Assembly (NCBI GenBank): GCA_016718845.1
Contig: JADKCK010000037.1
Span: forward strand, 1-64,000
Length of the DNA: 64,000 nt
Source of the DNA: Sphingobacteriales bacterium
GTDB taxonomy: Bacteria > Bacteroidota > Bacteroidia > Chitinophagales > UBA2359
Direction: 5' to 3'
In this document: in pieces, positions 1-64,000 of the stretch
Layout of the letters: each line of letters starts with the position of its first letter
How positions within the stretch are numbered: the stretch's first letter is position 1
Position numbers and translations under genes: made by a program
The notes under the pieces: generated by a model
Seen by the model: the letters and a program-made list of their open reading frames with translations, nothing else
The model's database searches: none
What the model was told of the DNA's origin: nothing

Positions 1-244
1 CAAACTATCTCAACAAAGCAAAAATAAGTTCGGTGGCTAAACGAAGTAAAAAATGAAGCAAAAGGTATAAAATGCAGCTAAAAATTATTTAGGCAGATAA
101 AAAATAACACTTATTTTTAGCAAAAACAAAAAAAGTACCTTGGCTTATTGTACCTTTGCATCATCAAAAATAAAAAAGTACTTATTTGTCAATGATGCTA
201 AAAATAAAAGGTATCATCAATTAATCCAAAACTAATTAACTACC

Positions 245-900
245 ATGACCAATAACAACACCCTTTAATAGAGTTACAATATATAGGCTCGATTGAATAT
301 TATGCACAACTGTTGCACTACCCCAACATCATCATCGAGCAACACGAACATTTTGAACGCTCTACTTTGCGCAACCGCACCTACATTGCCACCTCGAACA
401 ATGTGTTTGCCCTTGCCGTACCCCTCGAACACGGACGACAGCAGCGCTGCTCAGTAAAAAATGTGCGCATATCGTACAGCTACGCATGGCAGCGTCAACA
501 ATGGCATAGTTTAGAGGCAGCCTTTATAGGTCGTCGCCCTTTTTGAGTATTTCGAAGATTATTTCAAGCCTTTTTACGAAAAAACTACACCTTTTTGTGG
601 GATTATAACCACGATTTGTTGCAAACCATTTTGCGCATCATGCAATTAAAACTAAACATTAACTACACCACCGAGTACCACAAAGATTATGCGTTAATAG
701 ACCCACAAACGGTAGATTATCGCTCAAAATGTTACTCAAAAATTCCGTATCAAAATCTAAACACTGCCTATACGCCCCCCATCTACCACCAAGTATTTAC
801 CGACATTTATCCCTTTACGCCCAATCTTAGTATCGTAGATTTGTTGTTTAATACCGGTACAGATGCCGTTGGCTTACTGAAACAAAGTGTGAAAGGGTAG
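245..900 (+). pseudogene. WbqC-like family protein, split into three reading-frame pieces (ATG 245; ORFs 313..546 and 595..900) by apparent frameshifts at T runs (~262-266 and ~541-546)
   Basis: The conceptual translation PLIELQYIGSIEYYAQLLHYPNIIIEQHEHFERSTLRNRTYIATSNN...RISYSYAWQRQQWHSLEAAFIGRRPF continues in another frame as FEYFEDYFKPFYEKNYTFLWDYNHDLL...SIVDLLFNTGTD. This matches the WbqC-like family (PF08889) motif pattern. Frame changes coincide with cccttta and ccctttttg. Confidence 0.45.
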
Positions 901-1077
901 GAGAGGAGCAACAGGAAAGCGGAGGAACAAGAAACAAAAAATAGTTGATTAGATGTAACACCTTATTTAGTTGACAAGCAAAATCCCGCAAAACTTTGGT
1001 AGTTTTACGGGATTTTTGTTTAATCAAGGCTATTTGGGGCAATAATTCCTGTCGGCTGTCTATCCTCAAACAGTTAA

Positions 1078-3009
1078 TTATTTACCTTTGTCGTTGTTGA
1101 TGGTGCTATCGTTTTCTTTTTTGCCGCTTAAAATCTCAATCATTTTAAGCCCCATTAAGCCAGCCACGCCTCCTTGTTCGGAGTTGCCGCCGCTGATAAG
1201 TACCTCGGGGATAATTTTGATGTTGCCTTTCGAAATTTCTTCGATTACTTTTAGGCGAGTGAAAGAGTCGCTACCCAAAGCAGAAACGGCTAATTCGTAA
1301 GCTTCGGCAGTTGATTTACCGATGTCTAAAATCTTAGACGCTTCGGCTTTACCGGTTACTTCTATTCGTTCAGCTTCGGCTTGTGCGCGTAGTTTCACCG
1401 ATTCGGCATCGGCTTGCGCCCTCATTTTAATAGCCTCCGATTCGGCTTGTGCGCGCACCTTTAAGGCTTGCGATTCGGCGTCTACTTTTAGTTTTATGCT
1501 GCTTGCTTCGCCCTGTGTGCGTTTTACTTCGGCATCGGCGGTGCGGTCGGCAATTTCAACGCTTTGTTGGGCTTTCACAATTTCTTTTTGCATATCGGCA
1601 ATGGCGGTTTCTTTTTCCATGCCTTGTCGTTGTTCTTGTGCTTTTTGTTGCGTTTCGAAGGTAAATTTTTGTTCTTCGGCAATTTTACGGTCGGTAAGGG
1701 TTTTCATCAACGATTCGGGAGGGGTGATGTCGCCAATAAGGGTATCAACGGCGTTTACATTATACTCTTCGAGTACCTTGCGAATATGGTTTTTGGCAGA
1801 TTCTTGTCGTTCTTTACGGGCGCCTAAAAAGGCAATTACATCGCTGTCTTGTGCCGAGTTACGGAAATAATTACCAATAGTAGGTTCAAGTACCTGCGAC
1901 ACAAGGTTGTTCATGTTGCCAAATCGGGCAATAACTTTGGGTGCTTCGTTAGAGGGTACATGAATAATTTGCGACACATCGAGGTTAAACGGGAAACCAT
2001 CTTTTGACCTAACGGTTATGGTAGATAAGTGTTTGTCGAGTTGATGCGACTCGGTGCGTGCCGATGCCCAGTTAAGTACCAAGTTGGTAGTTGGTACTAA
2101 CTCTACGCGCATCGTAAATTTGTTGATGGGGTATTTGCCGGGTCCAAGCGGCTCGTTCCAAACGCCTTTTTCGCCTTTGTTTACAATGTTGCCATGTCTA
2201 AAATCAACGCCCGATGTATCTTGCCCTTCATCGCCAAAGAAAGAAATAACTACACCTACGTTACCAATAGGTATTTCGGTCATGTAGGTTTCTTCTACCT
2301 GCACTGCCCAGGGGTTTAGGTTGTAGCTACCCGCTAAAATTACCTGCGATTGCAAACCCTTAAAACCACCTTTATCTAAAAAAGCGTCCATGTCCTGAAA
2401 GCTATTATGACCCGCAACTACTCTGCCTGCAATTTGCCCTGCTGCGATAGGTTCGCCATCGAGGGTGGTGATAATGCCCACCATGTTGTCGTGAATTTGG
2501 GTCATGCCTACCATTGTAACATCAAACAAAAAGGTGTTGATACGATACGAGCCTGCGGTGATGTAGTTAGATTGTCTACCTTTTTGTCCGCCGTTTTGTA
2601 AAAAAGCTTCGGCATCTTGGTAGTTATCCGATACTACTTTGCGTGCCAAGATGTGTCCAGTTGGTATCTCTCTGCCGTCTTTTGCCATTACTAAACCAAT
2701 CATACCTTGCTCTACAATAGTAAAAGGTTGCATGGTAATGTCGTATTGCCAAAACCACATACCAAAGTAAAGCCCTGGTGCAAGGGTGTTAGCCTGATAA
2801 CCTGCCTCGCCTTTGGTAGCAATAATTTTGCCGTTGGGTAACTCTTTGTTATCGCCAAACAACACAAATTTTTTGGTTACTAAACCCAATCTGTCTTCGG
2901 GTACGATGACCATGCCAAAGAAAACGCGTAAGATAAATTTGTACGAGATAAGCGCTATTAGTATTAGCGGTATCCAGCCATAAGTTAAAAGAATGGAAAT
3001 GGGATCCAT
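1078..3009 (-). CDS. flotillin family protein (SPFH/band-7 domain with AEA-rich C-terminal coiled coil; YqiK-like)
   Basis: The ORF has an N-terminal TM segment, an SPFH-like core and a long E/A/K/Q-rich coiled-coil region (AEEQKFTFETQQKAQEQRQG...AQAESEAIKMRAQADAE). The start was trimmed to MDPISILL (ATG at 3007-3009) within ORF 1078..3057. Confidence 0.75.
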   Translation of the reverse strand: MDPISILLTYGWIPLILIALISYKFILRVFFGMVIVPEDRLGLVTKKFVLFGDNKELPNGKIIATKGEAGYQANTLAPGLYFGMWFWQYDITMQPFTIVEQGMIGLVMAKDGREIPTGHILARKVVSDNYQDAEAFLQNGGQKGRQSNYITAGSYRINTFLFDVTMVGMTQIHDNMVGIITTLDGEPIAAGQIAGRVVAGHNSFQDMDAFLDKGGFKGLQSQVILAGSYNLNPWAVQVEETYMTEIPIGNVGVVISFFGDEGQDTSGVDFRHGNIVNKGEKGVWNEPLGPGKYPINKFTMRVELVPTTNLVLNWASARTESHQLDKHLSTITVRSKDGFPFNLDVSQIIHVPSNEAPKVIARFGNMNNLVSQVLEPTIGNYFRNSAQDSDVIAFLGARKERQESAKNHIRKVLEEYNVNAVDTLIGDITPPESLMKTLTDRKIAEEQKFTFETQQKAQEQRQGMEKETAIADMQKEIVKAQQSVEIADRTADAEVKRTQGEASSIKLKVDAESQALKVRAQAESEAIKMRAQADAESVKLRAQAEAERIEVTGKAEASKILDIGKSTAEAYELAVSALGSDSFTRLKVIEEISKGNIKIIPEVLISGGNSEQGGVAGLMGLKMIEILSGKKENDSTINNDKGK

Positions 3010-3130
3010 GATGAAATGAATTTTTAAAAGTGAATTGTGCTGCACATAAGTATACAACTATTTGGCACAAAATAAAGTTCCAATAAAACGCAATTTTGTA
3101 ATAATTTTGTAAATTACCCAAAAAAGCGTA

Positions 3131-3138
3131 CTTTTGCG
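3131..3138 (+). promoter_or_regulatory. candidate Bacteroidota sigma-A -7 element TAnnTTTG (tacttttg), about 13 bp upstream of the ATPase start
   Basis: The motif tacttttg matches the Bacteroidetes -7 consensus TAnnTTTG and lies in an AT-rich leader. It is a motif only, with no -33 element checked. Confidence 0.3.
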
Positions 3139-3150
3139 GAAAAATAAGCC

Positions 3151-4440
3151 ATGAAAATCCAATCTATTGATTTGCTCAACTATAGGGCGTTTGAGAAATT
3201 ACACATCACTTTTCCAGAAACCAATGTAGCTGTTTTTGTTGGCGAAAACGGAAAGGGCAAATCATCGGTTTTAGATGCTATTGCGGTGTTGCTTAGTCAG
3301 TTAGTGGTGGCGTTCCATGATAGTTTTTCGATAAAAGCTAATAGTAAAGAAATGCCCCAACTATTAGATACAGACATACGCTTACATCAAAACACAACAA
3401 CGCTAAGTATTAATGTAACGGACAATAACAAACAGTATGATTGGGAAATAAGTAAACATAGCTTACTAAATGCCAAATTAAATGATGATGCAAATTTGCC
3501 AACCGATAGGCTTTTTAGGTTAGGCAAAAATTATCCTGTATTAACTTATTACAACACTAACAGAAAATACCTGAAAGATAAAACAACTTTTACAGAATCT
3601 GTATCGATGTATCGTTTCTCACCAGTTTTGCTGTATCGCAATGCTTTAAAATCAAACATTGATGCTTTCGATGATTTTGTGAACTGGTTTCGGTTGAAAG
3701 AGGACAGAGAAAACGAACAAATACGCCGTGAAAAGAATTTTGATTTGCTGAACCCCGAATTAGAAGTAATCCGAAAAACCATTGAAATTTTTTTTCGTAA
3801 CCTACACAATGCCGACTATAGCAAATTGCGCATCGAGCGTTATTATCAGGGACAAGTAGATTTAAGAAACAGCCAATTAATGGTGACAAAAAACGGATTA
3901 GATTTTGAAGTAGCCCAACTATCCGACGGCGAAAAAGTGTTGATGCTAATGGTTTGTGATATTGCAAGGCGTTTGGCTATCGCAAACGAACATGCTAATG
4001 ATACTTCGCTAAACGATGGCATTGTGTTGATTGATGAAATTGAATTGCATTTACACCCGCGCTGGCAACGACAAATTATATCGGCACTGCGCAACACTTT
4101 CCCTAACATTCAGTTTATCATCACCACGCACTCGCCCCAAGTGTTAAGCGAAATTAAACAAAACGAACTATTTATTTTGGCAGATAACCAAGTGTATCAA
4201 CCATCTACCAACCCAATTGGCAGAGATACAAATGCTATTTTGGAAGAAATAATGGGTACAAGTAAACGCCCCCAAGTGATAGAAGACCTATCGGAGCAAT
4301 ATTTTTCGTTTATCAACCAACAATTATGGGCAGATGCCGAAAACACTAAACGCCAATTATTGGCAATATTAGATGCAACCGACCCTATATTTGCTCGAGC
4401 CGAAGCACTTATCAGTCGCAAAAAAATGTTGACAAGATGA
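3151..4440 (+). CDS. ABC/SMC-type AAA family ATPase (AAA_15/AAA_21-like; PtuA-like)
   Basis: Walker A GENGKGKSS is at the N-terminus (MKIQSIDLLNYRAFEKLHITF...). An ABC signature-like LSDGEKVLML is present, followed by Walker B/D-loop IVLIDEIELHLHP and H-loop FIITTHSP. The gene overlaps the downstream HNH gene by 4 bp (ATGA). Confidence 0.7.
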   Translation: MKIQSIDLLNYRAFEKLHITFPETNVAVFVGENGKGKSSVLDAIAVLLSQLVVAFHDSFSIKANSKEMPQLLDTDIRLHQNTTTLSINVTDNNKQYDWEISKHSLLNAKLNDDANLPTDRLFRLGKNYPVLTYYNTNRKYLKDKTTFTESVSMYRFSPVLLYRNALKSNIDAFDDFVNWFRLKEDRENEQIRREKNFDLLNPELEVIRKTIEIFFRNLHNADYSKLRIERYYQGQVDLRNSQLMVTKNGLDFEVAQLSDGEKVLMLMVCDIARRLAIANEHANDTSLNDGIVLIDEIELHLHPRWQRQIISALRNTFPNIQFIITTHSPQVLSEIKQNELFILADNQVYQPSTNPIGRDTNAILEEIMGTSKRPQVIEDLSEQYFSFINQQLWADAENTKRQLLAILDATDPIFARAEALISRKKMLTR

Positions 4441-5169
4441 AGTATATCGTAAAAAACTACCCAGAGCCAGCCACTTTTACGGCATGGAAACAACGCAAAA
4501 AATTAACCAAAAACGATTTACTACGAAAAACGCGCTTACAAAAAGAGCAAGGCGAAATTTGGAAAACATTCACAAAATCGAAAGAAAAAAACAACCTTAA
4601 AGAATCGTTGCTCAACGAACAGGGTTTTTTGTGTTGCTACTGCCAACAACAACTACACCTAAACGAAAACACCCAAATAGAACATTTAGCGCCTCGTGGT
4701 GTAGATGCCCTAAAAATGCTTGACTACGATAACCTACTTGCAGCCTGCAATGGGGGGCAGCCCGAACGCGAACAACGCAAAGGGTAATGCTATTGAGCGT
4801 CAACCCAAATACTGTGGACATGCCAAAGCCAATTACATTTTAGCAATTACTCCTTTAGACAAGGATTGTGAAACCCATTTTTACTACGAAATTCAAGACG
4901 ACACGGGTAGTATACTTGACGTTAAAGTGTGGATAAGAAGCAGTAGCACAGAAGGTAAAGATGCCATTGACAAACTAAACCTAAATACCCCAAAATTGCT
5001 TGCTTTACGAGGACAAGCTATTGCCGCATGGATTTATGATGAACAACAAATCTATATCAGCCCGCAAGAAGCCCAGCAAATATTAACACAAATCAACCAC
5101 ACTAATCACAAACCATTTGTGCCTTTTTGCGCCGTACTCCAATCAATATTGCAATGGCTTAGTCAATAA
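4437..5169 (+). CDS. HNH endonuclease (TIGR02646-like, PtuB-like), reading frame broken at a G6 run (4752-4757)
   Basis: Frame 0 gives CCYCQQQLHLNENTQIEHLAPRG...NLLAACNGGQ, then stops. Frame +1 continues AMGGSPNANNAKGNAIE, completing the HNH C-x2-C...H...C-N-x2-KGN motif. The combined length is about 244 aa. Confidence 0.55.
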
Positions 5170-5184
5170 CATTCGCATCTTTTA

Positions 5185-5259
5185 CCCACCCCTGCCCCTC
5201 CAAAGAGGGGAATTTATTTACCATTTACTTTTACCCACCCCTGCCCCTCCCAAGAGGGA
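5185..5259 (+). repeat. two copies of a GC-rich hairpin mini-element (CCCCTGCCCCTCC-AAAG-AGGGG) in a direct repeat of about 50 bp
   Basis: cccacccctgcccctccaaagaggggaatttatttacca occurs twice (5185-5210 and 5234-5258). Members of the same family occur at 19406, 37866-38010, 42353 and 49143. Confidence 0.5.
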
Positions 5260-5293
5260 ATTTATTTACAATTTACCATTTACAATTAAAAAA

Positions 5294-6268
5294 GTGTATT
5301 ACAACAACATCTTACAAACCATTGGCAACACGCCACTTGTTAAACTTAACAACATTACCAAAGACATACCCGCTACCATATTAGCCAAAGTAGAGTTTTT
5401 TAACCCGGGCAACTCTATAAAAGACCGCATGGCACTAAAAATGTTAGAGGTAGCCGAGCAAGAAGGACGCATAAAACCGGGCGGCACTATCATCGAATGC
5501 ACATCGGGCAATACAGGTATGGGCTTGGCATTGGCGGCTATCATAAAAGGCTACAAATGTGTGTTTACCACCACCGATAAACAATCGAAAGAAAAAATGG
5601 ACATTTTGCGCGCCGTAGGTGCCGAAGTACACATCTGCCCCACCAACGTAGAACCCGACGACCCCCGCTCGTATTACTCGGTGGCACGCCGCTTGGCAGC
5701 CGAAATACCCAACTCGTTGCACCTAAACCAATACGACAACTTAGCCAACCGACAAGCCCACTACGAAACAACAGGTCCCGAAATTTGGCAACAAACCGAA
5801 GGCAAAATAACCCATTTGGTAGTAGCCACAGGTACGGGCGGAACCATAACCGGCACAGCTATGTACCTAAAAGAGAAAAACCCAAACATTAAAGTGTGGG
5901 CTATTGATGTGTTTGGCTCGTTGCTAAAAAAATACCACGAAACAGGCGAGTTAGATATGTCGCAGGTACATGCCTACGTAACCGAAGGTATTGGCGAAGA
6001 TTTTGTACCCGAAAATTACGACTTTTCGCTGATTGATAAATTTGAACAAGTAACCGACAAAGACGGAGCCGTAATGGCTAGGCGTATTGCCAAAGAAGAA
6101 GGTATCTTTGTGGGCTACTCGGCAGGTACCGCCCTGCAAGGTATTATGCAACTTAAAGACGAACTAAAAGAAGGCGATGTAGTAGTAGTTGTTTTTCACG
6201 ACCACGGCAGCCGCTACATAGGCAAAATTTACAACGACGACTGGATGCGCGAAAAAGGTTCAACTTAA
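5294..6268 (+). CDS. cysteine synthase / cystathionine beta-synthase family PLP-dependent enzyme
   Basis: The protein has TIGNTPLVKLN, NPGNSIKDRMA (PLP lysine motif), TSGNTGMGLA and ATGTGGTITG. The start was placed at GTG 5294 after the repeat element. The ORF extends to 5117 but covers the repeat. Confidence 0.7.
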   Translation: MYYNNILQTIGNTPLVKLNNITKDIPATILAKVEFFNPGNSIKDRMALKMLEVAEQEGRIKPGGTIIECTSGNTGMGLALAAIIKGYKCVFTTTDKQSKEKMDILRAVGAEVHICPTNVEPDDPRSYYSVARRLAAEIPNSLHLNQYDNLANRQAHYETTGPEIWQQTEGKITHLVVATGTGGTITGTAMYLKEKNPNIKVWAIDVFGSLLKKYHETGELDMSQVHAYVTEGIGEDFVPENYDFSLIDKFEQVTDKDGAVMARRIAKEEGIFVGYSAGTALQGIMQLKDELKEGDVVVVVFHDHGSRYIGKIYNDDWMREKGST

Positions 6269-6569
6269 TACGGGATAAATAAAAGCAACCGGGAGTTGGG
6301 CTATCAACAAATACCGAATACCACAATTGACATTGATTGAATACCCGACAATATTAGTTTGTGACTTATATGGGGTAAACTCAAAAAATTTTACCACAGA
6401 TGATTTGACTAACTACTAAGCAACCAACCAAAAAAAACATAGCCCCTATTAATGTGTATTGACTTATTTGGGGTCAGCTATTCTCTGTGTCTTTGTTGTA
6501 AAACACGGTTTAAAAGAAGAAATAACAATTAGCAACTAAAACAATTCATCAATCATCATTCATAAAATT

Positions 6570-9275
6570 ATGCACCAAAAACATTTACTCCTCTCATTCG
6601 TGCTATTGTTTTTTGCCTCGCTAAATAGCTTGGGGCAAGCCCTAACTATTAGGGGCACTGTCACCGACGGCTCGACGGGGCAACCGCTGATAAGCGTTAG
6701 TATTGGCTTAAAAGGAACCGAAAAAGGTACTTTTACCGACATGGACGGTAAATACCAAATTAAGGTACCCGATGCAAATGCCGTTTTAATTTTTTCGATG
6801 TTGGGCTACGAAAAACTCGAAAAACCGGTTAATAACCTAACTACCGTTGATGTAGAACTTAAATCGAGCTGGATGGAGCTAAACGATGTGGTTATTGTAG
6901 GTAGCCGCAACCTTAGCCGCACCCGCCTCGAAACGCCCGTGCCTATTGATGTAATTGACATTAGAGCATTGCAAAAAAACACTGCTCAAACCGATATTAG
7001 TCAATTGCTAACCAATACCGCACCCGCTTTTACCTCTAATCGCCAATCGGCATCGGATGGTACCGAACACATAGACCCCGCCGTTTTGCGCGGTTTAGGA
7101 CCCGACCAAACATTGGTGCTTATTAACAGCAAACGCCGACACACCACCTCTTTGGTTAATAATCAATCAACATTGGGCAATGGCTCGGTAGGTACCGACT
7201 TTAGCGCCATACCCATGACCGCCATTGACCGTATCGAGATTTTGCGCGATGGGGCATCGGCACAATATGGCTCAGATGCTATTGCAGGGGTAGTAAACTT
7301 GGTGCTGCGCAAAGACAGAGGTTTTAATGCCAATGTTGCAGGGGGTATCAGCGACCGAAACGACGGAGCATTGACCCAACTTGGTTTGTATTACGGTTTT
7401 AACGTAGGGCAAAAAGGTGGCTTTTTAAGCCTAACCGCCGAAGGTTTGTTGCGCAATAAAACTAATCGCACTCAAAATCACGACCTAATCATTTTCGACC
7501 AATCGGCATTAGGCAACTATTTCGCCTACGATTTTACCGAAAATCCCGATGCCTCGCGCGCCTACGACGACAGTGTATTGGTTGCTAACGACTTAACCCG
7601 AGACGACTTTAATTTTCAGGTAGGCGATGCCCGTATTAAAAACGGAGCCGCATTTTATAACTTTACACTGCCTTTAAACGAAAAAAGCCTTATCCTATAC
7701 TCCTTTGGTGGCTTAAACCTTCGTCGAGGTACAGGCTACGGCTTCCGCCGATTGCCCAGCGAGTACGAAAACAATGTGCCTCAAATATTCCCGTTTGGAT
7801 TTCAACCCGAGCTTGCCTCAAAAATATTAGATGGCTCAAGCGCACTTGGCTTGCGTTGGGCATTGGGCAAATGGAACTTTGACCTAAGTAATACCTTTGG
7901 TACCAACAAATTTGACTATACCGTTAACAACAGCGTTAATGCTACTATGGATACCCTAAGCCCTACATCGTTTGAAGCAGGCGGACACCAATTTTCGCAA
8001 AACACCACCAACTTCGATGTGTCGAAAAAATATGCCGACATATTGGCAGGTGTTAACGTGGCTTTAGGTGCCGAGTATAGACTAGAAAACTACAAAATAC
8101 GCGAAGGCGACCCCCAATCGTATGCCCGATACGAGATAGCCCCCGATAAAACACCCGGTGCACAATCGTTTCCGGGTTTTTCGCCCAATAATGCCGTAGA
8201 TGAAAGCCGCTCAAATGCAGCCGGATACCTAGACCTAGAAATAGACTTTACCAAAAGCTTTATGATTGGCGGAGCCATGAGATACGAAAACTACAGCGAC
8301 TTTGGCAATACCTTTAACTACAAAGCTGCCTCGCGATTAAATGTTACCAAATGGCTTAGTTTGCGTGGCTCGGTAAGTACAGGTTTTAGGGCTCCGTCGT
8401 TGCACCAACAGTTTTTTAATACCGTCATCACCGATTTTGTAGATGGTATTCCGCTTCAAGCAGGTATTTTCCGTAACGACAGCGAGGTAGCCAAACTATT
8501 AGGCATACCCAAACTAACCGAAGAGAAATCGCGCAACTTTGGCGTAGGTATTACCCTTAGCCCAGCTAAAAACTTTAGCATATCTGTTGATGCTTACCGC
8601 GTACTTGTAGACGACCGTATTGTGCTAACCGGCGATTTGGGCTACAGCCCATACGGCGACCCCATACCCGAAGTGCAAGCTATTTTTAATAATGTAGGAG
8701 CCAACAGCGGACGCTTTTTTGTGAACGGCGTAAATACACAAACCGACGGACTAGATATTGTAGCCACCTACAACGTATTGTTGAACGAAAGTAGCAAACT
8801 AGATTTTTCGTTGGCAGCTAACCTAAACAAAACCCAAGTAGTAGGCGGCATACAAAACATACCTACTATATTAAATCAACAACAAGAAACCTATTTCTAC
8901 GAAACTTATTTTAGCTCCAAAGAACGTAGCTTAATAGAAACAAACGCTCCGCGCAGCAAAGTTAATTTTACCATTAACTACAACCTAAATAAATTGTCGG
9001 TGATGTTGCGCAATATTTATTGGGGAGAAGTAACCCGCGACGAATTTCCGTTTGGAACAACACAACTCCACAAAGGCAAAGTTACTACCGACTTATCTTT
9101 GGGCTACGACATCATCAAACAACTAAACTTATCGGTGGGTGTAAATAATTTACTTGATAAGTTCCCCGACCAACAAGTGTACGAAAATAGTTACTTTGGT
9201 GTGTTTAAATATGCACCCGTGCAAATGGGTACAATGGGGCGTTTTTACTTTGCCCGCTTAACCCTTAAACTGTAA
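6570..9275 (+). CDS. TonB-dependent outer membrane receptor (SusC/CarbopepD_reg-like N-terminus, plug and barrel)
   Basis: A signal peptide is followed by the carboxypeptidase-regulatory-like LTIRGTVTDGSTGQPL. The plug motifs (DGTEHIDPAVLRGLG, RILRDGASAQYGSDAIAGVVN) and a C-terminal aromatic end (RFYFARLTLKL) are present. Confidence 0.8.
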   Translation: MHQKHLLLSFVLLFFASLNSLGQALTIRGTVTDGSTGQPLISVSIGLKGTEKGTFTDMDGKYQIKVPDANAVLIFSMLGYEKLEKPVNNLTTVDVELKSSWMELNDVVIVGSRNLSRTRLETPVPIDVIDIRALQKNTAQTDISQLLTNTAPAFTSNRQSASDGTEHIDPAVLRGLGPDQTLVLINSKRRHTTSLVNNQSTLGNGSVGTDFSAIPMTAIDRIEILRDGASAQYGSDAIAGVVNLVLRKDRGFNANVAGGISDRNDGALTQLGLYYGFNVGQKGGFLSLTAEGLLRNKTNRTQNHDLIIFDQSALGNYFAYDFTENPDASRAYDDSVLVANDLTRDDFNFQVGDARIKNGAAFYNFTLPLNEKSLILYSFGGLNLRRGTGYGFRRLPSEYENNVPQIFPFGFQPELASKILDGSSALGLRWALGKWNFDLSNTFGTNKFDYTVNNSVNATMDTLSPTSFEAGGHQFSQNTTNFDVSKKYADILAGVNVALGAEYRLENYKIREGDPQSYARYEIAPDKTPGAQSFPGFSPNNAVDESRSNAAGYLDLEIDFTKSFMIGGAMRYENYSDFGNTFNYKAASRLNVTKWLSLRGSVSTGFRAPSLHQQFFNTVITDFVDGIPLQAGIFRNDSEVAKLLGIPKLTEEKSRNFGVGITLSPAKNFSISVDAYRVLVDDRIVLTGDLGYSPYGDPIPEVQAIFNNVGANSGRFFVNGVNTQTDGLDIVATYNVLLNESSKLDFSLAANLNKTQVVGGIQNIPTILNQQQETYFYETYFSSKERSLIETNAPRSKVNFTINYNLNKLSVMLRNIYWGEVTRDEFPFGTTQLHKGKVTTDLSLGYDIIKQLNLSVGVNNLLDKFPDQQVYENSYFGVFKYAPVQMGTMGRFYFARLTLKL

Positions 9276-9327
9276 TAGGGTTTAAGCGCTACTACCTATA
9301 CAACCTAACAACACAAAAACTAAAAAC

Positions 9328-9375
9328 GCAATGGGCTTAAAGATACTATCTCTTTAAGCCCATTGCATTTTGTTT
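9328..9375. terminator. bidirectional rho-independent terminator (perfect 16-bp stem)
   Basis: The hairpin is gcaatgggcttaaaga-tactatc-tctttaagcccattgc, followed by attttgttt. It lies between convergent genes ending at 9275 (+) and 9384 (-). Confidence 0.55.
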
Positions 9376-9383
9376 ACAAGGCA

Positions 9384-9800
9384 TTAAGGCTGTCGTTTGC
9401 GCCACTCGTCCAAACTAAGCACCTCGCCCGACACAATATCCTCTACTTTTACCTCCAATGTTTTGGCATCAACATAAAACAGGTAATAGGTTTCAAAACG
9501 GGTGTCGCCGTCGTAGCCCACCTTTACCGAAAAATAAGGTACGCCATCGGCGGGGCGTTCTACAATCATCAGTGCCACCCCTTTTTTATGCTCCGACAAA
9601 GAATCTATCTGTCGGTTACTTTCTTGCACTTCGGCAATGCCCATAATGCGGTCAAGTACCTTGTCGTCGGTGGGTAAGTTGGTGGTATCAATACCTTTGT
9701 TTTCGTAAACGGTGGTTTGCGGAGCTTGTTTAACCGTTGGCTCGCAAGCCACAAAAAACAACGCAATGCCTATGCACAGGCTAAAACAACATTTTTTCAT
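9384..9800 (-). CDS. hypothetical lipoprotein
   Basis: MKKCCFSLCIGIALFFVAC is a lipoprotein signal peptide with a lipobox-like Cys. The start was trimmed to ATG 9800 within ORF 9384..10025. No recognisable domain. Confidence 0.5.
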   Translation of the reverse strand: MKKCCFSLCIGIALFFVACEPTVKQAPQTTVYENKGIDTTNLPTDDKVLDRIMGIAEVQESNRQIDSLSEHKKGVALMIVERPADGVPYFSVKVGYDGDTRFETYYLFYVDAKTLEVKVEDIVSGEVLSLDEWRKRQP

Positions 9801-9930
9801 GAGCAAGTTTTTTTTGAAATGATGAAGGATAAATGGCGAACGATAATAATGACACAACAACAATTTAAGCAACTTATGCCCTGTCCGTATATTTCCACCT
9901 TTTATGCCACAAAAGTCGTAAAAAAATTTG

Positions 9931-9938
9931 TACTTTTG
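9931..9938 (+). promoter_or_regulatory. candidate -7 element TAnnTTTG (tacttttg) 21 bp upstream of rpe
   Basis: The same octamer precedes the ATPase gene at 3131. It matches the Bacteroidota sigma-A -7 motif. Confidence 0.3.
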
Positions 9939-9958
9939 TGCCGTCAAACAAAAAAAAC

Positions 9959-10633
9959 ATGGCACACTTAATAGCTCCCTCGATTTTAGCCGCCGATTTC
10001 GCCAATTTACAGCGCGACATAACAATGGTTAACCAAAGCCAAGCCGATTGGTTTCATTTAGATGTTATGGACGGCAGATTTGTACCCAACATTTCGTTTG
10101 GTATGCCCGTTATTGAGGCAATCAAAAAACACGCACAAAAACCACTCGATGTGCATTTGATGATTGTAGAACCCGAAAAATACCTAACCGACTTTAAACA
10201 AGCAGGTGCCGATGTGCTTACCGTACACTACGAAGTATGCGCACACCTACACCGCACCCTACAAGCCATACGCGCCCTAGGTATGAAAGCAGGCGTTGCC
10301 CTAAACCCGCACACACCCGTAGGTTTGTTGGCAGATGTTATTACCGACATAGATTTGGTTTGCCTAATGTCGGTTAATCCGGGCTTTGGCGGGCAAAAGT
10401 TTATTGCCCACACCCTACACAAAGTAACCCAACTGCGCCACCTAATCGACAAAACAAAATCGAAAGCCCTAATAGAAATTGACGGCGGCGTGGGCTTAAA
10501 CAATGCCCAAACACTTATCGAGGCTGGCGCCGATGTGTTGGTAGCAGGTAGCAGCGTATTCGCATCGGCTAATCCAACCCAAACCATCGAGCAGCTAAAA
10601 CAACTAAAACCTGTTGCTTTGTACCAAGATTAG
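9959..10633 (+). CDS. rpe: ribulose-phosphate 3-epimerase
   Basis: MAHLIAPSILAADFANL...HLDVMDGRFVPNISFG...DVHLMIV...VNPGFGGQKF are hallmark Rpe motifs. The protein is 224 aa. Confidence 0.85.
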   Translation: MAHLIAPSILAADFANLQRDITMVNQSQADWFHLDVMDGRFVPNISFGMPVIEAIKKHAQKPLDVHLMIVEPEKYLTDFKQAGADVLTVHYEVCAHLHRTLQAIRALGMKAGVALNPHTPVGLLADVITDIDLVCLMSVNPGFGGQKFIAHTLHKVTQLRHLIDKTKSKALIEIDGGVGLNNAQTLIEAGADVLVAGSSVFASANPTQTIEQLKQLKPVALYQD

Positions 10634-10692
10634 GGGGCGTTGAGCGAAGTCGAAACGTGGAGATTGTAGAGACGTAGCACTGCTACATCTGA
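10634..10692 (+). repeat. dispersed intergenic element GTTGAGCGAAGTCGAAAC...GTAGAGACGTAGCNCTGCTACRTCT
   Basis: The same motif pair recurs at 38615-38700 and 38790-38820. It contains an internal inverted repeat (gtagagacgtagc / gctacatctg... ). Confidence 0.4.
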
Positions 10693-10879
10693 AAACCAAC
10701 AGTGATTATAGCCCGCAGATTATCCCCAAAAACAAACAAACCGTTTAAAGTGCCAAACAAACTTAGCACTTTAAGCGGTTTTTTGCTGTTTACAAGCTTT
10801 ATTGTTCGCTACCATCTAAACCTGCATCAATGGGGTTAGTAGACTTCACCATTTCACCACTTCACCACTTCGCCACATT

Positions 10880-11704
10880 TTATTGTTCGCTACCATCTAA
10901 ACCTGCATCAATGGGGTCGGTGGACAAGTTATCTTCGGTTAATAGTGTATCGGTGGTGCTATTGGCGGCGGTGCTGCTATTTACCTCAAAACCCCAATCG
11001 CCAAGGCGTTGAGGTTGTTCTCTATACAAACCCAATAGTATGTCGCGCACCGACGATAAGTAAAACCGAATGGTATTAACCGTTTTGCTTGTTTGCCCTT
11101 TGGCAATTCCCAACAACAAATTGCGGCTTTGTGTAGCTGTTTCGCCATCGCGAGCCACCTGCGCGGCTTGCTCAACCAATAGGTTTGCTTGTGCTACTAA
11201 GGCAATTAACCCATCGGCTAATACAGCAGGGATAAGGCTATTTGCTCCATTAGCCGCATGTTTTTTTACGATGATGTCGGCTAAACGGCTTAATTCTTCG
11301 GCATTACGGGGTATCTCTATCTTTATCTCGTTTAGTGGCGAGTTAACCACATAGCCATAAGCGCCCAATTCGCGCTCTTTGCCCCTGTAAATACCCAATA
11401 GATAATCGCGGATAGCCCTAACATAAAAAGTAACGGTGTTGGGGGTATAGCTATTTTGGGTAATGTGTGTACCTAAAGTCAAGTTGCGACTTTCGGTTAG
11501 GCGCTCGGCTTCTTTTTTTAGGTCAATTTGCTCTTCGTTTTTAGTCAGTGCTTGGGTATAAACTGCCTGCATAGGCTGCATAATGCTATTGGGCAGTGGG
11601 CTAAGATTGCCATCTTTGGCGTGTTTTTTTAACACATTGTCTGCCAAAGTCTGCATTTTTTGAACATTTAAAGGTATCTGTACCTTAATTGTTTGATTCG
11701 GCAT
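10880..11704 (-). CDS. hypothetical protein with an internal duplication of an approximately 120-aa domain
   Basis: The two halves align: IPLNVQKMQTLADNVLKKHAKDG...RNLTLG...VTFYVRAIRDYLLGIYRGKERELGAYGYVVNS versus IPRNAEELSRLADIIVKKHAANG...RNLLLG...IRFYLSSVRDILLGLYREQPQRLGDWGFEVNS. The start was placed at ATG 11702-11704. The longer ORF to 12217 only translates the upstream tandem repeats. Confidence 0.5.
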   Translation of the reverse strand: MPNQTIKVQIPLNVQKMQTLADNVLKKHAKDGNLSPLPNSIMQPMQAVYTQALTKNEEQIDLKKEAERLTESRNLTLGTHITQNSYTPNTVTFYVRAIRDYLLGIYRGKERELGAYGYVVNSPLNEIKIEIPRNAEELSRLADIIVKKHAANGANSLIPAVLADGLIALVAQANLLVEQAAQVARDGETATQSRNLLLGIAKGQTSKTVNTIRFYLSSVRDILLGLYREQPQRLGDWGFEVNSSTAANSTTDTLLTEDNLSTDPIDAGLDGSEQ

Positions 11705-11760
11705 CGTAAATAAATTTAAAGTTATTAAAAATGGATTATTATCTATCAAAAATAAAGTAT

Positions 11761-12230
11761 TGAGGGCAACATGAGGTATATTGAGGGCAACATGAGGTAT
11801 ATTGAGGGCAACATGAGGTATATTGAGGGCAACATAAGGTATATTGAGGGCAACATGAGGTATATTGAGGGCAACATAAGGTATATTGAGGGCAACATGA
11901 GGTATATTGAGGGCAACATGAGGTATATTGAGGGCAACATGAGGTATATTGAGGGCAACATGAGGTATATTGAGGGCAACATGAGGTATATTGAGGGCAA
12001 TATATGGGTTGTTGGAGGCAATATATGGGTTGTTGGAGGCAATATATGGGTTGTTGGAGGCAATATATGGGTTGTTGGAGGCAATATATGGGTTGTTGGA
12101 GGCAATATATGGGTTGTTGGAGGCAATATATGGGTTGTTGGAGGCAATATATGGGTTGTTGGAGGCAATACTTGGGTTTAAAGAGGCAATACTTGGGTTT
12201 AAAGAGGCAATGCTCACTCCGCTAGGAGCA
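11761..12230. repeat. 21-bp tandem satellite in three sub-arrays (atgaggtatattgagggcaac x12; atatgggttgttggaggcaat x9; acttgggtttaaagaggcaat x2)
   Basis: Perfect to near-perfect 21-mer tandem copies lie immediately upstream of the 10880..11704 gene. All six frames give spurious repetitive ORFs. Confidence 0.85.
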
Positions 12231-12715
12231 AAATATGGGTAGCAAAGCGTAATATGGGAAACATTTGAACATTAAACACCTTATAGACGTATTTTATTGT
12301 GCAATGGTTGCTTTTGTGGGTAAAAAATGTTTTGGAGTGCGACTATGTTGTTGTTTGCGAGGTACAAACAATTAAAAGGGAGCATTAAATACGCTCTTTT
12401 GAAGATTTGTTAAAAGAAAGATTTTAACATAACTACCTAATAATTAAGCGTTTATGTGTTACAGCAAAATAAATTTAATCATAAATGTACCCAAACACAC
12501 TAAGTTTGCAAAAGTTTTAGTATTTTTGTGCTGAACTGATAGTGGAATTTTAACTCCATTACAAATACACAAAAGCTTTAAAAGGCAGTGTAATTGTAAC
12601 TTTTTATAAACCAGAAGTGCTTGTAACACTTCGCAACAAACCGCTTTTATGAAAGCAAAAATTTTATCCCTTAAACATATTACCCCCCCCCCATATATGT
12701 AGGTTATGGGTAATT

Positions 12716-15295
12716 GTGTGTGTGTTGCTGGCTACCCATTGCAATTGGGCGTGGGGGCAGGGTGCAACAAGCATTGATACCTTAGCAAAGGTGGTGGTTT
12801 TTGACCAATATGGCAATGTCAAAAAGCCAAGCGACATGCAAATGAAAACAGTTATAGCTACTTGCAATGCGGGTATGTTTACACTACATTTCGACCATGA
12901 ATTAACTACTATAGCAGGAGTTGACGACCTAGCAGTACGAAACGTGGTTTGCCAAGTGTTTACCGATTTATCGGCATTACTAGCGCCAACATCCAATTGC
13001 AGTGGAGCTTCGCCCAACGTAGATATTAGAATTGGCGAAATGCTTGAAGCAGAAGCTACCTCATCACCTAATTATGCAGCAGCTACATCAACTCATGCTG
13101 TTTTCCGCGACCGTGATGATGACCACGACGACATTAATGGCGATGGTACCGATGATCACGGGCTAAGCACTGCTAATGGTTGTACTTCATTAGATGCTAC
13201 TATAACTCCAAACAATCCAGATTTGGATTGTGATGCCGATTTTGATAGCGATGGAGCAGATGATGATGACTACGAAGGCATTTTAGATAACGAAGTATGG
13301 CATGTAATTAACACAGGTGATAATAGTTTGCCTTATCGTTTTTGGGCACCTGCTATTAATACCTATGATGCAGAAATTAGGATTCGCTTTTCACCATTTA
13401 GCGGACAAACAGTACCACCTACTTGGTATTTGGGTAATGCTAACCCCATACCCACAAACACATTCGATTTGTATTCGGTTATCCTGCACGAGGCTATTCA
13501 TACATTAGGTTTCTACTCTTACCTAACCTTTGACGGGCAGGGTACAGCTATAAATTTGCTATCTCTTTATGATAGTCCAGTAGCAGGCAGATACTATACC
13601 CGTTATGATACACATTTGCATCAACTAACCAATGGTGGTAGCTTACCGCTAATTGTACCCACATCAAATGCAGGTTTTATGGCTAACCCTTATAGTTGGC
13701 ATTTTAATCCAGCTATAGCTACTGCTAACACAGCTATTGCCAATACACTACTAAACAGTTGTGCTTTTGATGCCAATTTTAATATGAGCCCTGCTGCTAT
13801 TGTTTATCAATACAACGGTGCTAATTATCCTGTTTTTGCTCCAAATGTCTTTTCTGGTGGAGCATCGTTGAGCCATTTGCACGTAGGCTATAGCATAAAT
13901 GGTACTGCAACTACTACTCAATACGTTATGAACTGGTTTGCCTCGGCAGGAGAAGTAAAACGCAATATAACCACCGACGAACTAAATATTTTGTGTTCTT
14001 TGGGGTATAAAATATTGGGAACCAACAATTGTGACCAAAGAGTAATTGGCATAAACGAAGAAATAGACGCTGCCAACATAAGCAGTTTTGGAGCTGATAC
14101 CCCACCCGATGATTGCCATGCTAACTACACCATGGAGATGTGCCCACACACCGATGGCACACCTGCAAGCGGTACTATTACCGTAGACATACTTGCCAAC
14201 GATGCCGCAGCAACAAGCAATACTAATTTCACCCCAACCGATGCAGTAGGGTTTGAGCTAGTGAATAATGTATTTTTTCAAAGTTCGGGCAGTGCTGTAT
14301 TAGAACTAACCACCAGCCACCTAAGCACAGGCGAATATGATTTAATGCTTAGTTCGCCAACACCCATTAACTATGTAGGTGCTGTATTGATAAAATACGT
14401 TCCGGTAGATTCGTACGGACGCTTTGGTAATGTTACCTATATTGAGGTATGGGTAAAGCCATGTACCATACTAAATGCCACTGTACAACCTTGCGATGGC
14501 GATGGGTGCAATTTGTTTTGCAACAGTAATTTTAATTTTGTGCAAAACCCTACTAACTGCCTACTAATGCCCGATAATTATGACATTGATTTGCTTCCTC
14601 AATCAGTAAACGTAAATTCGGTTTGTACTTCTAATTGGAACAATTTACATGGTGCAAATTACGTAGACATAGCACATGATAATTTATTACCCGCCAACAC
14701 TTACCCAATAACTATGCAGTATTGGCTAGATAATACGCAACATCGTTGGGATAATAAATTAATTACTGCCGTTAATATTAAACAAGACCACGAATATCTA
14801 TTGTCTTTTTTATTGCGCCGTGTATATGATATTCCAATGGGCAATTTTAGGGTGCATTTAACAACAGATGGAGCTATTGATAACGGCTTAAATACAATAC
14901 CTCCACAATTTTTACCCCATGTGCAACCCATGACAACTATAGCACAACCACAATATTTAGGGCTTACCGACATACAAATGCTTGATTTTACTAGCCAACA
15001 AGCTAATCCCAATCAAATGGTTTTTGAATTGCCTGTTAATGCCAATAACCAAAGTACGGTTGATATTAACGTTTGGATTACCGGTCCGCCACCTGTTGTT
15101 CATCCTTTTACACAAGTAGGTACTTGTTTTACGGCTACCCAAAATTGGAATAGGGTTTATTTTGAAGTTATTGCACCAAATGCAATCAACGAGTTAAGTA
15201 TAGCAATGCCTTTTTTGTTAGATGTAACCGACTATAGACAAAAGTTTGCGAACCTTGCAGCCGAGTATCCCGCAGCACGGTTGTTAACAACTTAA
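12716..15295 (+). CDS. secreted zinc-metalloprotease-like protein (HExxH) with a poly-Asp Ca-binding-like region; likely the N-terminal part of a larger frameshifted gene
   Basis: VILHEAIHTLGF is an HExxH motif. An acidic tract DRDDDHDDINGDGTDDHG...DCDADFDSDGADDDDYEG is present. The ORF begins at GTG just after a C10 homopolymer (12683-12692), so the true start is unclear. Confidence 0.45.
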   Translation: MCVLLATHCNWAWGQGATSIDTLAKVVVFDQYGNVKKPSDMQMKTVIATCNAGMFTLHFDHELTTIAGVDDLAVRNVVCQVFTDLSALLAPTSNCSGASPNVDIRIGEMLEAEATSSPNYAAATSTHAVFRDRDDDHDDINGDGTDDHGLSTANGCTSLDATITPNNPDLDCDADFDSDGADDDDYEGILDNEVWHVINTGDNSLPYRFWAPAINTYDAEIRIRFSPFSGQTVPPTWYLGNANPIPTNTFDLYSVILHEAIHTLGFYSYLTFDGQGTAINLLSLYDSPVAGRYYTRYDTHLHQLTNGGSLPLIVPTSNAGFMANPYSWHFNPAIATANTAIANTLLNSCAFDANFNMSPAAIVYQYNGANYPVFAPNVFSGGASLSHLHVGYSINGTATTTQYVMNWFASAGEVKRNITTDELNILCSLGYKILGTNNCDQRVIGINEEIDAANISSFGADTPPDDCHANYTMEMCPHTDGTPASGTITVDILANDAAATSNTNFTPTDAVGFELVNNVFFQSSGSAVLELTTSHLSTGEYDLMLSSPTPINYVGAVLIKYVPVDSYGRFGNVTYIEVWVKPCTILNATVQPCDGDGCNLFCNSNFNFVQNPTNCLLMPDNYDIDLLPQSVNVNSVCTSNWNNLHGANYVDIAHDNLLPANTYPITMQYWLDNTQHRWDNKLITAVNIKQDHEYLLSFLLRRVYDIPMGNFRVHLTTDGAIDNGLNTIPPQFLPHVQPMTTIAQPQYLGLTDIQMLDFTSQQANPNQMVFELPVNANNQSTVDINVWITGPPPVVHPFTQVGTCFTATQNWNRVYFEVIAPNAINELSIAMPFLLDVTDYRQKFANLAAEYPAARLLTT

Positions 15296-15302
15296 TACGC
15301 TT

Positions 15303-17888
15303 GTGCCTGCTTGTGGTAGTTTAAATGTAATTTATCGCTGGGAGGATTGTAGCGGCAACATACTTGCCCAATCTACCGATGGTATAATACCACCATTACC
15401 CCCCACTAGCTGCACTACTGCTTTTATACTACACCGCATTACTAGTCTTACACCACATTTGGGCAATAACAACCAACTCGATTATGTTTACGAGCAAGCC
15501 AACTGCCCAACTGCCGCCGAGTTTGACCAACAAGTATCCATAATTGTTACCGTGCCTAACCCTAATGCTATACAAACCCAAACACTTAGCAATACACATA
15601 CCTATTTGCCTAATAACCACCCATTTGGCTCGGCAGCAGGTACTGCCGCCAACCCTATACAAGTAGAGGGCGACATTATCCTAAACCCTAATGCAAATAT
15701 TACCCTCGAAAACCTTCATTTTCAGATGGGATACAAAGCACGTGTAATAGTAACCCGCAATAACACAGGTACTGCAGCAGCTAAATTGCGCTTACATGGT
15801 TGTACCTTCGAGGCAATGCCATCGTGCAATGCAGGCTGCCCCATGATGTGGCAAGGCATACAAGTTTGGGGACCCGGCGAAGAAGTAACGCAAACCACTA
15901 CTAATGCCGCAGCATTGTTTATCGAAGAGTCTATTGACCATAACCCTACTGTAATTAAAGATGCCGTTATAGGCATTATGACTACACGCCTAGACCCCCA
16001 ATTTAAGTTCACAACCATGGCGGCTAACATCCAAGATTTAACCTTCGATGATACCGATAGCGACCCTAATACCAACAATACCCCCTCGCAGTTGTACATC
16101 AATAACTCGGCGGTTACGGTGCTACCACAAATACGCACCAACCCCGAGGCATACGCTTATGGCGGCGGATGGCTATGGATTGGCGACCGTTACCAAACAC
16201 TATTCGAAAATTGCTTTTATGGGGTGCTAATACCACACTACCACAAAGCCTTTTTAGTACCCGCCGCAAACCCCGGCCACAGGGTATCAAATATACTCCA
16301 CGCATTTTAACTCAACAGGCTTGCGGTTCCGTTTGCTAACCTACAAACCGAAGTAGGCATAGCGGAAAAGGCAAACGTAAAACAAAAATACTTACCAACC
16401 TCAAACATTTTACTAACATTTACGGCATACGAGGCAGCAGTACCCAGTTTATTAAGGCAGGTTACAGCTTTTTTACAGATTGTAACGTAGGTGTGTCGGT
16501 GCAAGCACCTACAGCAGGTGTAGAGCCTTTAACCGAAGTAACAGGCAACACTTTTAGCAACTGCAACACAGGCATACAAGGCGACGGTTTAAATATTTTG
16601 GTACAAGAAAACAGCATAAATGGCACCGCTGCCCAAGGTACAGTAGGCGTGTTTTTGCGTGGCTCGTTTTTTAAAGTAGGTGGCACCTACAACGGCAATA
16701 ACTATACAGGCAATGCCTTAAGCAACCTAAATGTTGGCATTGCCACCATGGACTGTAGCGACCTAGGTAACGAAATACGCAACAATACCCTAAGCCAAGT
16801 AAACACAGGCATTAGGGCTATGCGCAATAATAGCGGGCTAAGTATAGGCTGCAACAACATTAACTACAAACAATATGGCGTACTTGTACACTCATGGAAT
16901 GGCGTAAATGGGCAAATACCAGACCAAGGTGATTGTAATGACATAACGATAGGACCTGCGTTTAATACTTTTTCGTATTCACCCACAACTCCTTCAAGTC
17001 CTAATCCCAGAGCTATTGAACTGAATAATGCACAAGCATTTACATACAGCGACATAAACACCACCGTTAATACCTTAAATATATTGGGTATTAGTGGTAT
17101 TGTAACATTAGACCCTTGTTTTGGATACAATAGTAATTGCAACACCTACACACTGCCCAATCCGTTGCTTATTAACAGTATGAGCACCATTGGCGATAAA
17201 AACGAAGCACTAAGCAAATGGCTGCGCCAATACCAAGCCGACAGCAACTATACCGCAGCTAAACAATTGCTGCAGCAAGTAGCTACCCCGATGGCAATAC
17301 GCAAACGCATACAAGACGAGTACGAAAACGAAGCCTATACCACCGCCAAAGGTTTGTTAGACGGTATGTCCATCGAAAAACTCGAAGACCAACAGTTTAA
17401 CGACCTACAGCGCATGTTAATAAACCTAAAAGAAACGGGCAGTAGCTACCAAAACCTAAACGATACCCAAGTAGAAACCCTACTACAAATGGCAAACTCG
17501 CCTACCGAAGCCGCCTACCGTGCCCAAGCCGTATTGTATATGGCACGCGGCTACGAGTTTCCGGTAATACTACCCAACGAAGAAGGTAACTATACCTATA
17601 GCGTATTTAAAACTGCAACCAATAACGCTTTAACCAATGCTACTACTTTTAGCACCTTATACCTAACCCTACCAAAGACCAACTGTTTTTAGATTATGCA
17701 TTAGACAACGAACAACAAGCCACCATTAGCTTGTTTGATTTAAACGGACGCATAGTAAAACAAGACAAACTAACAGGCAACGGAAAACTACAGTGGTTGG
17801 TAGATACCTTACCAAGCGGCTTTTATTACTACCAAATACAACAGAACAACGAAACTACTATTACCAACAAAGTAATAATTATTAAATA
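15303..17888 (+). pseudogene. continuation segments (15303..16310, 16493..17692, 17693..17888 in three frames). They encode right-handed beta-helix-like repeats and a T9SS C-terminal sorting domain. Together with 12716..15295 they probably form one large secreted protein disrupted by frameshifts
   Basis: Segment 3 has NxxGxxxG beta-helix-like periodicity (NTGIQGDGLNILVQENSINGTAAQG...). The last piece, LDYALDNEQQATISLFDLNGRIVKQDKL...GFYYYQIQQNNETTITNKVIIIK, is a T9SS CTD in another frame, after a T5 run at about 17686. Confidence 0.4.
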
Positions 17889-17968
17889 ACCTAACAACAA
17901 AACGATTTTGCAGGTAGTTTTATACTACTTGCAAAATCGTTTTGTTTGTAAACTAAAATATAGTAGCT

Positions 17969-19681
17969 ATGAAAACTTTTTTATACCTCTGTCTTTTGTT
18001 TTGCTCCATGTTAGGTTTTGCACAGCCTAAATATTTCGAAAAAAATATGGGCTGGTCAAATGTACACGAAGGCAGAAGAATTATCCAAAAATCGATTGAT
18101 GATTACATCATCATGGGAAATGTTTTAAGCCCATCTTGGAAAGCATACACTATGGTAATTGATAATAATGGCACAACCCAACCGCAAATTGAGTATAGTG
18201 TATCAGAAAATGGTAATAGTGGTGGGTATGATATAATAAATACAGAATACGGCTATGCTTTTTGCGGTTTTTTAGAAAACGAATTTAGTTCATCTCAATC
18301 TTATTTATTACAAACCAATCACGAAGGAGGACTAATAAACACATTAATAATTGGCAGTAATGTCTATGCAAATGTTAGTTTTTCTCTCTGTCGTACTACC
18401 GATAAAGGGTATCTTTTGGCGGTTTTATAAACAACTCAAATGGCTTACACACACCTTATTTAATAAAATTAGATAGCCTTGGTGTGCAACAATGGGATAA
18501 AACTTGGGATAATTTCACTGATGCATTTTCAGCTTTTGTTACGGCACAACCTGCTAAAGATGGTAGTGGTTATTACCTTGTTGGTGCAATCAACAATTCT
18601 TATTCCACAGGTGATGTATTGTTGTTAAAAATTGCAGATGATGGTACCGAAATATGGCAAGCAGTTTACGGAGTAAATACAGGAGCGCGAAGTACCTAAA
18701 ACATTATTGCAAACAGATGATGGCGGTTTTGCTATATCTTACATGAAAACAACACTTCCTGAAAGTTACAGCGGGTTATTAAAACTAAATGCTGATAGAA
18801 CGATAGCATGGAATTCTGATAGTTCTTTTTATGCAAGTAGTCCTGCCGAAAAGATTATTCATATCGCTAATGAGGGGTATCTCTTTGCTGGAGAATATGA
18901 AACTGACCCTGTGTTACTCAATAACTTAGATGCTGAAATAGTACGTTTATCAGCTAATGGAGATATATTATGGAAACGTCATTATGGAGGAATGGATAAT
19001 GATTACATCTACGATTTTATCCCTACATCAGACGGGGGCTACTTTTTTGTTGGACGCACAGAAAGCCCCGATTTGGGCGTGCCTACGGGCGGTGCCAACG
19101 TCTACCTCCTCAAAACCAACTGCATGGGGCTTTTAACCGAGCCACAAGCCAACTTCACCGCACAAATAGACACCGCTTTGCTCACCGCCACCTTCCAAAA
19201 CCTATCCCAATACACCTACCCCGACAGCATAGACGGTGGGCATTACCTCTGGGACTTTGGCGATGGTACAACTTCTACCCAAATAAACCCTACACACACC
19301 TACGCACAAGGGGGTAATTACAGCGTTACCCTTACGGCGGTGGTTTGTAGTGATACGAGTGTGTTTGTGCAGCAAGTTAGTACTTGGGCGGTGGGCATAG
19401 AAGCCTCCCCCCTGCCCCCTCCAAAGGAGGAGGAGATACGGGTGTTGCCTAACCCTGCTAATGAGCAAATAAGTATTTCTCCGCCTTCAGGGGGCTGGGG
19501 GGTACAAACCCACACTTTTGTGCTATACGATGTGTTGGGTAAAGAGGTAGCAAGTCAAGTATTGTTAGCAAATGGCACAAGTGTTAAAACCCAACATTTA
19601 CCTTCGGGCATCTATCTATACCAAATCATCAACCCACAAAACCAAACTTTGCAGCATGGAAAACTTAGTATTTTGCACTAA
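17969..19681 (+). CDS. T9SS-secreted repeat protein with a PKD domain; the reading frame is broken twice (~18415 and ~18690)
   Basis: A signal peptide MKTFLYLCLLFCSMLGFA is present. Repeated DGGY..VG......D..L.K....G...W..YGG modules and a PKD motif WDFGDGTTS...HTY are present. The T9SS CTD is ...LPSGIYLYQIINPQNQTLQHGKLSILH. Three consecutive ORFs in different frames read as one protein. Confidence 0.5.
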
Positions 19682-19712
19682 AAGCCAGTAGTTTTGTTTG
19701 GCGGACAAGAAC

Positions 19713-19757
19713 AAAAAATCCCCCTTAAAAGTCCATAACTTTTAAGGGGGATTTTTG
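19713..19757. terminator. bidirectional rho-independent terminator
   Basis: The hairpin is aaaaaatcccccttaaaagt-ccataa-cttttaagggggattttt. It sits between convergent genes (19681 + end and 19775 - end). Confidence 0.55.
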
Positions 19758-19774
19758 CGTAGTGTAGCACTAAG

Positions 19775-21808
<2,034 letters not shown>

Positions 21809-21944
21809 GAAGTTGGTTTTTGAGTTCGTGTTATGCAAAAAAGTACACGGATTTTATGGGTTAGACACGGATTTTAAAAAGATTTTACCCATAGGGTTGG
21901 GTTTAAATCCAAACTTTAATTTTTTAAACGCTTTGCATGGTTTT

Positions 21945-22541
21945 TCACTTTTGGGTATCTAGCCAATGCCACAAATAGCGGGCAGCCATAGAGCGGTTAG
22001 GTTGCCAATTTTGGGCGATGTTTAGTATTTGTTGGTCAAGTTGTTTGCCGGTATCTGTTAGGCTATACAATTTTACAACGGCATTACGAACAGCTAAATC
22101 GTTAATCGGGAAAACATCGGGTCGAGCCAAGTCAAAAATCAGCAACATTTGTGCCGTCCATTTGCCAACACCTTTAATTTGGGTCAGATGTTGTACAATA
22201 TCCTCGTCGCTTAGGGCGTTTATATGCTCAAACGACAAGTTGTTGTACAAAGCAAACTCGGCAATATTTTTTACGTAGTTGGCTTTGGCGTTAGATAAAC
22301 CTACGGTGCGCAACTGCTCGACGGGCATTTGGTGCAATAGCGTTTGGGTGGGATATTGCTCGTGAAAGAGGTTTAAAAATCGGGTAAAAATAACATTAGC
22401 CACCTTGCCCGACAGTTGCTGATACACAATAGCCCTAACAAGCGATAAGTACAAATCGGATTGCAAGGCGGGCGCTTCGAGTGGTGTTAAAGGCTCGATA
22501 GCCGAATGAAAAACCAAATCGTGTGTAAATAGATATTGCAT
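21945..22541 (-). CDS. DNA-3-methyladenine glycosylase II-like (HhH-GPD superfamily, AlkA-like)
   Basis: A helix-hairpin-helix LTQIKGVGKWTAQMLLIF is followed by the catalytic D in DLAVRNAV. The size is 198 aa. Confidence 0.65.
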   Translation of the reverse strand: MQYLFTHDLVFHSAIEPLTPLEAPALQSDLYLSLVRAIVYQQLSGKVANVIFTRFLNLFHEQYPTQTLLHQMPVEQLRTVGLSNAKANYVKNIAEFALYNNLSFEHINALSDEDIVQHLTQIKGVGKWTAQMLLIFDLARPDVFPINDLAVRNAVVKLYSLTDTGKQLDQQILNIAQNWQPNRSMAARYLWHWLDTQK

Positions 22542-22639
22542 AATGCTTAGTTTTTAAAGATTAGTGTGTCCGCTGCCTAATTAGTGGCAAAGATACAAAA
22601 CTAAATGCTTATTTTTATAAAGACATGGAAAAATTACCA

Positions 22640-23232
22640 CATAGGTACATAGAAAAACATAGGAACATAGATGCGTATCAGCTATGTCTCTATGAAAACC
22701 TATGCTTCCTATGTGTCAAAAAAACGGCTGTTTTCTTGTGTAAAGTAAGAATCACCACATAGGTACATAGAAAAACATAGGAACATAGATGCTTATCAGC
22801 TATGTCTCTATGAAAACCTATGCTTCCTATGTGTCAAAAAAAAGCGTGTTCTTGTGCAAATAAAAACACCCCAGGAGCATAGATGCGTATCAGCTATGTC
22901 TCATGAAAACCATGCTTCCTATGTGTCAAAAAACGGCTGTTTTCTTGTGTAAAGTAAGAATCACCACATAGGTACATAGAAAAATATAGCCACCTATTAA
23001 CTATGCTCCTATGAGAACCTATGCTTCCTATGTGTCAAAAAAAATACCACATAGAATCATAGGAAAACATAGACTGCATAGATGAGCATTAACTATGATT
23101 CTATGAAAACCTATGCATCTATGTGTCAAAAAAAATACCACATGAGAACATAGCCACCTATTAACTATGATTCTATGAAAACCTATGCTTCCTATGTGTC
23201 AAAAAAAAACGACTGTGTTCTCTGTATCTCCG
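22640..23232. repeat. modular CATAG/CTATG iteron-like tandem repeat array (array 1), bounded by a TGTGTTCTCTGTATCTCCGTTGTAAGC terminal motif
   Basis: There are 5-6 copies of the core ctatgNNtctatgaaaacctatgcttcctatgtgtcaaaaaaa. They are separated by recurring segments of variable length (ccacataggtacatagaaaaacataggaacatagatgcgtatcag...). Confidence 0.8.
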
Positions 23233-23415
23233 TTGTAAGCTAAACTTTTTTTTTAGGTAACGATACCAAAAGTTCTATTTTCTGAAAATCTTTTTTTACC
23301 TTTACCCGTCTTTTCAGAGCAGGTGTTTTATCGTCATTACAATGTCTTAAAACCCTGTATTTGGGAAGATAAATTAACAATTGCCATTTATATCTCTCAA
23401 TAATAAACAAATTCC

Positions 23416-25182
23416 ATGCTTTTACATAACCGTTACGAATACGACCCACGTATAAACTGGCTTGCCGATGGTAGCTCCTCAAAGGTGTACAAAGCCACCG
23501 ATACGCACAATCAACAAGCAGTGGTACTTAAGTTTTACCACACCTTGGGCAATCTTACGCCCGCCCAGTTTAAAGACAATATGGCTCGCACCATGGCTTT
23601 GCATCACCCAAATTTAGTGCAACTGCACGATTATTTCGAGATAGAAAACATTAACCCCTTTGGGCAACTCGATTATATACGCATTGGCGTTTGGGAGTTT
23701 GTAGCCCATACACCAAATACAACCGACACCGAAAGTATCCTTCGTCAGTCGCTCGATGCTTTACAATATCTACAACAAAACAATACCACACACGGTTCTA
23801 TCACCCCCGAAAACATTTTTACCACCGCCAGCGGGCAAGTAAAATTAAACAATGCAGGGGCTTTTGTCCAAGATATTGATACAACCGCCACCGATTTGCG
23901 CCAATTAGGCGAAGCACTACATTACTCCTTATCGGGTGGACAAGCACTTAGCTTTGACGATACCAACGCCCTTAAGTTAGCACTGCCCGACGACACCCGC
24001 GAAGTGTACAGCATCATCATACAAAAAACAGCCCACGACGATGCCAATATTGGCGATATCACCCATTTGTTGGATACCTACGACCGAGACAAACGCTTTG
24101 ATAAGGTATTGCCACTAACCGAAGCACAGTTCGAAAGCCGCTACGAGCTGCTCGATATGCTCGACAGCAACGACGAACATAGCACCTATCAGGCAAACGA
24201 CAACTTATTGGCTACTGCCGTTACATTGGCTATTTATCATGCACATCCATCTGCCGAGTACTACAACAAATTAAACAAAGCAACCTTAGCCCATTTGTTT
24301 AAAGTACAATTTGGCGAAAAGTTATCGCTTGTAGGTGTGATGCCAACCGCCGAAGAAACCACAAACCCCGTAGCTATCGCCGAACCTGCTATGGGCGATA
24401 CCGCTATTATTGCCGCCGCCGCTACTGTTGCTGCTGTTGAAACACTAACAGCTACAGACAGTAACGAAACCGCAGACAGCGAAAATGCCTTGCCAACAGA
24501 CGATATGCCAACTGCCGCAACAAGCACCGAAACAACCACTACCACCGTTACTACCACTACAACCGACGATGAAGATGCGGGCGAGGATACAGATAGTAGT
24601 TTAGATGAAGAAAACCTACAAGAACCAGACGGTGACGATGACGACGAAACATCGAACAACGAAGATGAAAATGAGTGGGACGACGAAGACGAAGATGAAT
24701 TAGTCGACAACGAGGACAACGATTTTATAGCAGCAGCCGACGAAGGAGATTCGGACGATGAAGACGAAGAAGATTCGGACGATGAAGACGAAGATGATTC
24801 GGACGATGAAGACGAAGATGATTCGGACGATGAAGACGAAGGAGATTCGGACGATGAAGACGAAGGAGATTCGGACGATGAAGACGAAGATGATTCGGAT
24901 GATGAAGACGAAGATGATTCGGACGATGAAGACGAAGATGATTCGGACGATGAAGACGAAGATGATTCGGATGATGAAGACGAAGATGATTCGGATGATG
25001 AAGACGAAGATGATTCGGATGATGAAGACGAAGATGATTCGGATGATGAAGACGAACCACTTAATTTGGTAGTGCCAGACGATGACGACGACGAAGAGTT
25101 AAAACCAACCGAAATTATAAACAGCGAAGCCATGCAGCAAGTACTAAAAGACATGGAACGATTGTTAAAAAACGATGACTAA
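23416..25182 (+). CDS. protein-kinase-like (probably pseudokinase) domain protein with a Thr-rich linker and a long polyacidic (DSDDEDED)n C-terminal tail
   Basis: The N-terminus has DGSSSKVYKATD....AVVLKF (G-loop/VAIK-like) and HPNLVQLHDYFE. The catalytic HRD and DFG motifs are replaced (HGSITPENIF, NAG). The C-terminal 150 aa are almost only D/E/S. Confidence 0.5.
   Translation: MLLHNRYEYDPRINWLADGSSSKVYKATDTHNQQAVVLKFYHTLGNLTPAQFKDNMARTMALHHPNLVQLHDYFEIENINPFGQLDYIRIGVWEFVAHTPNTTDTESILRQSLDALQYLQQNNTTHGSITPENIFTTASGQVKLNNAGAFVQDIDTTATDLRQLGEALHYSLSGGQALSFDDTNALKLALPDDTREVYSIIIQKTAHDDANIGDITHLLDTYDRDKRFDKVLPLTEAQFESRYELLDMLDSNDEHSTYQANDNLLATAVTLAIYHAHPSAEYYNKLNKATLAHLFKVQFGEKLSLVGVMPTAEETTNPVAIAEPAMGDTAIIAAAATVAAVETLTATDSNETADSENALPTDDMPTAATSTETTTTTVTTTTTDDEDAGEDTDSSLDEENLQEPDGDDDDETSNNEDENEWDDEDEDELVDNEDNDFIAAADEGDSDDEDEEDSDDEDEDDSDDEDEDDSDDEDEGDSDDEDEGDSDDEDEDDSDDEDEDDSDDEDEDDSDDEDEDDSDDEDEDDSDDEDEDDSDDEDEDDSDDEDEPLNLVVPDDDDDEELKPTEIINSEAMQQVLKDMERLLKNDD
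24748..25057 (+). repeat. intragenic 24-bp tandem repeat (gattcggacgatgaagacgaagat x~13) encoding DSDDEDED units
   Basis: The period-24 repeat is perfect with only synonymous or conservative variation. It also produces artefactual antisense poly-Ser ORFs. Confidence 0.85.
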
Positions 25183-25350
25183 TAACCGATGATTTGCATC
25201 AGCTACCGTTACACCCTATTTGGTTAGTTTTGTTTGATGCAAACTGCATTTATTTAAGCACCGTATAGTATCCAAAAAAAAGAACGATTTAGCAATGTGC
25301 GTAATACCACTATTGCTAAATCGTCTTTTTTATTCATCAAATCTTTTTGT

Positions 25351-26092
25351 TTATTCGTTCCAAATTGCCCAAGCTGCCTCGGCTTGCAGATGCAGCATAT
25401 CCAAGCCATTTTTTGTTACTGCTCCGTATTTGGCAGCTTGTTGCATAAACCGTGTTTCGGTAGGGTTGTACACCAAATCGTAGCATAAATGATTAGGGCT
25501 AAAAAAATGATAGGGTAGGGCAGGGGCTGCATCGGTGTTTGGATACATGCCCAAAGGCGTAGTATTAACCACAATAGTATGTTGTGCCATTATATGGGCA
25601 GTTATTGCAGGGTAGCTTAACCCATTGTTATTATTATGGTTGTTTGCTTGCCTCGACACTATAGTATACGGGTATACCCAACTTTTGCAATACCCAACAA
25701 ACTGCCTTTGCTGCACCACCATTGCCCAACACCAATGCTGCTTTATGGTGTGCTTGCAATAAAGGCATCAACGATTGTTCAAAACCAATAACATCGGTAT
25801 TATAGCCAATTAAGCGTCCTTGTTTAATTTTAATGCAATTAACCGCCCCAATTTGTTGTACAGCAGGGCTTTGCTCGTTAATATACGCCAACACCGATTG
25901 CTTATAGGGTATAGTTACATTTAATCCACACAAATCGGGGTTTTGTTGTAATAAATCGGGTAGCAAATCAATATGTTCAATAGCAAACAAATCGTAACGA
26001 CAATTTGACAGTTGCTCGCGCTCAAATTTTTGACTAAAGTATTGCCGCGAAAACGAATGAGATAAAGGATAACCAATTAATCCGTAGTGCAT
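25351..26092 (-). CDS. aroE: shikimate 5-dehydrogenase, reading frame broken at about 25650-25720
   Basis: The N-terminal part is MHYGLIGYPLSHSFSRQYF...NVTIPYK...NTDVIGF...LVLGNGGAAKAV. The C-terminal part, in another frame, is ...VNTTPLGMYPN....YDLVYNPTETRFMQQA. The two ORFs 25634..26188 and 25351..25722 overlap. Confidence 0.7.
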
Positions 26093-26400
26093 AAAATAAG
26101 TTGCTAAAATAATGAAAAATGAAAATGGCAGCAGTACAAGTATTGCTACCAACGACAAATACCAATACAAGTATCGGCAACGCCACAAGCTACATCAGAG
26201 CCGATAACAGCAGCAAATAACCATAAAAAAAACAACAAATTTGGGTCAAAAGTTTGCCACTTTTTTGTTTTTAGGCACTTTTGTATCATTTAGTGCCTAT
26301 TTTAGGCTATATTTGCACCTTAAAATGTTAGATTTGTTTATCTACACAAAACAATCAAAAACAAACAGTAAATTATCTTTTACCATTTACCCTTTATTAT

Positions 26401-27744
26401 ATGCTCATGCTCGATTCTTTTTTAGCCTTTATTAAACAACAAAATCTGTTACAAAAAAACGACCGCGTATTAGTTGCCGTTAGCGGCGGCGTAGATTCGG
26501 TGGTGCTGTGCGAGTTATTGCATCGGGCGGGCTTTGAAATAGGCATTGCACATTGCAATTTTGGTTTGCGCGATACCGAGTCGGACGGCGACGAGGCTTT
26601 TGTTATACAATTAGCCATTGAGCATTACCAGTGCCCCTTTTACACCATTAAGTTTGATACGCAAGCCGTTGCCGCACAAATGCAGGTATCTATACAAATG
26701 GCTGCCCGACAATTGCGCTACGATTGGTTAGAAAACCTTAGACAAACCAACGAGTATAAATTTTTAGCCACCGCACACCACCAAAACGACCTTGCCGAAA
26801 CCATGCTCTATAACCTAAGCAAAGGTACGGGTATTGGCGGTTTGCATGGCATCTTGGCAAAAAAAAATAAACTTATCCGCCCATTATTGTTTACCAACAA
26901 ACAATATATCGAGCAATTTGCTTTGGATAATAATTTATCGTATCGCCACGACTCAAGTAACAGCCAAACCAAATATGCCCGCAACAAAATTAGACATTTG
27001 GTGATGCCTGTTTTAAAAGAAATTAACCCCAACTTAGAGCAAACGTTTTACGAAAATGCCCAACGCTTTGCCGATGTTGAAACCATCTACCGACAAGGTA
27101 TTGCCGCCTACAAAAAGCAATTGCTAAAAACCGACCGACACGAAACACGCATCGCTATTTCGCAACTGCTTAACCTACCCGCTTTACCCACTATTTTGTA
27201 CGAGTTATTGCAAGATTATGGCTTTGGTAATGATAGAATTGGCGATATTATTAGGGCATTAGATGCCGAGTCGGGGCGGGTTTTTCTGTCGGCTACACAT
27301 CAATTAGTCAAAGACCGTAAGCACCTTATAATTTCGGAATTGGCAAGCAACGAGGCATCAATTTACTTAATTAACCCAACAGATACCCAAGTAGTGACAC
27401 AACATTTTACCCTTAGCCTACAACGCATAAGCATCGACGAAAGTTTTGTGCCACCAACAAAAGCCCATATTGCCTGCCTCGATACCACCGATTTGGTTTA
27501 CCCCCTAAGCCTACGCCGCTGGACAGAGGGTGATTATTTTTACCCACTAGGCATGAACCGTAAAAAGAAAAAAGTGAGCCGATACCTCATCGACCAAAAA
27601 CTAAACCGCAACGAAAAAGACCGCACATGGCTACTTAGTACCGCCAACGAGCGTACCTTGTGGGTGGTTAATCACCGCCTTGACGAGCGTTTTAAAGTAA
27701 CCCCAAAAACAAAAGAAGTACTTTGGATAACTTTTAGCGAGTAG
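26401..27744 (+). CDS. tilS: tRNA(Ile)-lysidine synthetase
   Basis: The PP-loop SGGVDSVVL is in RVLVAVSGGVDSVVLCELL. The protein is 447 aa. Confidence 0.85.
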   Translation: MLMLDSFLAFIKQQNLLQKNDRVLVAVSGGVDSVVLCELLHRAGFEIGIAHCNFGLRDTESDGDEAFVIQLAIEHYQCPFYTIKFDTQAVAAQMQVSIQMAARQLRYDWLENLRQTNEYKFLATAHHQNDLAETMLYNLSKGTGIGGLHGILAKKNKLIRPLLFTNKQYIEQFALDNNLSYRHDSSNSQTKYARNKIRHLVMPVLKEINPNLEQTFYENAQRFADVETIYRQGIAAYKKQLLKTDRHETRIAISQLLNLPALPTILYELLQDYGFGNDRIGDIIRALDAESGRVFLSATHQLVKDRKHLIISELASNEASIYLINPTDTQVVTQHFTLSLQRISIDESFVPPTKAHIACLDTTDLVYPLSLRRWTEGDYFYPLGMNRKKKKVSRYLIDQKLNRNEKDRTWLLSTANERTLWVVNHRLDERFKVTPKTKEVLWITFSE

Positions 27745-27779
27745 TTTTGGGCAGATATGTAGCATAACCATAGTAAACT

Positions 27780-28490
27780 AAGAAAAACAACAAGAGACAC
27801 AGAGGGCACAGAGAAAAAAAACTCCGTGTTCTCTGTGTCTCCGTTGTAAATAAAATCACCATATAGACAGATAACCGCCCATTAACTATGCCTCTATGAA
27901 AACCTATGTTTCTATGTGTCAAAAAAAATACCACATAGAATTATAGGAAAGCATAGACCGCATAGATGTGTTAAACTATGCCTCTATGAAAACCTATGTT
28001 TCTATGTGTCAAAAAAAATACTACATAGATGGGCATACTGTTTCTATGAAAAACACATAGATCAGTAAAAAAGCCACATAGGTAGGCATTAACTATGTTT
28101 CTATGAAAACCTATGCATCTATGTGTCAAAAAAAATACCACATAGGTAGGCATTAACTATGTTTCTATGAAAACCTATGCATCTATGTGTCAAAAAAAAT
28201 ACCACATAGGTAGGCATTAACTATGTTTCTATGAAAACCTATGCATCTATGTGTCAAAAAAAATACCACATAGGTAGGCATTAACTATGTTTCTATGAAA
28301 ACCTATGCTACTATGTGTCAAAAAAAAACACATAGAATCATAGGAAAGCATAGACCGCATAGATGTGTATTAAACTATGCCTCTATGAAAACCTATGTAT
28401 CTATGTGTCAAAAAAAATACCACATAGGTAGGCATTAACTATGTTTCTATGAAAACCTATGCTACTATGTGTCAAAAAAGAGATGTGTCT
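27780..28490. repeat. modular CATAG/CTATG iteron-like tandem repeat array (array 2), flanked by a GAGACACAGAG...CTCTGTGTCTCCGTTGTAAATAAAA motif at both ends
   Basis: There are 8 copies of a ~50-bp core, aactatgYYtctatgaaaacctatgNNtctatgtgtcaaaaaaaataccacatag. Intervening segments are 9, 35-37 or 62 bp long and themselves recur (gtaggcatt x5; aatcataggaaagcatagaccgcatagatgtgt x2). Confidence 0.8.
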
Positions 28491-28525
28491 CCGTTGTAAA
28501 TAAAAACAACAAGAAGCGCATTAAA

Positions 28526-31500
28526 TTACGCCCCTAGCAGCACAAACCCTGCCCACGATTTAGGCGTAACGCCATGTTGCACCAACAGTTTTCGTTTAGC
28601 AGCCGACAGTGCATTGGCATAAGTTTGGTTATTCAAAATCTCTTCGAACAAATATTGGGTAAGCAAACACGACTCGCGGTCGTACACCTTAAATAGTGTA
28701 AATATGATGTTTTTAGCACCAGCATATAAAAAGCCTCGATTGATAGCCATCATACCCTCGCCCGGGATAAGCTGCCCCAAACCTGTTTCGCAGCAGCTAA
28801 GCACCAATAAATCGGCGCTTAATTCCAAGTGATACGTTTCGTCCATGTACAACATACCTTCTTTTTCGGTTTTGTTGCTCGGCGACAACAATATACCCGA
28901 CAATTTGGGTTGTTGTTTATTAATAATGCCATGGGCAGCAATGTGTACATACTTGTATTTGGGTGCATGTTGCACAAAATTATCGGTCGAGGCATTGGCA
29001 TGTAAAAACAAGCGAGATGGGTCGTGATGTTGTTCAAATAGCTTTTCGATATTTTTTAGTTCCATTTCGGAGTACATCAACTCGCGATACTGGTTTCCGT
29101 TTACTTGTGCTGTTCTAACAGCCGATAAAGTAGTTACATCGTTAAACTCCGATGCCCCCCGCGATAAAGGGCGGTCGTAGGCATAAATGGGTGCAAATCC
29201 AATAAAGTTATTGCTTTGTTGCTCATTTCGCAATGGTTTTAACATACTTTCGGCAAGCAGTGTTACCGAGTAATGATAACTTAGGTGGTAATCGAACAAC
29301 AAATAGGGCAACTCGTTATAATTAGGCGTATTATCGGGCAGGTAGGTAAGCAATGCCTCGAAAGGCAAGTAATACAAGGTTTGGTCGGGTATGATAACCA
29401 ATTGCGGTACAGCGGCAGCGTGTGGCTCGGTACTTTGTGGCAAGCTTTGTAAGATAGGTTGCAGCAATGTTTGGTACAATTGATAACCAAAGGTTACATA
29501 CTCTTCGTAATTTAGGGCATTGAGTGCCTCCGAAAATTCGGCAATTTGCTCGTCTAAATCAATAGGTTTAGGCAGTGTGTGTAATTGATAATGATTAACA
29601 CCAATCGAAAAAACATAAATTAGCTCTTTACCAATCAAGTATTCTATTACTATTTTATGCGGACATTTTTGCAAATGTTGCTGTATGGCAGTAACCGAAA
29701 CAGTTTTTACGTTGTATTTAAGTTGGTAATAATCGGGGTAAGTTTTTTCTAAATTAGCCACTAGTTTTTCGTATGCTTCGGCACATTCAAAACGTTGTTT
29801 TTGTAGATTTTGCAAGTACTCCGATTCTATGCCTTTTATTTGTTCTTTGTACAGTTGTTCGTCGAGGTAGCTCATTGCCAAGCGCAATTGTTTTTCTTGT
29901 TCTAGCAATTGCGGGTCTATGTTTGCCATTATTTTGGCTTCGGCATCTTTAATAGCACTTAACAACAACAAGCTTCGGCTTTTTTCGGCAAACGAAAAAC
30001 ATTTGTACAAATAGCTTATGTTGTTGGTTAGTTGGTACAACTGGTTTGCTACGGCAATACTTTGCTCGTAGATGTGTACATAGTTTTGTACTAAGGTAAG
30101 TTTCGAGCCTTCTTGGCTGTAACTGTGTCGTATCTCGCCAAGTAAATAAACAATGGCCTGATAGGTATCAAAAACTACTTTTAGGTCGTTGATATTGGCG
30201 GTTTGTTGGTGTAGTTGGGTTAAAACTTGTGCTTTGTTTTGCAGTACTTTTAATAAATCAAGGGCAAGGTGGTAATTACCATGAATGGTGGGTGTATCGT
30301 AGATGTTGGTATTGTGGTAATCTACAATTAAACTATTGAGTGCTTTTTGGCAATAAATGGCGGCTTGTTGGTAGTTTTTTTGCCCCATATAGTAGGTAGC
30401 AAGCAAGTTAAAGGTAGTGCCTGCTTCCAGATGAATTTCGTTCAACGAAGTTTTTTCGACCTGCTTCAACGATTTTATTAAGTTAGCGTATGCCTTTTGT
30501 GGTTCATTTAAGCACAAATAACACTCGGCAATAGCATTGTTGCCACTTACCACTAAAGGGTGTTCGCTGCCTACAATAGATTGGTAAATAGCCACCGACT
30601 GTTCGAAATAAGGGATAGCTTGTTTGTATGCTTTGGGATTTTGGGCATACCACCAACCAATTTTTTGTTGTAGCTCGGCAGTGCGTATGTTGTCCGATTT
30701 ATAAAAATCGGACGAGATTTGAAGTGCTTTTTGGTAATAATCAATTTCGGCTTGAGTATCACCCTTTTTACCCACGCATTTACCCATATTTTCGTAGATA
30801 GATACCGTTAGTGGGTGTGGATTGTGGTGAAAAGCAGTTTGTGCTGTATGCACTGCCTGCTGAAAATACAATAATGCTTTATCATAATCGCCCATTTCGC
30901 TATAGCAGCGAGCCATTAATCCCAAGTCAGAGGCTAAAGCAGGTAGTGGTTGATGCTTAATAGTACGACCAATATCTAACGAATAATTAATGTAGTGAAG
31001 TGCCTTTTCGTAGTTCTTTTTCAAAAACCAACACAAAGCCAAACCCATATACGAGCGGCTGTTGTATTCGTGGTGATTGCCCCATAAAGCCACCCCTACA
31101 GCTAATGCTTTTTCAAAATACGGGATACCTAAATCTGCCTGCCTAATGCGCGAATACGACAAACCAATGCCATTGTAGCAACGATTTAATAATACGTGAG
31201 GCTCCTCTCCAAATTTATCTAAGGTAACCTTCAAGCCCATTCTAAATGCGTCAATTCCTTGTTCAAACTCTTCGATGGCACAGTAAGTATTACCCAATTC
31301 TATGTAAATTTCTACAATATTTAGCGGCGTTTGTGGCGTATTAGGAAAAGCAGCTAAGGTTTCTTTCATAAACCTAAGACATTCTATAAATTGCGAAAAC
31401 CGAAAATAAATCTCGTTGATTTTTGCCGCTACACTATAATACTCTTCTAAGTTGTTGGTGGCTGAATAAATGCTCAAGGCTTCTCTATACAACTCAACGG

Positions 31501-31585
31501 CTTCGTTTAAGTTGTTGTTCTCGTATAAAATACGAGCTTGATTGGCATACCGTTGCGCCGCATCGAGCAATGCAGTGGATTCCAT
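28526..31585 (-). CDS. TPR-repeat protein with a C-terminal CHAT (caspase-like) protease domain
   Basis: The N-terminal ~600 aa carry many TPR-like repeats (A..YY..A....G.Y..A pattern). The C-terminus has the CHAT His/Cys dyad context VHIAAHGI...LLVLSCCETGLG. The protein is 1019 aa. Confidence 0.75.
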   Translation of the reverse strand: MESTALLDAAQRYANQARILYENNNLNEAVELYREALSIYSATNNLEEYYSVAAKINEIYFRFSQFIECLRFMKETLAAFPNTPQTPLNIVEIYIELGNTYCAIEEFEQGIDAFRMGLKVTLDKFGEEPHVLLNRCYNGIGLSYSRIRQADLGIPYFEKALAVGVALWGNHHEYNSRSYMGLALCWFLKKNYEKALHYINYSLDIGRTIKHQPLPALASDLGLMARCYSEMGDYDKALLYFQQAVHTAQTAFHHNPHPLTVSIYENMGKCVGKKGDTQAEIDYYQKALQISSDFYKSDNIRTAELQQKIGWWYAQNPKAYKQAIPYFEQSVAIYQSIVGSEHPLVVSGNNAIAECYLCLNEPQKAYANLIKSLKQVEKTSLNEIHLEAGTTFNLLATYYMGQKNYQQAAIYCQKALNSLIVDYHNTNIYDTPTIHGNYHLALDLLKVLQNKAQVLTQLHQQTANINDLKVVFDTYQAIVYLLGEIRHSYSQEGSKLTLVQNYVHIYEQSIAVANQLYQLTNNISYLYKCFSFAEKSRSLLLLSAIKDAEAKIMANIDPQLLEQEKQLRLAMSYLDEQLYKEQIKGIESEYLQNLQKQRFECAEAYEKLVANLEKTYPDYYQLKYNVKTVSVTAIQQHLQKCPHKIVIEYLIGKELIYVFSIGVNHYQLHTLPKPIDLDEQIAEFSEALNALNYEEYVTFGYQLYQTLLQPILQSLPQSTEPHAAAVPQLVIIPDQTLYYLPFEALLTYLPDNTPNYNELPYLLFDYHLSYHYSVTLLAESMLKPLRNEQQSNNFIGFAPIYAYDRPLSRGASEFNDVTTLSAVRTAQVNGNQYRELMYSEMELKNIEKLFEQHHDPSRLFLHANASTDNFVQHAPKYKYVHIAAHGIINKQQPKLSGILLSPSNKTEKEGMLYMDETYHLELSADLLVLSCCETGLGQLIPGEGMMAINRGFLYAGAKNIIFTLFKVYDRESCLLTQYLFEEILNNQTYANALSAAKRKLLVQHGVTPKSWAGFVLLGA

Positions 31586-31723
31586 GTTGATAGCGTTGTT
31601 TGTGTGATGTGCGTAGTTGCTATTACGACTATTTTATTGCACAAAAGTTTAACACCAAAAGTAAAATTTGGGTAGATAAGCAAAACCCATTGGCAAAAAG
31701 TGAGCTATAAACTGCTTTTGTTG

Positions 31724-31731
31724 TATCTTTG
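31724..31731 (+). promoter_or_regulatory. candidate -7 element TAnnTTTG (tatctttg) 30 bp upstream of the ChaN-like gene
   Basis: The call rests on the motif match only. Confidence 0.25.
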
Positions 31732-31760
31732 TGCAAAATTAACGAAAATTTTAACACTAA

Positions 31761-32636
31761 ATGCAAAAGCTTTTATTAATCACCTTATTTTCGCTGGGCT
31801 TGCTTAGTTTTACCACCGATAAACCTGCCTATAGACTGTTTGATGCCAAAGGTCAAGCTAAAAATTATGCCGACTTGTTGAAAACCGCCGCCAAAGCCGA
31901 CATCGTGTTTTTTGGCGAACTGCACAACAACCCTATTGCCCATTGGCTACAATTAGAACTAACCCAAGATTTGTTCACCCAAAAACAAAATCAATTGGTA
32001 CTGGGTGCCGAAATGTTCGAAGCCGACAACCAATTAGTACTTACCGAGTACCTAAACGGTTTGATTAACGAAAAAAACTTTGAAACCGAGTGCCGCCTTT
32101 GGGATAACTACAAAACCGATTACAAACCACTTATTAACTTTGCTAAACAAAATCAACTTAATTTTGTAGCTACCAACATTCCGCGCCGTTATGCCTCTAT
32201 TGTGTCCAAGCGCGGTTTAGATGCACTAAACACCCTACCCACCGAAGCCCGCAACTACATAGCCCCACTACCCATAAAAGTAGACCTATCGCTGCCGGGC
32301 TATGCCGCTATGCTCGATATGGGCAGTAATCACGACGAAAACGACACCATAGGCAACGACTTTTTTCCTAAGGCACAAGCCATAAAAGATGCAACAATGG
32401 CTCATTTTATCCTAAAAAATTGGGAGAAAAACAAACTCTTTTTGCACTTTAACGGAGCTTATCACTCTAACAACTACGAGGGTATTGTGTGGTATCTAAA
32501 ACAAGCCAATCCTAAACTTAACATTGTTACCATCAGCAGTACCGAGCAAAACAACATAGACACCCTAGAAGAAGAAAACAAAAATGTAGCAGATTTTATA
32601 ATTGCTATACCAACAACCATGACCAAAACCTATTAA
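31761..32636 (+). CDS. ChaN-like / Tiki-TraB superfamily lipoprotein (haem-binding uptake family)
   Basis: A signal peptide is followed by ADIVFFGELHNNPIAHWLQ (GEXH motif) and NGAYHS (second His motif), typical of PF04187-like proteins. Confidence 0.5.
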   Translation: MQKLLLITLFSLGLLSFTTDKPAYRLFDAKGQAKNYADLLKTAAKADIVFFGELHNNPIAHWLQLELTQDLFTQKQNQLVLGAEMFEADNQLVLTEYLNGLINEKNFETECRLWDNYKTDYKPLINFAKQNQLNFVATNIPRRYASIVSKRGLDALNTLPTEARNYIAPLPIKVDLSLPGYAAMLDMGSNHDENDTIGNDFFPKAQAIKDATMAHFILKNWEKNKLFLHFNGAYHSNNYEGIVWYLKQANPKLNIVTISSTEQNNIDTLEEENKNVADFIIAIPTTMTKTY

Positions 32637-32668
32637 GTAACTATTTAACCTAATATTGTCGGGTAAAA

Positions 32669-32760
32669 GTGGTATTTTTAGCCCCGTTAGGGGTGTTATA
32701 TGGGTAACAAAGATGTGGATAAACGTATTTTTAGCCCCTTTAGGGGTGTGATATGGTTAT
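32669..32760 (+). repeat. direct duplication of a ~45-bp unit (gtatttttagcccc[g]ttaggggtgt[t]atatgg) with a weak internal hairpin
   Basis: Two copies 45 bp apart lie in the intergenic region downstream of the ChaN-like gene. Confidence 0.4.
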
Positions 32761-32904
32761 TTATCCATGAAAAACGTTACCAATTTACCAAAATTTACCG
32801 ATAATGGCGAGTTTGCCAATAACTATAATACCCGACAATATTAACTTGAATGACTACTAAATCGTTTAATTAAAAAATCATCATCAACCAAAATTAACAT
32901 AACC

Positions 32905-33954
32905 ATGCTCCGTTCTATTTCTTTACTGTTTTTATTGTTTCAAACAAGCCTATCTTTTGCCCAATTACTACCACAACCCGACCATGTTGTGATACTAATT
33001 ATGGAAAACCACGACTACAGCCAAATTATTGGCGAGCCTAACTTGCCCTACCTCAACTCGTTGGTACCACAAGGGGCGTTGTTTACCAACTATTATGCCC
33101 TTACGCACCCAAGCCAACCCAATTACATACGCATGTTTTCGGGCGATAGCCAAGGCGTAATAGCCGATTTTGTGCCCTTGTTTGCGCCCTTTGATACGCC
33201 CAACTTAGGTGCCGCTTTATTGCAAAACGGGCGCACTTTCTTTGGTTTCTCCGAAGATTTACCCTCGGTAGGTTTCACAGGTGCCGAGTCGGGTAAATAT
33301 GTGCGCAAACATGCCCCTTGGGTTAACTGGATTGGCGGCGATGCCAATGCCATACCTGCCAACAAACACCGCCCATTCACCGATTTCCCAACCGATTTTA
33401 ACCAACTGCCCACTATTTCTTTCGTTATCCCTAACCTCGACAACGACCTACACGATAACCCCACCGACTATGCCACCTCCGACCTTTGGATACAAAACCA
33501 TTTAGATGCCTATATTCAGTGGGCAAAAACCAACAACAGTTTGTTTATCCTAACCTTTGACGAGGGCGAACTATTGGGCGACAACAAAATAGCTACAATA
33601 ATGGTGGGCGAGCCAGTTAAATTAGGCGAATACAATACCCATTACGACCACTACGACCTGCTCCGCACACTATTAGATATGTACAACCTACCAGCTTGTG
33701 GCGAAAGCAACAGCGCTACCCCCATAACAGGCTGCTGGAAAACCTGTAGCCTTATCCACCCCCAAATTACAGGCGATGCCGATGCCTGCCCAAGTAACAC
33801 AGCCACCTACAATGTGCAAGCAGTAGCAGGTACTACCTACAACTGGACAGTGAACGGCGGAACAATAATATCGGGGCAAGGAACCGCCCAAATACAAGTG
33901 CAATGGAACAACGATACAGCAGGTACTGTTGATGTAGTGCAGAGTGTACCTTAA
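32905..33954 (+). CDS. secreted phosphoesterase-family protein (PLC/AcpA-like) with a C-terminal beta-domain
   Basis: A signal peptide is followed by HVVILIMENHDY and a conserved NYIRMFSGDSQG-type block. The Cys-containing C-terminal ~90 aa do not form a full T9SS CTD. Confidence 0.45.
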   Translation: MLRSISLLFLLFQTSLSFAQLLPQPDHVVILIMENHDYSQIIGEPNLPYLNSLVPQGALFTNYYALTHPSQPNYIRMFSGDSQGVIADFVPLFAPFDTPNLGAALLQNGRTFFGFSEDLPSVGFTGAESGKYVRKHAPWVNWIGGDANAIPANKHRPFTDFPTDFNQLPTISFVIPNLDNDLHDNPTDYATSDLWIQNHLDAYIQWAKTNNSLFILTFDEGELLGDNKIATIMVGEPVKLGEYNTHYDHYDLLRTLLDMYNLPACGESNSATPITGCWKTCSLIHPQITGDADACPSNTATYNVQAVAGTTYNWTVNGGTIISGQGTAQIQVQWNNDTAGTVDVVQSVP

Positions 33955-34191
33955 TTTTCATAAACCCAAACACCCAATCCCCCCGCTTGACCAACCACCA
34001 AGCGGGGGATTTGCATAATCAACAATCATTATTAAACCAAAAGTAGCACAATTACAACAAAAAGTTGTACCTTTGCACGATTTTTTGACACTATTAGTGG
34101 GTAGGTACTGGTGTTTAACACATCAACCAAACCCAATCTCTTCAACTTCTTACAAAATATAACAGCCCGAAGCTAACATAGCTCCCTAAGC

Positions 34192-35993
34192 ATGAAAAAT
34201 ATCCGCAATTTCTGTATTATCGCACACATCGACCACGGAAAATCAACCCTCGCCGACCGTTTGCTCGAACACACACAAACTATTACCGAACGCAAAATGC
34301 AAGACCAATTGCTCGACAATATGGACTTGGAACGCGAACGTGGCATTACCATTAAAAGTCATGCCATACAAATGGACTACCCACACTCCGACGGGCAACG
34401 ATACACCCTTAACCTTATCGACACACCCGGTCACGTCGATTTTTCTTACGAGGTATCCCGCTCTATTGCCGCCTGCGAAGGCGCACTTTTGCTCGTAGAT
34501 GCCACACAAGGCATACAAGCTCAAACCATATCTAACCTTTATCTTGCCATCGACCACGACCTCGAAATTATCCCCATTATCAACAAAATTGATATGGAGG
34601 GAGCCATGATTGAGGAAGTAGCCGACCAAATCATTGAGCTAATTGGCTGTAGCCGAGAAGATATTTTAGAAGCCAGCGGACGTACAGGACAAGGCGTACA
34701 GGGTATCTTCGATGCCATTATCAACCGTATCCACACCCCATAGGCGATGCCGACGCACCCCTACAAGCACTTATCTTTGACTCGGTATTTAATACCTTCA
34801 GAGGTATCATTGCCTACGTGCGCGTAATGAACGGGCGTTTGGCTAAAAAAGATAAAGTACACTTTATAGCCACCAACAAAGATTATTTTGCCGATGAAGT
34901 AGGTATCTTACGCCTCGATATGGAACCCTGCGACAGCCTCGAAGCAGGTAATGTAGGCTACCTAATTACAGGTATCAAACAATCGAAAGACATAAAAGTG
35001 GGCGATACCCTAACCCTAACCAATAATCAATGTACCGAAATGATTAAAGGTTTTGAAGATGTAAAACCAATGGTATTTGCAGGTATCTACCCCATGGACA
35101 ACGACGACTTTGAACCCCTCCGCGACTCGCTCGAAAAATTACAACTCAACGACGCCTCCCTAGTCTTCGAACCCGAAACATCAATAGCTCTTGGCTTTGG
35201 CTTCCGCTGCGGTTTCTTGGGCATGTTACACCTCGAAATAGTACAAGAACGCCTCGAACGAGAGTTTAACATGACCGTTATCACTACCGTTCCAAACGTA
35301 TCGTACTTTGCACAGCTAAAAGGTAAAAGCGCCGAGCGTATCAGCCTACAAAACCCCGCCGATATGCCCGATGTAACCAACATAGAATACATCGAAGAAC
35401 CAATGATTAAAGCACAAATCATCACCAAACCCGAATACATTGGCTCTATCATGTCGTTGTGTTTAGAAAAACGAGGCGTACTACAAAACCAACATTACCT
35501 ATCGCCCAGCCGCGTAGAAATTACCTTCGAGATGCCACTAGCCGAAATAGTATTTGACTTTTACGACAAACTAAAATCCATCTCACGCGGTTATGCCTCG
35601 TTTGATTACCACATGATAGGCTATCAACAATCGGATTTAGTAAAAATGGACATCTTGCTAAACAGCGAAAAAGTAGATGCCTTGTCTGCCCTTGTTCACC
35701 GCTCAAAAGCCAATAGCCTTGGACGTCGCTTGTGCGAAAAACTAAAAGAACTACTGCCACGTCAACAGTTTGTTATTGCCATACAAGCCGCCGTTGGTGC
35801 CAAAATCATAGCCCGCGAAACCATCAGCGCCTTGCGTAAAGATGTTACCGCCAAATGTTATGGTGGTGATATTAGCCGCAAACGCAAACTACTCGAAAAA
35901 CAAAAAGCAGGTAAAAAGAAAATGCGCCAAATTGGTAACGTAGAAGTACCTCAACAAGCATTTATGGCAGTACTAAAACTAAACGACAACTAA
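34192..35993 (+). CDS. lepA: translation elongation factor 4 (LepA), reading frame broken at about 34735-34745
   Basis: [20 protein letters not shown] and DTPGHVDF are in the first ORF. The second ORF continues in another frame ([28 protein letters not shown]...) to the LepA C-terminal domain. The shift occurs in cacacccca. Confidence 0.8.
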
Positions 35994-36046
35994 TTGTAAG
36001 TTGTAAATGGTAAATGGTAAAAGTTTCCCGAAGGTTAACACCCAAC

Positions 36047-36082
36047 AAAAACGCCCTCGAGTATTGCTCGAGGGCGTTTTTG
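36047..36082. terminator. bidirectional rho-independent terminator
   Basis: The hairpin is aaaaacgccctcgag-tattg-ctcgagggcgttttt, with A and T tracts on either side. It lies between lepA (+) and allantoicase (-). Confidence 0.6.
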
Positions 36083-36116
36083 TTAGGGTCAATATCAATA
36101 TTAACAAACTTACCAT

Positions 36117-37139
36117 TTACAACTTACAATTTACGCGCAGCCTACTAACCCCACCATCGGGGAAAATGTTAAGCCTGATGTGCGAAAAAACACCCCTGTT
36201 AACCAACTGCTCTATGTATTCATGCTCGGCATCGGCACTTAATTTTTGTTTTGGTAAGATGATTTGCCACTCAACCGCATCTTGCAAAACAGCTTCATCG
36301 TTGTCGGCTAAACAACCCTCAATGCTGCAAGTATCGGGGTAATTGCCTTTAAAATGGCAAGTATCTACCACAATACGCTGTATGTTGTCGGTGGGTTTTG
36401 CTAATTTTAAAATCACCCAATCGCAATTGTTTGGCGTGCGGTTGCGTTTCGTCTCCCAGCCATCGCCCATGTTAGCCCCTCTATTAGGCATAATTAGGTT
36501 GCCCATGGCACTAAAAAACATGTCGTTGCAAGCCAAAGCTGTACCACCATTTATGGCTGCTGCCAAATCTACTTCGGTGTTAGGTGCTACTTGGCTCCAA
36601 TCTTTAAACACCTTGCCGTATACGCGCAAACGTGCTACACCACCGTCGGGGTAAATGTGCAAACGGATATGGGTAAACAGTTGATTGTTGTGGCATTCGT
36701 AAAAGTTTTGGCTACCTGCATCAAGGTGCGATTTGGGCAGTATCTCTTGCCAATCCAATGCGTCCCAATCGCTTACAGCATTGGGGTTGCTTAGGTTAAT
36801 ACCCTCGATAGAGGCATGTGGCGGATGATTGCCCAAAAAGAAGTTGGTATCAATATCAAAACCAGCAATGCTGCCCAATGTAGCCAATTGCACCACACAC
36901 CAATCGTGACCAGCGGTGCGTTTGCGCCTACTCTCCCAACCATCCATCCATTTGCCTCGGTCGGTGTATTTATCGGTAATAAAAATACCACGTGTAGGCT
37001 TGATAAGGTTTTCTTTCTCGGCAAAAAAGTCGTCGGTGGCATACAACACTTTACCACCTAATTGCTCCGATGCCAAATCGGTTAATTGTGTGAAAGCGGG
37101 GGCTACCTTTATAATTTCTGTTACTTTCGTAAAAGCCAT
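36117..37139 (-). CDS. allantoicase (two tandem allantoicase repeats)
   Basis: Each half carries the allantoicase repeat signature: DLASEQLGGKVLYATDDFFAEKENL...GWESRRKR...DWCVVQL and GTALACNDMFFSAMGNLI...GWETKRNR...DWVILKL. Confidence 0.8.
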   Translation of the reverse strand: MAFTKVTEIIKVAPAFTQLTDLASEQLGGKVLYATDDFFAEKENLIKPTRGIFITDKYTDRGKWMDGWESRRKRTAGHDWCVVQLATLGSIAGFDIDTNFFLGNHPPHASIEGINLSNPNAVSDWDALDWQEILPKSHLDAGSQNFYECHNNQLFTHIRLHIYPDGGVARLRVYGKVFKDWSQVAPNTEVDLAAAINGGTALACNDMFFSAMGNLIMPNRGANMGDGWETKRNRTPNNCDWVILKLAKPTDNIQRIVVDTCHFKGNYPDTCSIEGCLADNDEAVLQDAVEWQIILPKQKLSADAEHEYIEQLVNRGVFSHIRLNIFPDGGVSRLRVNCKL

Positions 37140-38554
37140 TGTCCTGCGTTTTTGTTAATTATTTGATGATGATTGAAAACAAGTACCCCATTTACATACG
37201 TTTGTTGCACTACCCCAAACAAGCGTTGCCCAATATATGGGCTGATGGGATAGCGATGCAAAACATCTTGTGGGGTAGGCACAAAACTTGCTTCGGGCTT
37301 CCAAATGGTAAAATCGGCATCATAACCTACCTTTATGCTGCCTTTTTTTGTGTCTACACCTAAAAATTGTGCAGGCTTTTGGGTGATAAGTGGTATAAAC
37401 TGGGCTAAACTTACGTACTCTTTTAGGCTTGTGTAGCTGGCGGGTAGCAAAAACTGCAAACCGGCTATACCGCCCCATGCCTTTTGTAGGTTGCCGCTTT
37501 CTATCTCTTTGATAGCAGGCGGCGCCGGCGAATGGTCGGACGACACAAAATCCATTAAACCACTACCAAAGGCTTGTTTTATTAAGTTGTTGTTGTGTGC
37601 CTCGCGGATAGGTGGAGCACATTTATATAGCGTATTGCCATCGGGTATGGTTTCGGCACTAAACAGTAGGTAATGCGGGCAGGTTTCTACGGTAAGCGGC
37701 AAACCCTCTTGTTTAGCTTGGGCAATATAGGGCAATGCCTCTGCCGAAGATAAATGTACAATGTGCGTTTTGCAAGCATGCTTCCTACATAGGTCTATCA
37801 TCAACAAAACAGCATCGTTCTCCCATTGTTTAGGGCGGCTTGCCAAATATTGGGCATAACTCAAATCCCCCCCTTGCCCCCCCTTTGGAAAAGGGGGGGA
37901 GGCATTCGCCTCATCATCAGAGGCATTTGCCTCTGTTGATGAATGCTCCCCCCCCAAAGGGGGGGCATTTTCTTGACAATACTCCCCCTTTGGGGGGGCA
38001 AGGGGGGGATTTTCGCAGTGTGCCAACAGTGGTACATTATACGGAGCCAAGATAGCCATAGCCGCGTCCAACTCCTTACGCCCTACATTCGGAAACTCAT
38101 CAATACCCGAATGTACTAAAAACGCCTTGATACCCAATACCCCTGCATCTACCAATGCCGTTAAATGTTGTAGGTTATCGGGCACAAGTCCGCCATAAAA
38201 CCCACAATTAACGTGCATTTTACCGTTCGATGCGGCTAACTTTTGCTCAAAAGCTGCCACCGTAGTAGTTACGGGGCTTGAGTTAAGTGGCATATCTATT
38301 ACCGTAGTGATGCCGCCTGCTGCTGCTGCTTGGGTGGCGGTATCAAAACCTTCCCAGTCGGTGCGTCCGGGTTCGTTGATGTGTGCATGTACATCAATAC
38401 AACCGGGCATAAGCACATCATCACCCACATCTACTACATTAGGGTTGTTTAATTTGCCTTGGTAGATGTGCGTAATGATACCATTATCAAAAGAAATAGT
38501 TGCAGGCTGAAGCTGATTGTCGAGCCAACAACGAGTGCTATATAAGTGGGGCAT
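37121..38554 (-). CDS. allantoinase-like cyclic amidohydrolase (dihydroorotase/hydantoinase superfamily), with an in-frame ~45-aa GC-element insertion
   Basis: The metal-binding motif is CIDVHAHINEPGRTDWEGF. The context (adjacent allantoicase and xanthine dehydrogenase) supports allantoinase. The insertion encodes ...EYCQENAPPLGGEHSSTEANASDDEANASPPFPKGGQGGDLSYAQ.... Confidence 0.7.
   Translation of the reverse strand: MPHLYSTRCWLDNQLQPATISFDNGIITHIYQGKLNNPNVVDVGDDVLMPGCIDVHAHINEPGRTDWEGFDTATQAAAAGGITTVIDMPLNSSPVTTTVAAFEQKLAASNGKMHVNCGFYGGLVPDNLQHLTALVDAGVLGIKAFLVHSGIDEFPNVGRKELDAAMAILAPYNVPLLAHCENPPLAPPKGEYCQENAPPLGGEHSSTEANASDDEANASPPFPKGGQGGDLSYAQYLASRPKQWENDAVLLMIDLCRKHACKTHIVHLSSAEALPYIAQAKQEGLPLTVETCPHYLLFSAETIPDGNTLYKCAPPIREAHNNNLIKQAFGSGLMDFVSSDHSPAPPAIKEIESGNLQKAWGGIAGLQFLLPASYTSLKEYVSLAQFIPLITQKPAQFLGVDTKKGSIKVGYDADFTIWKPEASFVPTPQDVLHRYPISPYIGQRLFGVVQQTYVNGVLVFNHHQIINKNAGQWLLRK
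37866..38010. repeat. cluster of 3-4 GC-rich hairpin mini-elements (C5-7 TTG C5-7 ...G5-7) embedded in-frame in the amidohydrolase gene
   Basis: cccccccttgccccccctttggaaaaggggggg, ctccccccccaaagggggggc and ctccccctttgggggggcaaggggggg are present. Local GC far exceeds the flanking sequence. The same family is seen at 5185, 19406, 42353 and 49143. Confidence 0.5.
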
Positions 38555-38559
38555 GTAAA

Positions 38560-38830
38560 TGGTAAATTGTAAGTTGTAAGGGGTAAATTGTAAGTTGTGA
38601 AAGGGAGGCAGTCGTTGAGCGAAGTCGAAACACGGTCGTTGAGCGAAGTCGAAACGATGATGTTACGATATGTAGAGACATAGCGCTGCTACGTCTATAA
38701 CACGATGATTACACAGATCATAAATCATCATAAAAATCATGACCAATCAGCGTTCTATTTTGCGATGTGGTGGTGTAGATATGGTGATATGTAGATACGT
38801 AGCTCTGCTACGTCTATAACGCGATAATTA
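38560..38830. repeat. composite intergenic repeat region (ggtaaattgtaagttgt x2; gtcgttgagcgaagtcgaaac x2; gtagaNacRtagcNctgctacgtctataacRcgat x2)
   Basis: Direct duplications are visible. These motifs also occur at 10634-10692, and the taaattgtaagttgtaa motif recurs at 35990-36010 and, inverted, at 36100-36125. Confidence 0.5.
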
Positions 38831-41094
38831 CACAAGCGGATTATACAACGCCATTAACACCTTTTCGGGGGTTATGGGGGCATTATAAGGTATGTTTGCT
38901 TGTGGATTAAACACCTTAATAGCATTGCGCACCGCAAAATACGCACCAATACCATACATTAAAGGCGGTTCGCCAACAGCTTTCGATTTGAAGATAGCCA
39001 AGTCGTGACCCTCGGTTTGCAAAAAGTGTAGGTTTATTTGCTCGGGTACAGCATATACGTCGGGTATTTTGTAGGTAGATAAGGCATTAGATAACAAACG
39101 CCCATCGGCATTGTATACCACATCTTCGAGCGTCATCCAGCCAATACCTTGTACAATACCCCCTTCGCACTGCCCAATATCTATTTGCCTATTCATGGTA
39201 CTACCAAAATCGTGTACCACATTTACGGCATCGAAGGTGTAAGTACCGCGCAGGCAATCGAGGGTGACAATGGTTAATGCCGTGCCATATACATGGTAAG
39301 CAAAAGGATGCCCTTTTTCTATCGTTTTATCGAAATGAATAAGGGGCGTTGCATAATGCCCTTTGGCACTTAGGTTTAGTCGTTTCATATAGGCTTGCCT
39401 AACCAAATCTGCCCAAGTAAGTGTTGTTTGTCTATCATCTACCCAAACGGTATTGTTTTTAAGTGCCAATTTAGGTATGTCGGTGGGGGTAAGTTGCAGC
39501 ACATCTGCCGCAAAAGCCAACAAACGTTGTGTTATTTGCAAACAAGCATCTTCGAGGGCTTTGCCGTTTAGGTCGGCGGTGGCACTTGCAGCCGAGGGCG
39601 AGGTGTTGGCTACGCGGGTAGTATTAGTTGTTTCAAGTTTTACCAAACGCGTATCTATCCCAAAATGATGCGCTGCCACTTGTACCATCTTGGTATTTAC
39701 CCCCTGACCCATCTCAACAGCACCCGTACTAATGCCTACGCTACCATCGGTGTATACATGTACAAGGGCGCGGGCTTGGTTCATTAGCGTATTGGTAAAC
39801 GATATGCCAAAGCATATAGGCATCAACGAAAAAGCTTTTTTGTAGTAGCGGTTTTGTTGATTAAAGGTGTTTATTTGTGTTTGTAGCTCATCAAATGGGT
39901 ACTGTTTGTTTAGCTCGTCCCAGCAAGCGGTGGCTTGGCATTGCTCAACTACTTGCCCATACGAAAACTCGTAGCCATTGCCCATCATGTTTTTGCGTTG
40001 TAGGGTGTAGGTGGCTATGCCCAAGCTTTTTGCAGCGTGGTCAAGGGCAGACTCTATTACAAACATACCTTGCGGACCTCCAAAACCCCTAAATGCCGTA
40101 TTAGGTGGCAAGTTGGTTTTGCACGAATGAGCCGTTACCTGTACATTGGGTATGTGGTAGGTGTTGGTGGCATGAAACAAAGTGCGCTCTAATATAGCCG
40201 GCGATAAATCGGCGGCAGCCCCTCCATTTTGGTAAAAGGTGGCTTGATAGGCTAGTATGCGGTGGTTGGCATCAAAGCCAATCTTGTAATCGCTGCTATA
40301 AGGGTTGCGTTTGCCAGTCATGCGCATATCCTCCATGCGGTGCGGCACACATTTGGCAGGCTTTTTAAGCACAAACGCCACCAATGCTGCCATAGCACCC
40401 CAGCCCGATGCTTGGTCTTCTTTGCCACCAAAGCCGCCGCCAAGTCGTGCCACATCTACCTCTACTTGGTTCATGCCCACACCCAAAACCCGCGCTACGG
40501 TACGTTGCACGGCTGTTGGACCCTGTGTTGATGAATGTATGCGCACACTGTTGTGTTCGGTGGGATAGGCATACGCCCCTTGTGTTTCGAGGTACAAATG
40601 CTCTTGCCCACCCGACTCGGTTTGCCCTTCAAAGATGTAAGTACACTGTGCAAATGCCTCGTCAACGTTGCCCATCACAAACTTACGCGACGGACTTAAC
40701 AACTTGCCTTGTGCAAATGCCTCGCGTGGGTCGGTGATAATGGGCAGCGGCTCCATCTGTATTTGTATCAGTTGATAGGCTTCGTGGGCAGCGTCGTCGT
40801 TTTCGGCAACAATTAGCAGTATCGGCTGACCCCTAAAATGCACTTCATGGTCGGCTAACAATGGCTCGTCCGGAAAGATACCGCCTATCTGGTTCTCGCC
40901 GGTATGTCTTTATAGCTTAGTATACGCACAATACCTGCTACTTGTTCGGCTTGGCTATAATCTAGGTGCGTGATGTGTCCGTGTGCCACCGCCGAATCAA
41001 ATACTTTAACGGTTAGTGTGCCTTGCATCACGGGTATATCATCAAGATAAATCGACCTGCCTGTTACGTGAGCGGCTGCGTCTATGTTGGTCAT
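38828..41094 (-). CDS. xanthine dehydrogenase / aldehyde oxidase molybdopterin-binding subunit, reading frame broken at about 40862-40885
   Basis: The N-terminal a/b-hammerhead fragment is MTNIDAAAHVTGRSIYLDDIP (40885..41094). The main ORF (38828..40861) has Mo-cofactor-binding blocks (GGGFGGKE, ...). The two ORFs are collinear with a 24-bp gap. Confidence 0.65.
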
Positions 41095-41200
41095 TTGGTG
41101 AAGGGAGTGAAGGGAGTGAAGGGAGTGAAGGGAGTGAAAAGAGTGAAGTGGCGAAATGGTGAAGTGGCGAAATGGTGAAGGGGTGAAATGGTGAAACCTC
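41095..41200. repeat. tandem heptamer/octamer tract (GTGAAGGGA x5, then GTGAAGTGGCGAAATG x2) immediately upstream of the xdh start
   Basis: The tract is gtgaagggagtgaagggagtgaagggagtgaagggagtgaaaagagtgaagtggcgaaatggtgaagtggcgaaatggtgaaggggtgaaatggtgaaacc. Related tracts occur at 10840-10878, 49030-49065 and 52010-52262. Confidence 0.75.
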
Positions 41201-41226
41201 GCCTAACGCAACATGTTATTACGGTA

Positions 41227-42066
41227 CTACCGCACAATACTAACTTTTCCATACTGCAGAGTTTGGTTTTGAGGGTTGATGATTTGGTAAAAATAAGTAC
41301 CCGCAGGCAAGCCCAACACCGAAACCTGCACCGTGCCGCCGCCCAAACTCGCCTGCTCCACTACCTGCCCCAAGAGGTTGTAGAGTACAAAGGTGGCTGG
41401 TATAGTGCTAGTAATGTGTAGCTGCGTGGTGGCAGGATTGGGGTACACTATACTACTGCCCATGCCCATAGGTTCATTAGGCATAATGCCCACAGCTGTA
41501 CCCCATGTTTCCTCACCCTTTTTGAAGTACTCTAAATGCTCGTGCAGGTAGCTCATCTGGCTACCATTACAATAATTTTCTACATTCAAATAATATCCAC
41601 AACCTTCTACACAAGATTCGGAATAATGCTCTGTCCAATCACAACCATATTCAGGTTCGAACCAACTATAATTATTAGTTTTATTGTTAACCACACGCCC
41701 ATTATAGCCCATCGAATAAGTAATTGGGCCGCCTGTAATTTGCGGATTTCCTAAACCCGTAACAAATTGGTGGGTAGTATCTATTTTGTAGACAACAAGA
41801 TTTGGATAGGGAGAGTAATTCCAATAGGTATTCTGGTAAGTATAAAAAATGGTATCAAAGTTGGCAGAATAATTCTTAGCCAGTACAACAATCGCTTTTT
41901 GATAAGCATCAGAAAAATTGTACGGATAACTTCGATGTTCTGAGTGGTGATAATGAAATTCATCTCCCACATTAAAATCATACACTTCTCCTACTGTTAG
42001 AGCAGTTTGTGCCTTAAGATTGCCGCTTACTAAAAGGAGCAGTAAAAAATAATAATAGCTCTTCAT
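41227..42066 (-). CDS. T9SS C-terminal-domain secreted hypothetical protein
   Basis: A signal peptide MKSYYYFLLLLLVSGNLKAQ is present, and the CTD ends ...LPAGTYFYQIINPQNQTLQYGKVSIVR. Confidence 0.6.
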   Translation of the reverse strand: MKSYYYFLLLLLVSGNLKAQTALTVGEVYDFNVGDEFHYHHSEHRSYPYNFSDAYQKAIVVLAKNYSANFDTIFYTYQNTYWNYSPYPNLVVYKIDTTHQFVTGLGNPQITGGPITYSMGYNGRVVNNKTNNYSWFEPEYGCDWTEHYSESCVEGCGYYLNVENYCNGSQMSYLHEHLEYFKKGEETWGTAVGIMPNEPMGMGSSIVYPNPATTQLHITSTIPATFVLYNLLGQVVEQASLGGGTVQVSVLGLPAGTYFYQIINPQNQTLQYGKVSIVR

Positions 42067-42093
42067 TAATGCTTATTTTTGAGGGTTATTAAA

Positions 42094-43698
42094 TTATTTA
42101 ACAATAGATACTGTACCCGATGCTAAACGGTCGGTACCCGATAATACAGTATAGTAGTACAAGCCTGTTGGTATGGTACGTGTATCCCACAACAACTCGC
42201 CGCTTAGGTTAGTAAATGGTAGTTGTGTAATTTCTTTGCCTGTTGGGTCGGTGATTACCAATAAAATGGCTTCGGTTTTTGAAGGTACGCTGTACGCAAA
42301 CGTAACATAATCGCGGGCAGGGTTGGGGTACACCTTCATATAAACACCTATCACCCCCTCCTTCGGAGGGGGCAGGGGGGAGGCTATACCCACCGGAAAA
42401 CACGTTTCTTGCTCTACGCAGCCGTACTTGTCGGTATGCACCACCCATGCCCAATAACCTGCCGTAGGCGAAGGTGTCCAGTTATCAATAACCTCTCCTA
42501 CCATTACCAAACTGCTGTCGGGTAACATCACCATGTCTTGGAAATAATGTTCGACATGATCGCCAACCTTACTACCCGAATGGAAGTAATCGGATAACCG
42601 ATAATAAAACTGCGTACCTAAACTATCTCCGTTTGCAGAAAATTTAGTAATGACGGCTGCATACCTTAAACTATCTGGGTTTATCCAACGGGCTATTCTA
42701 CCACACACCAAAATACTACCATCTGCTAACTCCACAGACCGCGAAAAATAGGCAGCTCCGATATATGGGTTAGTATACTCCCATGCCAACTCGTGGTTGT
42801 TGTTTAGCTTGCCAATGTATTGGCGCTCGTTAAACGCAATATAGCTGTTGCTGTTGATTATAAATTTTTCTTGACCGCTAAATACAATGCCACCATCTTT
42901 GGTTAAGGTAAGTTTTGGAGCCGTCACAACACGCCCCAAAGCAGGTGACAGGTATTGCCACACAATAGCACCCGTTTCATCTGCCTCAAATATCCAAGTG
43001 CGACCTCTGCAACTGTCATCAGGGGGGTAATAAGCTGGGCATGGGCCGTAAATGGTGGAGCTAACTATAAAATGATTGTTGGGTAATAGTTGTAAATCGG
43101 AGGCTGTTTTGTAGATGCAGAAAGGATCGGGGGAGGGAAAATTAAATTGATCTACTTTATTACCCAAAGCATCAATTTTGATAACCGATACTTTATTACC
43201 ATCACCAACGCCACTAATACCCAAAATTGCTAAAACATAATAGTTGTCTTCGCTGTCCTGTTGTATCTGAGTAACCGTGATAGCATTGCTTATTTCTTGT
43301 CCATAATGACGGTATAATAATGTATCTCCATTAACATCAAAAATTGTTAAAAAAAAACCAGAATCCATTTGATTCCTACCCACTATCGCCAAATTTCCAT
43401 TATTAGTAGCTATTAATGCATCGTTCCACAGTTCTAAATTTCTTAACGTATCTGTGTACACTTTTAATACCTCTATATTCCCTGTAGAGTTTAAGCGTGT
43501 AAAAAAACCTGCATTATGTGGAGTAGGAGTAGGCACAACAGTAACTCCTGTTATATACCAGGCAGTATCGGTGGTTACAATACTCCGAAAAATAGTAGCC
43601 GTATTTGTATCTGTGCGATACAATTCATTAAAATAAGGCTGGGCGGTAAGTTGTAAGCATAAGGCAAAAGTACCAACTATTGCAAATAATGTTTTCAT
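42094..43698 (-). CDS. T9SS-secreted beta-propeller-like repeat protein
   Basis: After a signal peptide the protein has repeated ..GN..IVG......G.F.......GD.LW...YG modules. An ASPLPPPKEG linker is encoded by the GC mini-element at 42353-42386. The CTD is ...GLYYYTVLSGTDRLASGTVSIVK. Confidence 0.6.
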   Translation of the reverse strand: MKTLFAIVGTFALCLQLTAQPYFNELYRTDTNTATIFRSIVTTDTAWYITGVTVVPTPTPHNAGFFTRLNSTGNIEVLKVYTDTLRNLELWNDALIATNNGNLAIVGRNQMDSGFFLTIFDVNGDTLLYRHYGQEISNAITVTQIQQDSEDNYYVLAILGISGVGDGNKVSVIKIDALGNKVDQFNFPSPDPFCIYKTASDLQLLPNNHFIVSSTIYGPCPAYYPPDDSCRGRTWIFEADETGAIVWQYLSPALGRVVTAPKLTLTKDGGIVFSGQEKFIINSNSYIAFNERQYIGKLNNNHELAWEYTNPYIGAAYFSRSVELADGSILVCGRIARWINPDSLRYAAVITKFSANGDSLGTQFYYRLSDYFHSGSKVGDHVEHYFQDMVMLPDSSLVMVGEVIDNWTPSPTAGYWAWVVHTDKYGCVEQETCFPVGIASPLPPPKEGVIGVYMKVYPNPARDYVTFAYSVPSKTEAILLVITDPTGKEITQLPFTNLSGELLWDTRTIPTGLYYYTVLSGTDRLASGTVSIVK

Positions 43699-43757
43699 AG
43701 TGATAATAAAACATAAAAAGGCAAAGGCTAATGTAGCCTTTGCCTTTGGTGATTAAA

Positions 43758-46700
43758 CTATTTAACAATAGATACTGTACCCGATGCTAAACGGTCGGTA
43801 CCCGATAATACAGTATAGTAGTACAAGCCTGTTGGTATGGTACGTGTATCCCACAACAACTCGCCGCTTAGGTTAGTAAATGATAGTTGTGTAATTTCTT
43901 TGCCTGTTGGGTCGGTAATTACCAATAAAATGGCTTCGGTTTTTGAAGGCACGCTGTACGCAAACGTAACATAATCACGGGCAGGGTTGGGGTAAACAGT
44001 AACTGTAGTAAGCAGTTTATTTATGTCTGCTTGTGGGTTAGTACTTATTTGTTTGCCGCTACCCGCAGCGGGTGTTAAATTGGGCAGGGTGGGCAAGCCA
44101 CAATTGCTGCCGTTTACAAAGCACAATATGTTTTGGGCTTGTATGGTAGCCGCATCGGTTGGTGTGCCATTAGCAAGGGTTTGCAGTTGGCTTTTTTCGG
44201 TGTTGGTAAGCTGTAGCCAATTTCGCCCGCTCTCTATCACTTGTCGTTTTAGGGCGTATAGCTGCATATAGGCAGTATGCGGGTTGGGGTTGCGCAATAC
44301 ATACAAATAGCGGTTAGGCATGTCGGACAATAGGGTGCTGCCTGCTGTGCCATTGTTGTGGGTAAGGTAGCTTTCGGCAAGGACATAGTCGGCTGCCGAT
44401 GTGTGTTGGCGTTGTAGCCATTGGTGTAGGTCGGTTAGGTTGGGTATGCTGTCGTTTAGTATGTTAGACACCATCAACTGCCCATTGTGCAGCATTAGGC
44501 TGCGGTAGTTGAGCAGGTTGCGGTACAGCGTTTTTTTCAACGAGCCGGATTCTTGGGTGCACAACAACAAATCGAGCAGGTTTTGGGGTAGTGGGTTGGG
44601 TATGTCGTGGGCTAAAAAATCTAAAAAGGCTTTGTCTTTGCAAGCATCGGCGTTTAGCAATAGTATTTCTATGAGCATGGCATCGGGTAGCGTGCCTGTA
44701 AGGGGCAGCGCGGCGCAATACCTCTTGCGACAGGTTGGGCGATTTGGCTACTAATTGGTTGCGCAGTGTCCAGGCATCGTTGCTCCATACCAAATCTATG
44801 TTATCGAGCAGGGCATTGGTATTGCCATTGTCTATTAGGGCATTGTATAGGTATAGGGTGTTGCCATAGTCGGTTTCGGCTTGCGTAAAACTGTTGGCTA
44901 ATACCTGGCGGGCGGGCTGTGCCAAACCTGATATTTGTTGGCTTTGGTCGGGGCAGGTGTTTGGGTTACTTATATCTCCTTGTACCTGCGTAAACCACTC
45001 TGTAGTAAAATCCAATGCCTGTGTTTGTAGTAGGGCATTATCGTAATATTGCGTAACGGGCAAGCCACTGTGTAGGTAGTAATCGCTTTCGGAGGTGCCG
45101 TTGCGCGAGTACTTATTTTGGGCAGATTGTGTGCCGCCCAAAATGCCATTCTGAAACAAACGTATGCCATTGCCGCCTGCTATGTACATGTCGTACAATC
45201 CTTGGGTGTGGGTGTTGCACTCGTAGTGCAAGCCCATAGCATCAGGGTTTAATGGATCATTTCTATTATCACCCAATGCTAAATTGGCGTAATCTAATTT
45301 AGTAAAGGTGTTGTTATAAATTAGGTTGTTGTTGGGTCCGGTGTTGTTTACCCAAATGCCAATTCTGTTTTGTTGGCTACATTGTTGCCTATAAAGGTGT
45401 TTTTTTGTATCTTGTAGCCAGTACCTGTATATACTATTAAGCCAAAGCCTAGGTTGCCGCGTGCGGGGTTGTGTAGGGTAAAGGTGTTGTTTACAATTTT
45501 GGCAGTGTTTACGTTTTGGGTAATTATGCCTACTGTATTGCCCGTAAAGTTTGACCTTTGTACGCTAATGGTGTGGTTGCCAGCGGCGCGGGTAGCTTTA
45601 ATGCCACACGATAGTTTTTGGAAGGTACAAGCATCGGCAGCGCTGTTACTGCCTACTTTGTATCCGGCATCAATAGAGTATATGCCATAGAAGTTTTGTT
45701 GTGCATCGGGTAGGTTGGTGTTGTTGTTGATGAAGTTACATTTTTTAAACTGTACGCCGTCTACGTCCCACATAGTAACGCGGTGTATGGGGTCGGTGTT
45801 GCGGTAGTTGTTGTCTATGGTAAAGGTGCAGTTGTAAAAGTTGCTTAGGTTTGGGTGCGAGAATCCGCTGTAGTAGTTGTTGTATTGCATAAACTCTAGG
45901 TCGCGGTGGTTGTTGGTAAAAGTTGCGCCGTTGGCAATAATAATACCGCCTGCTGTGTTGGCATCGCTGCCGTTCCAGGTGCTTATGGCATCGCGGGCGT
46001 GTTCTATTTTGGCACCAGCATTAATAGTTACTTTGCCCTGTAAGCAATCGGGATAAGAACCTGTTTGCCCTAATGTTTTGTTACCCAGTACTCTAATCCC
46101 GCCCCACATATCGCCGCAGGCATTGGTTATTTTGCCGTTTATTATTAGTTCGGCACTTGGCTCTACTATAATAAACGCATTGGCTGCCATATTAAGTGTG
46201 CCATTAATGGTTAAGCTTTTATGTGCTTGTACCCTAATGGTGTTGGCTGCATTTATTACCCTGCCTTGTTGGTAAATGGTGTTTTCGGTAATCAGGTAAT
46301 CTTGTGCAAAGTCGGCATTGTCTAAGTTCGATTGCCAAATACCTCGCCCAAATGTGCCAATGTGTAGTAAGCGTTTGCAATAATCTATCTCCAAATCAGT
46401 AACAATACAAACCGGTAAATTGTGGTTAAAACAGCCCCATGCATTTGTAGCAGGGTTGTAGCGGTATACGCCAACATCGGTGCCTGCATATAATATGCCA
46501 TTAGAGCCATTTACGTAAGCTAAGGCATTGACCGGAAAAGGCGTTAAACCATTGTTAAGCGACATGTCGGTAAAAGTTAGTCCACCATTGATTGATTCTT
46601 CTACTCGTCCCTGAGTTTGTCCGGTGTCATCTGTCGGAAACCCGCCTTTGGCTATACAAATATGGTTGGGGTTACGCGGGTCTATGGCTATGGCATTCAC

Positions 46701-48950
46701 ACGCCCATGAATATACGATACCACCGACCAAGCACCTGTGCCTCCATTTTCGCTTTTGAACAAGGCAGTGCCCTCTTTCCAATCTTCTACGTTAGGGTTG
46801 GGGTCATTATCGTATTTAATGTCGCCTGCCAAATCAACAATATTGCCATTAGAGGGTGCTGCGCTTAACGCTCGTGCATTAAAGTATATTATAGGGTAGG
46901 TTGTTCCGTAGACGTTGACAAAATAATCACCCAATGCTAAATTTTTAGAAAAAGTAGGGTTAGGTAATGTGCCTGTACCGTCTATTATCTGAAAAAACTC
47001 GTCTTTAGCAAAATACAGGGTACTACTTTGTTCGGGTTTGGCGGTCATTAAAAAATCATCAAATACCGAACCTATGTTATTAGTATACACGGTTGTTAGG
47101 CTACTAATGTTATCGTTAACCGATTTAAATAAGTTGGCGTTACCTCTTCCATAAATAGTAGTTGGGGTATTGGCATCCATAATTGTGTGTCCTCCATCGC
47201 CGTAGGCATACAAAGACCATTGCCCATTAGTTTGCCTTAGGTAGGTATGGTTGTCTTGTGCCCCACCTGCAATAATGCCTGGTCTGGCAGACGAATTAGT
47301 AATGTCGTAAAATTGGGTAAGAATTAGGGTAGATCCATTAAGGTTTGCCCAACTAATGCCGCCATCAGTACTTTTACTTACTCCACCATCTGTGCCTATC
47401 AATATTACATCATTTACGCCACCAGTGTTAGGTGTATAAATTTGGAAACCGCGCAAATCCGCATGTTGATCGTCTGAGTCGGGGCAGGTTGTTGCAGATG
47501 ATGAAAGAGCTGGGAGAAAAGAACTTCCCAAATCGATAGATTTTTGAAGGCATAATTTACCGCTATAAATAACCGAAAAGTCGGCATCGCTTATTTCAAA
47601 ACCTGCACCAAAAAAGCCTACATCTGTGTTAACGGTAGCATTAAGTACTTGCCATTTTGCATCGGGTGTGGCTAAGTCTAACGACATATAGGGTTTGTTA
47701 TGTAGGGTGTTACCTATAATTGCTCCTTGTGCATCAGTAATTTCTTCGTAGTCGTTATACATAGCAAATATTTTTCCGGGTGCAAAAGCACTTACATCAA
47801 CATGAAAAGCTTCGGTTTTAAAATAATAACCCGCCGGGTTTTGCATATTAGATGCGTTAGGGCTAATAACTTGCCAAGTAGCTCCGGCATCAATACTTTT
47901 GTATATATTAGCCCCACTGTAAGGCCAGCCATGTTTTTTAGTAGACAAAACAAGGGTATTAGCTAAACCAGGAATAATTTCTACACCACTAAAAGTTTCG
48001 TCCCATTGTAAAGTTAATGTACTTGTTACGTTTTGCCAGTTTATTCCCCCATCCGTTGTTTTCCAGAGTTTACTTTGCCCTAATGCATAAATGGTGTTGT
48101 AGGTAGCATCTGTTTCATCGAACATTAATTTTTCGATTGGTTGTTGTTCTACGGCTGTATAGTCTAAGCTGGTAGCCGCCCATGTGTTGCCCCCATCTGT
48201 CGATTTAAATACACCAACGCCATAATTTTCAAAAAAACCTACCGAATTACCTGTTCCAATATACATAGTAGTAGGTGGCTCTGTTCCATTTGGTTTGGCA
48301 ATAATTGCAATTACGCCTAAACCTGGTAGGCGCAGTTGGTCGGTTAGGTTTTGCCAGTGTACGCCATTATCGGTAGTTTTCCACAAACCAGCTGTATTAG
48401 AGCCTGCAAAAATAGTATTTACTGGCGATTGCCCAGGTGGGGCATATACACAACGCACATAACCCGAGTTTTGGCTAGCAGTTATTACGGGTCCTAATTG
48501 TTGCCAGTTGCTGTTGCCCGAGTTACAAATAGTATTGGGGTTAGTAAGGACAGATAGGTATTGTGCGTAGGCATTAAAATTGCCTGTTGCACCTACTCTG
48601 TTACTCCAAAAGTTTTCCCAACGTGTAAATCGATGGGCAAAGTTTTGGTCTTCGGGGTGTTGGCTAATGTACTGTCTGGCTTGTCGAGCAATTTCGTAAA
48701 ACGAGGTCGTTTTTTTATTCATCGCCGTATACAAAGCAACTACTTGCGGATTTGTTACTTCGGTTGCTTCCTCCTCTTCGTAGCCCTGCCCCAAAACCAA
48801 TTGCCCGCTTCCTATCACGGCGCAACAGGTTAAAACAAGGCTATAAAGCCCACATATTACCCCCCCCCTAATATGTAATAGGTTGGGAAGTAAAGACAGT
48901 AAGGGGTTTAATACGCCCTTTCTCAACGCGGGAATTAAATTTCTGTTCAT
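43758..48950 (-). CDS. very large T9SS-secreted protein with BNR/sialidase-like repeats and right-handed beta-helix repeats; the frame is apparently broken twice (45277-45347 and ~44680-44700)
   Basis: BNR motifs are STDGGNTW, TTDGGINW, SIDAGATW and STDGGISW. A beta-helix region follows (NFTGNTVGIITQNVNTAKIVNNTFT...). ORFs 45348..48950, 44464..45276 and 43758..44678 are collinear, and the last one ends in a T9SS CTD. The start is uncertain. Confidence 0.45.
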
Positions 48951-49142
48951 CTTGTTAAAGATTTGTTTTTGAACGTGAAAAATTAGGGAATAATATTACA
49001 ATATGGTGATGTGAAGATGTATGAGCTTGTCACCATTTCATTCCTTCACCACTTCACCACTTTTACGAAGAGCAAAAATACTAAAACTTTTTTAAACTTG
49101 CTTAGTTTTGGTACACACACTAACACATTTATTTTTTAAAAT

Positions 49143-49290
49143 CCCCCCCTTGCCCCCCTTCGAGGGGGGGAATACATACATACATACACACCTTTTACGT
49201 GTCGGGACACAATCCTACTACCATTATATCCGTAGCAAGAGGGTTTAAACCCTCCGTTACGGATAAAATGGTACATCTTTACACTGCAAC
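49143..49290. repeat. GC-rich hairpin mini-element (cccccccttgccccccttcgaggggggg) followed by a long imperfect hairpin (ccattatatccgtagcaagaggg-tttaaa-ccctccgttacggataaaatgg)
   Basis: This is an intergenic copy of the family seen inside CDSs. A ~50-nt near-palindrome is adjacent. Confidence 0.5.
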
Positions 49291-49319
49291 ATTGTTTTAA
49301 ACAGCCCCAAAGCAAGGCG

Positions 49320-49680
49320 AAAATGTCTTGTTGCGCGCTTGCAATGCTACGTTGCGCGCTTGCAATGCTACGTTGCGCGCTTGCAATGCTACGTTGCGCT
49401 TGCAATGCTACGTTGCGCGCTTGCAATGCTACGTTGCGCGCTTGCAATGCTACGTTGCGCGCTTGCAATGCTACGTTGCGCGCTTGCAATGCTACGTTGC
49501 GCGCTTGCAATGCTACGTTGCGCGCTTGCAATGCTACGTTGCGCGCTTGCAATGCTACGTTGCGCGATGCTCGTTGCGCTTGCAATGCTACGTTGCTTGC
49601 AATGCTACGTTGCTTGCAATGCCACGTTGCGCTTGCAATACCACGTTGCGCGCTTGCAATACCACGTTGCGCGTAAAAAA
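49320..49680. repeat. 21-bp tandem satellite (gcgcttgcaatgctacgttgc x~14, degenerating at the 3' end)
   Basis: The repeats are perfect 21-mers with an internal gcgcgc / ttgcaa dyad. All ORFs across it are repetitive artefacts. Confidence 0.85.
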
Positions 49681-49795
49681 ACGTGTAAAAAAAAGCAGAA
49701 ATTTAGTTTTTTTTTGCTTTTCATGCAACCAAACACAATTTTGTTCGTCTATATACCGTTCTATAACAGTTAAAAACTTTAAAATCAATTATCCA

Positions 49796-50062
49796 ATGAA
49801 AAAAGTCTATTATCCTCGAACAGAGGGCAACGTACCAAAGTATTTCAGCAACATTGCCAATTTGCTGAACACTAAATTAGCTGCCAAATATGGCGTTTCT
49901 GCTACCGATTTGGCACTAATAAACGACTATAACCAGCAAATACCGCTTGTAATAGCCAAAGCACACGACGATACACAAATAGCACAGGCAAGTACCAACA
50001 CCAAAAACACTATAGCAATGCTAAAACGGCTCAAAACGAGTAATAAGCAACCTAACTACTAA
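49796..50062 (+). CDS. small hypothetical protein (88 aa)
   Basis: ATG 49796 opens MKKVYYPRTEGNVPKYF.... There is no recognisable domain. The downstream ORF (to 50363) has Fn3-like sequence in a different frame, so this may be another fragmented gene. Confidence 0.3.
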   Translation: MKKVYYPRTEGNVPKYFSNIANLLNTKLAAKYGVSATDLALINDYNQQIPLVIAKAHDDTQIAQASTNTKNTIAMLKRLKTSNKQPNY

Positions 50063-50676
50063 TCCCGATTTTGACGAAGCCGACGCCGAAGCCATGGGCA
50101 TACGCCAAGATAGTACCCCCATTAACCCCAACGATGCCAAAGCCCATATTACAGGCATTACCGTACTGCCCGACCAAGTAATTATTGATTGGCTAAAAGG
50201 ACAAATGCACGGCGTATTGGTAGAAACAAGCTACGATGGAGCAAACTGGGTAAAACTAGACAAAGACAACCGCTCGCCCTACGAAGATACCCGCAAAACC
50301 AAGTACATCAGCAAGCCGAAACCCGCCATTATCGCCTACGCTATATCTACAAAGACCAATTAGTGGGGCATTACTCCGATGTGGTAAAAGCCGAAGTGGC
50401 TATTTATTAGCTCTTGCTTGTCTATTAGTTATAACCTAAAAAAACAACAAGAAACACCGAGAACACAGAGATGTTACTCTATGTTTTCGGTGTTTTGTTA
50501 TAAAATAACCTTCCTAATGAGGTACAAAAAACAAAGCTATTAACCCCACAGCTAACACAACTACCAATCTTTGCAAAGCTAACCACACATTTGTCGTAGC
50601 ACAAAAAAACATCGTGCAACCATTAAAGCCTTTTAATCATCTACACAGCATCTTATTTACACCAAAATAACAACTA

Positions 50677-52019
50677 ATGAAAAAGATGTTCGCCTTTGTG
50701 CTTTATGTTTTTAGTTTTTGTGTAGCTAATGCACTTACAGCAGCTACCTATTTTCCCCCATGCCAAGCATCGTTTGGCACTATCATCAACCCCAATCAGC
50801 AAGTATTGTGTGCAGGCAGCAACAATACCGAGTTAATTTTGGTAGATGATGCAGCGTTTCCGTACACTACCCTATATTTATTGGTTGATGATGATGCAGG
50901 TATTGTTAGGGCGATGCAGCCAAACAGTATCTTTGCATTGGCAGATGCCGCAGCAGGCTCGTACCACATCTACCCCATAAACCTACTTGCCGAGCAATTG
51001 CCAAGCCTGTACAACTTAGTACAAACTTCATCTACCCCAATAAATACCCTCGATACTATGTTGCAAAACAATAGTGTGTGCTTTGCATTAGATACTGTTG
51101 GTGTAGGTATAGAGGTGTTAGAGCCGCTTGGGTTGTTTATAAACGAAGAGTGTGAGTTTGACTTAGATTACATAGAATTAGTAGTAACTTTCTTTGGAGG
51201 TTATCCACAGTATAATCCAGACTCTGTTTATGCGCTAAATGGATCTTTGAATGGAGAGTTTGTTTATGGAGATACAGTTGTACAATGGTTTGCAGATAAC
51301 GTTATTTATGACTTAATACTTACAGCAGGTGGTTGCGAGGAGGTGTTGATGAAAGAAGATATAGTTACATGTAGTTTGTGCAATAACTATCCAGGTCAGT
51401 TAAACGTAGATACTAGTATTATTTGCAATGGTGTAGTTAGTGTTGATGTAATTGATGAAGATGTAGAAGGGGCTATTTTAGTTTATGTGTTACACAATAC
51501 GCCTCCTTTATTTACTACATCGGATACCTTATTTAATGTATTGGCTATCAACAGCAGTGGTATATTTGACCTAAACAATGTACCTAACCTAATAGAGGGT
51601 GCAACCTATTATCTATCGGCAGTTATAGGGGACGACGGTATTTGGAAAATGGAGTGATTGATGATTATACTGATGGTTGTACAGTGGTGTCGGAGAGTAA
51701 GCAGTTTGTTTACCACACCAATTGCGACCCAATAGGTATCAACACACCAACACATTTGGGTGCATTACAGTTACAATTAAGTCCTGTGCCTGCCCATAAT
51801 GTATTGCAGATAACTTATGTAGCTACACAAAAAAGCACCATAAACGCAGTAGTTTATGATGCTTTGGGTAGCGTACTTGATGTGTTTTGTGTGGCTGCCA
51901 ACGAGGGTAAAGGTACATATCCCTTGGCTATTGATAGCTATGCTTCGGGGATTTATTTTGTGCGGCTAAACGATAGTCAATACAGTGCAGTAGCTAAGTT
52001 TGTGAGGAGGAAGGAGTGA
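50677..52019 (+). CDS. T9SS-secreted hypothetical protein, reading frame broken at about 51645-51657
   Basis: A signal peptide MKKMFAFVLYVFSFCVANA is present. The second ORF (51642..52019) ends with a T9SS CTD (...SGIYFVRLNDSQYSAVAKFV). The two ORFs overlap by 16 bp. Confidence 0.5.
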
Positions 52020-52262
52020 AGGAGGAGGAGCGAAGGAGTGAAGAAGGAAACAGTGAAGGAGTGAAGGAGTGAAGATAAGGAGTGAAGGAGTGAAGATGAA
52101 GGAAGGAGTGAAGGAGTGAAAGGAGTGAAGGAGTGAAGGAGTGAAGGAGCGAAGGAGCGAAGGAGTGAAGGAGCGAAGGAGTGAAGGAGTGAAAACTCAC
52201 CACTTCACCACATCGCAACATCGCAACATCACCACATCGAAAACATCGCCACATCACAACAT
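52020..52262. repeat. tandem GTGAAGGA(G) octamer tract (~20 copies) continuing into CACCACTTCACCACATCGCAACATC... degenerate repeats
   Basis: The tract is gagtgaaggagtgaaggagtgaagataaggagtgaagg.... It belongs to the same family as 41095-41200 and lies between convergent gene ends. Confidence 0.8.
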
Positions 52263-52270
52263 CACCACTG

Positions 52271-52807
52271 TTAAAACTCGTTTTTCCACATCATCGACTC
52301 TACGGGTTTTATGGTTCGGGTGGTGTATTTGGCGTTGTGTTTGTTGGCGTAGTTGTTGTTTACGTCGCCATCTATCATAAAATAGATAAGTTGCCCTATG
52401 GGCATACCTGCATATACGCGCACGGGTTGCACACACGATATTTCGAGTGTCCAGGTGTTGCAAAAACCTACATCGCCCTTGCCTGCGGTGGCATGAATAT
52501 CGATGCCCAAACGCCCAATACTTGATTTACCCTCTAAGAAAGGCACATGGCGGTGGGTTTCGGTGTATTCTTCGGTGGCTCCGAGGTATAAAGTGCCGGG
52601 TTGTAAGATATAGCCTTCGGGCGGAATGATGATTTCTTCAATCTCGTTATGCTTTTTGGCATCTAAGATGTGGCTTTTGTAGATAGCAAGGTATTTACTT
52701 AGGTGTACGTCGTAGGAGTTGCTGCCCAAACACTCGGGTCTAAAAGGCTCAATAACAATGTGGTTGTTGGCTATTTCTGTTAAAATAGCTTTGTCGGATA
52801 GTATCAT
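52271..52807 (-). CDS. dcd: dCTP deaminase
   Basis: The protein starts MILSDKAILTEIANNHIVIEP and is 178 aa. It has the dUTPase-like fold motifs GSNSYDV and GRLGIDIHATAG. Confidence 0.8.
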   Translation of the reverse strand: MILSDKAILTEIANNHIVIEPFRPECLGSNSYDVHLSKYLAIYKSHILDAKKHNEIEEIIIPPEGYILQPGTLYLGATEEYTETHRHVPFLEGKSSIGRLGIDIHATAGKGDVGFCNTWTLEISCVQPVRVYAGMPIGQLIYFMIDGDVNNNYANKHNAKYTTRTIKPVESMMWKNEF

Positions 52808-52889
52808 TGTGGGAAATTTATGGTAAGATTAGATGTGCAGTTTAATAGTATCGAGTAAGGTTTCTTGAAGTTGGTACTTATATTGCTAC

Positions 52890-53085
52890 TACCATAGGCG
52901 ATACAAGTATTGCTACTACCAGAGCAAGTATCGCTATAACATAGGCGATACAAGTATTGCTACTACCAGAGCAAGTATCGCTATAACATAGGCGATACAA
53001 GTATTGCTACTACCAGAGCAAGTATCGTTTACACCATAGGCGATACAAGTATTGCTACTACCAGAGCAAGTATCGCTACTACCAG
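52890..53085. repeat. 47-bp tandem repeat x4 (ataggcgatacaagtattgctactaccagagcaagtatcgctataac) with internal dyad (gcgatac...gtatcgc)
   Basis: Four near-identical units lie in the intergenic region. Each can fold into a short hairpin. Confidence 0.7.
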
Positions 53086-53221
53086 ATGAAGCATCAAAGG
53101 TACGACATAAAAGCAAACGAGCTAAGTAGTTGGCTGAAAAAAGTAGCTACTATATCAAAACACGCTGCCCAATTGTAGTTTGGGCAGCGTGTTTGTGGTA
53201 TAGGTTGTGGGTAATGATAGG

Positions 53222-56200
53222 CTATTTAACCACTACCAACTTTTGATTTACACGGGTTACACCATCATTCAACTCTACCAAATAATAACCTTGTGGCAAT
53301 GCGGTAAGGTCTATGTTTAGTTGGTTTTCGCCCAAAGTAGCATTAGCTTGTTGTTGCAATACGGTTTTACCCAAGGCATCAAACAGGCGTATGGTAATTG
53401 GGTTTTCGGTGTCGGTGTAGTAGTTAATGGTAACGGCATTATTGGCGGGGTTAGGTGTAAGTGTTAATGCTTCGGCAGTAAATTCGTTGTCGGTTTTTGC
53501 TGCGTCTTGTTCGTCGGCATACAACATACCTGCACAGCCTGCTGTAACAAAGGTATTGAGGGTGCTAAATGCACTTGATGTACCGCCAGTACAGTTGGCA
53601 CGCACCTTCCACTCGTAGTTTTTGCAGGCACTTAGGGTGTTAACTGTTTTTGAGTTGCCTGTAAGCGGACCAATGGTTGTCCAGGTGGCAGTACCTACTT
53701 TGCGTCCTTGTATGGTATAGTTTGTTGCTCCTGCCACCGAACTCCACTGTAATTTAGCGCTGGTATTGGTAATGTTTACCACATTAAGCGTAGCAGGTGG
53801 ATTAAGGTTTGAGGTGATGCTGGCACTGGCGGTAGCAGTACAGTTGGTAGCATCGCTAACGGTAACGGTGTAGGTAGCCGCCGATAGGTTATTGATAGTA
53901 CTGCTTATTTGTCCGTTGCTCCAAGCAAGGCTGTAGGGGGCTGTGCCGCCTGTGCTTGTTGCACTCATCGAGCCTAAAGCGCCGCAGGCAGCATTGTTAA
54001 CATTGCCTATGGTGGTAGTAGGTGTTGATTGAGTAATGGTAGCTGCTGCTGTAGCCGTACAAGCATTGGCAGCCGTAACGGTAACGGTATAGGTTCCACT
54101 CGATGCGGCATTAATGCCCGATGTGGTGCTACCGTTGCTCCACAAATACGCGGTATAAGTACCACCTGTTGGGGTTAAAGTAGCTGTTTGTCCAGCGCAA
54201 ATGTTGGCATTAGTTAAGTTAGCGGTTGGTTTTGCTTTTAGTTGTAGGGTAACAGTGCTAATGGCAAAACAACTGTTGGGTAACTCTACGCGGGCATATA
54301 CAGTTGCGGCGGGACTATTGTACGAGGTGGCGTTAAGGGCGTTAGTGCCATTTTGTGCATCGTTTTGGTTAGCAAAAAAGCGTGCCGAAACACCTACTAA
54401 ACTACTTGGTACAACGGCAGCACTACTTAAATTAAAGTTGGCAGTACCATTACCTAAGTCGCAGGCTTGTAGGGTGGCATTGTTGGCAGTTACGCCCAAA
54501 GCACCTGTACCGCCTGTTTGTTGTAAGATGATGTTGGCTGTTGATGAGGTAAAGTTAGTAACCAACACCAAAAAGCCCTGACCAGCGGCTGTTACTGTTA
54601 GGTTTGCGGTTCCGCCTATGGTTCCTGTATAATCGCAAGAAATAGGTGCAGGTAGTGTGCCACAACTAACGGCGGCTTCGCTGCTAAATGGTCCCCAAAC
54701 AGCATAGTCAATATCAATAGCTGGTGATGCGTTTATGTTAAGTGTAACCGTACCTAATTTAGAGGCAGGCAACCAGAACCAACGCGGTTTGGGTCGTTGG
54801 CTTAAACAACCATAGTTATTGCCTGTTTCGGCGGTACCTGTGGTGGATACTGGATAGGTAAAAGGAGCATTTAAGCAGGCACGCACGGCTGTAAAGCAAC
54901 AAACGGCTACGGTTTTGGTAGCTGTGGCATTACAACCATTAGCATCGGTAATGGTAACGGTATAAGTGCCTGCATCTACATTAGTGCGGTTTTGGGTAGT
55001 TACGCCATCGTTCCATGCAAAGGTATAGGGGGCGGTGCCGCTGCTAACAGCAAGGTTGAGCGATACATTTGCGCTACAAGTGCCACCGCTAATAGTGCCG
55101 CTTGGTGCTGCTGCCAATGCCAAAGTAATGGTGCTAATGGCATAACAACCCGTTGACGACTCTACGCGGGCATATACCGTTGTGGCTGCCGACACATAAG
55201 GCGTTTGGGCAATGGCGTTGGTTTTGTTATTGGCATCGGCTAAGGTTGGATAATAAGATACCGTTGCCCCTGTTAGCGATGCGGGTACAACGGCGGCATT
55301 GCTCAACACAAAACTACCGGTATTGTTGCCTGTATTGCACGCTGTAAGGGTAGCTGCTTGTGCCGTAACACCCACAGAGCCTGTACCGCCCGTTTGTTGT
55401 AATACAATATTGGTGATGGCTGCACTTTGGTTGGTGGTTAATAGCAAATAAACTTGTCCGGCGGTAGCACCTGTAAGGGTAAAGTTGGTATTGGGTGCGG
55501 GTCCGCTTTCGCAATGGATAGGCGTACCTAAACTACCACAGCTACCTAATGCGGCGGCTACGTTGGCAAATGGTCCCCAAACGGCGTAGTTTATGTTTGC
55601 ACCGGCGGTATTATTGGCGCTGATGCTGATGTTGCCGCTGCTGCTAACGGGCAGGTAAGTCCATCCGCGGTTACTGGTATTGTTGATACAGCCAATAGCT
55701 CCTGTATTGTTCGACGAGGTGTTGGCGGGGTACGAAAACGCACCATTTAAACACACCTGCATAGCCAAGCTGCACGAAGGTGGCAAGGTAGGTGTGTAGT
55801 AGTATTGTGCTACAAACTCTTCTAGATGGTCGTTTACTAAGGTAAAATTGTTTAACAATACATCGCTAATACTAATAGAGGCATTGGAGTAGTAAAGGCG
55901 CAAAAAAGGAGCAAAGTCGTCGATGTGTTCTATGTGTGTGGTATCGCTTGGATAAATAATAACCCTGCCTGTTGTGGCATTATAGTATACATTGGCATTA
56001 TAGTCGGCAATTGGTTGTAATACAGCATTGGTAATATTTATGCCGCTTACATCAAACTGCAAAGCGTGCAAATGTGTAATAGGCGAACGAAGGTAAATGT
56101 CAATGTATTGATTGGCGGCGCTATAATTGCCAATGGCAAACCAAGCGGTATCGTTGGGGTTGTAGATATTAAAGGCGGGCAGGTCGCAGTGGTCATGACC

Positions 56201-57601
56201 ATGGTCGTCGGTAATACCTGCTTCTTGCATTAAACAAGCATTTAGGTAAGCAAGGTCTGTTACCGAAATGTTGTTGTCTAAGTTCAAATCGTTGCAAGAT
56301 GCAGGGGCAAGGGTATTTTGTAAAATGCCGTTGGCATACAAACCGCGGTCGTTGTTGTCGCGTTGGTAGTTTACGTTAAGGTCGCCTGCTTTGCGAATGC
56401 CATTACAGTTGCCATCGCAGTCGGGTTGTGCCGAGCCGTAAATTTCGCCTGCACAATCTATAAAGGGGTTACAGGTTTCGGCAAGTGTTACTGTTGTAGT
56501 GCCGCCACTGCGGTTAATGTTGATACACATTTGTCCCCAATTGTTATCGTATCGGGTTTCGTAGTTGCCTAATTTATCGGGCGAGTGGTCCCAGTTTACG
56601 CGTACTACCATGGTATATAAGCCAGCGGGTATGTTGGTAATATCTATCCATTGGCATTGTAAGCCTGAGTTGTAAATATCGCCACATTGTGCGGTAATAC
56701 CTTGGTTGGTGCAATTAAATTTAGCCGAACCGCCATCGCCGCACTCCAAATCCATTACACAAAAGCCGTTTTTAAAACCTGCCGGAATTTTAACGCCATT
56801 GGCATCGTACAACAGATACTCGGCGTAGCCTTCGTAGTGCCAGTGACCGTGGCACTCGTCCCACTCCCATTGTGTGGTGGCGGTGGCGGTGCTTGCGGGT
56901 GTTTGTCCTACGTAATAATCTTGGTTGCCAATATTTTTGATGTGGGTGGTAAAGCGCACTATTTCGCGGGTTCCGTATCCTTTCATACAGCCTTCGGCAA
57001 CGGTACAAGCGTTGGTGCTATTCAGGGTTTGGAAGTACATAGAGCTAGACAACTCGCTTTCGACAACCATTAAATCGGGACCCGACGGGCAGTTGGGGTT
57101 GCCTGCCGATAGGCACATGGCGGGGTCGTTGATGGTGGCGGTGGGGTTATAGTTGCAAGCATCTAAATCCATGCAACCTGTTATGGCTCCGGCAAAACTT
57201 AAATCCCACTGTATGGCGGTGCTTTGGCACGATGTACCTTCATCGCCGATGCGTATGTAGTAGGTTACATTTTTGAACAAGCCAGTTTGCAAAGTTGCCT
57301 GATTGCCGCAACCGCTCGACGACCAAGCAACAGAGCCTGTTTGTAGGTCGTCGTAGACAATACCTGTGCAGTGGTCGTAAAACCAAACGGCGGTATTACA
57401 AGTGTTACCCGTGCAGGTGCTTAACACAAACAAACCTGTGGTGTCGGGTGTAAAACTGTACCAAGCATCGGGACCTGGTGCTGTATAGCTACCTACTGTT
57501 ACAACGGTAGCATTGCTACACGATGTACCTTGTGCCATTAATGGTGCTGCAAAAAACAGGCACAATAGGCACAGAAACGAAAGTTTGAAAAAATGGTTCA
57601 T
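53222..57601 (-). CDS. giant T9SS-secreted protein with a lysyl-oxidase-like copper amine oxidase domain, SprB-type repeats, Ig-like/Fn3 domains and a T9SS CTD
   Basis: A signal peptide MNHFFKLSFLCLLCLFFAAPLMAQG is present. The LOX-like block is QWEWDECHGHWHYEGYAEYLLYD. SprB-like repeats (..GTYTVTVTDANGCNATATKTVAV..), an Fn3 (LQWSSVAGATNYTIQG) and a CTD (...LPQGYYLVELNDGVTRVNQKLVVVK) follow. The start was trimmed to ATG 57601. Confidence 0.65.
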   Translation of the reverse strand: MNHFFKLSFLCLLCLFFAAPLMAQGTSCSNATVVTVGSYTAPGPDAWYSFTPDTTGLFVLSTCTGNTCNTAVWFYDHCTGIVYDDLQTGSVAWSSSGCGNQATLQTGLFKNVTYYIRIGDEGTSCQSTAIQWDLSFAGAITGCMDLDACNYNPTATINDPAMCLSAGNPNCPSGPDLMVVESELSSSMYFQTLNSTNACTVAEGCMKGYGTREIVRFTTHIKNIGNQDYYVGQTPASTATATTQWEWDECHGHWHYEGYAEYLLYDANGVKIPAGFKNGFCVMDLECGDGGSAKFNCTNQGITAQCGDIYNSGLQCQWIDITNIPAGLYTMVVRVNWDHSPDKLGNYETRYDNNWGQMCININRSGGTTTVTLAETCNPFIDCAGEIYGSAQPDCDGNCNGIRKAGDLNVNYQRDNNDRGLYANGILQNTLAPASCNDLNLDNNISVTDLAYLNACLMQEAGITDDHGHDHCDLPAFNIYNPNDTAWFAIGNYSAANQYIDIYLRSPITHLHALQFDVSGINITNAVLQPIADYNANVYYNATTGRVIIYPSDTTHIEHIDDFAPFLRLYYSNASISISDVLLNNFTLVNDHLEEFVAQYYYTPTLPPSCSLAMQVCLNGAFSYPANTSSNNTGAIGCINNTSNRGWTYLPVSSSGNISISANNTAGANINYAVWGPFANVAAALGSCGSLGTPIHCESGPAPNTNFTLTGATAGQVYLLLTTNQSAAITNIVLQQTGGTGSVGVTAQAATLTACNTGNNTGSFVLSNAAVVPASLTGATVSYYPTLADANNKTNAIAQTPYVSAATTVYARVESSTGCYAISTITLALAAAPSGTISGGTCSANVSLNLAVSSGTAPYTFAWNDGVTTQNRTNVDAGTYTVTITDANGCNATATKTVAVCCFTAVRACLNAPFTYPVSTTGTAETGNNYGCLSQRPKPRWFWLPASKLGTVTLNINASPAIDIDYAVWGPFSSEAAVSCGTLPAPISCDYTGTIGGTANLTVTAAGQGFLVLVTNFTSSTANIILQQTGGTGALGVTANNATLQACDLGNGTANFNLSSAAVVPSSLVGVSARFFANQNDAQNGTNALNATSYNSPAATVYARVELPNSCFAISTVTLQLKAKPTANLTNANICAGQTATLTPTGGTYTAYLWSNGSTTSGINAASSGTYTVTVTAANACTATAAATITQSTPTTTIGNVNNAACGALGSMSATSTGGTAPYSLAWSNGQISSTINNLSAATYTVTVSDATNCTATASASITSNLNPPATLNVVNITNTSAKLQWSSVAGATNYTIQGRKVGTATWTTIGPLTGNSKTVNTLSACKNYEWKVRANCTGGTSSAFSTLNTFVTAGCAGMLYADEQDAAKTDNEFTAEALTLTPNPANNAVTINYYTDTENPITIRLFDALGKTVLQQQANATLGENQLNIDLTALPQGYYLVELNDGVTRVNQKLVVVK

Positions 57602-57819
57602 AGGATTATGTATGAAAAATGGTAATTGGCTATGGTTGGTTGTGGAACGGCAAATGTAACCTTTTTTTTTGTTCTGTGTATGTTTTGGGTAAGAAAAAAA
57701 ACTTTTAGCGATTTTATTGTACGATATGGGTAGGTCTACGTTTTTATTAGATAGAGGCGTTTCGACTATGCTCAACAACCGCTACTTTTTAACGTTGGCA
57801 TCAAAAAGAAACAAAAAAA

Positions 57820-57861
57820 GAAACGCTGTTAATAGCTAAACCACTAACAGCGTTTTTTTAC
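57820..57861. terminator. bidirectional rho-independent terminator downstream of DedA
   Basis: The hairpin is aaacgctgttaa-tagctaaaccac-taacagcgttttttt, preceded by an A-rich tract. Confidence 0.5.
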
Positions 57862-57895
57862 AAATTGGGATGATAAAAGGGAGTTGTGTGGTAAC

Positions 57896-58534
57896 TTAGC
57901 TATTTTTACGTGCTTTTAATGCCCCCCAAATAGGTGGTAACAACGATAAAAAGATGACGGTTAAGATGATATAATGGAGTGATTCGCGGACTGTATCTTG
58001 CGAGAAGCCAAACATAGCGGCTAATTGTACTAAGAAATAACCCAATAAGCCCATCGACAATACCCAACTTATTGCCCCTATACAGCTATAGGTGATGTAT
58101 CGGCGGTAAGATAAATCGCTTACGCCAGCTAATATAGGCACCATTGAGCGGATAATGGGTACAAATTTACCTACAATAATGGCTAAGTTACCGTATTTGG
58201 CATAAAACTCGCGGGTTTGGGTAATGTATTTTTGTTTAAAATACCAAGTGTCGGGTTTGTCGTATAGGGCAACACCTACTCGGTTGCCAATAAGGTAGCC
58301 TGTTGAGTCGCCCAAGATGGTCATGATAATCATGCCCAACATCAACAGCCATATATTGCTGATGTTAAGCATGCCAATAGCGCAAAAGAAACCTGCCGTA
58401 ACGATGAGTGAGTCGCCGGGCAAGAAAAAGCACATTAAGCCTGTTTCGGCAAACAAAACGGCAAATATGGCAATAGCCCCGTAGGTTTTTATAAGGTACT
58501 CGGGCTTTATTAGTTGTAACAATTCGTGAATCAT
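57896..58534 (-). CDS. DedA/SNARE-associated family membrane protein
   Basis: It has multiple TM helices and the DedA core GYLIGNRVG...KYGNLAIIVGKFVPIIRSMVPILAGVS. The start was trimmed to ATG 58534. Confidence 0.75.
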   Translation of the reverse strand: MIHELLQLIKPEYLIKTYGAIAIFAVLFAETGLMCFFLPGDSLIVTAGFFCAIGMLNISNIWLLMLGMIIMTILGDSTGYLIGNRVGVALYDKPDTWYFKQKYITQTREFYAKYGNLAIIVGKFVPIIRSMVPILAGVSDLSYRRYITYSCIGAISWVLSMGLLGYFLVQLAAMFGFSQDTVRESLHYIILTVIFLSLLPPIWGALKARKNS

Positions 58535-58665
58535 GGTGCAAAGATACAAGCCTTTAGGCAATTTTGCTTATATAAGGGCGTGTTTTTTTTGACGGCTTGA
58601 TAAATTTTGGCTGCCCGCTTTTGGCTGTCCGCTTCAGGCTTTTGGCTTGTCCGCTAAAAACGGCG

Positions 58666-59065
<400 letters not shown>

Positions 59066-59121
59066 GTCCCAAGCCTATGCCGAACAACTGTAGCTTGTAG
59101 CCAATAGCCGGGCACAACCGC

Positions 59122-59167
59122 AAAAAAACACCAACTGCTTTTTGAGGGCAGTTGGTGTTTTTTTTTG
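59122..59167. terminator. rho-independent terminator downstream of the 59225..62665 gene
   Basis: The hairpin is caaaaaaacaccaactgc-tttttgaggg-gcagttggtgttttttttt. Confidence 0.6.
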
Positions 59168-59224
59168 AGTCTTAGTTTTACTCAATAGAGTAGGGTTTAA
59201 ACTTTACTAATTTAGAGCCATTGT

Positions 59225-62200
59225 TTATTTTTTCAACAACTTAGTGGTGCTTGTACCGTTTGGCGTGTTGATAGTTACAAAGTACGTGCCTACTGCATAG
59301 CTGCTTACATCAAGTGTTAGCTTATTGTTGCCTGCTGTGGTGTTTAGTTGTTGGGTATACACCAATTTACCTACTACGTCGTATACCAATAAGGTGGCAG
59401 TAGCAACTTTGGGGCTATCAAAACTTAGGCTTACTAAGTTGCTTGCAGGGTTTGGCTCAATGGTGCTAACAAACACGGTTGTATTGCGGCTAACCGTTAC
59501 TACACCCAATTGTTTGGTCGTTCCGTCGTAATCGGTTTGGGTTAAACGATAGTAGGTTAAGCCATTAGCCGCATTTTTATCCAACATTTGGTAGTGTTGG
59601 TTAGTGTTGCTATTACCTACGCCTTTAACGGTAGTTATTTGGATATAGTTTGTACCATCGATTGAGCTATATAGCGTAAAATAGTCGTTGTTTATTTCGC
59701 TGGCGGTTGTCCATTCAATTAAGTTGCCGTTGTTTTGTGCTTTACCATTTAAACGCACCAAATTAACAGCTACTGCATTTTGTATCAACACAACAATGTT
59801 GGCGGTGCTAGTAAATGTACCATCGCTAACGCTATATTCAATAGTCATTAAACCACTAAAATCATTATCAACAATTATGTTAACCGTACCTGTTGTGGCA
59901 TCAAAAGTTAAGCTACCACCTTGGTCTGGTTGCGATACGTTATAGGTTAGGGCATCGCCATTGGCATCAGATGTATATTCCGATAATTGTACGATAAGGC
60001 TACCTACATTCACCGCTGCCGATGCACTCACGTTTTCTGCAACAACTTTTTTGTAGAAAAACACATTATCTACATAAACAGTAGTTGCTCCGGTAGGTTG
60101 TCCTACTAATATGTATTGTGCGATATGAGATGTTGTGGTTAGCCCAACGAAATCGCTAAGTGGAATATCTAAACTTACCCATGTAGCTTGTGCTGGGCTG
60201 TTTATGTTTACCTGATGCTCTACATCATCGCCGCCGCCAAATGCGCCGTCGGCACCAAAATCTACCAACTTAATGCCAAATAGGGTAAAATTGGGCGACC
60301 AGATGTCGATATGGAAAAAGTCCATTTCGGAAACATCTAATTGGTTAGTTACGGTTTCGATACCCACGTAATCGAGTGCCGAGTATTTTTTGGTAGGATT
60401 GCCGGCTATTGTTACATCTTCAAGTGTTGCAGACGACCAATCGGTTCTCCATGTATCGACAGGAACATTGGTATAGGCATCGCTGAACAATGAAATTACG
60501 TTGGCTGCATCTTGGGTAGGTGTTGGTGCTGCTACGGTAGGTTCGGTTGGACCTACAACATCTTCTTTGTAGAAAAATACATTATCTACATAAACAGTAG
60601 TTGAGCCGGTAGGTTGTCCTACTAATATGTATTGAGCTATGTTAGACGTTGTGGTTAGCCCAACGAAATCGCTAAGTGGAATATCTAAACTTACCCAAGT
60701 AGCTTGTGCAGGGCTGTTTATGTTTACCTGATGCTCTACATCGTCGCCGCCGCCAAATGCGCCGTCGGCACCAAAATCTACCAATTTAATACCAAATAGG
60801 GTAAAATTGGGCGACCAGATGTCGATATGGAAAAATTCCATTTCAGAAACATCTAATTGGTTAGTTACGGTTTCGATACCTACGAAATCGAGTGCAGAGT
60901 ATTTTTTGGTAGGATTGCCAGCTATTGTTACATCTTCAAGTGTTGCAGACGACCAATCGGTTCTCCATGTGTCGACAGGAACATTGGTATAGACATGGCT
61001 GAACAACGAAATTACGTTGGCTGCATCTTGGGTAGGTGTTGGTGCTGCTACAGTAGGTTCGGTGGGAGCTACAACATCTTCTTTGTAGAAAAATACATTA
61101 TCTACATAAACAGTAGTTGCACCGGTTGGTTGTCCTACTAATATGTATTGTGCGATATGAGCCGTTGTGGTTAGACCAGCGAAATCGCTCAATGGAATAT
61201 CTAAACTTACCCATGTAGCTTGTGCAGGACTGTTTATATTTACCTGATGCTCTACATCATCGCCGCCGCCAAATGCGCCATCGGCACCAAAATCTACCAA
61301 CTTAATACCAAATAGGGTAAAATTGGGCGACCAGATGTCGATATGGAAAAATTCCATTTCGGAAACATCTAATTGGTTAGCTACGGTTTCGATACCTACA
61401 TAATCGAGTGCGGAATATTTTTTGGTAGCGTTGCCAGCTATTGTTACATCTTCAAGTGTTGCAGACGACCAATCGGTTCTCCATGTGTCGACAGGAACGT
61501 TGGTATAGGCATCGCTGAACAACGAAATTACGTTGGCTGCATCTTGGGTAGGTGTTGGTGCTGCTACGGTAGGTTCGGTTGGACCTACAACATCTTCTTT
61601 GTAGAAAAATACATTATCTACATAAACAGTAGTTGCACCGGTTGGTTGTCCTACTAATATGTATTGTGCTATGTGAGATGTTGTAGTTAGTCCAGTGAAA
61701 TCGCTCAATGGAATATCTAAACTTACCCATGTAGCTTGTGCGGGGGCGTTTATGTTTACCTGATGCTCTACATCATCGCCGCCGCCAAATGCTCCATTGG
61801 CACCAAAATCTACCAACTTAATACCAAATAAGGTGAAATTGGGCGACCAGATGTCGATATGGAAAAAGTCCATTTCGGAAACATCTAATTGGTTAGTTAC
61901 GGTTTCGATACCTACGAAATCGAGTGCGGAATATTTTTTGGTAGCGTTGCCAGCTATTGTTACATCTTCAAGTGTTGCAGACGACCAATCGGTTCTCCAT
62001 GTATCGACAGTAACGTTGGTATAAGCACCGCTGAACAACGAAATTACGTTGGCTGCATCTTGGGTAGGTGTTGGGGCGGCTACAGTAGGTTCGGTTGGAG
62101 CACTTCCGTTGTCAGAAAAAGTAATGTCATCAAAATAGATGATATTATCCTGAGTTCTGCCGCCTAAATTAAAATCTGGGAATACAATAATTTGGTCTAA

Positions 62201-62665
62201 TTGACCTTCGGATGCAGGAGGGTTAATAAACGAGGAGAAGTTGAAAGTAAGCTCTTCCCATTGGTTTACCAAGGTATTAGCCACTTTAATTTCGCCTTGT
62301 GACCAACCTGTTGGGCTAGCCAGTTTTATACCTACATCGCTAATCACCGATTTCCAAACCTTAATTTTGATGGTGGAAGTGGTGGCATCGAGCACAAAGG
62401 GACCTAGGTCTGAGCCGTGGAGCGATTCGCAACCTGCCCAAGGGTTTCCGGCTTGCAATGCGGTAAATTTTGCTACTGTGGCAGAAGTGTTAATTCCGGA
62501 CGGATCTGGATTTGCGACAATCTCTAATGTGGAATTAGTAGCATTTTCGAAAACTGTCCAAGTCCAACCTGCGCCATTTCCGCCTGCTTCAAAATCAATT
62601 GGGGCGTTTTGTGCAAAAGTTAGCGATGCAAAGAGCATTAAGCAAAGAAATGTAAAATTCTTCAT
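59225..62665 (-). CDS. T9SS-secreted cell-surface protein with an N-terminal CBM-like domain, four tandem 172-aa repeats, an Ig-like domain and a T9SS CTD
   Basis: A signal peptide MKNFTFLCLMLFASLTFAQ is present. There are four near-identical repeats PTEPTVAAPTPTQDAANVISLFS...VYVDNVFFYKEDVV. The CTD is ...VGTYFVTINTPNGTSTTKLLKK. Confidence 0.65.
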   Translation of the reverse strand: MKNFTFLCLMLFASLTFAQNAPIDFEAGGNGAGWTWTVFENATNSTLEIVANPDPSGINTSATVAKFTALQAGNPWAGCESLHGSDLGPFVLDATTSTIKIKVWKSVISDVGIKLASPTGWSQGEIKVANTLVNQWEELTFNFSSFINPPASEGQLDQIIVFPDFNLGGRTQDNIIYFDDITFSDNGSAPTEPTVAAPTPTQDAANVISLFSGAYTNVTVDTWRTDWSSATLEDVTIAGNATKKYSALDFVGIETVTNQLDVSEMDFFHIDIWSPNFTLFGIKLVDFGANGAFGGGDDVEHQVNINAPAQATWVSLDIPLSDFTGLTTTSHIAQYILVGQPTGATTVYVDNVFFYKEDVVGPTEPTVAAPTPTQDAANVISLFSDAYTNVPVDTWRTDWSSATLEDVTIAGNATKKYSALDYVGIETVANQLDVSEMEFFHIDIWSPNFTLFGIKLVDFGADGAFGGGDDVEHQVNINSPAQATWVSLDIPLSDFAGLTTTAHIAQYILVGQPTGATTVYVDNVFFYKEDVVAPTEPTVAAPTPTQDAANVISLFSHVYTNVPVDTWRTDWSSATLEDVTIAGNPTKKYSALDFVGIETVTNQLDVSEMEFFHIDIWSPNFTLFGIKLVDFGADGAFGGGDDVEHQVNINSPAQATWVSLDIPLSDFVGLTTTSNIAQYILVGQPTGSTTVYVDNVFFYKEDVVGPTEPTVAAPTPTQDAANVISLFSDAYTNVPVDTWRTDWSSATLEDVTIAGNPTKKYSALDYVGIETVTNQLDVSEMDFFHIDIWSPNFTLFGIKLVDFGADGAFGGGDDVEHQVNINSPAQATWVSLDIPLSDFVGLTTTSHIAQYILVGQPTGATTVYVDNVFFYKKVVAENVSASAAVNVGSLIVQLSEYTSDANGDALTYNVSQPDQGGSLTFDATTGTVNIIVDNDFSGLMTIEYSVSDGTFTSTANIVVLIQNAVAVNLVRLNGKAQNNGNLIEWTTASEINNDYFTLYSSIDGTNYIQITTVKGVGNSNTNQHYQMLDKNAANGLTYYRLTQTDYDGTTKQLGVVTVSRNTTVFVSTIEPNPASNLVSLSFDSPKVATATLLVYDVVGKLVYTQQLNTTAGNNKLTLDVSSYAVGTYFVTINTPNGTSTTKLLKK
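60045..62110. repeat. intragenic tandem repeat, 4 x 516 bp, >95% identical
   Basis: The landmark tttgtagaaaaa[ct]acattatctacataaacagtag recurs at 60050, 60567, 61083 and 61599. It generates mirrored artefactual + strand ORFs (60857.., 61373.., 61889..). Confidence 0.85.
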
Positions 62666-63235
62666 TGTGATTTTCTTTAGTAATTGTCAAATTTGAGCCT
62701 TAAATTTAAGATGATTTTTTTACTTGGTTTTATATTAGCCTTAAGTGTTTAACAGCCATTTGGGGTGCTCTATCAACCCCTCCTTTCGTTATAATTAGTT
62801 GCCCAACTGGCTTTTTCACTATAACGGTTTTATTAGGGTATTTGTTCGCAACCGAATGGTAATTATTGGGCGTGTTCCTAAATAGTTGGACAATTGAACA
62901 AGTGAAACAAATACATTATGTTGATTGATAGAAATATTTTGTACCACGGTGGGTTGTTTTTATAATCCCATCGGAAGGCAGTTCTTCTTTTTGTTACCCT
63001 ATCATTTGAAACTTCTTGGTCAATAGATTTAACAGAATGGCAACAACTTCTGAACCTCGTCTGAGCCAATTATTAATTGAAAAATCATTGTTTCTAGCTC
63101 GGCTATGCTCATACTGCAAAGGTATGTATCCTTTCCCATTTTTTTCTAAATTCCAAGCTTTTTTTTTTAACTTTTTGAAGAAATACAGAAAAACGAAAAA
63201 AAACAATGCACTTGTGTTGGTATTTATTTTTTTCA

Positions 63236-63273
63236 ACAAAAAAACTCCCTTGTTTTTAACAAGGGAGTTTTTG
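63236..63273. terminator. rho-independent terminator downstream of the partial paralog gene
   Basis: The hairpin is aaaaaaactcccttgtt-ttt-aacaagggagttttt. Confidence 0.55.
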
Positions 63274-63308
63274 AAGATTGTTGCTTGTAGCAAGATACAA
63301 ACAAGCCT

Positions 63309-64000
63309 TTATTTTTTCAACAACTTAGCGGTACTTGTACCGTTTGGTGTGTTGATAGTTACAAAGTAGGTACCTACTGCATAGTTGCTTACATCAAGTG
63401 TTAGCATGTTGTTGCCTGCTGTGGTGTTTAGTTGTTGGGTATACACCAATTTACCTGCTACATCGTGTACCAATAAGGTAGCGATAGCAACTTTGGGGCT
63501 ATCAAAACTTAGGCTTACTAAGTTGCTTGCAGGGTTTGGCTCAATGGTGCTAACAAACACGGTTGCATTACGGCTAACCGTTACTACGCCCAATTGTTTG
63601 GTCGTTCCGTCGTAATCGGTTTGGGTTAAACGGTAGTAGGTTAAGCCATTAGCAGCGTTTTTATCCAACATTTGGTAGTGTTGGTTGGTTGTGCTATTAC
63701 CTACGCCTTTAACTGTAGCTATTTGGATATAGTTTGTGCCATCGGTTGAGCTATACAGCGTAAAATAGTCGTTGTTCACTTCGCTGGCGGTTGTCCATTC
63801 AATTAGGTTGCCGTTGTTTTCGGCTTTACCGCTCAAACGCACTAAATTAACTGCTACTGCATTTTGTATCAACACAACAATGTTGGCGGTGCTAGTAAAT
63901 GTACCATCGCTAACGCTATATTCAATGGTCATTAAACCACTAAAACCATTATCTACAATTATGTTAACCGCACCTGTTGTGGCATCAAAAGTTAAGCTAC
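63309..64000 (-). CDS. partial gene (5' end outside the window): paralog of the Ig-like plus T9SS CTD C-terminal region of the 59225..62665 protein
   Basis: The C-terminal 207 aa (TIEYSVSDGTFTSTANIVVLIQNAVAVNLVRL...GTYFVTINTPNGTSTAKLLKK) are ~93% identical to the end of the 59225 gene. DNA identity extends from the stop to the window edge. Confidence 0.6.
   Translation of the reverse strand, partial: SLTFDATTGAVNIIVDNGFSGLMTIEYSVSDGTFTSTANIVVLIQNAVAVNLVRLSGKAENNGNLIEWTTASEVNNDYFTLYSSTDGTNYIQIATVKGVGNSTTNQHYQMLDKNAANGLTYYRLTQTDYDGTTKQLGVVTVSRNATVFVSTIEPNPASNLVSLSFDSPKVAIATLLVHDVAGKLVYTQQLNTTAGNNMLTLDVSNYAVGTYFVTINTPNGTSTAKLLKK

Follow-up and report, generated by a model that had tools for sequence, protein, structure and literature searches.

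The two genes at positions 3151-5169 of the window (the whole 64 kb stretch of DNA that was analysed) raise two connected questions: whether they form a genuine Septu defence operon, and why the second gene is split. The host is an uncultured Chitinophagales/Sphingobacteriales wastewater bacterium, in which the module occupies a fixed site, flotillin / ptuA ptuB / cysK. The genes concerned are as follows.

1078-3057, minus strand: Band_7/flotillin gene, neighbour of ptuA
3151-4440, plus strand: ptuA, intact, for a 429-aa ABC/SMC-type ATPase of the stand-alone Septu kind (NCBI MBK9460736.1)
4437-4787, plus strand: ptuB 5' fragment, 116 aa, annotated as 'TIGR02646 family protein' (MBK9460737.1); its start overlaps the ptuA stop
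4782-5169, plus strand: ptuB 3' portion, read in the +1 frame, with the C126-GHAK-N132 motif and a helical C-terminal domain

As the initial annotation had read them, the stop of the ATPase gene and the start of the HNH gene overlap (ATGA, 4437-4440) and the module lies between flotillin and cysteine synthase genes; the Band_7 gene and a PALP cysteine-synthase gene flank it in the window as in every relative.

Judged from its sequence, and mechanism aside, the module is a real stand-alone (type I) Septu, a ptuA-ptuB operon. A Septu-like (PtuA/PtuB) assignment had been proposed beforehand, and the ATPase profile, the frame-corrected HNH protein and the co-conservation of the two genes all favour it. 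The best profile for the ATPase was that of PtuA and not of a housekeeping family (PADLOC PDLC00271, E 3e-111), with residues 1-427 of 429 aligned to profile positions 1-417 of 421. Its Pfam matches were AAA_15 and AAA_21, ATPase families only, and a PDB search gave E. coli Septu PtuA (8EE4_A, E 2e-39) as its closest solved relative. The motifs originally listed were found at Walker A GENGKGKSS (aa 31-39), signature LSDGEK (257-262), Walker B LIDEIELHLHP (293-303) and H-loop TTHSP (325-329). All 45 invariant columns of a 20-sequence family alignment are kept in PtuA, including G31, N33, G34, G36, K37, Q256-L-S-x-G260, D295, E296 and H327. The exact protein of the window was found only on the NCBI MAG contig in a cluster look-up, and an exact-protein look-up of contigs came back empty. 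The pair is co-conserved: a match to the PtuB profile lies directly downstream of PtuA on the same strand at 74 of the 80 homologous loci retained from GTDB genomes. These 80 loci hold distant PtuA homologues only (29-43% identity) and were taken from Cyanobacteria, Bacteroidota, Proteobacteria, Firmicutes and Archaea, with the source genome and a same-species reference absent from the set.

Candidate signals were observed at both ends of the operon.

3058-3150, plus strand: upstream intergenic region with two candidate Bacteroidota-type -7 boxes (TAnnTTTG)
3102-3109, plus strand: candidate -7 box 1, TAATTTTG, read from sequence
3130-3137, plus strand: candidate -7 box 2, TACTTTTG, read from sequence
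5180-5276, plus strand: two tandem repeats of ~49 nt with one terminator-like hairpin each (5195-5210 and 5245-5258) and AATTTATTT after each hairpin, from a terminator scan

The TAnnTTTG consensus comes from work on Bacteroides promoters; a sigma-70 scan of 3058-3150 returned nothing. The ~49-nt repeat occurs nowhere else in the window, where the number of matches expected by chance is 0, and its copy number and sequence differ among strains. The repeats probably mark the end of the operon.

Two sites come into question for the break in ptuB.

4752-4757, plus strand: G6 run, not the frameshift site, identical in contigs L001-L007 and L092-L097, all with ptuB open
4779-4781, plus strand: actual frameshift site, with AAA in the window against AA in same-allele relatives, which makes ...AAA GGG TAA

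The initial annotation had placed the break at the G6 run, but GGGGGG is present in 13 of 13 near-identical contigs that encode an intact PtuB of 243/244 aa. A frame junction at that run was rejected and set to 4779-4781 because joining at the G6 run produced 10 wrong residues (SPNANNA...) against intact homologues. The lesion, 25 bases downstream of the site first named, is one extra A (CGCAAGGG -> CGCAAAGGG): the window reads CGCAAAGGGTAAT at 4779-4781 and the same-allele relatives read CGCAAGGGTAAT. The extra A is absent in seven of seven such relatives (L007, L092-L097), and a premature TAA follows three bases past it, at 4785-4787. Deletion of one A gives an open protein of 243 aa.

With the frame mended, the HNH protein was recovered at full length, the rejoined PtuB matching PADLOC PDLC00332 over positions 1-207 of 212 (E 1e-43) and passing the TIGR02646 cut-off (76 bits against 52.15). 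The 116-aa reading frame does carry the reported CCYCQ...IEHLAPRG before its early stop; it includes CCYC (66-69), H83, N99 and C104 and covers positions 1-96 of the same PADLOC profile (E 4e-24), and the 3' part covers positions 92-207 (E 1.7e-18). Conserved residues of PtuB are C66, C67, Y68, C69, H83, N99, C104 and C126, and alignment to intact homologues gives the second half of the nuclease motif as C104 ... C126-G-H-A-K-x-N132. The 'CN..AKGN' motif described previously arose because the frames had been joined too far upstream. The sequence in fact reads ...AACNGGQPEREQRKGNAIERQPKYCGHAKAN..., and KGN, which sits in a non-conserved loop, is no part of that conserved motif. When an AF2 model of a 95%-identical intact relative was searched with Foldseek, the top match was E. 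coli Septu PtuB (8EEA_G, probability 1.00). In this assembly ptuB is not one open reading frame but two pieces of 116 aa and 139 aa, the latter annotated by NCBI at 4750-5169 as the hypothetical protein MBK9460738.1. The lesson for annotation is that MBK9460737.1 and MBK9460738.1 are two halves of one PtuB.

Variation within the species bears on how the extra A may have arisen. The segments concerned are as follows.

3322-4083, plus strand: hypervariable middle segment of ptuA (aa 58-311), from comparison with contigs L100/L101
3691-3730, plus strand: private ptuA patch of 8 substitutions (M182L, E186R, Q194E and synonymous changes), from a SNP table of 9 near-identical contigs
4773-4799, plus strand: hypervariable ptuB patch of 27 nt, EQYNRDNTIDY vs E-RKGNAIER, with a 3-nt indel

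In the comparison with L100/L101, nucleotide identity is 99.0-99.7% for the flanking genes and for ptuB but just 91.7% for ptuA, whose codons differ non-synonymously at 50 positions and synonymously at 39. All but one of the 50 non-synonymous differences fall in aa 58-284, and neither kind occurs past aa 330. In ptuB, 12 of the 14 variable columns lie inside alignment columns 337-365. Two haplotypes of the ptuB patch co-circulate, GAACAATACAACAGGGAT and GAAGAACGCAAGGGT, and the window combines haplotype-A flanks with a haplotype-B patch. The patch is predicted to encode a surface loop, modelled at low confidence, that lies between C104 and C126 (pLDDT 59-62 for residues 111-130). Both genes contain short hypervariable recombinant segments inside one species.

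The split of ptuB is probably a consensus error of the metagenome assembly, a sequencing error having better support than a real inactivation. The extra A was found in this assembly only (NCBI MAG, Sphingobacteriales bacterium), the 116-aa and 139-aa fragments occurring on 1 contig and the intact 243-aa protein on at least 62 contigs. It coincides exactly with the 3-nt indel that divides the two ptuB haplotypes, and the consensus at the break may be chimeric, built from two ptuB alleles that occur together and are 3 nt apart in length at this exact spot. Across the ~33 kb of the window that could be aligned to contigs of 98-99.7% identity, further private frameshifting indels were seen in lepA (34730), aroE (25670), a xanthine-dehydrogenase-like gene (40898) and WbqC (four indels). 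Those relatives have every one of these genes intact; a gene of 558 aa in relatives is likewise in pieces in the window from 17969. Since near-identical relatives have lepA and aroE whole while both are privately frameshifted here, the indels of this assembly are untrustworthy, and frameshifts in this MAG should be given no biological reading without the reads. The organism itself most likely encodes an intact PtuB of 243 aa. Taken jointly, the observations are probably best explained by a type I Septu operon whose ptuB was split by an erroneous extra A at 4779-4781 of the consensus.

The principal alternative, which we regard as unlikely, is that ptuB is a genuine pseudogene in this strain, its toxic effector disarmed and ptuA left intact. 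PtuB would then be truncated after the beta-beta-alpha-Me core (through C104), with loss of C126/H128/N132 and the PtuA-binding C-terminal domain. The insertion lies in a short run, two or three A's long, in which platform errors are less typical than in a long homopolymer, and the population has real short-patch recombination. Since the private ptuA patch at 3691-3730 is codon-consistent, imprecise natural recombination at the ptuB patch could give a real frameshift; the lesion does lie inside this recombination-prone hypervariable patch, so that an imprecise natural exchange is conceivable. The haplotype combination of the window (Q + RKGNAIER) is found in no other contig, which points to a distinct strain. 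Defence genes are in general frequently lost or degraded, and those with toxic effectors are often truly inactivated. Against a genuine pseudogene stand the private frameshifts in the core genes lepA and aroE, the single contig with the frameshift allele against at least 62 with the intact gene, and the absence of additional stops, indels or other decay from ptuA and both ptuB halves. Two DNA scans across the whole collection of JGI metagenome contigs, one with an allele-B patch pattern allowing AA or AAA and one with an invariant flank holding the G6 run, matched nothing and so gave no independent copy of this exact strain. The literature on long-read activated-sludge MAGs yielded no link of this MAG to a sequencing platform; the IPN94 / MBK94 accessions, which may belong to a Nanopore activated-sludge MAG set, were not used as evidence.

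A bolder combined reading, for which we see a rather small chance, is that the frameshift is real, a result of imprecise short-patch recombination, and that PtuA aa 58-311 and the PtuB loop at aa 108-120 are phage-sensing or inhibitor-evading surfaces. These two sharply bounded segments recombine among strains that are otherwise 99%+ identical. If the reading were true, the natural wastewater population would be a ready-made map of Septu specificity determinants. The mosaic PtuA middle domain and the PtuB loop are a modest lead on Septu surfaces under phage-driven diversification.

It is very improbable that the pair belongs to another ABC-ATPase system, whether a retron type I-A pair, an OLD/Gabija/PARIS type or a housekeeping RecF/RecN/SbcC protein. 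Weaker matches to retron I-A profiles were obtained (ATPase_I-A, E 1.4e-79, residues 189-427 only; HNH_I-A, E 3.7e-25), and the NCBIfam models of retron Ec78 PtuA and PtuB matched below their cut-offs (NF041760, 258 bits vs 500; NF041761, 89 bits vs 150). A retron is contradicted by the lack of a reverse transcriptase (RT) gene among the neighbours of the module, in the window as in every relative, and of retron RNA, an Rfam scan of the whole 64 kb window having matched no family and no msr/msd RNA. The ~100-aa extensions of retron PtuA are also missing, the protein here having 429 aa and retron PtuA chains 542-552 aa. The N-terminal P-loop of RecF/Rad50 was matched as well, but RecF reached 50.8 bits against a cut-off of 172 (residues 3-49 only), SbcC 18 bits against 478 and Rad50 at most 49 bits against 700-1000, and all three matched only the first ~47 P-loop residues of the ATPase. 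OLD, Gabija GajA and PARIS AriAB were rejected, the Pfam scan of the 429-aa protein having matched no TOPRIM or DUF4435 domain and the partner of the ATPase being an HNH protein. Deliberate recoding, a +1 ribosomal slip on AAA GGG TAA T (GGG to GGT at the stop, prfB-like) that would yield the full-length RKGNAIER protein and low, regulated expression of the toxic nuclease, is scarcely credible: its sole support is the arithmetic by which a +1 slip at GGG-TAA restores the exact frame and residues of the intact allele, any single-base insertion beside its own out-of-frame stop gives the same arithmetic, no upstream stimulatory element was identified, and programmed +1 frameshifting was rejected because the feature is not conserved, PtuB being encoded in one frame in every other contig of the species and in every more distant homologue.

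For the Septu operon with a probably mis-assembled ptuB, a mechanism can be proposed from homology to characterised Septu systems. PtuA would oligomerise and hold the PtuB HNH nuclease through the helical C-terminal domain of PtuB, the nuclease would stay silent while PtuA is ATP-bound, and phage infection would release or activate it. [quoted passage not shown] 2024). Phage resistance, the 6:2 complex and the ATP-inhibited nuclease have been described only in E. coli and Bacillus systems (PMC12640716, PMC12819146, PMC13096335). Septu itself is already well described and is detected by standard tools (PADLOC, DefenseFinder, TIGR02646); the importance of the module beyond correct annotation is slight.

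Among known systems, retron type I-A (Ec78/Eco7, Ec83/Eco4; 'type II Septu') has homologous PtuA and PtuB effectors, which were among the PDB and fold matches, but needs RT, ncRNA, msDNA and N- and C-terminal extensions of PtuA, all absent here. [quoted passage not shown] It has the same two-gene architecture, and the putative equivalents of the required residues are K37, D295/E296, H83 and N99. The substrate differs among known Septu and retron PtuAB systems, and the present sequence is compatible with either a tRNA target, as the tRNA-Tyr of EcB88, or a DNA target. Both proteins match E. coli Septu PtuAB (PDB 8EE4, 8EE7, 8EEA; Li et al. 2024) best in sequence and in fold, but this system is a distant relative, the PtuB fold alignment being ~16% identical and its sequence E only 1e-4; it also differs in that the host here is an uncultured Bacteroidota and ptuB is split in this assembly. 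The closest likeness is to stand-alone Septu (PADLOC type I, PtuA1/PtuB1), with two overlapping co-oriented genes and no RT, a PtuA of ~430-465 aa in which Walker A/B, signature and H-loop are all intact (429 aa here, nearer to the 465 aa of stand-alone PtuA than to the retron chains), and a PtuB of ~240 aa that joins a TIGR02646-type HNH to a helical C-terminal domain.

The module consists of an ATPase gene followed by an HNH nuclease gene split into two ORFs. The features of the locus, the first three from the ORF reading and the last from a terminator scan and repeat search, are as follows:

3151-4440, plus strand: ptuA ORF, 429 aa
4437-4787, plus strand: first ptuB ORF, 116 aa
ending at 5169, plus strand: second ptuB ORF, in the +1 frame
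5180-5276: two tandem repeats of ~49 nt, directly 3' of the ptuB stop (5169)

These ORFs, and the ATGA overlap of the ptuA TGA with the ptuB ATG at 4437-4440, bear out the ATPase and HNH pair proposed in the initial annotation. The pair is flanked by a minus-strand Band_7/flotillin gene and by a gene for a PALP cysteine synthase. Each ~49-nt repeat carries a terminator-like hairpin (5195-5210 and 5245-5258), which is GC-rich (CCCCTCC-AAAG-AGGGG) and has AATTTATTT after it. The repeat occurs nowhere else in the window, and differs from strain to strain in copy number and sequence.

The 429-aa ATPase was matched best by the PADLOC PtuA profile PDLC00271 (E 3e-111) over its full length (residues 1-427), not by a housekeeping family, and PtuA models made up almost all of the best 25 PADLOC matches listed. 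The Pfam matches were AAA_15, AAA_21 and SMC_N. The motifs GENGKGKSS, LSDGEK, LIDEIELHLHP and TTHSP, already recognized from the sequence, fall in columns that are invariant across an alignment of 20 family sequences, and the nearest solved structure by sequence is E. coli Septu PtuA (8EE4, E 2e-39). Identity as RecF, Rad50 or SbcC was rejected; only the first ~47 residues matched, with scores far under the cut-offs.

The two HNH ORFs are halves of one PtuB, covering complementary parts of PADLOC model PDLC00332 (positions 1-96 and 92-207 of 212). Once the frame was corrected the HNH motif was recovered, and the rejoined protein matched PDLC00332 with E 1e-43 and passed NCBIfam TIGR02646 (76 bits, cut-off 52.15). 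A search with the joined sequence returned homologues that are intact, 243-244 aa long and 95-96% identical. The nearest solved structure by sequence is E. coli Septu PtuB (8EE7, E 1e-4); for an AlphaFold2 model of P0001, an intact relative 95% identical (pLDDT 89), the top Foldseek match was E. coli Septu PtuB 8EEA_G, with retron I-A PtuB chains ranking after it. Residues C66/C67/Y68/C69, H83, N99, C104 and C126 are conserved in the alignment of homologues, and G127, A129 and N132 are nearly invariant. Translation of the gene as it stands would yield a 116-aa product that has the beta-beta-alpha-Me core and lacks C126, H128 and N132 as well as the helical C-terminal domain, which is the PtuA-contacting part in retron-PtuAB structures (PMC12819146).

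The interruption of the HNH gene described initially is real, but its site is not the G6 run at 4752-4757. The same locus with ptuB open was found in 13 metagenome or MAG contigs 98.4-99.5% identical to the window, and since all 13 read GGGGGG there, as the window does, the run is not the lesion. The sole length difference from the same-allele relatives (L007 and L092-L097) is one extra A at 4779-4781, where the window reads CGCAAAGGGTAAT and those contigs read CGCAAGGGTAAT. The extra A brings an in-frame TAA three bases downstream, and with one A deleted the frame stays open for 243 aa (...AACNGGQPEREQRKGNAIERQPKYCGHAKAN...). The motif CN..AKGN reported earlier came from switching frame 25 nt too early.

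Comparison with related contigs indicates that the extra A is most probably an assembly artefact. The window derives from a 75,982-nt NCBI MAG contig with the label 'Sphingobacteriales bacterium' and the locus tags IPN94, on which PtuA is deposited as MBK9460736.1 and the ptuB pieces as MBK9460737.1 (116 aa) and MBK9460738.1 (139 aa). About 33 kb of the window was comparable with near-identical contigs (98-99.7% identical), and further lesions were seen:

263, 523, 538 and 578: four private indels in WbqC, intact in relatives
17969-19681: protein of 558 aa in relatives, in pieces in the window
25670: private +1 frameshift in aroE, 246 aa and intact in 2 of 2 relatives
34730: private -1 frameshift in lepA, 600 aa and intact in 4 of 4 relatives
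37983: private in-frame -3 in a C run
40898: private -1 frameshift in a xanthine-dehydrogenase-like gene, 755 aa and intact in relatives

Frameshifts in the comparable part number roughly one per 3-4 kb and break core genes that relatives keep intact, which argues for consensus errors rather than biology. The contig appears to have a high consensus indel error rate, so no frameshift in the window should be taken as a pseudogene without reads. A real private pseudogene of ptuB is unlikely, given that lepA and aroE are broken likewise and that the split fragments occur on this one contig, against 62 contigs (NCBI, ENA, Logan) for the intact 243-aa protein. The exact protein could also be recovered by +1 recoding of the prfB type at AAA-GGG-TAA, but such recoding is conserved in no relative and can hardly be credited. 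Elsewhere in the window, overlapping same-strand ORF pairs ending in Por_Secre_tail (T9SS sorting) domains at 43758-45276 (minus strand) and 50677-52019 (plus strand) are probably single genes split by frameshifts.

Variable segments of the two genes within the species are as follows:

3322-4083: hypervariable middle segment of ptuA, aa 58-311, compared with L100 (4694-5983), L101 and L098
3691-3730: ptuA patch private to the window, 8 substitutions
4773-4799: two-haplotype patch of ptuB, aa ~113-121, 27-29 nt, EQYNRDNTIDY versus E-RKGNAIER, with a 3-nt indel

The ptuB patch, in otherwise identical genes, holds 12 of the 14 variable columns within 29 nt and is predicted by the model to encode a low-pLDDT (low-confidence) surface loop lying between C104 and C126, which are zinc-ligand cysteines. 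The extra A falls exactly on the 3-nt length polymorphism separating the two population haplotypes. The window is a unique mosaic. Its flanks are of haplotype A and show 0 differences from L001, and they enclose a haplotype-B patch whose first variable base and extra base both match haplotype A; a mixed-strain consensus would be expected to look like this. Against contigs L100 and L101, nucleotide identity is 99.0-99.7% for flotillin, cysK and ptuB, and only 91.7% for ptuA, in which 50 codons differ non-synonymously and 39 synonymously. All but one of the non-synonymous differences (49/50) lie in aa 58-284, with the last at aa 311, and no codon difference of either kind from these contigs was found past aa 330. 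The middle segment resembles a domain swap with recombination boundaries, in which a divergent sensor or insertion domain was exchanged. The variable segments of both genes appear to be bounded by recombination and are of a kind to be expected where phages exert pressure on defence proteins; the lead they offer is modest, and they do not amount to a new system.

The operon occupies an identical chromosomal site in all relatives, even in strains whose PtuA has 83-88% aa identity. In the nearby WbqC/flotillin interval (window ~925-1077), a two-gene insertion (282 aa + 149 aa; L093:6494-7804, L001:973-2283) is present in L001, L093, L094, L096 and L100; the window, L092 and L097 lack it, and L098 and L099 have a 58-aa + 149-aa version. 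The 282-aa and 149-aa proteins had no Pfam or PADLOC match. A 3-kb insertion in one strain (L092:17054-20011), absent from the window, lies just upstream of the ribulose-phosphate 3-epimerase gene (equivalent place ~9900). Its 349-aa protein matches type IIG restriction-methyltransferases in their C-terminal specificity part alone (TaqI_C; PADLOC E 1.6e-46), and its 633-aa protein is an SMC_N/AAA_13 ATPase with weak matches to MADS3, LmuB and PDC-S06. The insertion may represent a further defence module, at a distance of 5 kb from Septu.

PtuA homologues with 29-43% identity were compared at 80 GTDB loci from Cyanobacteria, Bacteroidota, Proteobacteria, Firmicutes and Archaea. At 74 of these loci a PtuB-profile match stood immediately downstream on the same strand, so the pair is co-conserved as neighbours. 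Retron identity was rejected: the Ec78 equivalog cut-offs were missed (258 versus 500 bits and 89 versus 150 bits), no RT gene was found among the neighbour genes examined and no Rfam family in the 64 kb window, and whereas retron PtuA has 542-552 aa, the 429-aa window PtuA is without the ~100-aa extensions. Because the PtuA and PtuB profiles, the structures and the co-conservation agree, and the housekeeping and retron identities fail, the module is a stand-alone, type I Septu system, as first interpreted. Stand-alone E. coli PtuAB, according to the parts of Li et al. 2024 relayed in PMC12640716 and PMC12819146, forms a 6:2 PtuA:PtuB complex; ATP binding inhibits the nuclease of this complex, which nicks DNA when activated. 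By analogy, window PtuAB would act as an ATP-inhibited PtuA:PtuB nuclease complex. [quoted passage not shown] The window proteins retain the equivalents of these residues (K37, D295/E296, H83 and N99). Septu is a kind already known, and the window locus is a further member of it rather than a new system.

Follow-up and report, generated by a model that had tools for sequence, protein, structure and literature searches.

A 64-kb stretch of DNA from an uncultured sewage Chitinophagales bacterium (here called the window) carries two intergenic repeat arrays located 4.5 kb apart. Array 1 (22636-23245) lies between divergent gene starts and array 2 (27786-28505) between convergent gene ends, amid the genes that the first-pass annotation had named, namely, an HhH-GPD gene, a kinase-like gene, aroE, tilS, and a TPR-CHAT gene. 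In the window, aroE is broken by a 1-nt insertion, and a block of G/C homopolymer junk occupies 58670-59050; both are likely long-read errors.

A unit profile run over the 64 kb found 15 units, all on the plus strand (array 1 has 6 and array 2 has 9), with no further matches outside the arrays at E<0.05. The two arrays reported earlier are thus confirmed, as runs of same-strand units. Profile scores are about 80 or 40 to 50 bits on the plus strand and about 25 bits on the minus strand. Moreover, the core CTATGAAAACCTATG occurs 13 times inside the arrays at up to two mismatches, always on the plus strand (0.09 expected), and 85 of the window's 184 CATAG/CTATG pentamers fall within this ~1.3 kb. 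A fourteenth core match, at 13353, is unrelated.

Both arrays end in a cap motif, TGTGTCTCCGTTGTAA, as had been claimed: it is exact at 27834 and 28484 and has one mismatch at 23223. Of the two solo caps described previously, the one at 6486 stands (two mismatches), while the one near 50440 is better called a related hairpin, since only its left arm matches the cap (two mismatches) and its right arm has diverged. The features are as follows.

22595-22610, minus strand: -7 promoter motifs of the Bacteroidota type (TAnnTTTG), belonging to the HhH-GPD gene, immediately left of array 1 (motif scan)
22636-22724, plus strand: unit A1.1, alpha, full palindrome of four CATAG and four CTATG, plus A7 (single-stranded DNA fold, -16.2 kcal/mol, z -4.9)
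22725-22753, plus strand: linker A, the cap right arm with an internal deletion (CGGCTGTTTTCTTGTGTAAAGTAAGAATC), present again at 22934-22962 (sequence read directly)
22754-22843, plus strand: unit A1.2, alpha, full, plus A8 (unit profile)
22844-22933, plus strand: linker B (cap-right-arm-like) and unit A1.3, a truncated, degenerate alpha (CTCATG, CCATG)
22963-23044, plus strand: unit A1.4, alpha/delta hybrid, two CATAG and four CTATG, plus A8 (unit profile)
23046-23135, plus strand: unit A1.5, beta, full (fold z -5.5)
23137-23209, plus strand: unit A1.6, delta, left arm mostly gone, nearest to A2.1, plus A9
23210-23245, plus strand: cap right arm ending array 1 (CGACTGTGTTCTCTGTATCTCCGTTGTAAGCTAAAC; motif search)
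27786-27857, plus strand: cap hairpin, with left arm 27786-27813, A8 loop, and right arm 27822-27847, then AAATAAAATC (fold)
27858-27928, plus strand: unit A2.1, delta, also the sole unit at locus 2 in assemblies L025 and L026
27930-28018, plus strand: unit A2.2, beta, near-full (unit profile)
28019-28073, plus strand: unit A2.3, rearranged (comparison among assemblies)
28074-28328, plus strand: four tandem gamma units, 64-bp period, one CATAG and four CTATG each, 97% alike
28329-28417, plus strand: unit A2.8, beta, full (unit profile)
28418-28479, plus strand: unit A2.9, gamma
28480-28505, plus strand: cap right arm ending array 2, including a 22-bp exact direct repeat with 27834-27855
28512-28535, minus strand: predicted terminator-like hairpin and T-run directly 3' of the TPR-CHAT stop codon
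50443-50510, plus strand: solo hairpin related to that of the cap, lying upstream of a plus-strand gene (motif search)

By this terminator prediction, array 2 would lie beyond the end of the TPR-CHAT transcript.

Anatomy of the units

A full unit is ~82 bp long and consists of four CATAG pentamers, a loop, four CTATG pentamers, and an A-run. The founding order runs CACATAG, three further CATAG at 8-10-8 bp spacing, the loop, four CTATG, TGTC, and A6-9, and the cap right arm (~30 nt) often follows 3' of a unit. The short repeats of 64 bp comprise a 56-bp unit and an A-run, with most of the left arm gone; TRF delimits them in array 2 as 28067-28335 (4.2 copies), and GTAG occurs only in the gamma-unit loop. 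Because CATAG is the reverse complement of CTATG, most of the apparent spacers are left arms of imperfect palindromes. The earlier observation that intervening segments recur was correct, with GTAGGCATTAA present in five units, but it missed this origin. Terminal inverted repeats, CACATAG(G/A)...(C/T)CTATGTG, are retained in full and truncated units, as in MITEs.

Full units fold well as single-stranded DNA (z = -4.9 to -5.5), while gamma units fold poorly (z -2.2). Stems are AT-rich helices of 5 to 8 bp interrupted by A.A internal loops, linkers between pentamers are unpaired, and both arms and the runs between units are A-rich on one strand. At the 5' end of array 2, the cap by itself makes up an entire 62-nt hairpin (27786-27847; -18.4 kcal/mol, z = -8.6), whose stem on the minus strand is followed by TTTTT. 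Array 2 reads as cap hairpin, units, and cap right arm, an arrangement of the BOX/BrickBuilt type, and array 1 ends in the cap right arm; the internal linkers of array 1 are deleted forms of that same arm. Subtypes cut across the two arrays: A1.5 is 87 to 89% identical to the beta units A2.2 and A2.8 and 80 to 81% identical to its own alpha neighbors, and A1.6 is 83 to 86% identical to A2.1 and to the L025 delta unit.

Distribution and origin of the clusters

Arrays occupy these two loci in more than 10 independent sewage or wastewater assemblies, where counts vary from 6 to 7 units at locus 1 and from 7 to at least 11 units at locus 2. L025 and L026, which are syntenic with the window at 93 to 96% identity, have exactly one unit at each locus, compared with six and nine in the window, so that copy number among near relatives spans 1 to at least 11. 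The change could be an expansion in the window lineage or a loss in L025. In a sister species, whose TilS is 84% identical, tilS is followed by an ordinary terminator and no unit, and the site orthologous to the third locus has no units either. The exact core pattern has zero copies in GTDB representative genomes.

We propose, with a probability of roughly 60%, that the arrays are clusters of a lineage-specific, noncoding palindromic repeat family resembling MITE, REP, BIME, BOX, and BrickBuilt elements, whose mosaics form by slippage, deletion at short repeats, and transfer of copies among loci. Clustered MITE-like elements, offered as an alternative in the first-pass annotation, are the best fit to palindromes with conserved ends, several loci, solo copies, and variable number, and the most likely nature of the arrays is selfish repeat DNA that changes fast, of a type well known in bacteria. 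Whole units are duplicated in tandem and exchanged unequally, as shown by the four near-identical 64-bp repeats and by unit counts that differ among assemblies. Deletions are likewise evident; with end-points in the repeated CATAG/ACCACATAG motifs, they yield the shortened units (gamma, delta, and 46-nt) and hence the modular look of the arrays. Units were probably also copied from one locus to the other, since beta and delta subtypes are common to both arrays and beta is missing at both loci of L025 and L026. Units might be moved by gene conversion or by a trans-acting transposase that recognizes the pentamers. We infer that the arrays need no cellular role; effects on neighboring genes, for instance, through hairpins in read-through transcripts or altered promoter spacing, would be secondary.

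An unlikely variant is that the family is a miniature mobile element, still active and self-targeting, each of whose arms presents four phased pentamer sites to an enzyme (a transposase or one of HUH type) encoded elsewhere in the genome. The A-run beside an existing copy would be the preferred insertion site, which would explain both the parallel growth from one unit to six and nine within a single species-level lineage and the shared subtypes, and the arms would resemble the multisite ends of Tn7, Mu, or IS21 or Rep iterons beside a hairpin.

Some observations weigh against the proposed repeat family. Evidence for its dispersal is thin, consisting of the two loci 4.5 kb apart, one array fragment in L011, and one diverged solo unit in L013, these last being family members at other places. 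AAAATC stands on both sides of the L025 delta unit, and no consistent target-site duplication is definable, with few independent insertions and A-runs bordering units on both sides. Pfam scans of window open reading frames of at least 120 amino acids detected no transposase or integrase gene, and neither an autonomous element nor a transposase whose ends match those of the units came to light.

It is also improbable that the arrays are binding sites for a host DNA-binding protein with a regulatory, titrating, or centromere-like purpose, where each CTATG would be a half-site and four phased copies would load several protomers. Among 11 distinct right arms, none of the 20 pentamer columns is variable, compared with all 6 short-linker columns (Fisher p = 4e-6), although this test is biased toward pentamers, as units were defined, and partly retrieved, via pentamers and most are recent copies. 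Pentamers also survive in the diverged copies of L011 and L013 despite differing linkers, the four-CTATG right arm is retained even where its pairing partner is gone, and the lack of base-pairing in linkers suits such sites too. Nevertheless, a family with 1 to at least 9 copies at 93 to 96% identity and 0 in the sister species ill fits a tuned regulatory site; the 8-10-8 bp spacing puts sites off a single helix face, the contexts differ (divergent starts versus convergent ends), and no candidate binding protein is encoded near either array. A protein that reads CTATG is possible, and it could equally be a transposase or a regulator. The AAAAC linker is perfectly conserved and, along with the conserved pentamers, the one-strand A-richness, and the preferential retention of right arms, hints at constraint beyond a purely selfish model. 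The suggestion of a replication origin or iterons fails: the scanned open reading frames include no rep or dnaA, cumulative GC skew makes no turn at 22 to 29 kb, and near relatives carry anywhere from 1 to at least 11 copies.

Action of the units as RNA, either as read-through hairpins that stabilize or attenuate mRNA, in the manner of REP elements in E. coli, or as tandem small-RNA genes, is quite unlikely. Candidate transcripts would be the tilS 3' untranslated region (UTR) and the 5' regions of the two divergent genes. In its favor, shuffled sequence folds much less well than the full units and the cap hairpin do, same-strand A-richness and asymmetry would be needless for recognition of double-stranded DNA, no terminator is predicted between tilS and array 2, and REP elements reportedly serve as 3' UTR regulators. 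However, Rfam returned no match above threshold, a motif scan placed no Bacteroidota -7/-33 promoter inside either array, the short, loop-broken stems and the weak gamma folds count against it, and a proper U-tract 3' of the stem is absent on both strands.

An assembly artifact is very improbable. The likely long-read errors in aroE and at 58670-59050, the corrupted look of A1.3 and A2.3 beside other assemblies, and the short-read contigs that often break or hold 100-N gaps within array 2 speak for it. L015 and L016 carry an intact unit at the A1.3 position, so consensus errors are possible there in the window, and L001, L003, and L005 have 46-nt and 90-nt units at the position of A2.3, which differs from them. 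Nevertheless, many independent assemblies, which come from different samples and were built with different assemblers, contain both arrays with their units in the same order. Finally, a degenerate or orphan CRISPR array, superficially suggested by the alternation of partly palindromic repeats and intervening segments, has negligible probability and is rejected on anatomy, as the earlier judgment held: intervening segments recur (five GTAGGCATTAA copies, no unique spacers), are complementary to the repeats, and range from 9 to 62 bp, no cas gene occurs among the scanned open reading frames of the 64 kb, and neither phage or plasmid sequences (for the array DNA) nor viral contigs (for the core pattern) gave a match.

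Short-read assemblies of this abundant Chitinophagales bacterium of sewage break at such arrays, which are mistakable for CRISPR. Since plants and samples vary in how many units are present and in what order, the arrays could serve as a fast-evolving strain marker. Also, two syntenic loci with one unit each in one lineage and six and nine in another provide a clean natural experiment on the growth of bacterial intergenic repeat clusters.

Comparison with known repeat systems

CRISPR arrays share with the window's arrays a regularly recurring, partly palindromic, intergenic layout but differ in having unique spacers, a fixed spacer length, and cas. Plasmid iteron and centromere arrays, such as F sopC with its 12 repeats of 43 bp, are similar in their tandem units of tens of base pairs with short inverted or direct motifs; however, they adjoin rep or par genes and keep a stable copy number, whereas the arrays described here lie among chromosomal housekeeping genes, have 1 to at least 11 units, and lack a partner gene.

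BOX elements of Streptococcus pneumoniae (boxA-boxBn-boxC) are modular and intergenic and form stable predicted hairpins. The arrays resemble them in being intergenic mosaics with a variable number of internal modules, complementary end modules, and stable hairpins. They differ in sequence and phylum, boxB is not made of phased pentamers, and the end module of the arrays recurs between internal units.

REPs are palindromes of 20 to 40 bp tagged at one end with GTAG or CGTC (PMC3733652), and those of Proteobacteria alternate in orientation within BIMEs and depend on a RAYT transposase (Y1 HUH). The likeness to REP, BIME, and REPIN systems lies in extragenic palindromes arranged in mosaics with recurring linkers, fast strain turnover, and possible roles at mRNA 3' ends. 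In contrast, array units measure 56 to 82 bp, end in CACATAG/CTATGTG with no terminal GTAG or CGTC tag, and all share one orientation (15/15). The 64-kb window has no RAYT gene.

BrickBuilt of Porphyromonas gingivalis is a MITE with an internal minisatellite, in which a leader, tandem repeats, and a tail are always intergenic (Klein et al. 2015, PMC4596501). Its bricks are 23-nt direct repeats with neither hairpin nor spacers, its leader and tail reach ~300 nt, and ISPg elements of the IS5 family share its terminal inverted repeats (PMC4596501). Common to both are the phylum Bacteroidota, intergenic location, variable tandem repeats between conserved flanks with inverted-repeat ends, often partial copies, narrow host range, and no internal transposase. 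The brick of the arrays, however, is a 56- to 82-bp palindrome of phased pentamers, flanking caps measure only ~30 nt, and there is no known parent IS; the resemblance to BOX and BrickBuilt is one of architecture only, with no sequence homology. If a dedicated enzyme turns out to recognize the invariant CTATG pentamers, the family would be a Bacteroidota counterpart of the REPIN-RAYT system; if not, it would be ordinary selfish or neutral repeat DNA.

Repeat units and their caps

The two repeat regions reported by the first-pass annotation were confirmed. The core CTATGAAAACCTATG occurs in 13 copies across both arrays, all on the + strand, against a chance expectation of 0.09, and the window has 184 CATAG/CTATG pentamers, 85 of which fall within about 1.3 kb. 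A profile made from full units recovered 15 + strand units in the 64 kb, six in array 1 (A1.1 to A1.6) and nine in array 2 (A2.1 to A2.9), and the same search of the whole 64 kb returned no further unit outside both arrays at E<0.05. The main features are as follows.

22636-23245, + strand: array 1, six units by profile search
27786-28505, + strand: array 2, nine units by profile search
28074-28328, + strand: four tandem repeats of the shortened gamma type, by TRF

CATAG is the reverse complement of CTATG, a point that the first reading overlooked. The full unit has the layout ACCA-CATAG-n3-CATAG-n5-CATAG-n3/4-CATAG, loop, CTATG-n3-CTATG-AAAAC-CTATG-n3/4-CTATG-TGTC-A6-9 and is an imperfect 82-bp palindrome with a mirror spacing of 8-10-8 bp. 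Units A1.1, A1.2, A1.5, and A2.8 are full, and A2.2 deviates solely by one degenerate left pentamer, TATAG. Folded as single strands, full units give z scores of -4.9 to -5.5, while short units are weak (z = -2.2). The linkers between pentamers are unpaired (A.A mismatches) and A-rich on the + strand in both arms. Units are polar, scoring ~80 bits on the + strand versus ~25 bits on the - strand, and 15 of 15 lie in the same orientation.

Shortened units have lost parts of the left arm. The 64-bp gamma repeat consists of a 56-bp unit plus an A8-9 run and retains one CATAG and all four CTATG, whereas delta units keep only the outer end of the left arm. Deletion end-points fall in repeated CATAG or ACCACATAG motifs, as in a 46-nt unit found in the related contigs L003 and L005. 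The intervening segments, which had been described as recurring, do so as left arms of units or their remnants.

The hairpin module that caps the arrays is complete at the 5' end of array 2 (62 nt; fold z = -8.6), and its right arm is found again after the last unit of each array; linkers within array 1 are internally deleted cap right arms. The cap motif was verified at the array ends where it had been claimed (23223, 27834, and 28484). The solo copies held up in part, with a weaker match at 6486 and, near 50443, a diverged relative of the cap hairpin. Cap arms GTCTCCGTTGTAA (window) and GTCTCGGTTGCAAA (contig L010) weakly resemble the IS5-type terminal repeats of Porphyromonas gingivalis MITEs, a likeness that may serve as a lead only.

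The genome is unusually rich in repeats. Other tandem repeats of the window lie at 11758-12199, 49330-49673, 52005-52268, 52881-53116, and 41098-41196; their types are 21-bp repeats in 11 and in 10 copies within an ORF of unknown function, 21-bp repeats in 11-16 copies (GTTGCGCGCTTGCAATGCTAC), an 8-bp repeat in 24 copies, and a 47-bp repeat in four copies with a small hairpin (TATCGCTATAACATAGGCGATA).

Genomic setting and variation between assemblies

Proteins identical to the window's TilS and UvrB are encoded in two MAGs and many assemblies from sewage or wastewater. Named TilS relatives are labelled Chitinophagales, and the only relative among GTDB representatives in a scan with TilS is a Flavobacterium protein of 39% identity. 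The region is chromosomal housekeeping DNA, with uvrB, an HhH-GPD glycosylase gene, a kinase-like gene with an acidic repeat, aroE, tilS, a TPR-CHAT gene, and lepA, and it also has genes for purine catabolism and for cargo proteins of type IX secretion. Array 1 separates the starts of two divergent genes and array 2 the ends of two convergent ones. Immediately beyond array 1 is a Bacteroidota -7 motif belonging to the HhH-GPD gene; a scan for this motif found none inside either array. A terminator-like hairpin lies directly 3' of the CHAT stop codon, beside array 2. Scanning for sigma-70 promoters and terminators gave fewer sites than in shuffled sequence, with no terminator-like site within the arrays.

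The kinase-like gene (23416-25182) has only a partial Pkinase match, confined to the N-terminal 150 residues, and the C-terminal end of its protein is encoded by a 13 x 24-bp repeat (24739-25056) specifying DEDDSDDE-type acidic tracts. Short-read contigs break at this repeat, and the protein measures 588, 594, or 599 aa across strains.

At least nine assemblies contain array 2 with its units in the same order and with differing numbers of gamma units: L003 has seven units in total, L005 eight, the window nine, and L001 at least 11. Short-read contigs are frequently broken or carry 100-N gaps there. Array 1 was found in L015, L016, and L017, and the third unit differs in each. In contig L010 (2249-2373; SRR11088415), TilS is identical and the sequence departs as soon as the cap left arm ends (…CACAGAGAAGAACGAGATTATG…GTCTCGGTTGCAAAC); judging from this short stretch, before the contig ends, it may be another locus 2 allele.

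In the window, aroE (25351-26188) is split at 25670 by a 1-nt insertion (GGG versus GG in L001), and lepA (34192-35993) falls into two ORFs, where related contigs have a single 600-aa gene. Both breaks are probably long-read indel errors, and units A1.3 and A2.3 and the exact lengths of A runs should therefore be treated cautiously. A block of ~380 bp (58670-59050) consists nearly entirely of long homopolymer runs of G, C, or T (e.g., G30 and C29), is overlapped by several mutually exclusive ORFs, and looks like sequencing or assembly junk rather than biology.

Relatives and copies elsewhere

Contigs L025 and L026, from two JGI samples, represent a near relative that is syntenic with the window at 93-96% identity and has one unit per locus. 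At locus 2 of L025, the 225-bp intergenic region holds a cap hairpin, a delta unit, and a shortened cap right arm. At locus 1, a single alpha unit is interrupted by an unrelated 287-bp insert with CATAG on either side, which could be a 5-bp target duplication or, alternatively, a deletion site in the window lineage. The insert (865-1150) contains three small GC-rich hairpins of the CACCCCTTCGGGGT type, and the window has no copy of it. In L025, a gene of the FGE-sulfatase family (11361-12260), absent from the window, additionally separates the phosphoesterase gene from lepA. In the sister species (TilS 84% identical), tilS has an ordinary terminator and no unit after it, and lepA is the next gene.

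Within the window, A1.5 is 87-89% identical to A2.2 and A2.8 and only 80-81% identical to its alpha neighbours, and A1.6 shares 83-86% identity with locus 2 delta units. Beta units, the second full subtype, are missing from both L025 loci. From the subtypes common to both arrays and the lack of beta units in L025, we infer that units were copied between loci and that the two loci changed in parallel within one lineage, either by expansion in the window lineage or by contraction in that of L025.

Nothing in the whole window reaches Rfam gathering thresholds, and a permissive Rfam scan of 22400-28700 gave only chance-level matches (E of at least 0.18), far below gathering scores. The exact core pattern has no match in GTDB representative genomes or viral contigs and three in metagenome contigs, L012 among them; array 1 had no blastn match in plasmid or phage collections. 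A census with spurious ORFs translated from the arrays gave 52 candidates, of which 0 scored. Contig L011 holds a third family locus, where part of an array lies downstream of a gene for an outer-membrane protein; units are missing from the corresponding site of the sister species. L013 is a diverged solo copy from another organism. In L011 (1330-1350), the CATAG unit is preceded, at a distance of a few tens of base pairs, by the motif GATGTGGTTTGCC(C)TAA, which also occurs ~60 bp upstream of the unit in the unrelated contig L013 (reverse strand), whose unit also has similar GTGGCRTGGTTTGC copies on its flanks. In the window, the motif is not enriched (seven loose matches versus two expected).

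L012 is an L025-type allele of locus 1 rather than an independent insertion, which argues against a mobile composite that would include the 64-bp block at 23242-23305. In L012 (334-810; sample ERZ650309), the gene next to the conserved 64-bp block beyond locus 1 is not the kinase-like gene but one for a 158-aa XRE-type HTH protein, a gene-content difference adjoining the repeat locus. Upstream of tilS in the sister species (L022, 1-450) there is a different repeat (period ~180-200 bp) in which TAGATAGGCATTGGCTATG occurs three times. This motif is similar to the gamma unit's inner hairpin and loop (CATAGGTAGGCATTAACTATG), and by that resemblance the repeat may be a distant relative of the CATAG family.

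Explanations and known systems

We favour, with a probability of roughly 0.6, the reading that the arrays are a lineage-specific palindromic repeat element forming mosaic clusters. Two demonstrated processes shape them: whole-unit slippage or unequal exchange, changing unit number, and short-repeat-mediated deletions, shortening units. Copying between loci would be a third, inferred step, and the candidate movers are a trans-acting transposase or gene conversion. The arrays would require no cellular function. A miniature element that targets itself, has multi-site ends, and relies on a dedicated enzyme is unlikely, if worth keeping in view.

That the arrays are protein-binding sites ranks next and is likewise doubtful. 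Varying columns number 0 of 20 in pentamers versus 6 of 6 in short linkers (11 distinct right arms; p = 4e-6), a test weakened by pentamer-based ascertainment and recent copies; the right arm also persists without its partner arm, yet a range of one to nine units, with none in the sister species, ill suits a tuned site. Behind it comes a role as RNA hairpins in read-through transcripts, an improbable one: the A-richness is strand-asymmetric and no terminator is predicted after tilS, but the stems are weak and interrupted, internal promoters are lacking, and there is no U-tract. Neither reading excludes a repeat element, and a pentamer-reading protein could be the transposase.

Given the recurrence of both arrays across many assemblies, an assembly artefact is highly improbable. 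A CRISPR array can be dismissed, as the first-pass annotation had already judged: its defining features were not found, the intervening segments being unit arms or remnants, and array 1 and the core pattern had no phage or viral match. The region has no cas, replication, transposase, or integrase gene, and the GC skew does not switch at the arrays, which speaks against the earlier suggestion of a replication origin.

The repeat family is real and well delimited; it is of a familiar kind, and the searched collections contained no match to it. Two of its traits are mildly unusual: hairpin arms composed of four phased pentamers, and parallel change, from one unit to many or the reverse, at two loci of one species. 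The arrays lack the defining features of origin iterons. Their units differ from REPs in size and in the GTAG/CGTC tag and from BIMEs in not alternating in orientation, although REP/BIME clusters show a looser architectural likeness. Terminal inverted repeats are present, as in MITEs, and to that extent the earlier MITE-like alternative agrees with the favoured reading. Pneumococcal BOX elements are close in architecture, and closest is BrickBuilt of P. gingivalis, an invariably intergenic element in which 23-nt tandem repeats stand between a leader and a tail (PMC4596501).

Follow-up and report, generated by a model that had tools for sequence, protein, structure and literature searches.

Palindromic repeats that lie in frame within genes are already known. 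The mobile G+C clusters of yeast mitochondrial DNA are GC-rich palindromic mini-elements in an AT-richer genome, are strain-optional and occur in frame in var1. These clusters are organellar, spread by gene conversion and have AT-rich target duplications. Ribosomes bypass some of the related hairpin inserts within fungal mitochondrial genes. The small dispersed repeats (SDR) of heterocyst-forming cyanobacteria are reportedly tiny hairpins of 21-27 nt, specific to Nostocales, which are said to lie among heptamer tandem repeats, to be nested and to occur within genes.

Rickettsia palindromic elements (Ogata et al. 2000, summarised in PMC10969869, PMC3733652) are palindromic, about 100-150 nt long and found in frame in unrelated metabolic genes. 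They are of non-coding origin, and the extra peptide translated from them is believed not to disturb fold or function (PMC10969869, PMC3733652). The REP, REPIN and BIME sequences associated with RAYT transposases are G+C-rich hairpins 20-40 nt in length, which often occur as inverted doublets and then form a larger hairpin (PMC3733652; PMC3116915). REPs are mostly intergenic and terminator-like; intragenic REPs are known as well, dimers encoding 20-30 aa and clusters encoding 43-82 aa (PMC3733652; PMC3116915). Bacterial MITEs (Correia, Nezha, ERIC and others) are small and non-coding, have terminal inverted repeats and can create in-frame fusions (PMC10969869). In-frame coding insertions are less rare than the initial annotation of the present locus implied, since both Rickettsia palindromic elements and REPs of the GTAG/CGTC kind within genes have been described (PMC10969869, PMC3733652).

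The locus described here is a hairpin block within an allantoinase gene of a free-living member of the Bacteroidota. It is probably a copy of a non-autonomous, REP/RPE-like palindromic repeat that is tolerated in a loop of the enzyme. Like Rickettsia palindromic elements it is palindromic, 150 nt long and in frame in an ORF whose product probably stays functional, the host gene being under selection and the barrel intact in the AlphaFold2 (AF2) model. Those elements are confined to Rickettsia and lack C/G homopolymer runs; unlike them, the block replaced its target, and its unit spans phyla. Homology to RPE-1 to RPE-10, from which the block is set apart by description, is unlikely because of the Bacteroidota host and the homopolymeric composition. 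As in REPs and REPINs, half-units of 27-35 nt sit in inverted orientation at both ends of the block. In contrast to them, the ends of the listed units of the family carry no GTAG or CGTC tag (PMC3733652), the stems are homopolymeric, and no RAYT was found among the best 25 of the 55 Pfam families of the window. The REP/MITE-like reading of the initial annotation fits the hairpin units, the inverted doublet and the 21-nt terminal inverted repeats; the absence of a target-site duplication is unlike a classical MITE or IS insertion. The block further departs from MITEs in the deletion of its target and in having no known parent IS. Compared by description only, SDR resemble it in being very small hairpin repeats, nested and found within genes.

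The allantoinase gene and its palindromic block

The window, that is, the whole 64,000-nt stretch of DNA analysed, contains an open reading frame of 477 aa that carries the block in frame (Table 1). Its product scores 486.7 bits against the allantoinase AllB model TIGR03178 (cut-off 357.85). The PDB allantoinases 3hm7 and 3e74 match it at E ~1e-80 and align as two pieces flanking the block. The allantoinase metal ligands (H56, H58, K143, H179, H264/H267 and D340) correspond to invariant columns among the aligned relatives. By Pfam domains, the neighbouring genes are allantoicase downstream, overlapping the allantoinase by 19 nt, and xanthine dehydrogenase upstream. Judging from sequence, the host gene is a bona fide allantoinase, and the view that the block lies inside an allantoinase-like CDS without breaking its frame is upheld.

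Table 1. Position and strand of the allantoinase gene, the parts of its block and the related units of the window
Feature	Position	Strand	Evidence or remarks
Allantoinase (AllB) CDS, 477 aa, bearing the block	37121..38554	-	ORF, TIGR03178, PDB matches
Composite palindromic element, 150 nt, codons 182-231	37862..38012	-	encodes NPPLAPPKGEYCQEN...KGGQGGDL; replaces 54 ancestral nt (IYDTEPPKLLNNLAQHPQ)
Terminal inverted repeat arm, gene 3' side	37863..37883	.	AAATCCCCCCCTTGCCCCCCC on + strand; 20-mer repeated at 49140-49159
Terminal inverted repeat arm, gene 5' side	37992..38012	.	GGGGGGGCAAGGGGGGGATTT on + strand
Half-unit ATC7-TTG-C7-TTTGGAAAA-G7	37865..37899	+	regex scan, hairpin list; gene strand encodes PPFPKGGQGGD
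Hairpin C7-TTTGGAAAA-G7	37877-37899		inside block
Central hairpin TCATCATCAGAGGCA-TT-TGCCTCTGTTGATGA	37911..37942	.	palindrome centre, without homopolymer runs; 15-nt arms, 93% complementary
Inner hairpin C8-AAA-G7	37948..37965	.	part of ~32 nt found in one long-palindrome arm only
Half-unit ATC7-TTG-C7-AAA-G5	37984..38010	-	inverted relative to the 37865..37899 half-unit; encodes NPPLAPPKG
Hairpin C5-TTT-G7	37984-37998		inside block
Second CDS-internal unit, TCCCCCC-TG-CCCCCTCC-GAAG-GGAGGGGG (gene strand)	42354..42383	-	hairpin list, orthologue alignment; encodes SPLPPPKEG
Intergenic half-unit AAAATC7-TTG-C6-TTCGA-G7-AAT	49138..49173	+	repeat search, regex scan
Degenerate tandem pair, 49-nt period, TTTTACCCACCCCTGCCCCTCC-AAAGA-GGGG-AATTTATTTAC	5179..5276	+	terminator-like, downstream of ORF 4750-5169

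The block was first placed at 37866-38010 with a size of ~145 bp; it is present there to within a few bases, and its size is 150 nt. Its limits are 37863-38012 when set by the inverted repeat and 37862-38011 when set by the codons. The ends form a perfect inverted repeat of 21 nt, AAATC7TTGC7 / G7CAAG7ATTT (100% complementary), and the block contains four C-run/G-run hairpins and one central hairpin. Folded as DNA, the block has an energy of -61 kcal/mol (z -9.6); as RNA, it reaches -114 kcal/mol (z -10.3). Its composition is foreign to the gene: the GC content is 58.7% vs 45.5% for the remainder of the gene, and all seven Gly codons of the block are GGG, a codon that makes up 9% of the Gly codons across the genes of the window. 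The segment encoded by the element is the 50-aa sequence NPPLAPPKGEYCQENAPPLGGEHSSTEANASDDEANASPPFPKGGQGGDL. The Pro/Gly/Ala/Asp-rich peptide quoted at first was correct in sequence and shifted in position, the trailing SYAQ being native. Candidate peptides that would mark translation through the block are, for example, AHCENPPLAPPK and GGQGGDLSYAQYLASR.

Rfam models gave no match at the gathering threshold across the whole window, and the block itself gave only sub-threshold, generic hairpin or miRNA-like matches. The search of the window for tRNA and tmRNA was negative. An intron or intein was not indicated: no Rfam ribozyme was found at threshold, the 50 aa are of low complexity, and the sole Pfam domain in the protein is the amidohydrolase domain. 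Unlike the bypassed fungal inserts, the block shows no stop codon and no matched pair of take-off and landing codons; on these grounds, and because the frame is open, ribosomal bypassing was rejected.

Replacement of the ancestral segment

The event was reconstructed from a DNA alignment with insert-free relatives (L001-L004 and L106) and an outgroup (L007). Compared with a relative that is ~95% identical in DNA, 54 ancestral nt (18 aa) gave way to 150 nt (50 aa), a net gain of 32 aa. The block-bearing protein has 477 or 478 aa, that of the insert-free allele 445 aa. The added loop of ~45 aa initially described is thus real as an extra in-frame segment, but it arose by replacement, with this smaller net gain. 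The replaced residues form a loop and a short helix after the metal-ligand motif HCE. A segment of 15-18 aa is retained in L001-L004, in L106 (dS 0.14 to the window), in L007 and in all orthologues of 60% identity. All 40 of the 40 aligned relatives have 438-462 aa with 15-18 aa at this site; an orthologue with a comparable segment, which would have spoken against an insertion, was not among them. None of the 18 ancestral residues is left in the window allele. A resemblance of EYCQE to IYDTE, seen by eye in the alignment, is at chance level in DNA. Intermediate alleles were absent among the 45 members of two protein clusters.

No target-site duplication was found: direct repeats are absent from the junctions CACTGCGAAA/ATCCCC and GGGGATTTG/AGTTATGC, and the target has lost 54 nt in comparison with L001 and L106. 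The block is thus not a textbook MITE. The alignment indicates that the block-bearing state is derived and that the event was a replacement and not a clean insertion.

The AF2 model of the window protein has a pTM of 0.82 with the barrel intact, and residues 187-229 have pLDDT <50 and no secondary structure. In the AF2 model of the insert-free protein P0002, a loop and a helix (188-196) occupy the position of the block. The length of this site varies across the amidohydrolase superfamily.

Conservation of the gene and of the block

The insert is intact and in frame in four clean independent assemblies (the window, L005, L006 and L105). Assemblies from NCBI, JGI, Logan and ENA contribute 21 members to the insert-bearing cluster, and one of them (P0141) alone was found on 15 contigs. 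In their flanking codons, the four alleles show 33 synonymous changes against 2 non-synonymous ones (P ~1e-19 against neutrality), with a pairwise dN/dS of 0-0.1. This indicates that the gene has been kept under purifying selection since it acquired the block. The same counts support the proposition that the enzyme is still functional, and its catalytic activity is probably retained.

That the block is an assembly artefact or lies in a dead gene is hardly credible. The source is probably a long-read MAG, the window contains a homopolymer stretch, and it differs from all other assemblies in the G-run of the 37984..38010 half-unit (G5 vs G8). However, assemblies of different samples (Logan, ENA, JGI and NCBI) contain the same block, the four clean assemblies preserve the reading frame, and the ratio of synonymous to non-synonymous changes excludes a long-dead gene.

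The block itself is ~15 times more conserved than the flanking synonymous sites (1 substitution vs ~17 expected), and its synonymous changes number 0 vs 4.3 expected (P 0.014). Such slow change counts against a passive passenger, which does not predict this conservation. All three indels seen in the allantoinase gene fall within the block (a difference in GGG run length, a 3-nt deletion and a 1-nt deletion). The block could be retained for function, either as an RNA or DNA structure in the gene (a translational pause, an RNase III site or an attenuator tuning the purine-catabolism operon) or through slippage of 7-8 nt homopolymers that switches the allantoinase on and off. The conservation, the position of the indels and the very stable RNA hairpin agree with this, but sister lineages manage without the block, and other members of the hairpin family occupy unrelated genes and intergenic DNA. 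L104, the one allele with a frameshift, moreover comes from an assembly series with other frameshifts, including a split allantoicase; the latter is found in both L104 and the insert-free lineage L106. The frameshift was consequently treated as a probable error, and phase variation was rejected. Retention for function is thus given a small chance, and a tolerated repeat copy, presumably of no benefit to the host, is preferred.

Related units in the window

The 15-mer CCCCCCTTGCCCCCC occurs exactly 3 times in the window vs 0.07 expected. C5..G5 hairpins number 9 vs 0.04 in shuffled sequences; roughly half of these fall within the homopolymer stretch at 58670-59060 (~390 nt), which is itself a probable assembly artefact. 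The hairpin unit was found at three other loci of the 64 kb, and two of the four window loci are intragenic. Of the intergenic copies first noted, that at 49143-49172 was confirmed and has the 20-mer AAATCCCCCCCTTGCCCCCC in common with the block. At 5185-5259 there is a related pair, which proved to be a degenerate, terminator-like relative (ACCCACCCCTGCCCCTCCAAAGAGGGGAATTT) of the unit.

The second CDS-internal unit, missed earlier, is in frame and lies within the linker that precedes the T9SS sorting domain in ORF 42094-43698. This linker has the same length as in distant orthologues, and 17 of 33 nt are identical with a distant orthologue. Since the length equals that of the ancestral linker, the unit may consist partly of native Pro/Gly codons. 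L089 has a different unit in opposite orientation at the same position.

In comparison with the sister lineage L106, the CDS block is present in the window lineage only. Conversely, a 53-nt unit of the same kind as the 5179..5276 pair lies upstream of the allantoinase in L106 only and is absent from the window. Hairpin units have thus been gained or lost between the sister lineages. A second copy of the whole 150-nt composite was not found. In one metagenome collection, the IUPAC pattern of the central hairpin had 0 matches, and its plain 20-mer matched 13 loci representing one unrelated terminator-like locus. The collection does not contain this organism, so this result is uninformative on other copies of the composite.

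Recurrence across phyla

The 18-mer with its hairpin was found in about nine phyla in a genome scan, in which 83 sites match the 18-mer and 50 of them extend into the hairpin. The motif thus recurs in the window and far beyond it, contrary to the possibility that it is peculiar to this site. In-frame copies occur in Hydantoinase_B (L079), MurE (L023) and a TsaD-family protein (L010); hosts of in-frame hairpins include cyanobacterial MurE and oxoprolinase and a TsaB-like gene of Nitrospirota. The units start with (A/G)ATC and finish with GAT(T/C), the base before AT being A in 45 units and G in 41. Inverted doublets of half-units are also present in other genomes. Viral contigs gave no match to the 18-mer.

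This recurrence already contradicts the reading of the block as a native low-complexity loop that grew in situ from Pro/Gly codons by slippage, with only compositional likeness to other loci. The variable length of the site across the superfamily and the identity retained in the T9SS linker could be taken in its favour. However, the same 20-mer occurs 3 times in the window, the same hairpin plan accompanies the 18-mer in other phyla, the inverted repeat is perfect, all ancestral residues are lost, and intermediates are absent. Growth of a native loop is accordingly very improbable.

No transposase or RAYT was found among the best 25 of the 55 Pfam families of the window. The genes common to the neighbourhoods of 80 loci belong to ubiquitous families (ABC ATPase, NtrC-type regulators, Der and Mur ligases), with no candidate transposase. 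Searching the literature by DNA strings of the unit gave nothing, and searching by the encoded peptides gave no relevant paper, the shortest strings yielding chance matches. A match to cyanobacterial CRISPR repeats with a C6-GAA-G5 hairpin does not represent this element.

Proposed origin of the block

In the preferred reading, the block is a repeat copy belonging to a family built of C-run/G-run hairpins. A pair of hairpin half-units in inverted orientation encloses further hairpins, a layout resembling that of REPINs and Rickettsia palindromic elements. It would have entered the allantoinase of one Bacteroidota lineage, probably that of the Sphingobacteriales MAG encoding MBK9460760.1, after separation from an insert-free sister population that differs by ~5% in DNA and is represented, for example, by contig Ga0558718_01181 of JGI 3300056850. 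The overwritten stretch encodes a loop and a 9-residue helix, which together form an excursion from the barrel between beta-5 and alpha-5, and the element took its place without leaving a target duplication. Entry may have been transposition-like, or the copy may have been brought in by recombination or repair. The copy would survive because its length is a multiple of three, because poly-C/poly-G with TTG/CAA gives no stop in the frame used, and because the site lies in a variable excursion, away from the barrel core. A frame-compatible, stop-free block at such a site would be translated as a disordered Pro/Gly/Ala/Asp-rich loop while the enzyme keeps working; at least four assemblies have the frame open throughout, and translation through the hairpins is presumed.

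A related explanation, which departs from this one only in the mode of entry, is a templated patch: a break or stalled fork in loop-coding DNA would have been repaired from another hairpin copy by gene conversion or microhomology-mediated template switching, overwriting the native sequence without a dedicated transposase, with Pro/Gly codons (CCN/GGN) providing microhomology. In agreement with this, the target was replaced and not duplicated, and the insert-free sister has an extra CCGCCCAAA (PPK), absent in the outgroup, exactly at the CCCCCCCAAAGGGGG of the window. The T9SS linker was overwritten at equal length, with the oppositely oriented unit of L089 at the same place. The conservation of the block far above neutral sites is what continuing conversion would give, and no transposase was found nearby (in the Pfam families and the 80 loci above). 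On the other hand, no donor is known for the central 100 nt, the perfect terminal repeats and clean boundaries resemble the ends of a discrete element, and the microhomology is short (8/9 nt). Such a patch is considered unlikely, and a tolerated copy of a palindromic repeat remains the preferred reading.

Implications

The C-run/G-run hairpin family and the overwriting of its target are new relative to the literature searched, which contained no description of either. Few cases are on record of selfish palindromic DNA translated in working enzymes; the locus contributes a clean, datable one from a free-living bacterium, with filled and empty alleles ~5% apart and direct evidence of selection after the event. 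It raises the questions of how a hairpin repeat replaces its target rather than duplicating it, why the inserted DNA evolves more slowly than adjacent synonymous sites, and why a near-identical hairpin, often in frame, occurs in about nine bacterial phyla. There are practical consequences as well: such blocks lead to inflated and split gene calls, predicted proteins repeatedly contain peptides such as PPLxKGGQGGD, and long-read assemblies are prone to errors in the homopolymer runs.

A wider proposal, at present rather doubtful, is that the units form an undescribed cross-phylum class of stop-free homopolymer hairpins, (A/G)AT-C7-TTG-C6-7-loop-G6-7-CAA-G7-AT(T/C). The class would spread by overwriting short loop- or linker-coding stretches and not by cut-and-paste, and its members would then be held constant in nucleotide sequence through conversion or hairpin selection. 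If this is true, conserved enzymes would have in these hairpin elements a general source of new disordered loops; allantoinase, MurE, oxoprolinase and the TsaB-like protein are examples, from phyla that include Bacteroidota, Cyanobacteria and Nitrospirota.

Host gene and structure of the palindromic block

The block lies within a 477-aa ORF whose product scores 486.7 bits on TIGR03178 (cut-off 357.85) and matches the solved allantoinases 3hm7 and 3e74 with E ~1e-80; judged by these matches, the protein is an allantoinase. The ORF is open across the block, as the initial annotation had stated for an amidohydrolase gene. The hairpin block that it placed at 37866-38010 was also found, but the size of ~145 bp is corrected to 150 nt (codons 182-231). 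T9SS-cargo genes occupy ~11 kb of the window between the genes for dCTP deaminase and xanthine dehydrogenase; the corresponding interval measures ~2.5 kb in the insert-free sister-lineage locus L106.

Three C-run/G-run hairpins are present inside the block, with a fourth formed from its ends and a central hairpin devoid of homopolymers. Taken together these form a long imperfect palindrome, one arm of which has ~32 nt that the other lacks. Its folding energy is -61 kcal/mol for DNA (z -9.6) and -114 kcal/mol for RNA (z -10.3). A 15-mer of the motif occurs 3 times in the window against 0.07 expected. C5..G5 hairpins number 9 against 0.04 in shuffles; about half of these fall within 58670-59060, a probable artefact, which makes the count of the 15-mer the cleaner of the two tests. 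The motif and the hairpins are not due to chance. The block looks foreign in composition, with G+C of 58.7% vs 45.5% in the remainder of the gene, and GGG encodes all seven of its glycines, as against 9% of those across the genes of the window. Three of six reading frames are open through the block and all six through the C7TTGC7 core.

Features of the window and of the related locus L106, with the canonical forms of the hairpin family
Feature	Position	Description
Allantoinase gene	37121-38554, minus	contains the block
Xanthine dehydrogenase gene		upstream of allantoinase
Allantoicase gene		downstream of allantoinase; 19-nt overlap
Block	37863-38012	bounded by perfect 21-nt inverted repeat AAATCCCCCCCTTGCCCCCCC / GGGGGGGCAAGGGGGGGATTT
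Half-unit	49138-49173	intergenic; 20-mer from block end
Tandem pair	5179-5276	degenerate, terminator-like relative
In-frame unit	ORF 42094-43698	encodes SPLPPPKEG; linker before T9SS sorting domain
53-nt hairpin unit	L106 ~9930-9985	ACCCCTGCCCCTTGCCTAAGAGGGGAATTTACCC...; just upstream of allantoinase start; absent from window
Simple hairpin, canonical		(A/G)AT-C7-TTG-C6-7-TTTnnnAAA-G6-7-(CAA/TT)-G6-7-AT(T/C)
Half-unit, canonical		without one outer run
Branched doublet, canonical		variable centre
FGE-sulfatase family gene	L106 14472-15506	301 aa; missing from window (~33954-33970)
Intergenic tandem arrays	11758-12199; 49330-49673; 38554-38605; 52881-53116	21-nt period, unrelated units; three of ~11.6, 9.7 and 11.4 copies; that at 38554-38605 of 2.4 copies, directly upstream of allantoinase start
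In-frame array	24739-25056	24-nt period
Shared repeats	22661-23044; 27974-28335	64-209 nt in common, with CACATAGG/CCTATGTG palindromes; match each other also in L106 comparison
Small hairpin, 2 copies	32682-32693; 32735-32746	TATTTTTAGCCCC(G/T)TTAGGGGTGT, 53 nt apart; between ORFs 31761-32636 and 32905-33954
Inverted repeat CATATTA/TAATATG	12674-12700; 48848-48877	7 nt, around a homopolymer of 9-10 nt (one site C10, the other G9 as read on the gene strand); located at the 5' end of, or shortly before, large secreted-protein genes 12836-15295 (plus) and 45348-48950 (minus)
Homopolymer tract	58670-59060	~390 nt, nearly all long G, C, T runs; overlaps 189-aa ORF 58554-59123 (minus)

Replacement of a native segment

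A protein collection search returned the same protein as the window's (P0001, 478 aa), relatives of 445 aa (P0002, 88% identical) and 442 aa (P0003, 74% identical), and hundreds more at ~60% identity, mostly of 442-450 aa. Every aligned relative has 15-18 residues between two invariant motifs, HCE (with the metal ligand H179) and SY..YL.SRP; the window has 50. Insert-free DNA was represented by alleles L001-L004 and the 21-kb syntenic locus L106, which read CACTGCGAAA-TTTACGACACCGAACCGCCCAAATTGCTTAATAACTTAGCTCAACACCCGCAA-AGCTATGC; the window reads CACTGCGAAA-ATCCCCCCC...GGGGGGGATTTG-AGTTATGC. Relative to these alleles, 150 nt have taken the place of 54 ancestral nt, a net change of +96 nt or 32 codons, and the comparison revealed no target-site duplication around the block. 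The short segment is found also in the outgroup L007 and in the relatives of ~60% identity, so the window state is derived. Thus, the segment is indeed absent from all aligned relatives, as an insertion would be, but it replaced 54 nt and is not a pure addition; instead of an added loop of ~45 aa, 50 residues are present for a net gain of 32 codons.

At codons 187-189 the sister alleles carry 9 extra nt, CCGCCCAAA (PPK), not found in the outgroup. These occupy the exact site of the window's CCCCCCCAAAGGGGG (C7AAAG5), match it at 8 of 9 nt and could be a microhomology seed or scar.

Persistence of the gene and slow change of the block

The AlphaFold2 model of the window protein (41 sequences) has an intact amidohydrolase barrel (pTM 0.82), in which residues 187-229 have pLDDT <50 and no secondary structure. 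The insert-free P0002 is modelled (pTM 0.89) with a loop plus a helix of 9 residues (188-196) here, on the catalytic face but in an excursion that links strand beta-5 to helix alpha-5; the site is therefore predicted not to be a core barrel element.

The insert-bearing cluster comprises 21 sequences from NCBI, JGI, Logan and ENA assemblies, including MBK9460760.1 (477 aa, labelled Sphingobacteriales bacterium MAG), identical to the window protein; an artefactual origin of the block is unlikely. Selection was analysed in four clean alleles from independent assemblies (window, L005, L006, L105). Their 1284 flanking coding nt contain 33 synonymous and 2 non-synonymous changes (P ~1e-19 vs neutral), with pairwise dN/dS of 0-0.1, which argues that purifying selection persisted after acquisition of the block. 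In a fifth allele, L104, a 1-nt deletion at the block end splits the allantoinase. Allantoicase is also split by single-base deletions, in both L104 and its sister assembly L106 (JGI 3300056788 and 3300056850, one series), so the L104 break is read as an assembly error; the error profile of the series makes this the probable source of the frameshifts in both, and real decay of the allantoinase/allantoicase pathway is the lesser possibility.

Across the four clean alleles the block has a single substitution (A to G in L105, changing K to R), and one G-run differs in length without shifting the frame, being G5 in the window and G8 elsewhere. At the synonymous rate of the flanks ~17 substitutions were expected and 1 was seen (Poisson P 5e-7; Fisher 7e-6); at synonymous sites only, 4.3 were expected vs 0 (P 0.014). 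All three indels detected in the gene fall within the block. Such constraint is unexpected for a disordered loop and points either to selection on the hairpin itself or to conversion from other copies that keeps this one uniform. A host function, through RNA structure or slippage-prone tracts, is conceivable but lacks support.

Distribution and turnover of the hairpin family

Further members occur in the window. The intergenic copy annotated initially at 49143-49172 belongs to the family, having a 20-mer in common with the block end; that at 5185-5259 is a tandem pair, though only a degenerate relative. At the T9SS linker, distant orthologues have ordinary DNA of equal length, and the 65%-identical relative L089 has a different unit in opposite orientation. 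This copy looks like overwriting rather than addition, although so short a sequence may be partly native in origin.

Over ~18 kb of synteny with L106, indels >20 nt are the coding block (window only), a 53-nt unit (L106 only) of the same degenerate type as the tandem pair, and a few small repeats. Each lineage has a copy of its own, so at least two gains or losses of family members occurred within 700 bp after the split (dS 0.14). The L106 unit sits among AATTTAC/AACTTAC heptamer repeats, with AATTTACCC on either side.

Scanning a species-representative genome collection with ATCCCCCCCTTGCCCCCCC confirmed that the motif recurs, at no fewer than 80 loci against ~17 by chance (uniform-model estimate). 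Among the matches listed, the 18-mer continues into a complementary hairpin in 50 of 83, and the hosts, judged by record-title names, presumably represent Cyanobacteria, Nitrospirota, Desulfobacterota, Gamma-, Beta- and Alphaproteobacteria, Chloroflexota, Planctomycetota, Methylomirabilota, Patescibacteria and Bacteroidota. Multiple copies per genome are common, reaching 8 half-units in 8 kb. The 18-mer had no copy in the viral contigs searched, and no gene family was common to the surroundings of the 80 loci.

In-frame copies were found in Nostocaceae MurE, a Nitrospirota TsaD-family protein, CHAT and PIN proteins, and a Microseira oxoprolinase (L079), in which one Hydantoinase_B match runs through ...PVF[SPPLKKGGQGGDL]LFYVASRGHHADIGG; KGGQGGDL is common to this copy and the end of the window's block. 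In most oxoprolinase homologues (P0169-P0288) the turn between THLPDITV.TPVF and LFYVASRGHHADIGG has 5-7 residues. In many cyanobacterial ones repeat-like peptides (PPLLRGE, PPLVRGE, NPKSKILSGMPD twice) have enlarged it to 10-45; this beta-turn is a hot spot for small in-frame repeats.

Other repeats

The genome is unusually repeat-rich. The homopolymer tract at 58670-59060 is more plausibly an artefact of long-read assembly, or a low-quality region that was collapsed, than a biological feature. CATATTA/TAATATG with its enclosed homopolymer is a candidate slippage-prone promoter motif for phase variation.

Origin and comparison with known elements

In-frame coding insertions of REP/MITE-like elements had been considered rare in the initial annotation; they are in fact established for Rickettsia palindromic elements (PMC10969869) and for GTAG/CGTC REPs, whose intragenic in-frame dimers encode 20-30 aa and clusters 43-82 aa (PMC3733652). 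REP doublets are regarded as mobile units, REPINs (PMC3116915). The block behaves like the Rickettsia elements and REPs, in frame within a gene, but lacks the GTAG or CGTC tag of REPs and the target duplication of a MITE. No RAYT or parent IS is in view among the top 25 of the 55 Pfam families in the window, and no description of the C7-TTG-C7 family was found in the literature by DNA or peptide string, or in Rfam.

The best-supported reading is that a non-autonomous palindromic repeat entered a tolerant loop of the allantoinase; origin in situ is unlikely. The block would have persisted because its length is a multiple of three and the used frame is free of stop codons. Classical MITE transposition is disfavoured, since the target is missing and duplication absent; both fit copy-in through conversion or template switching, possibly seeded by the 8-of-9-nt match. 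The block itself is of moderate interest; the value for follow-up lies in the cross-phylum distribution, target overwriting and nucleotide-level conservation.
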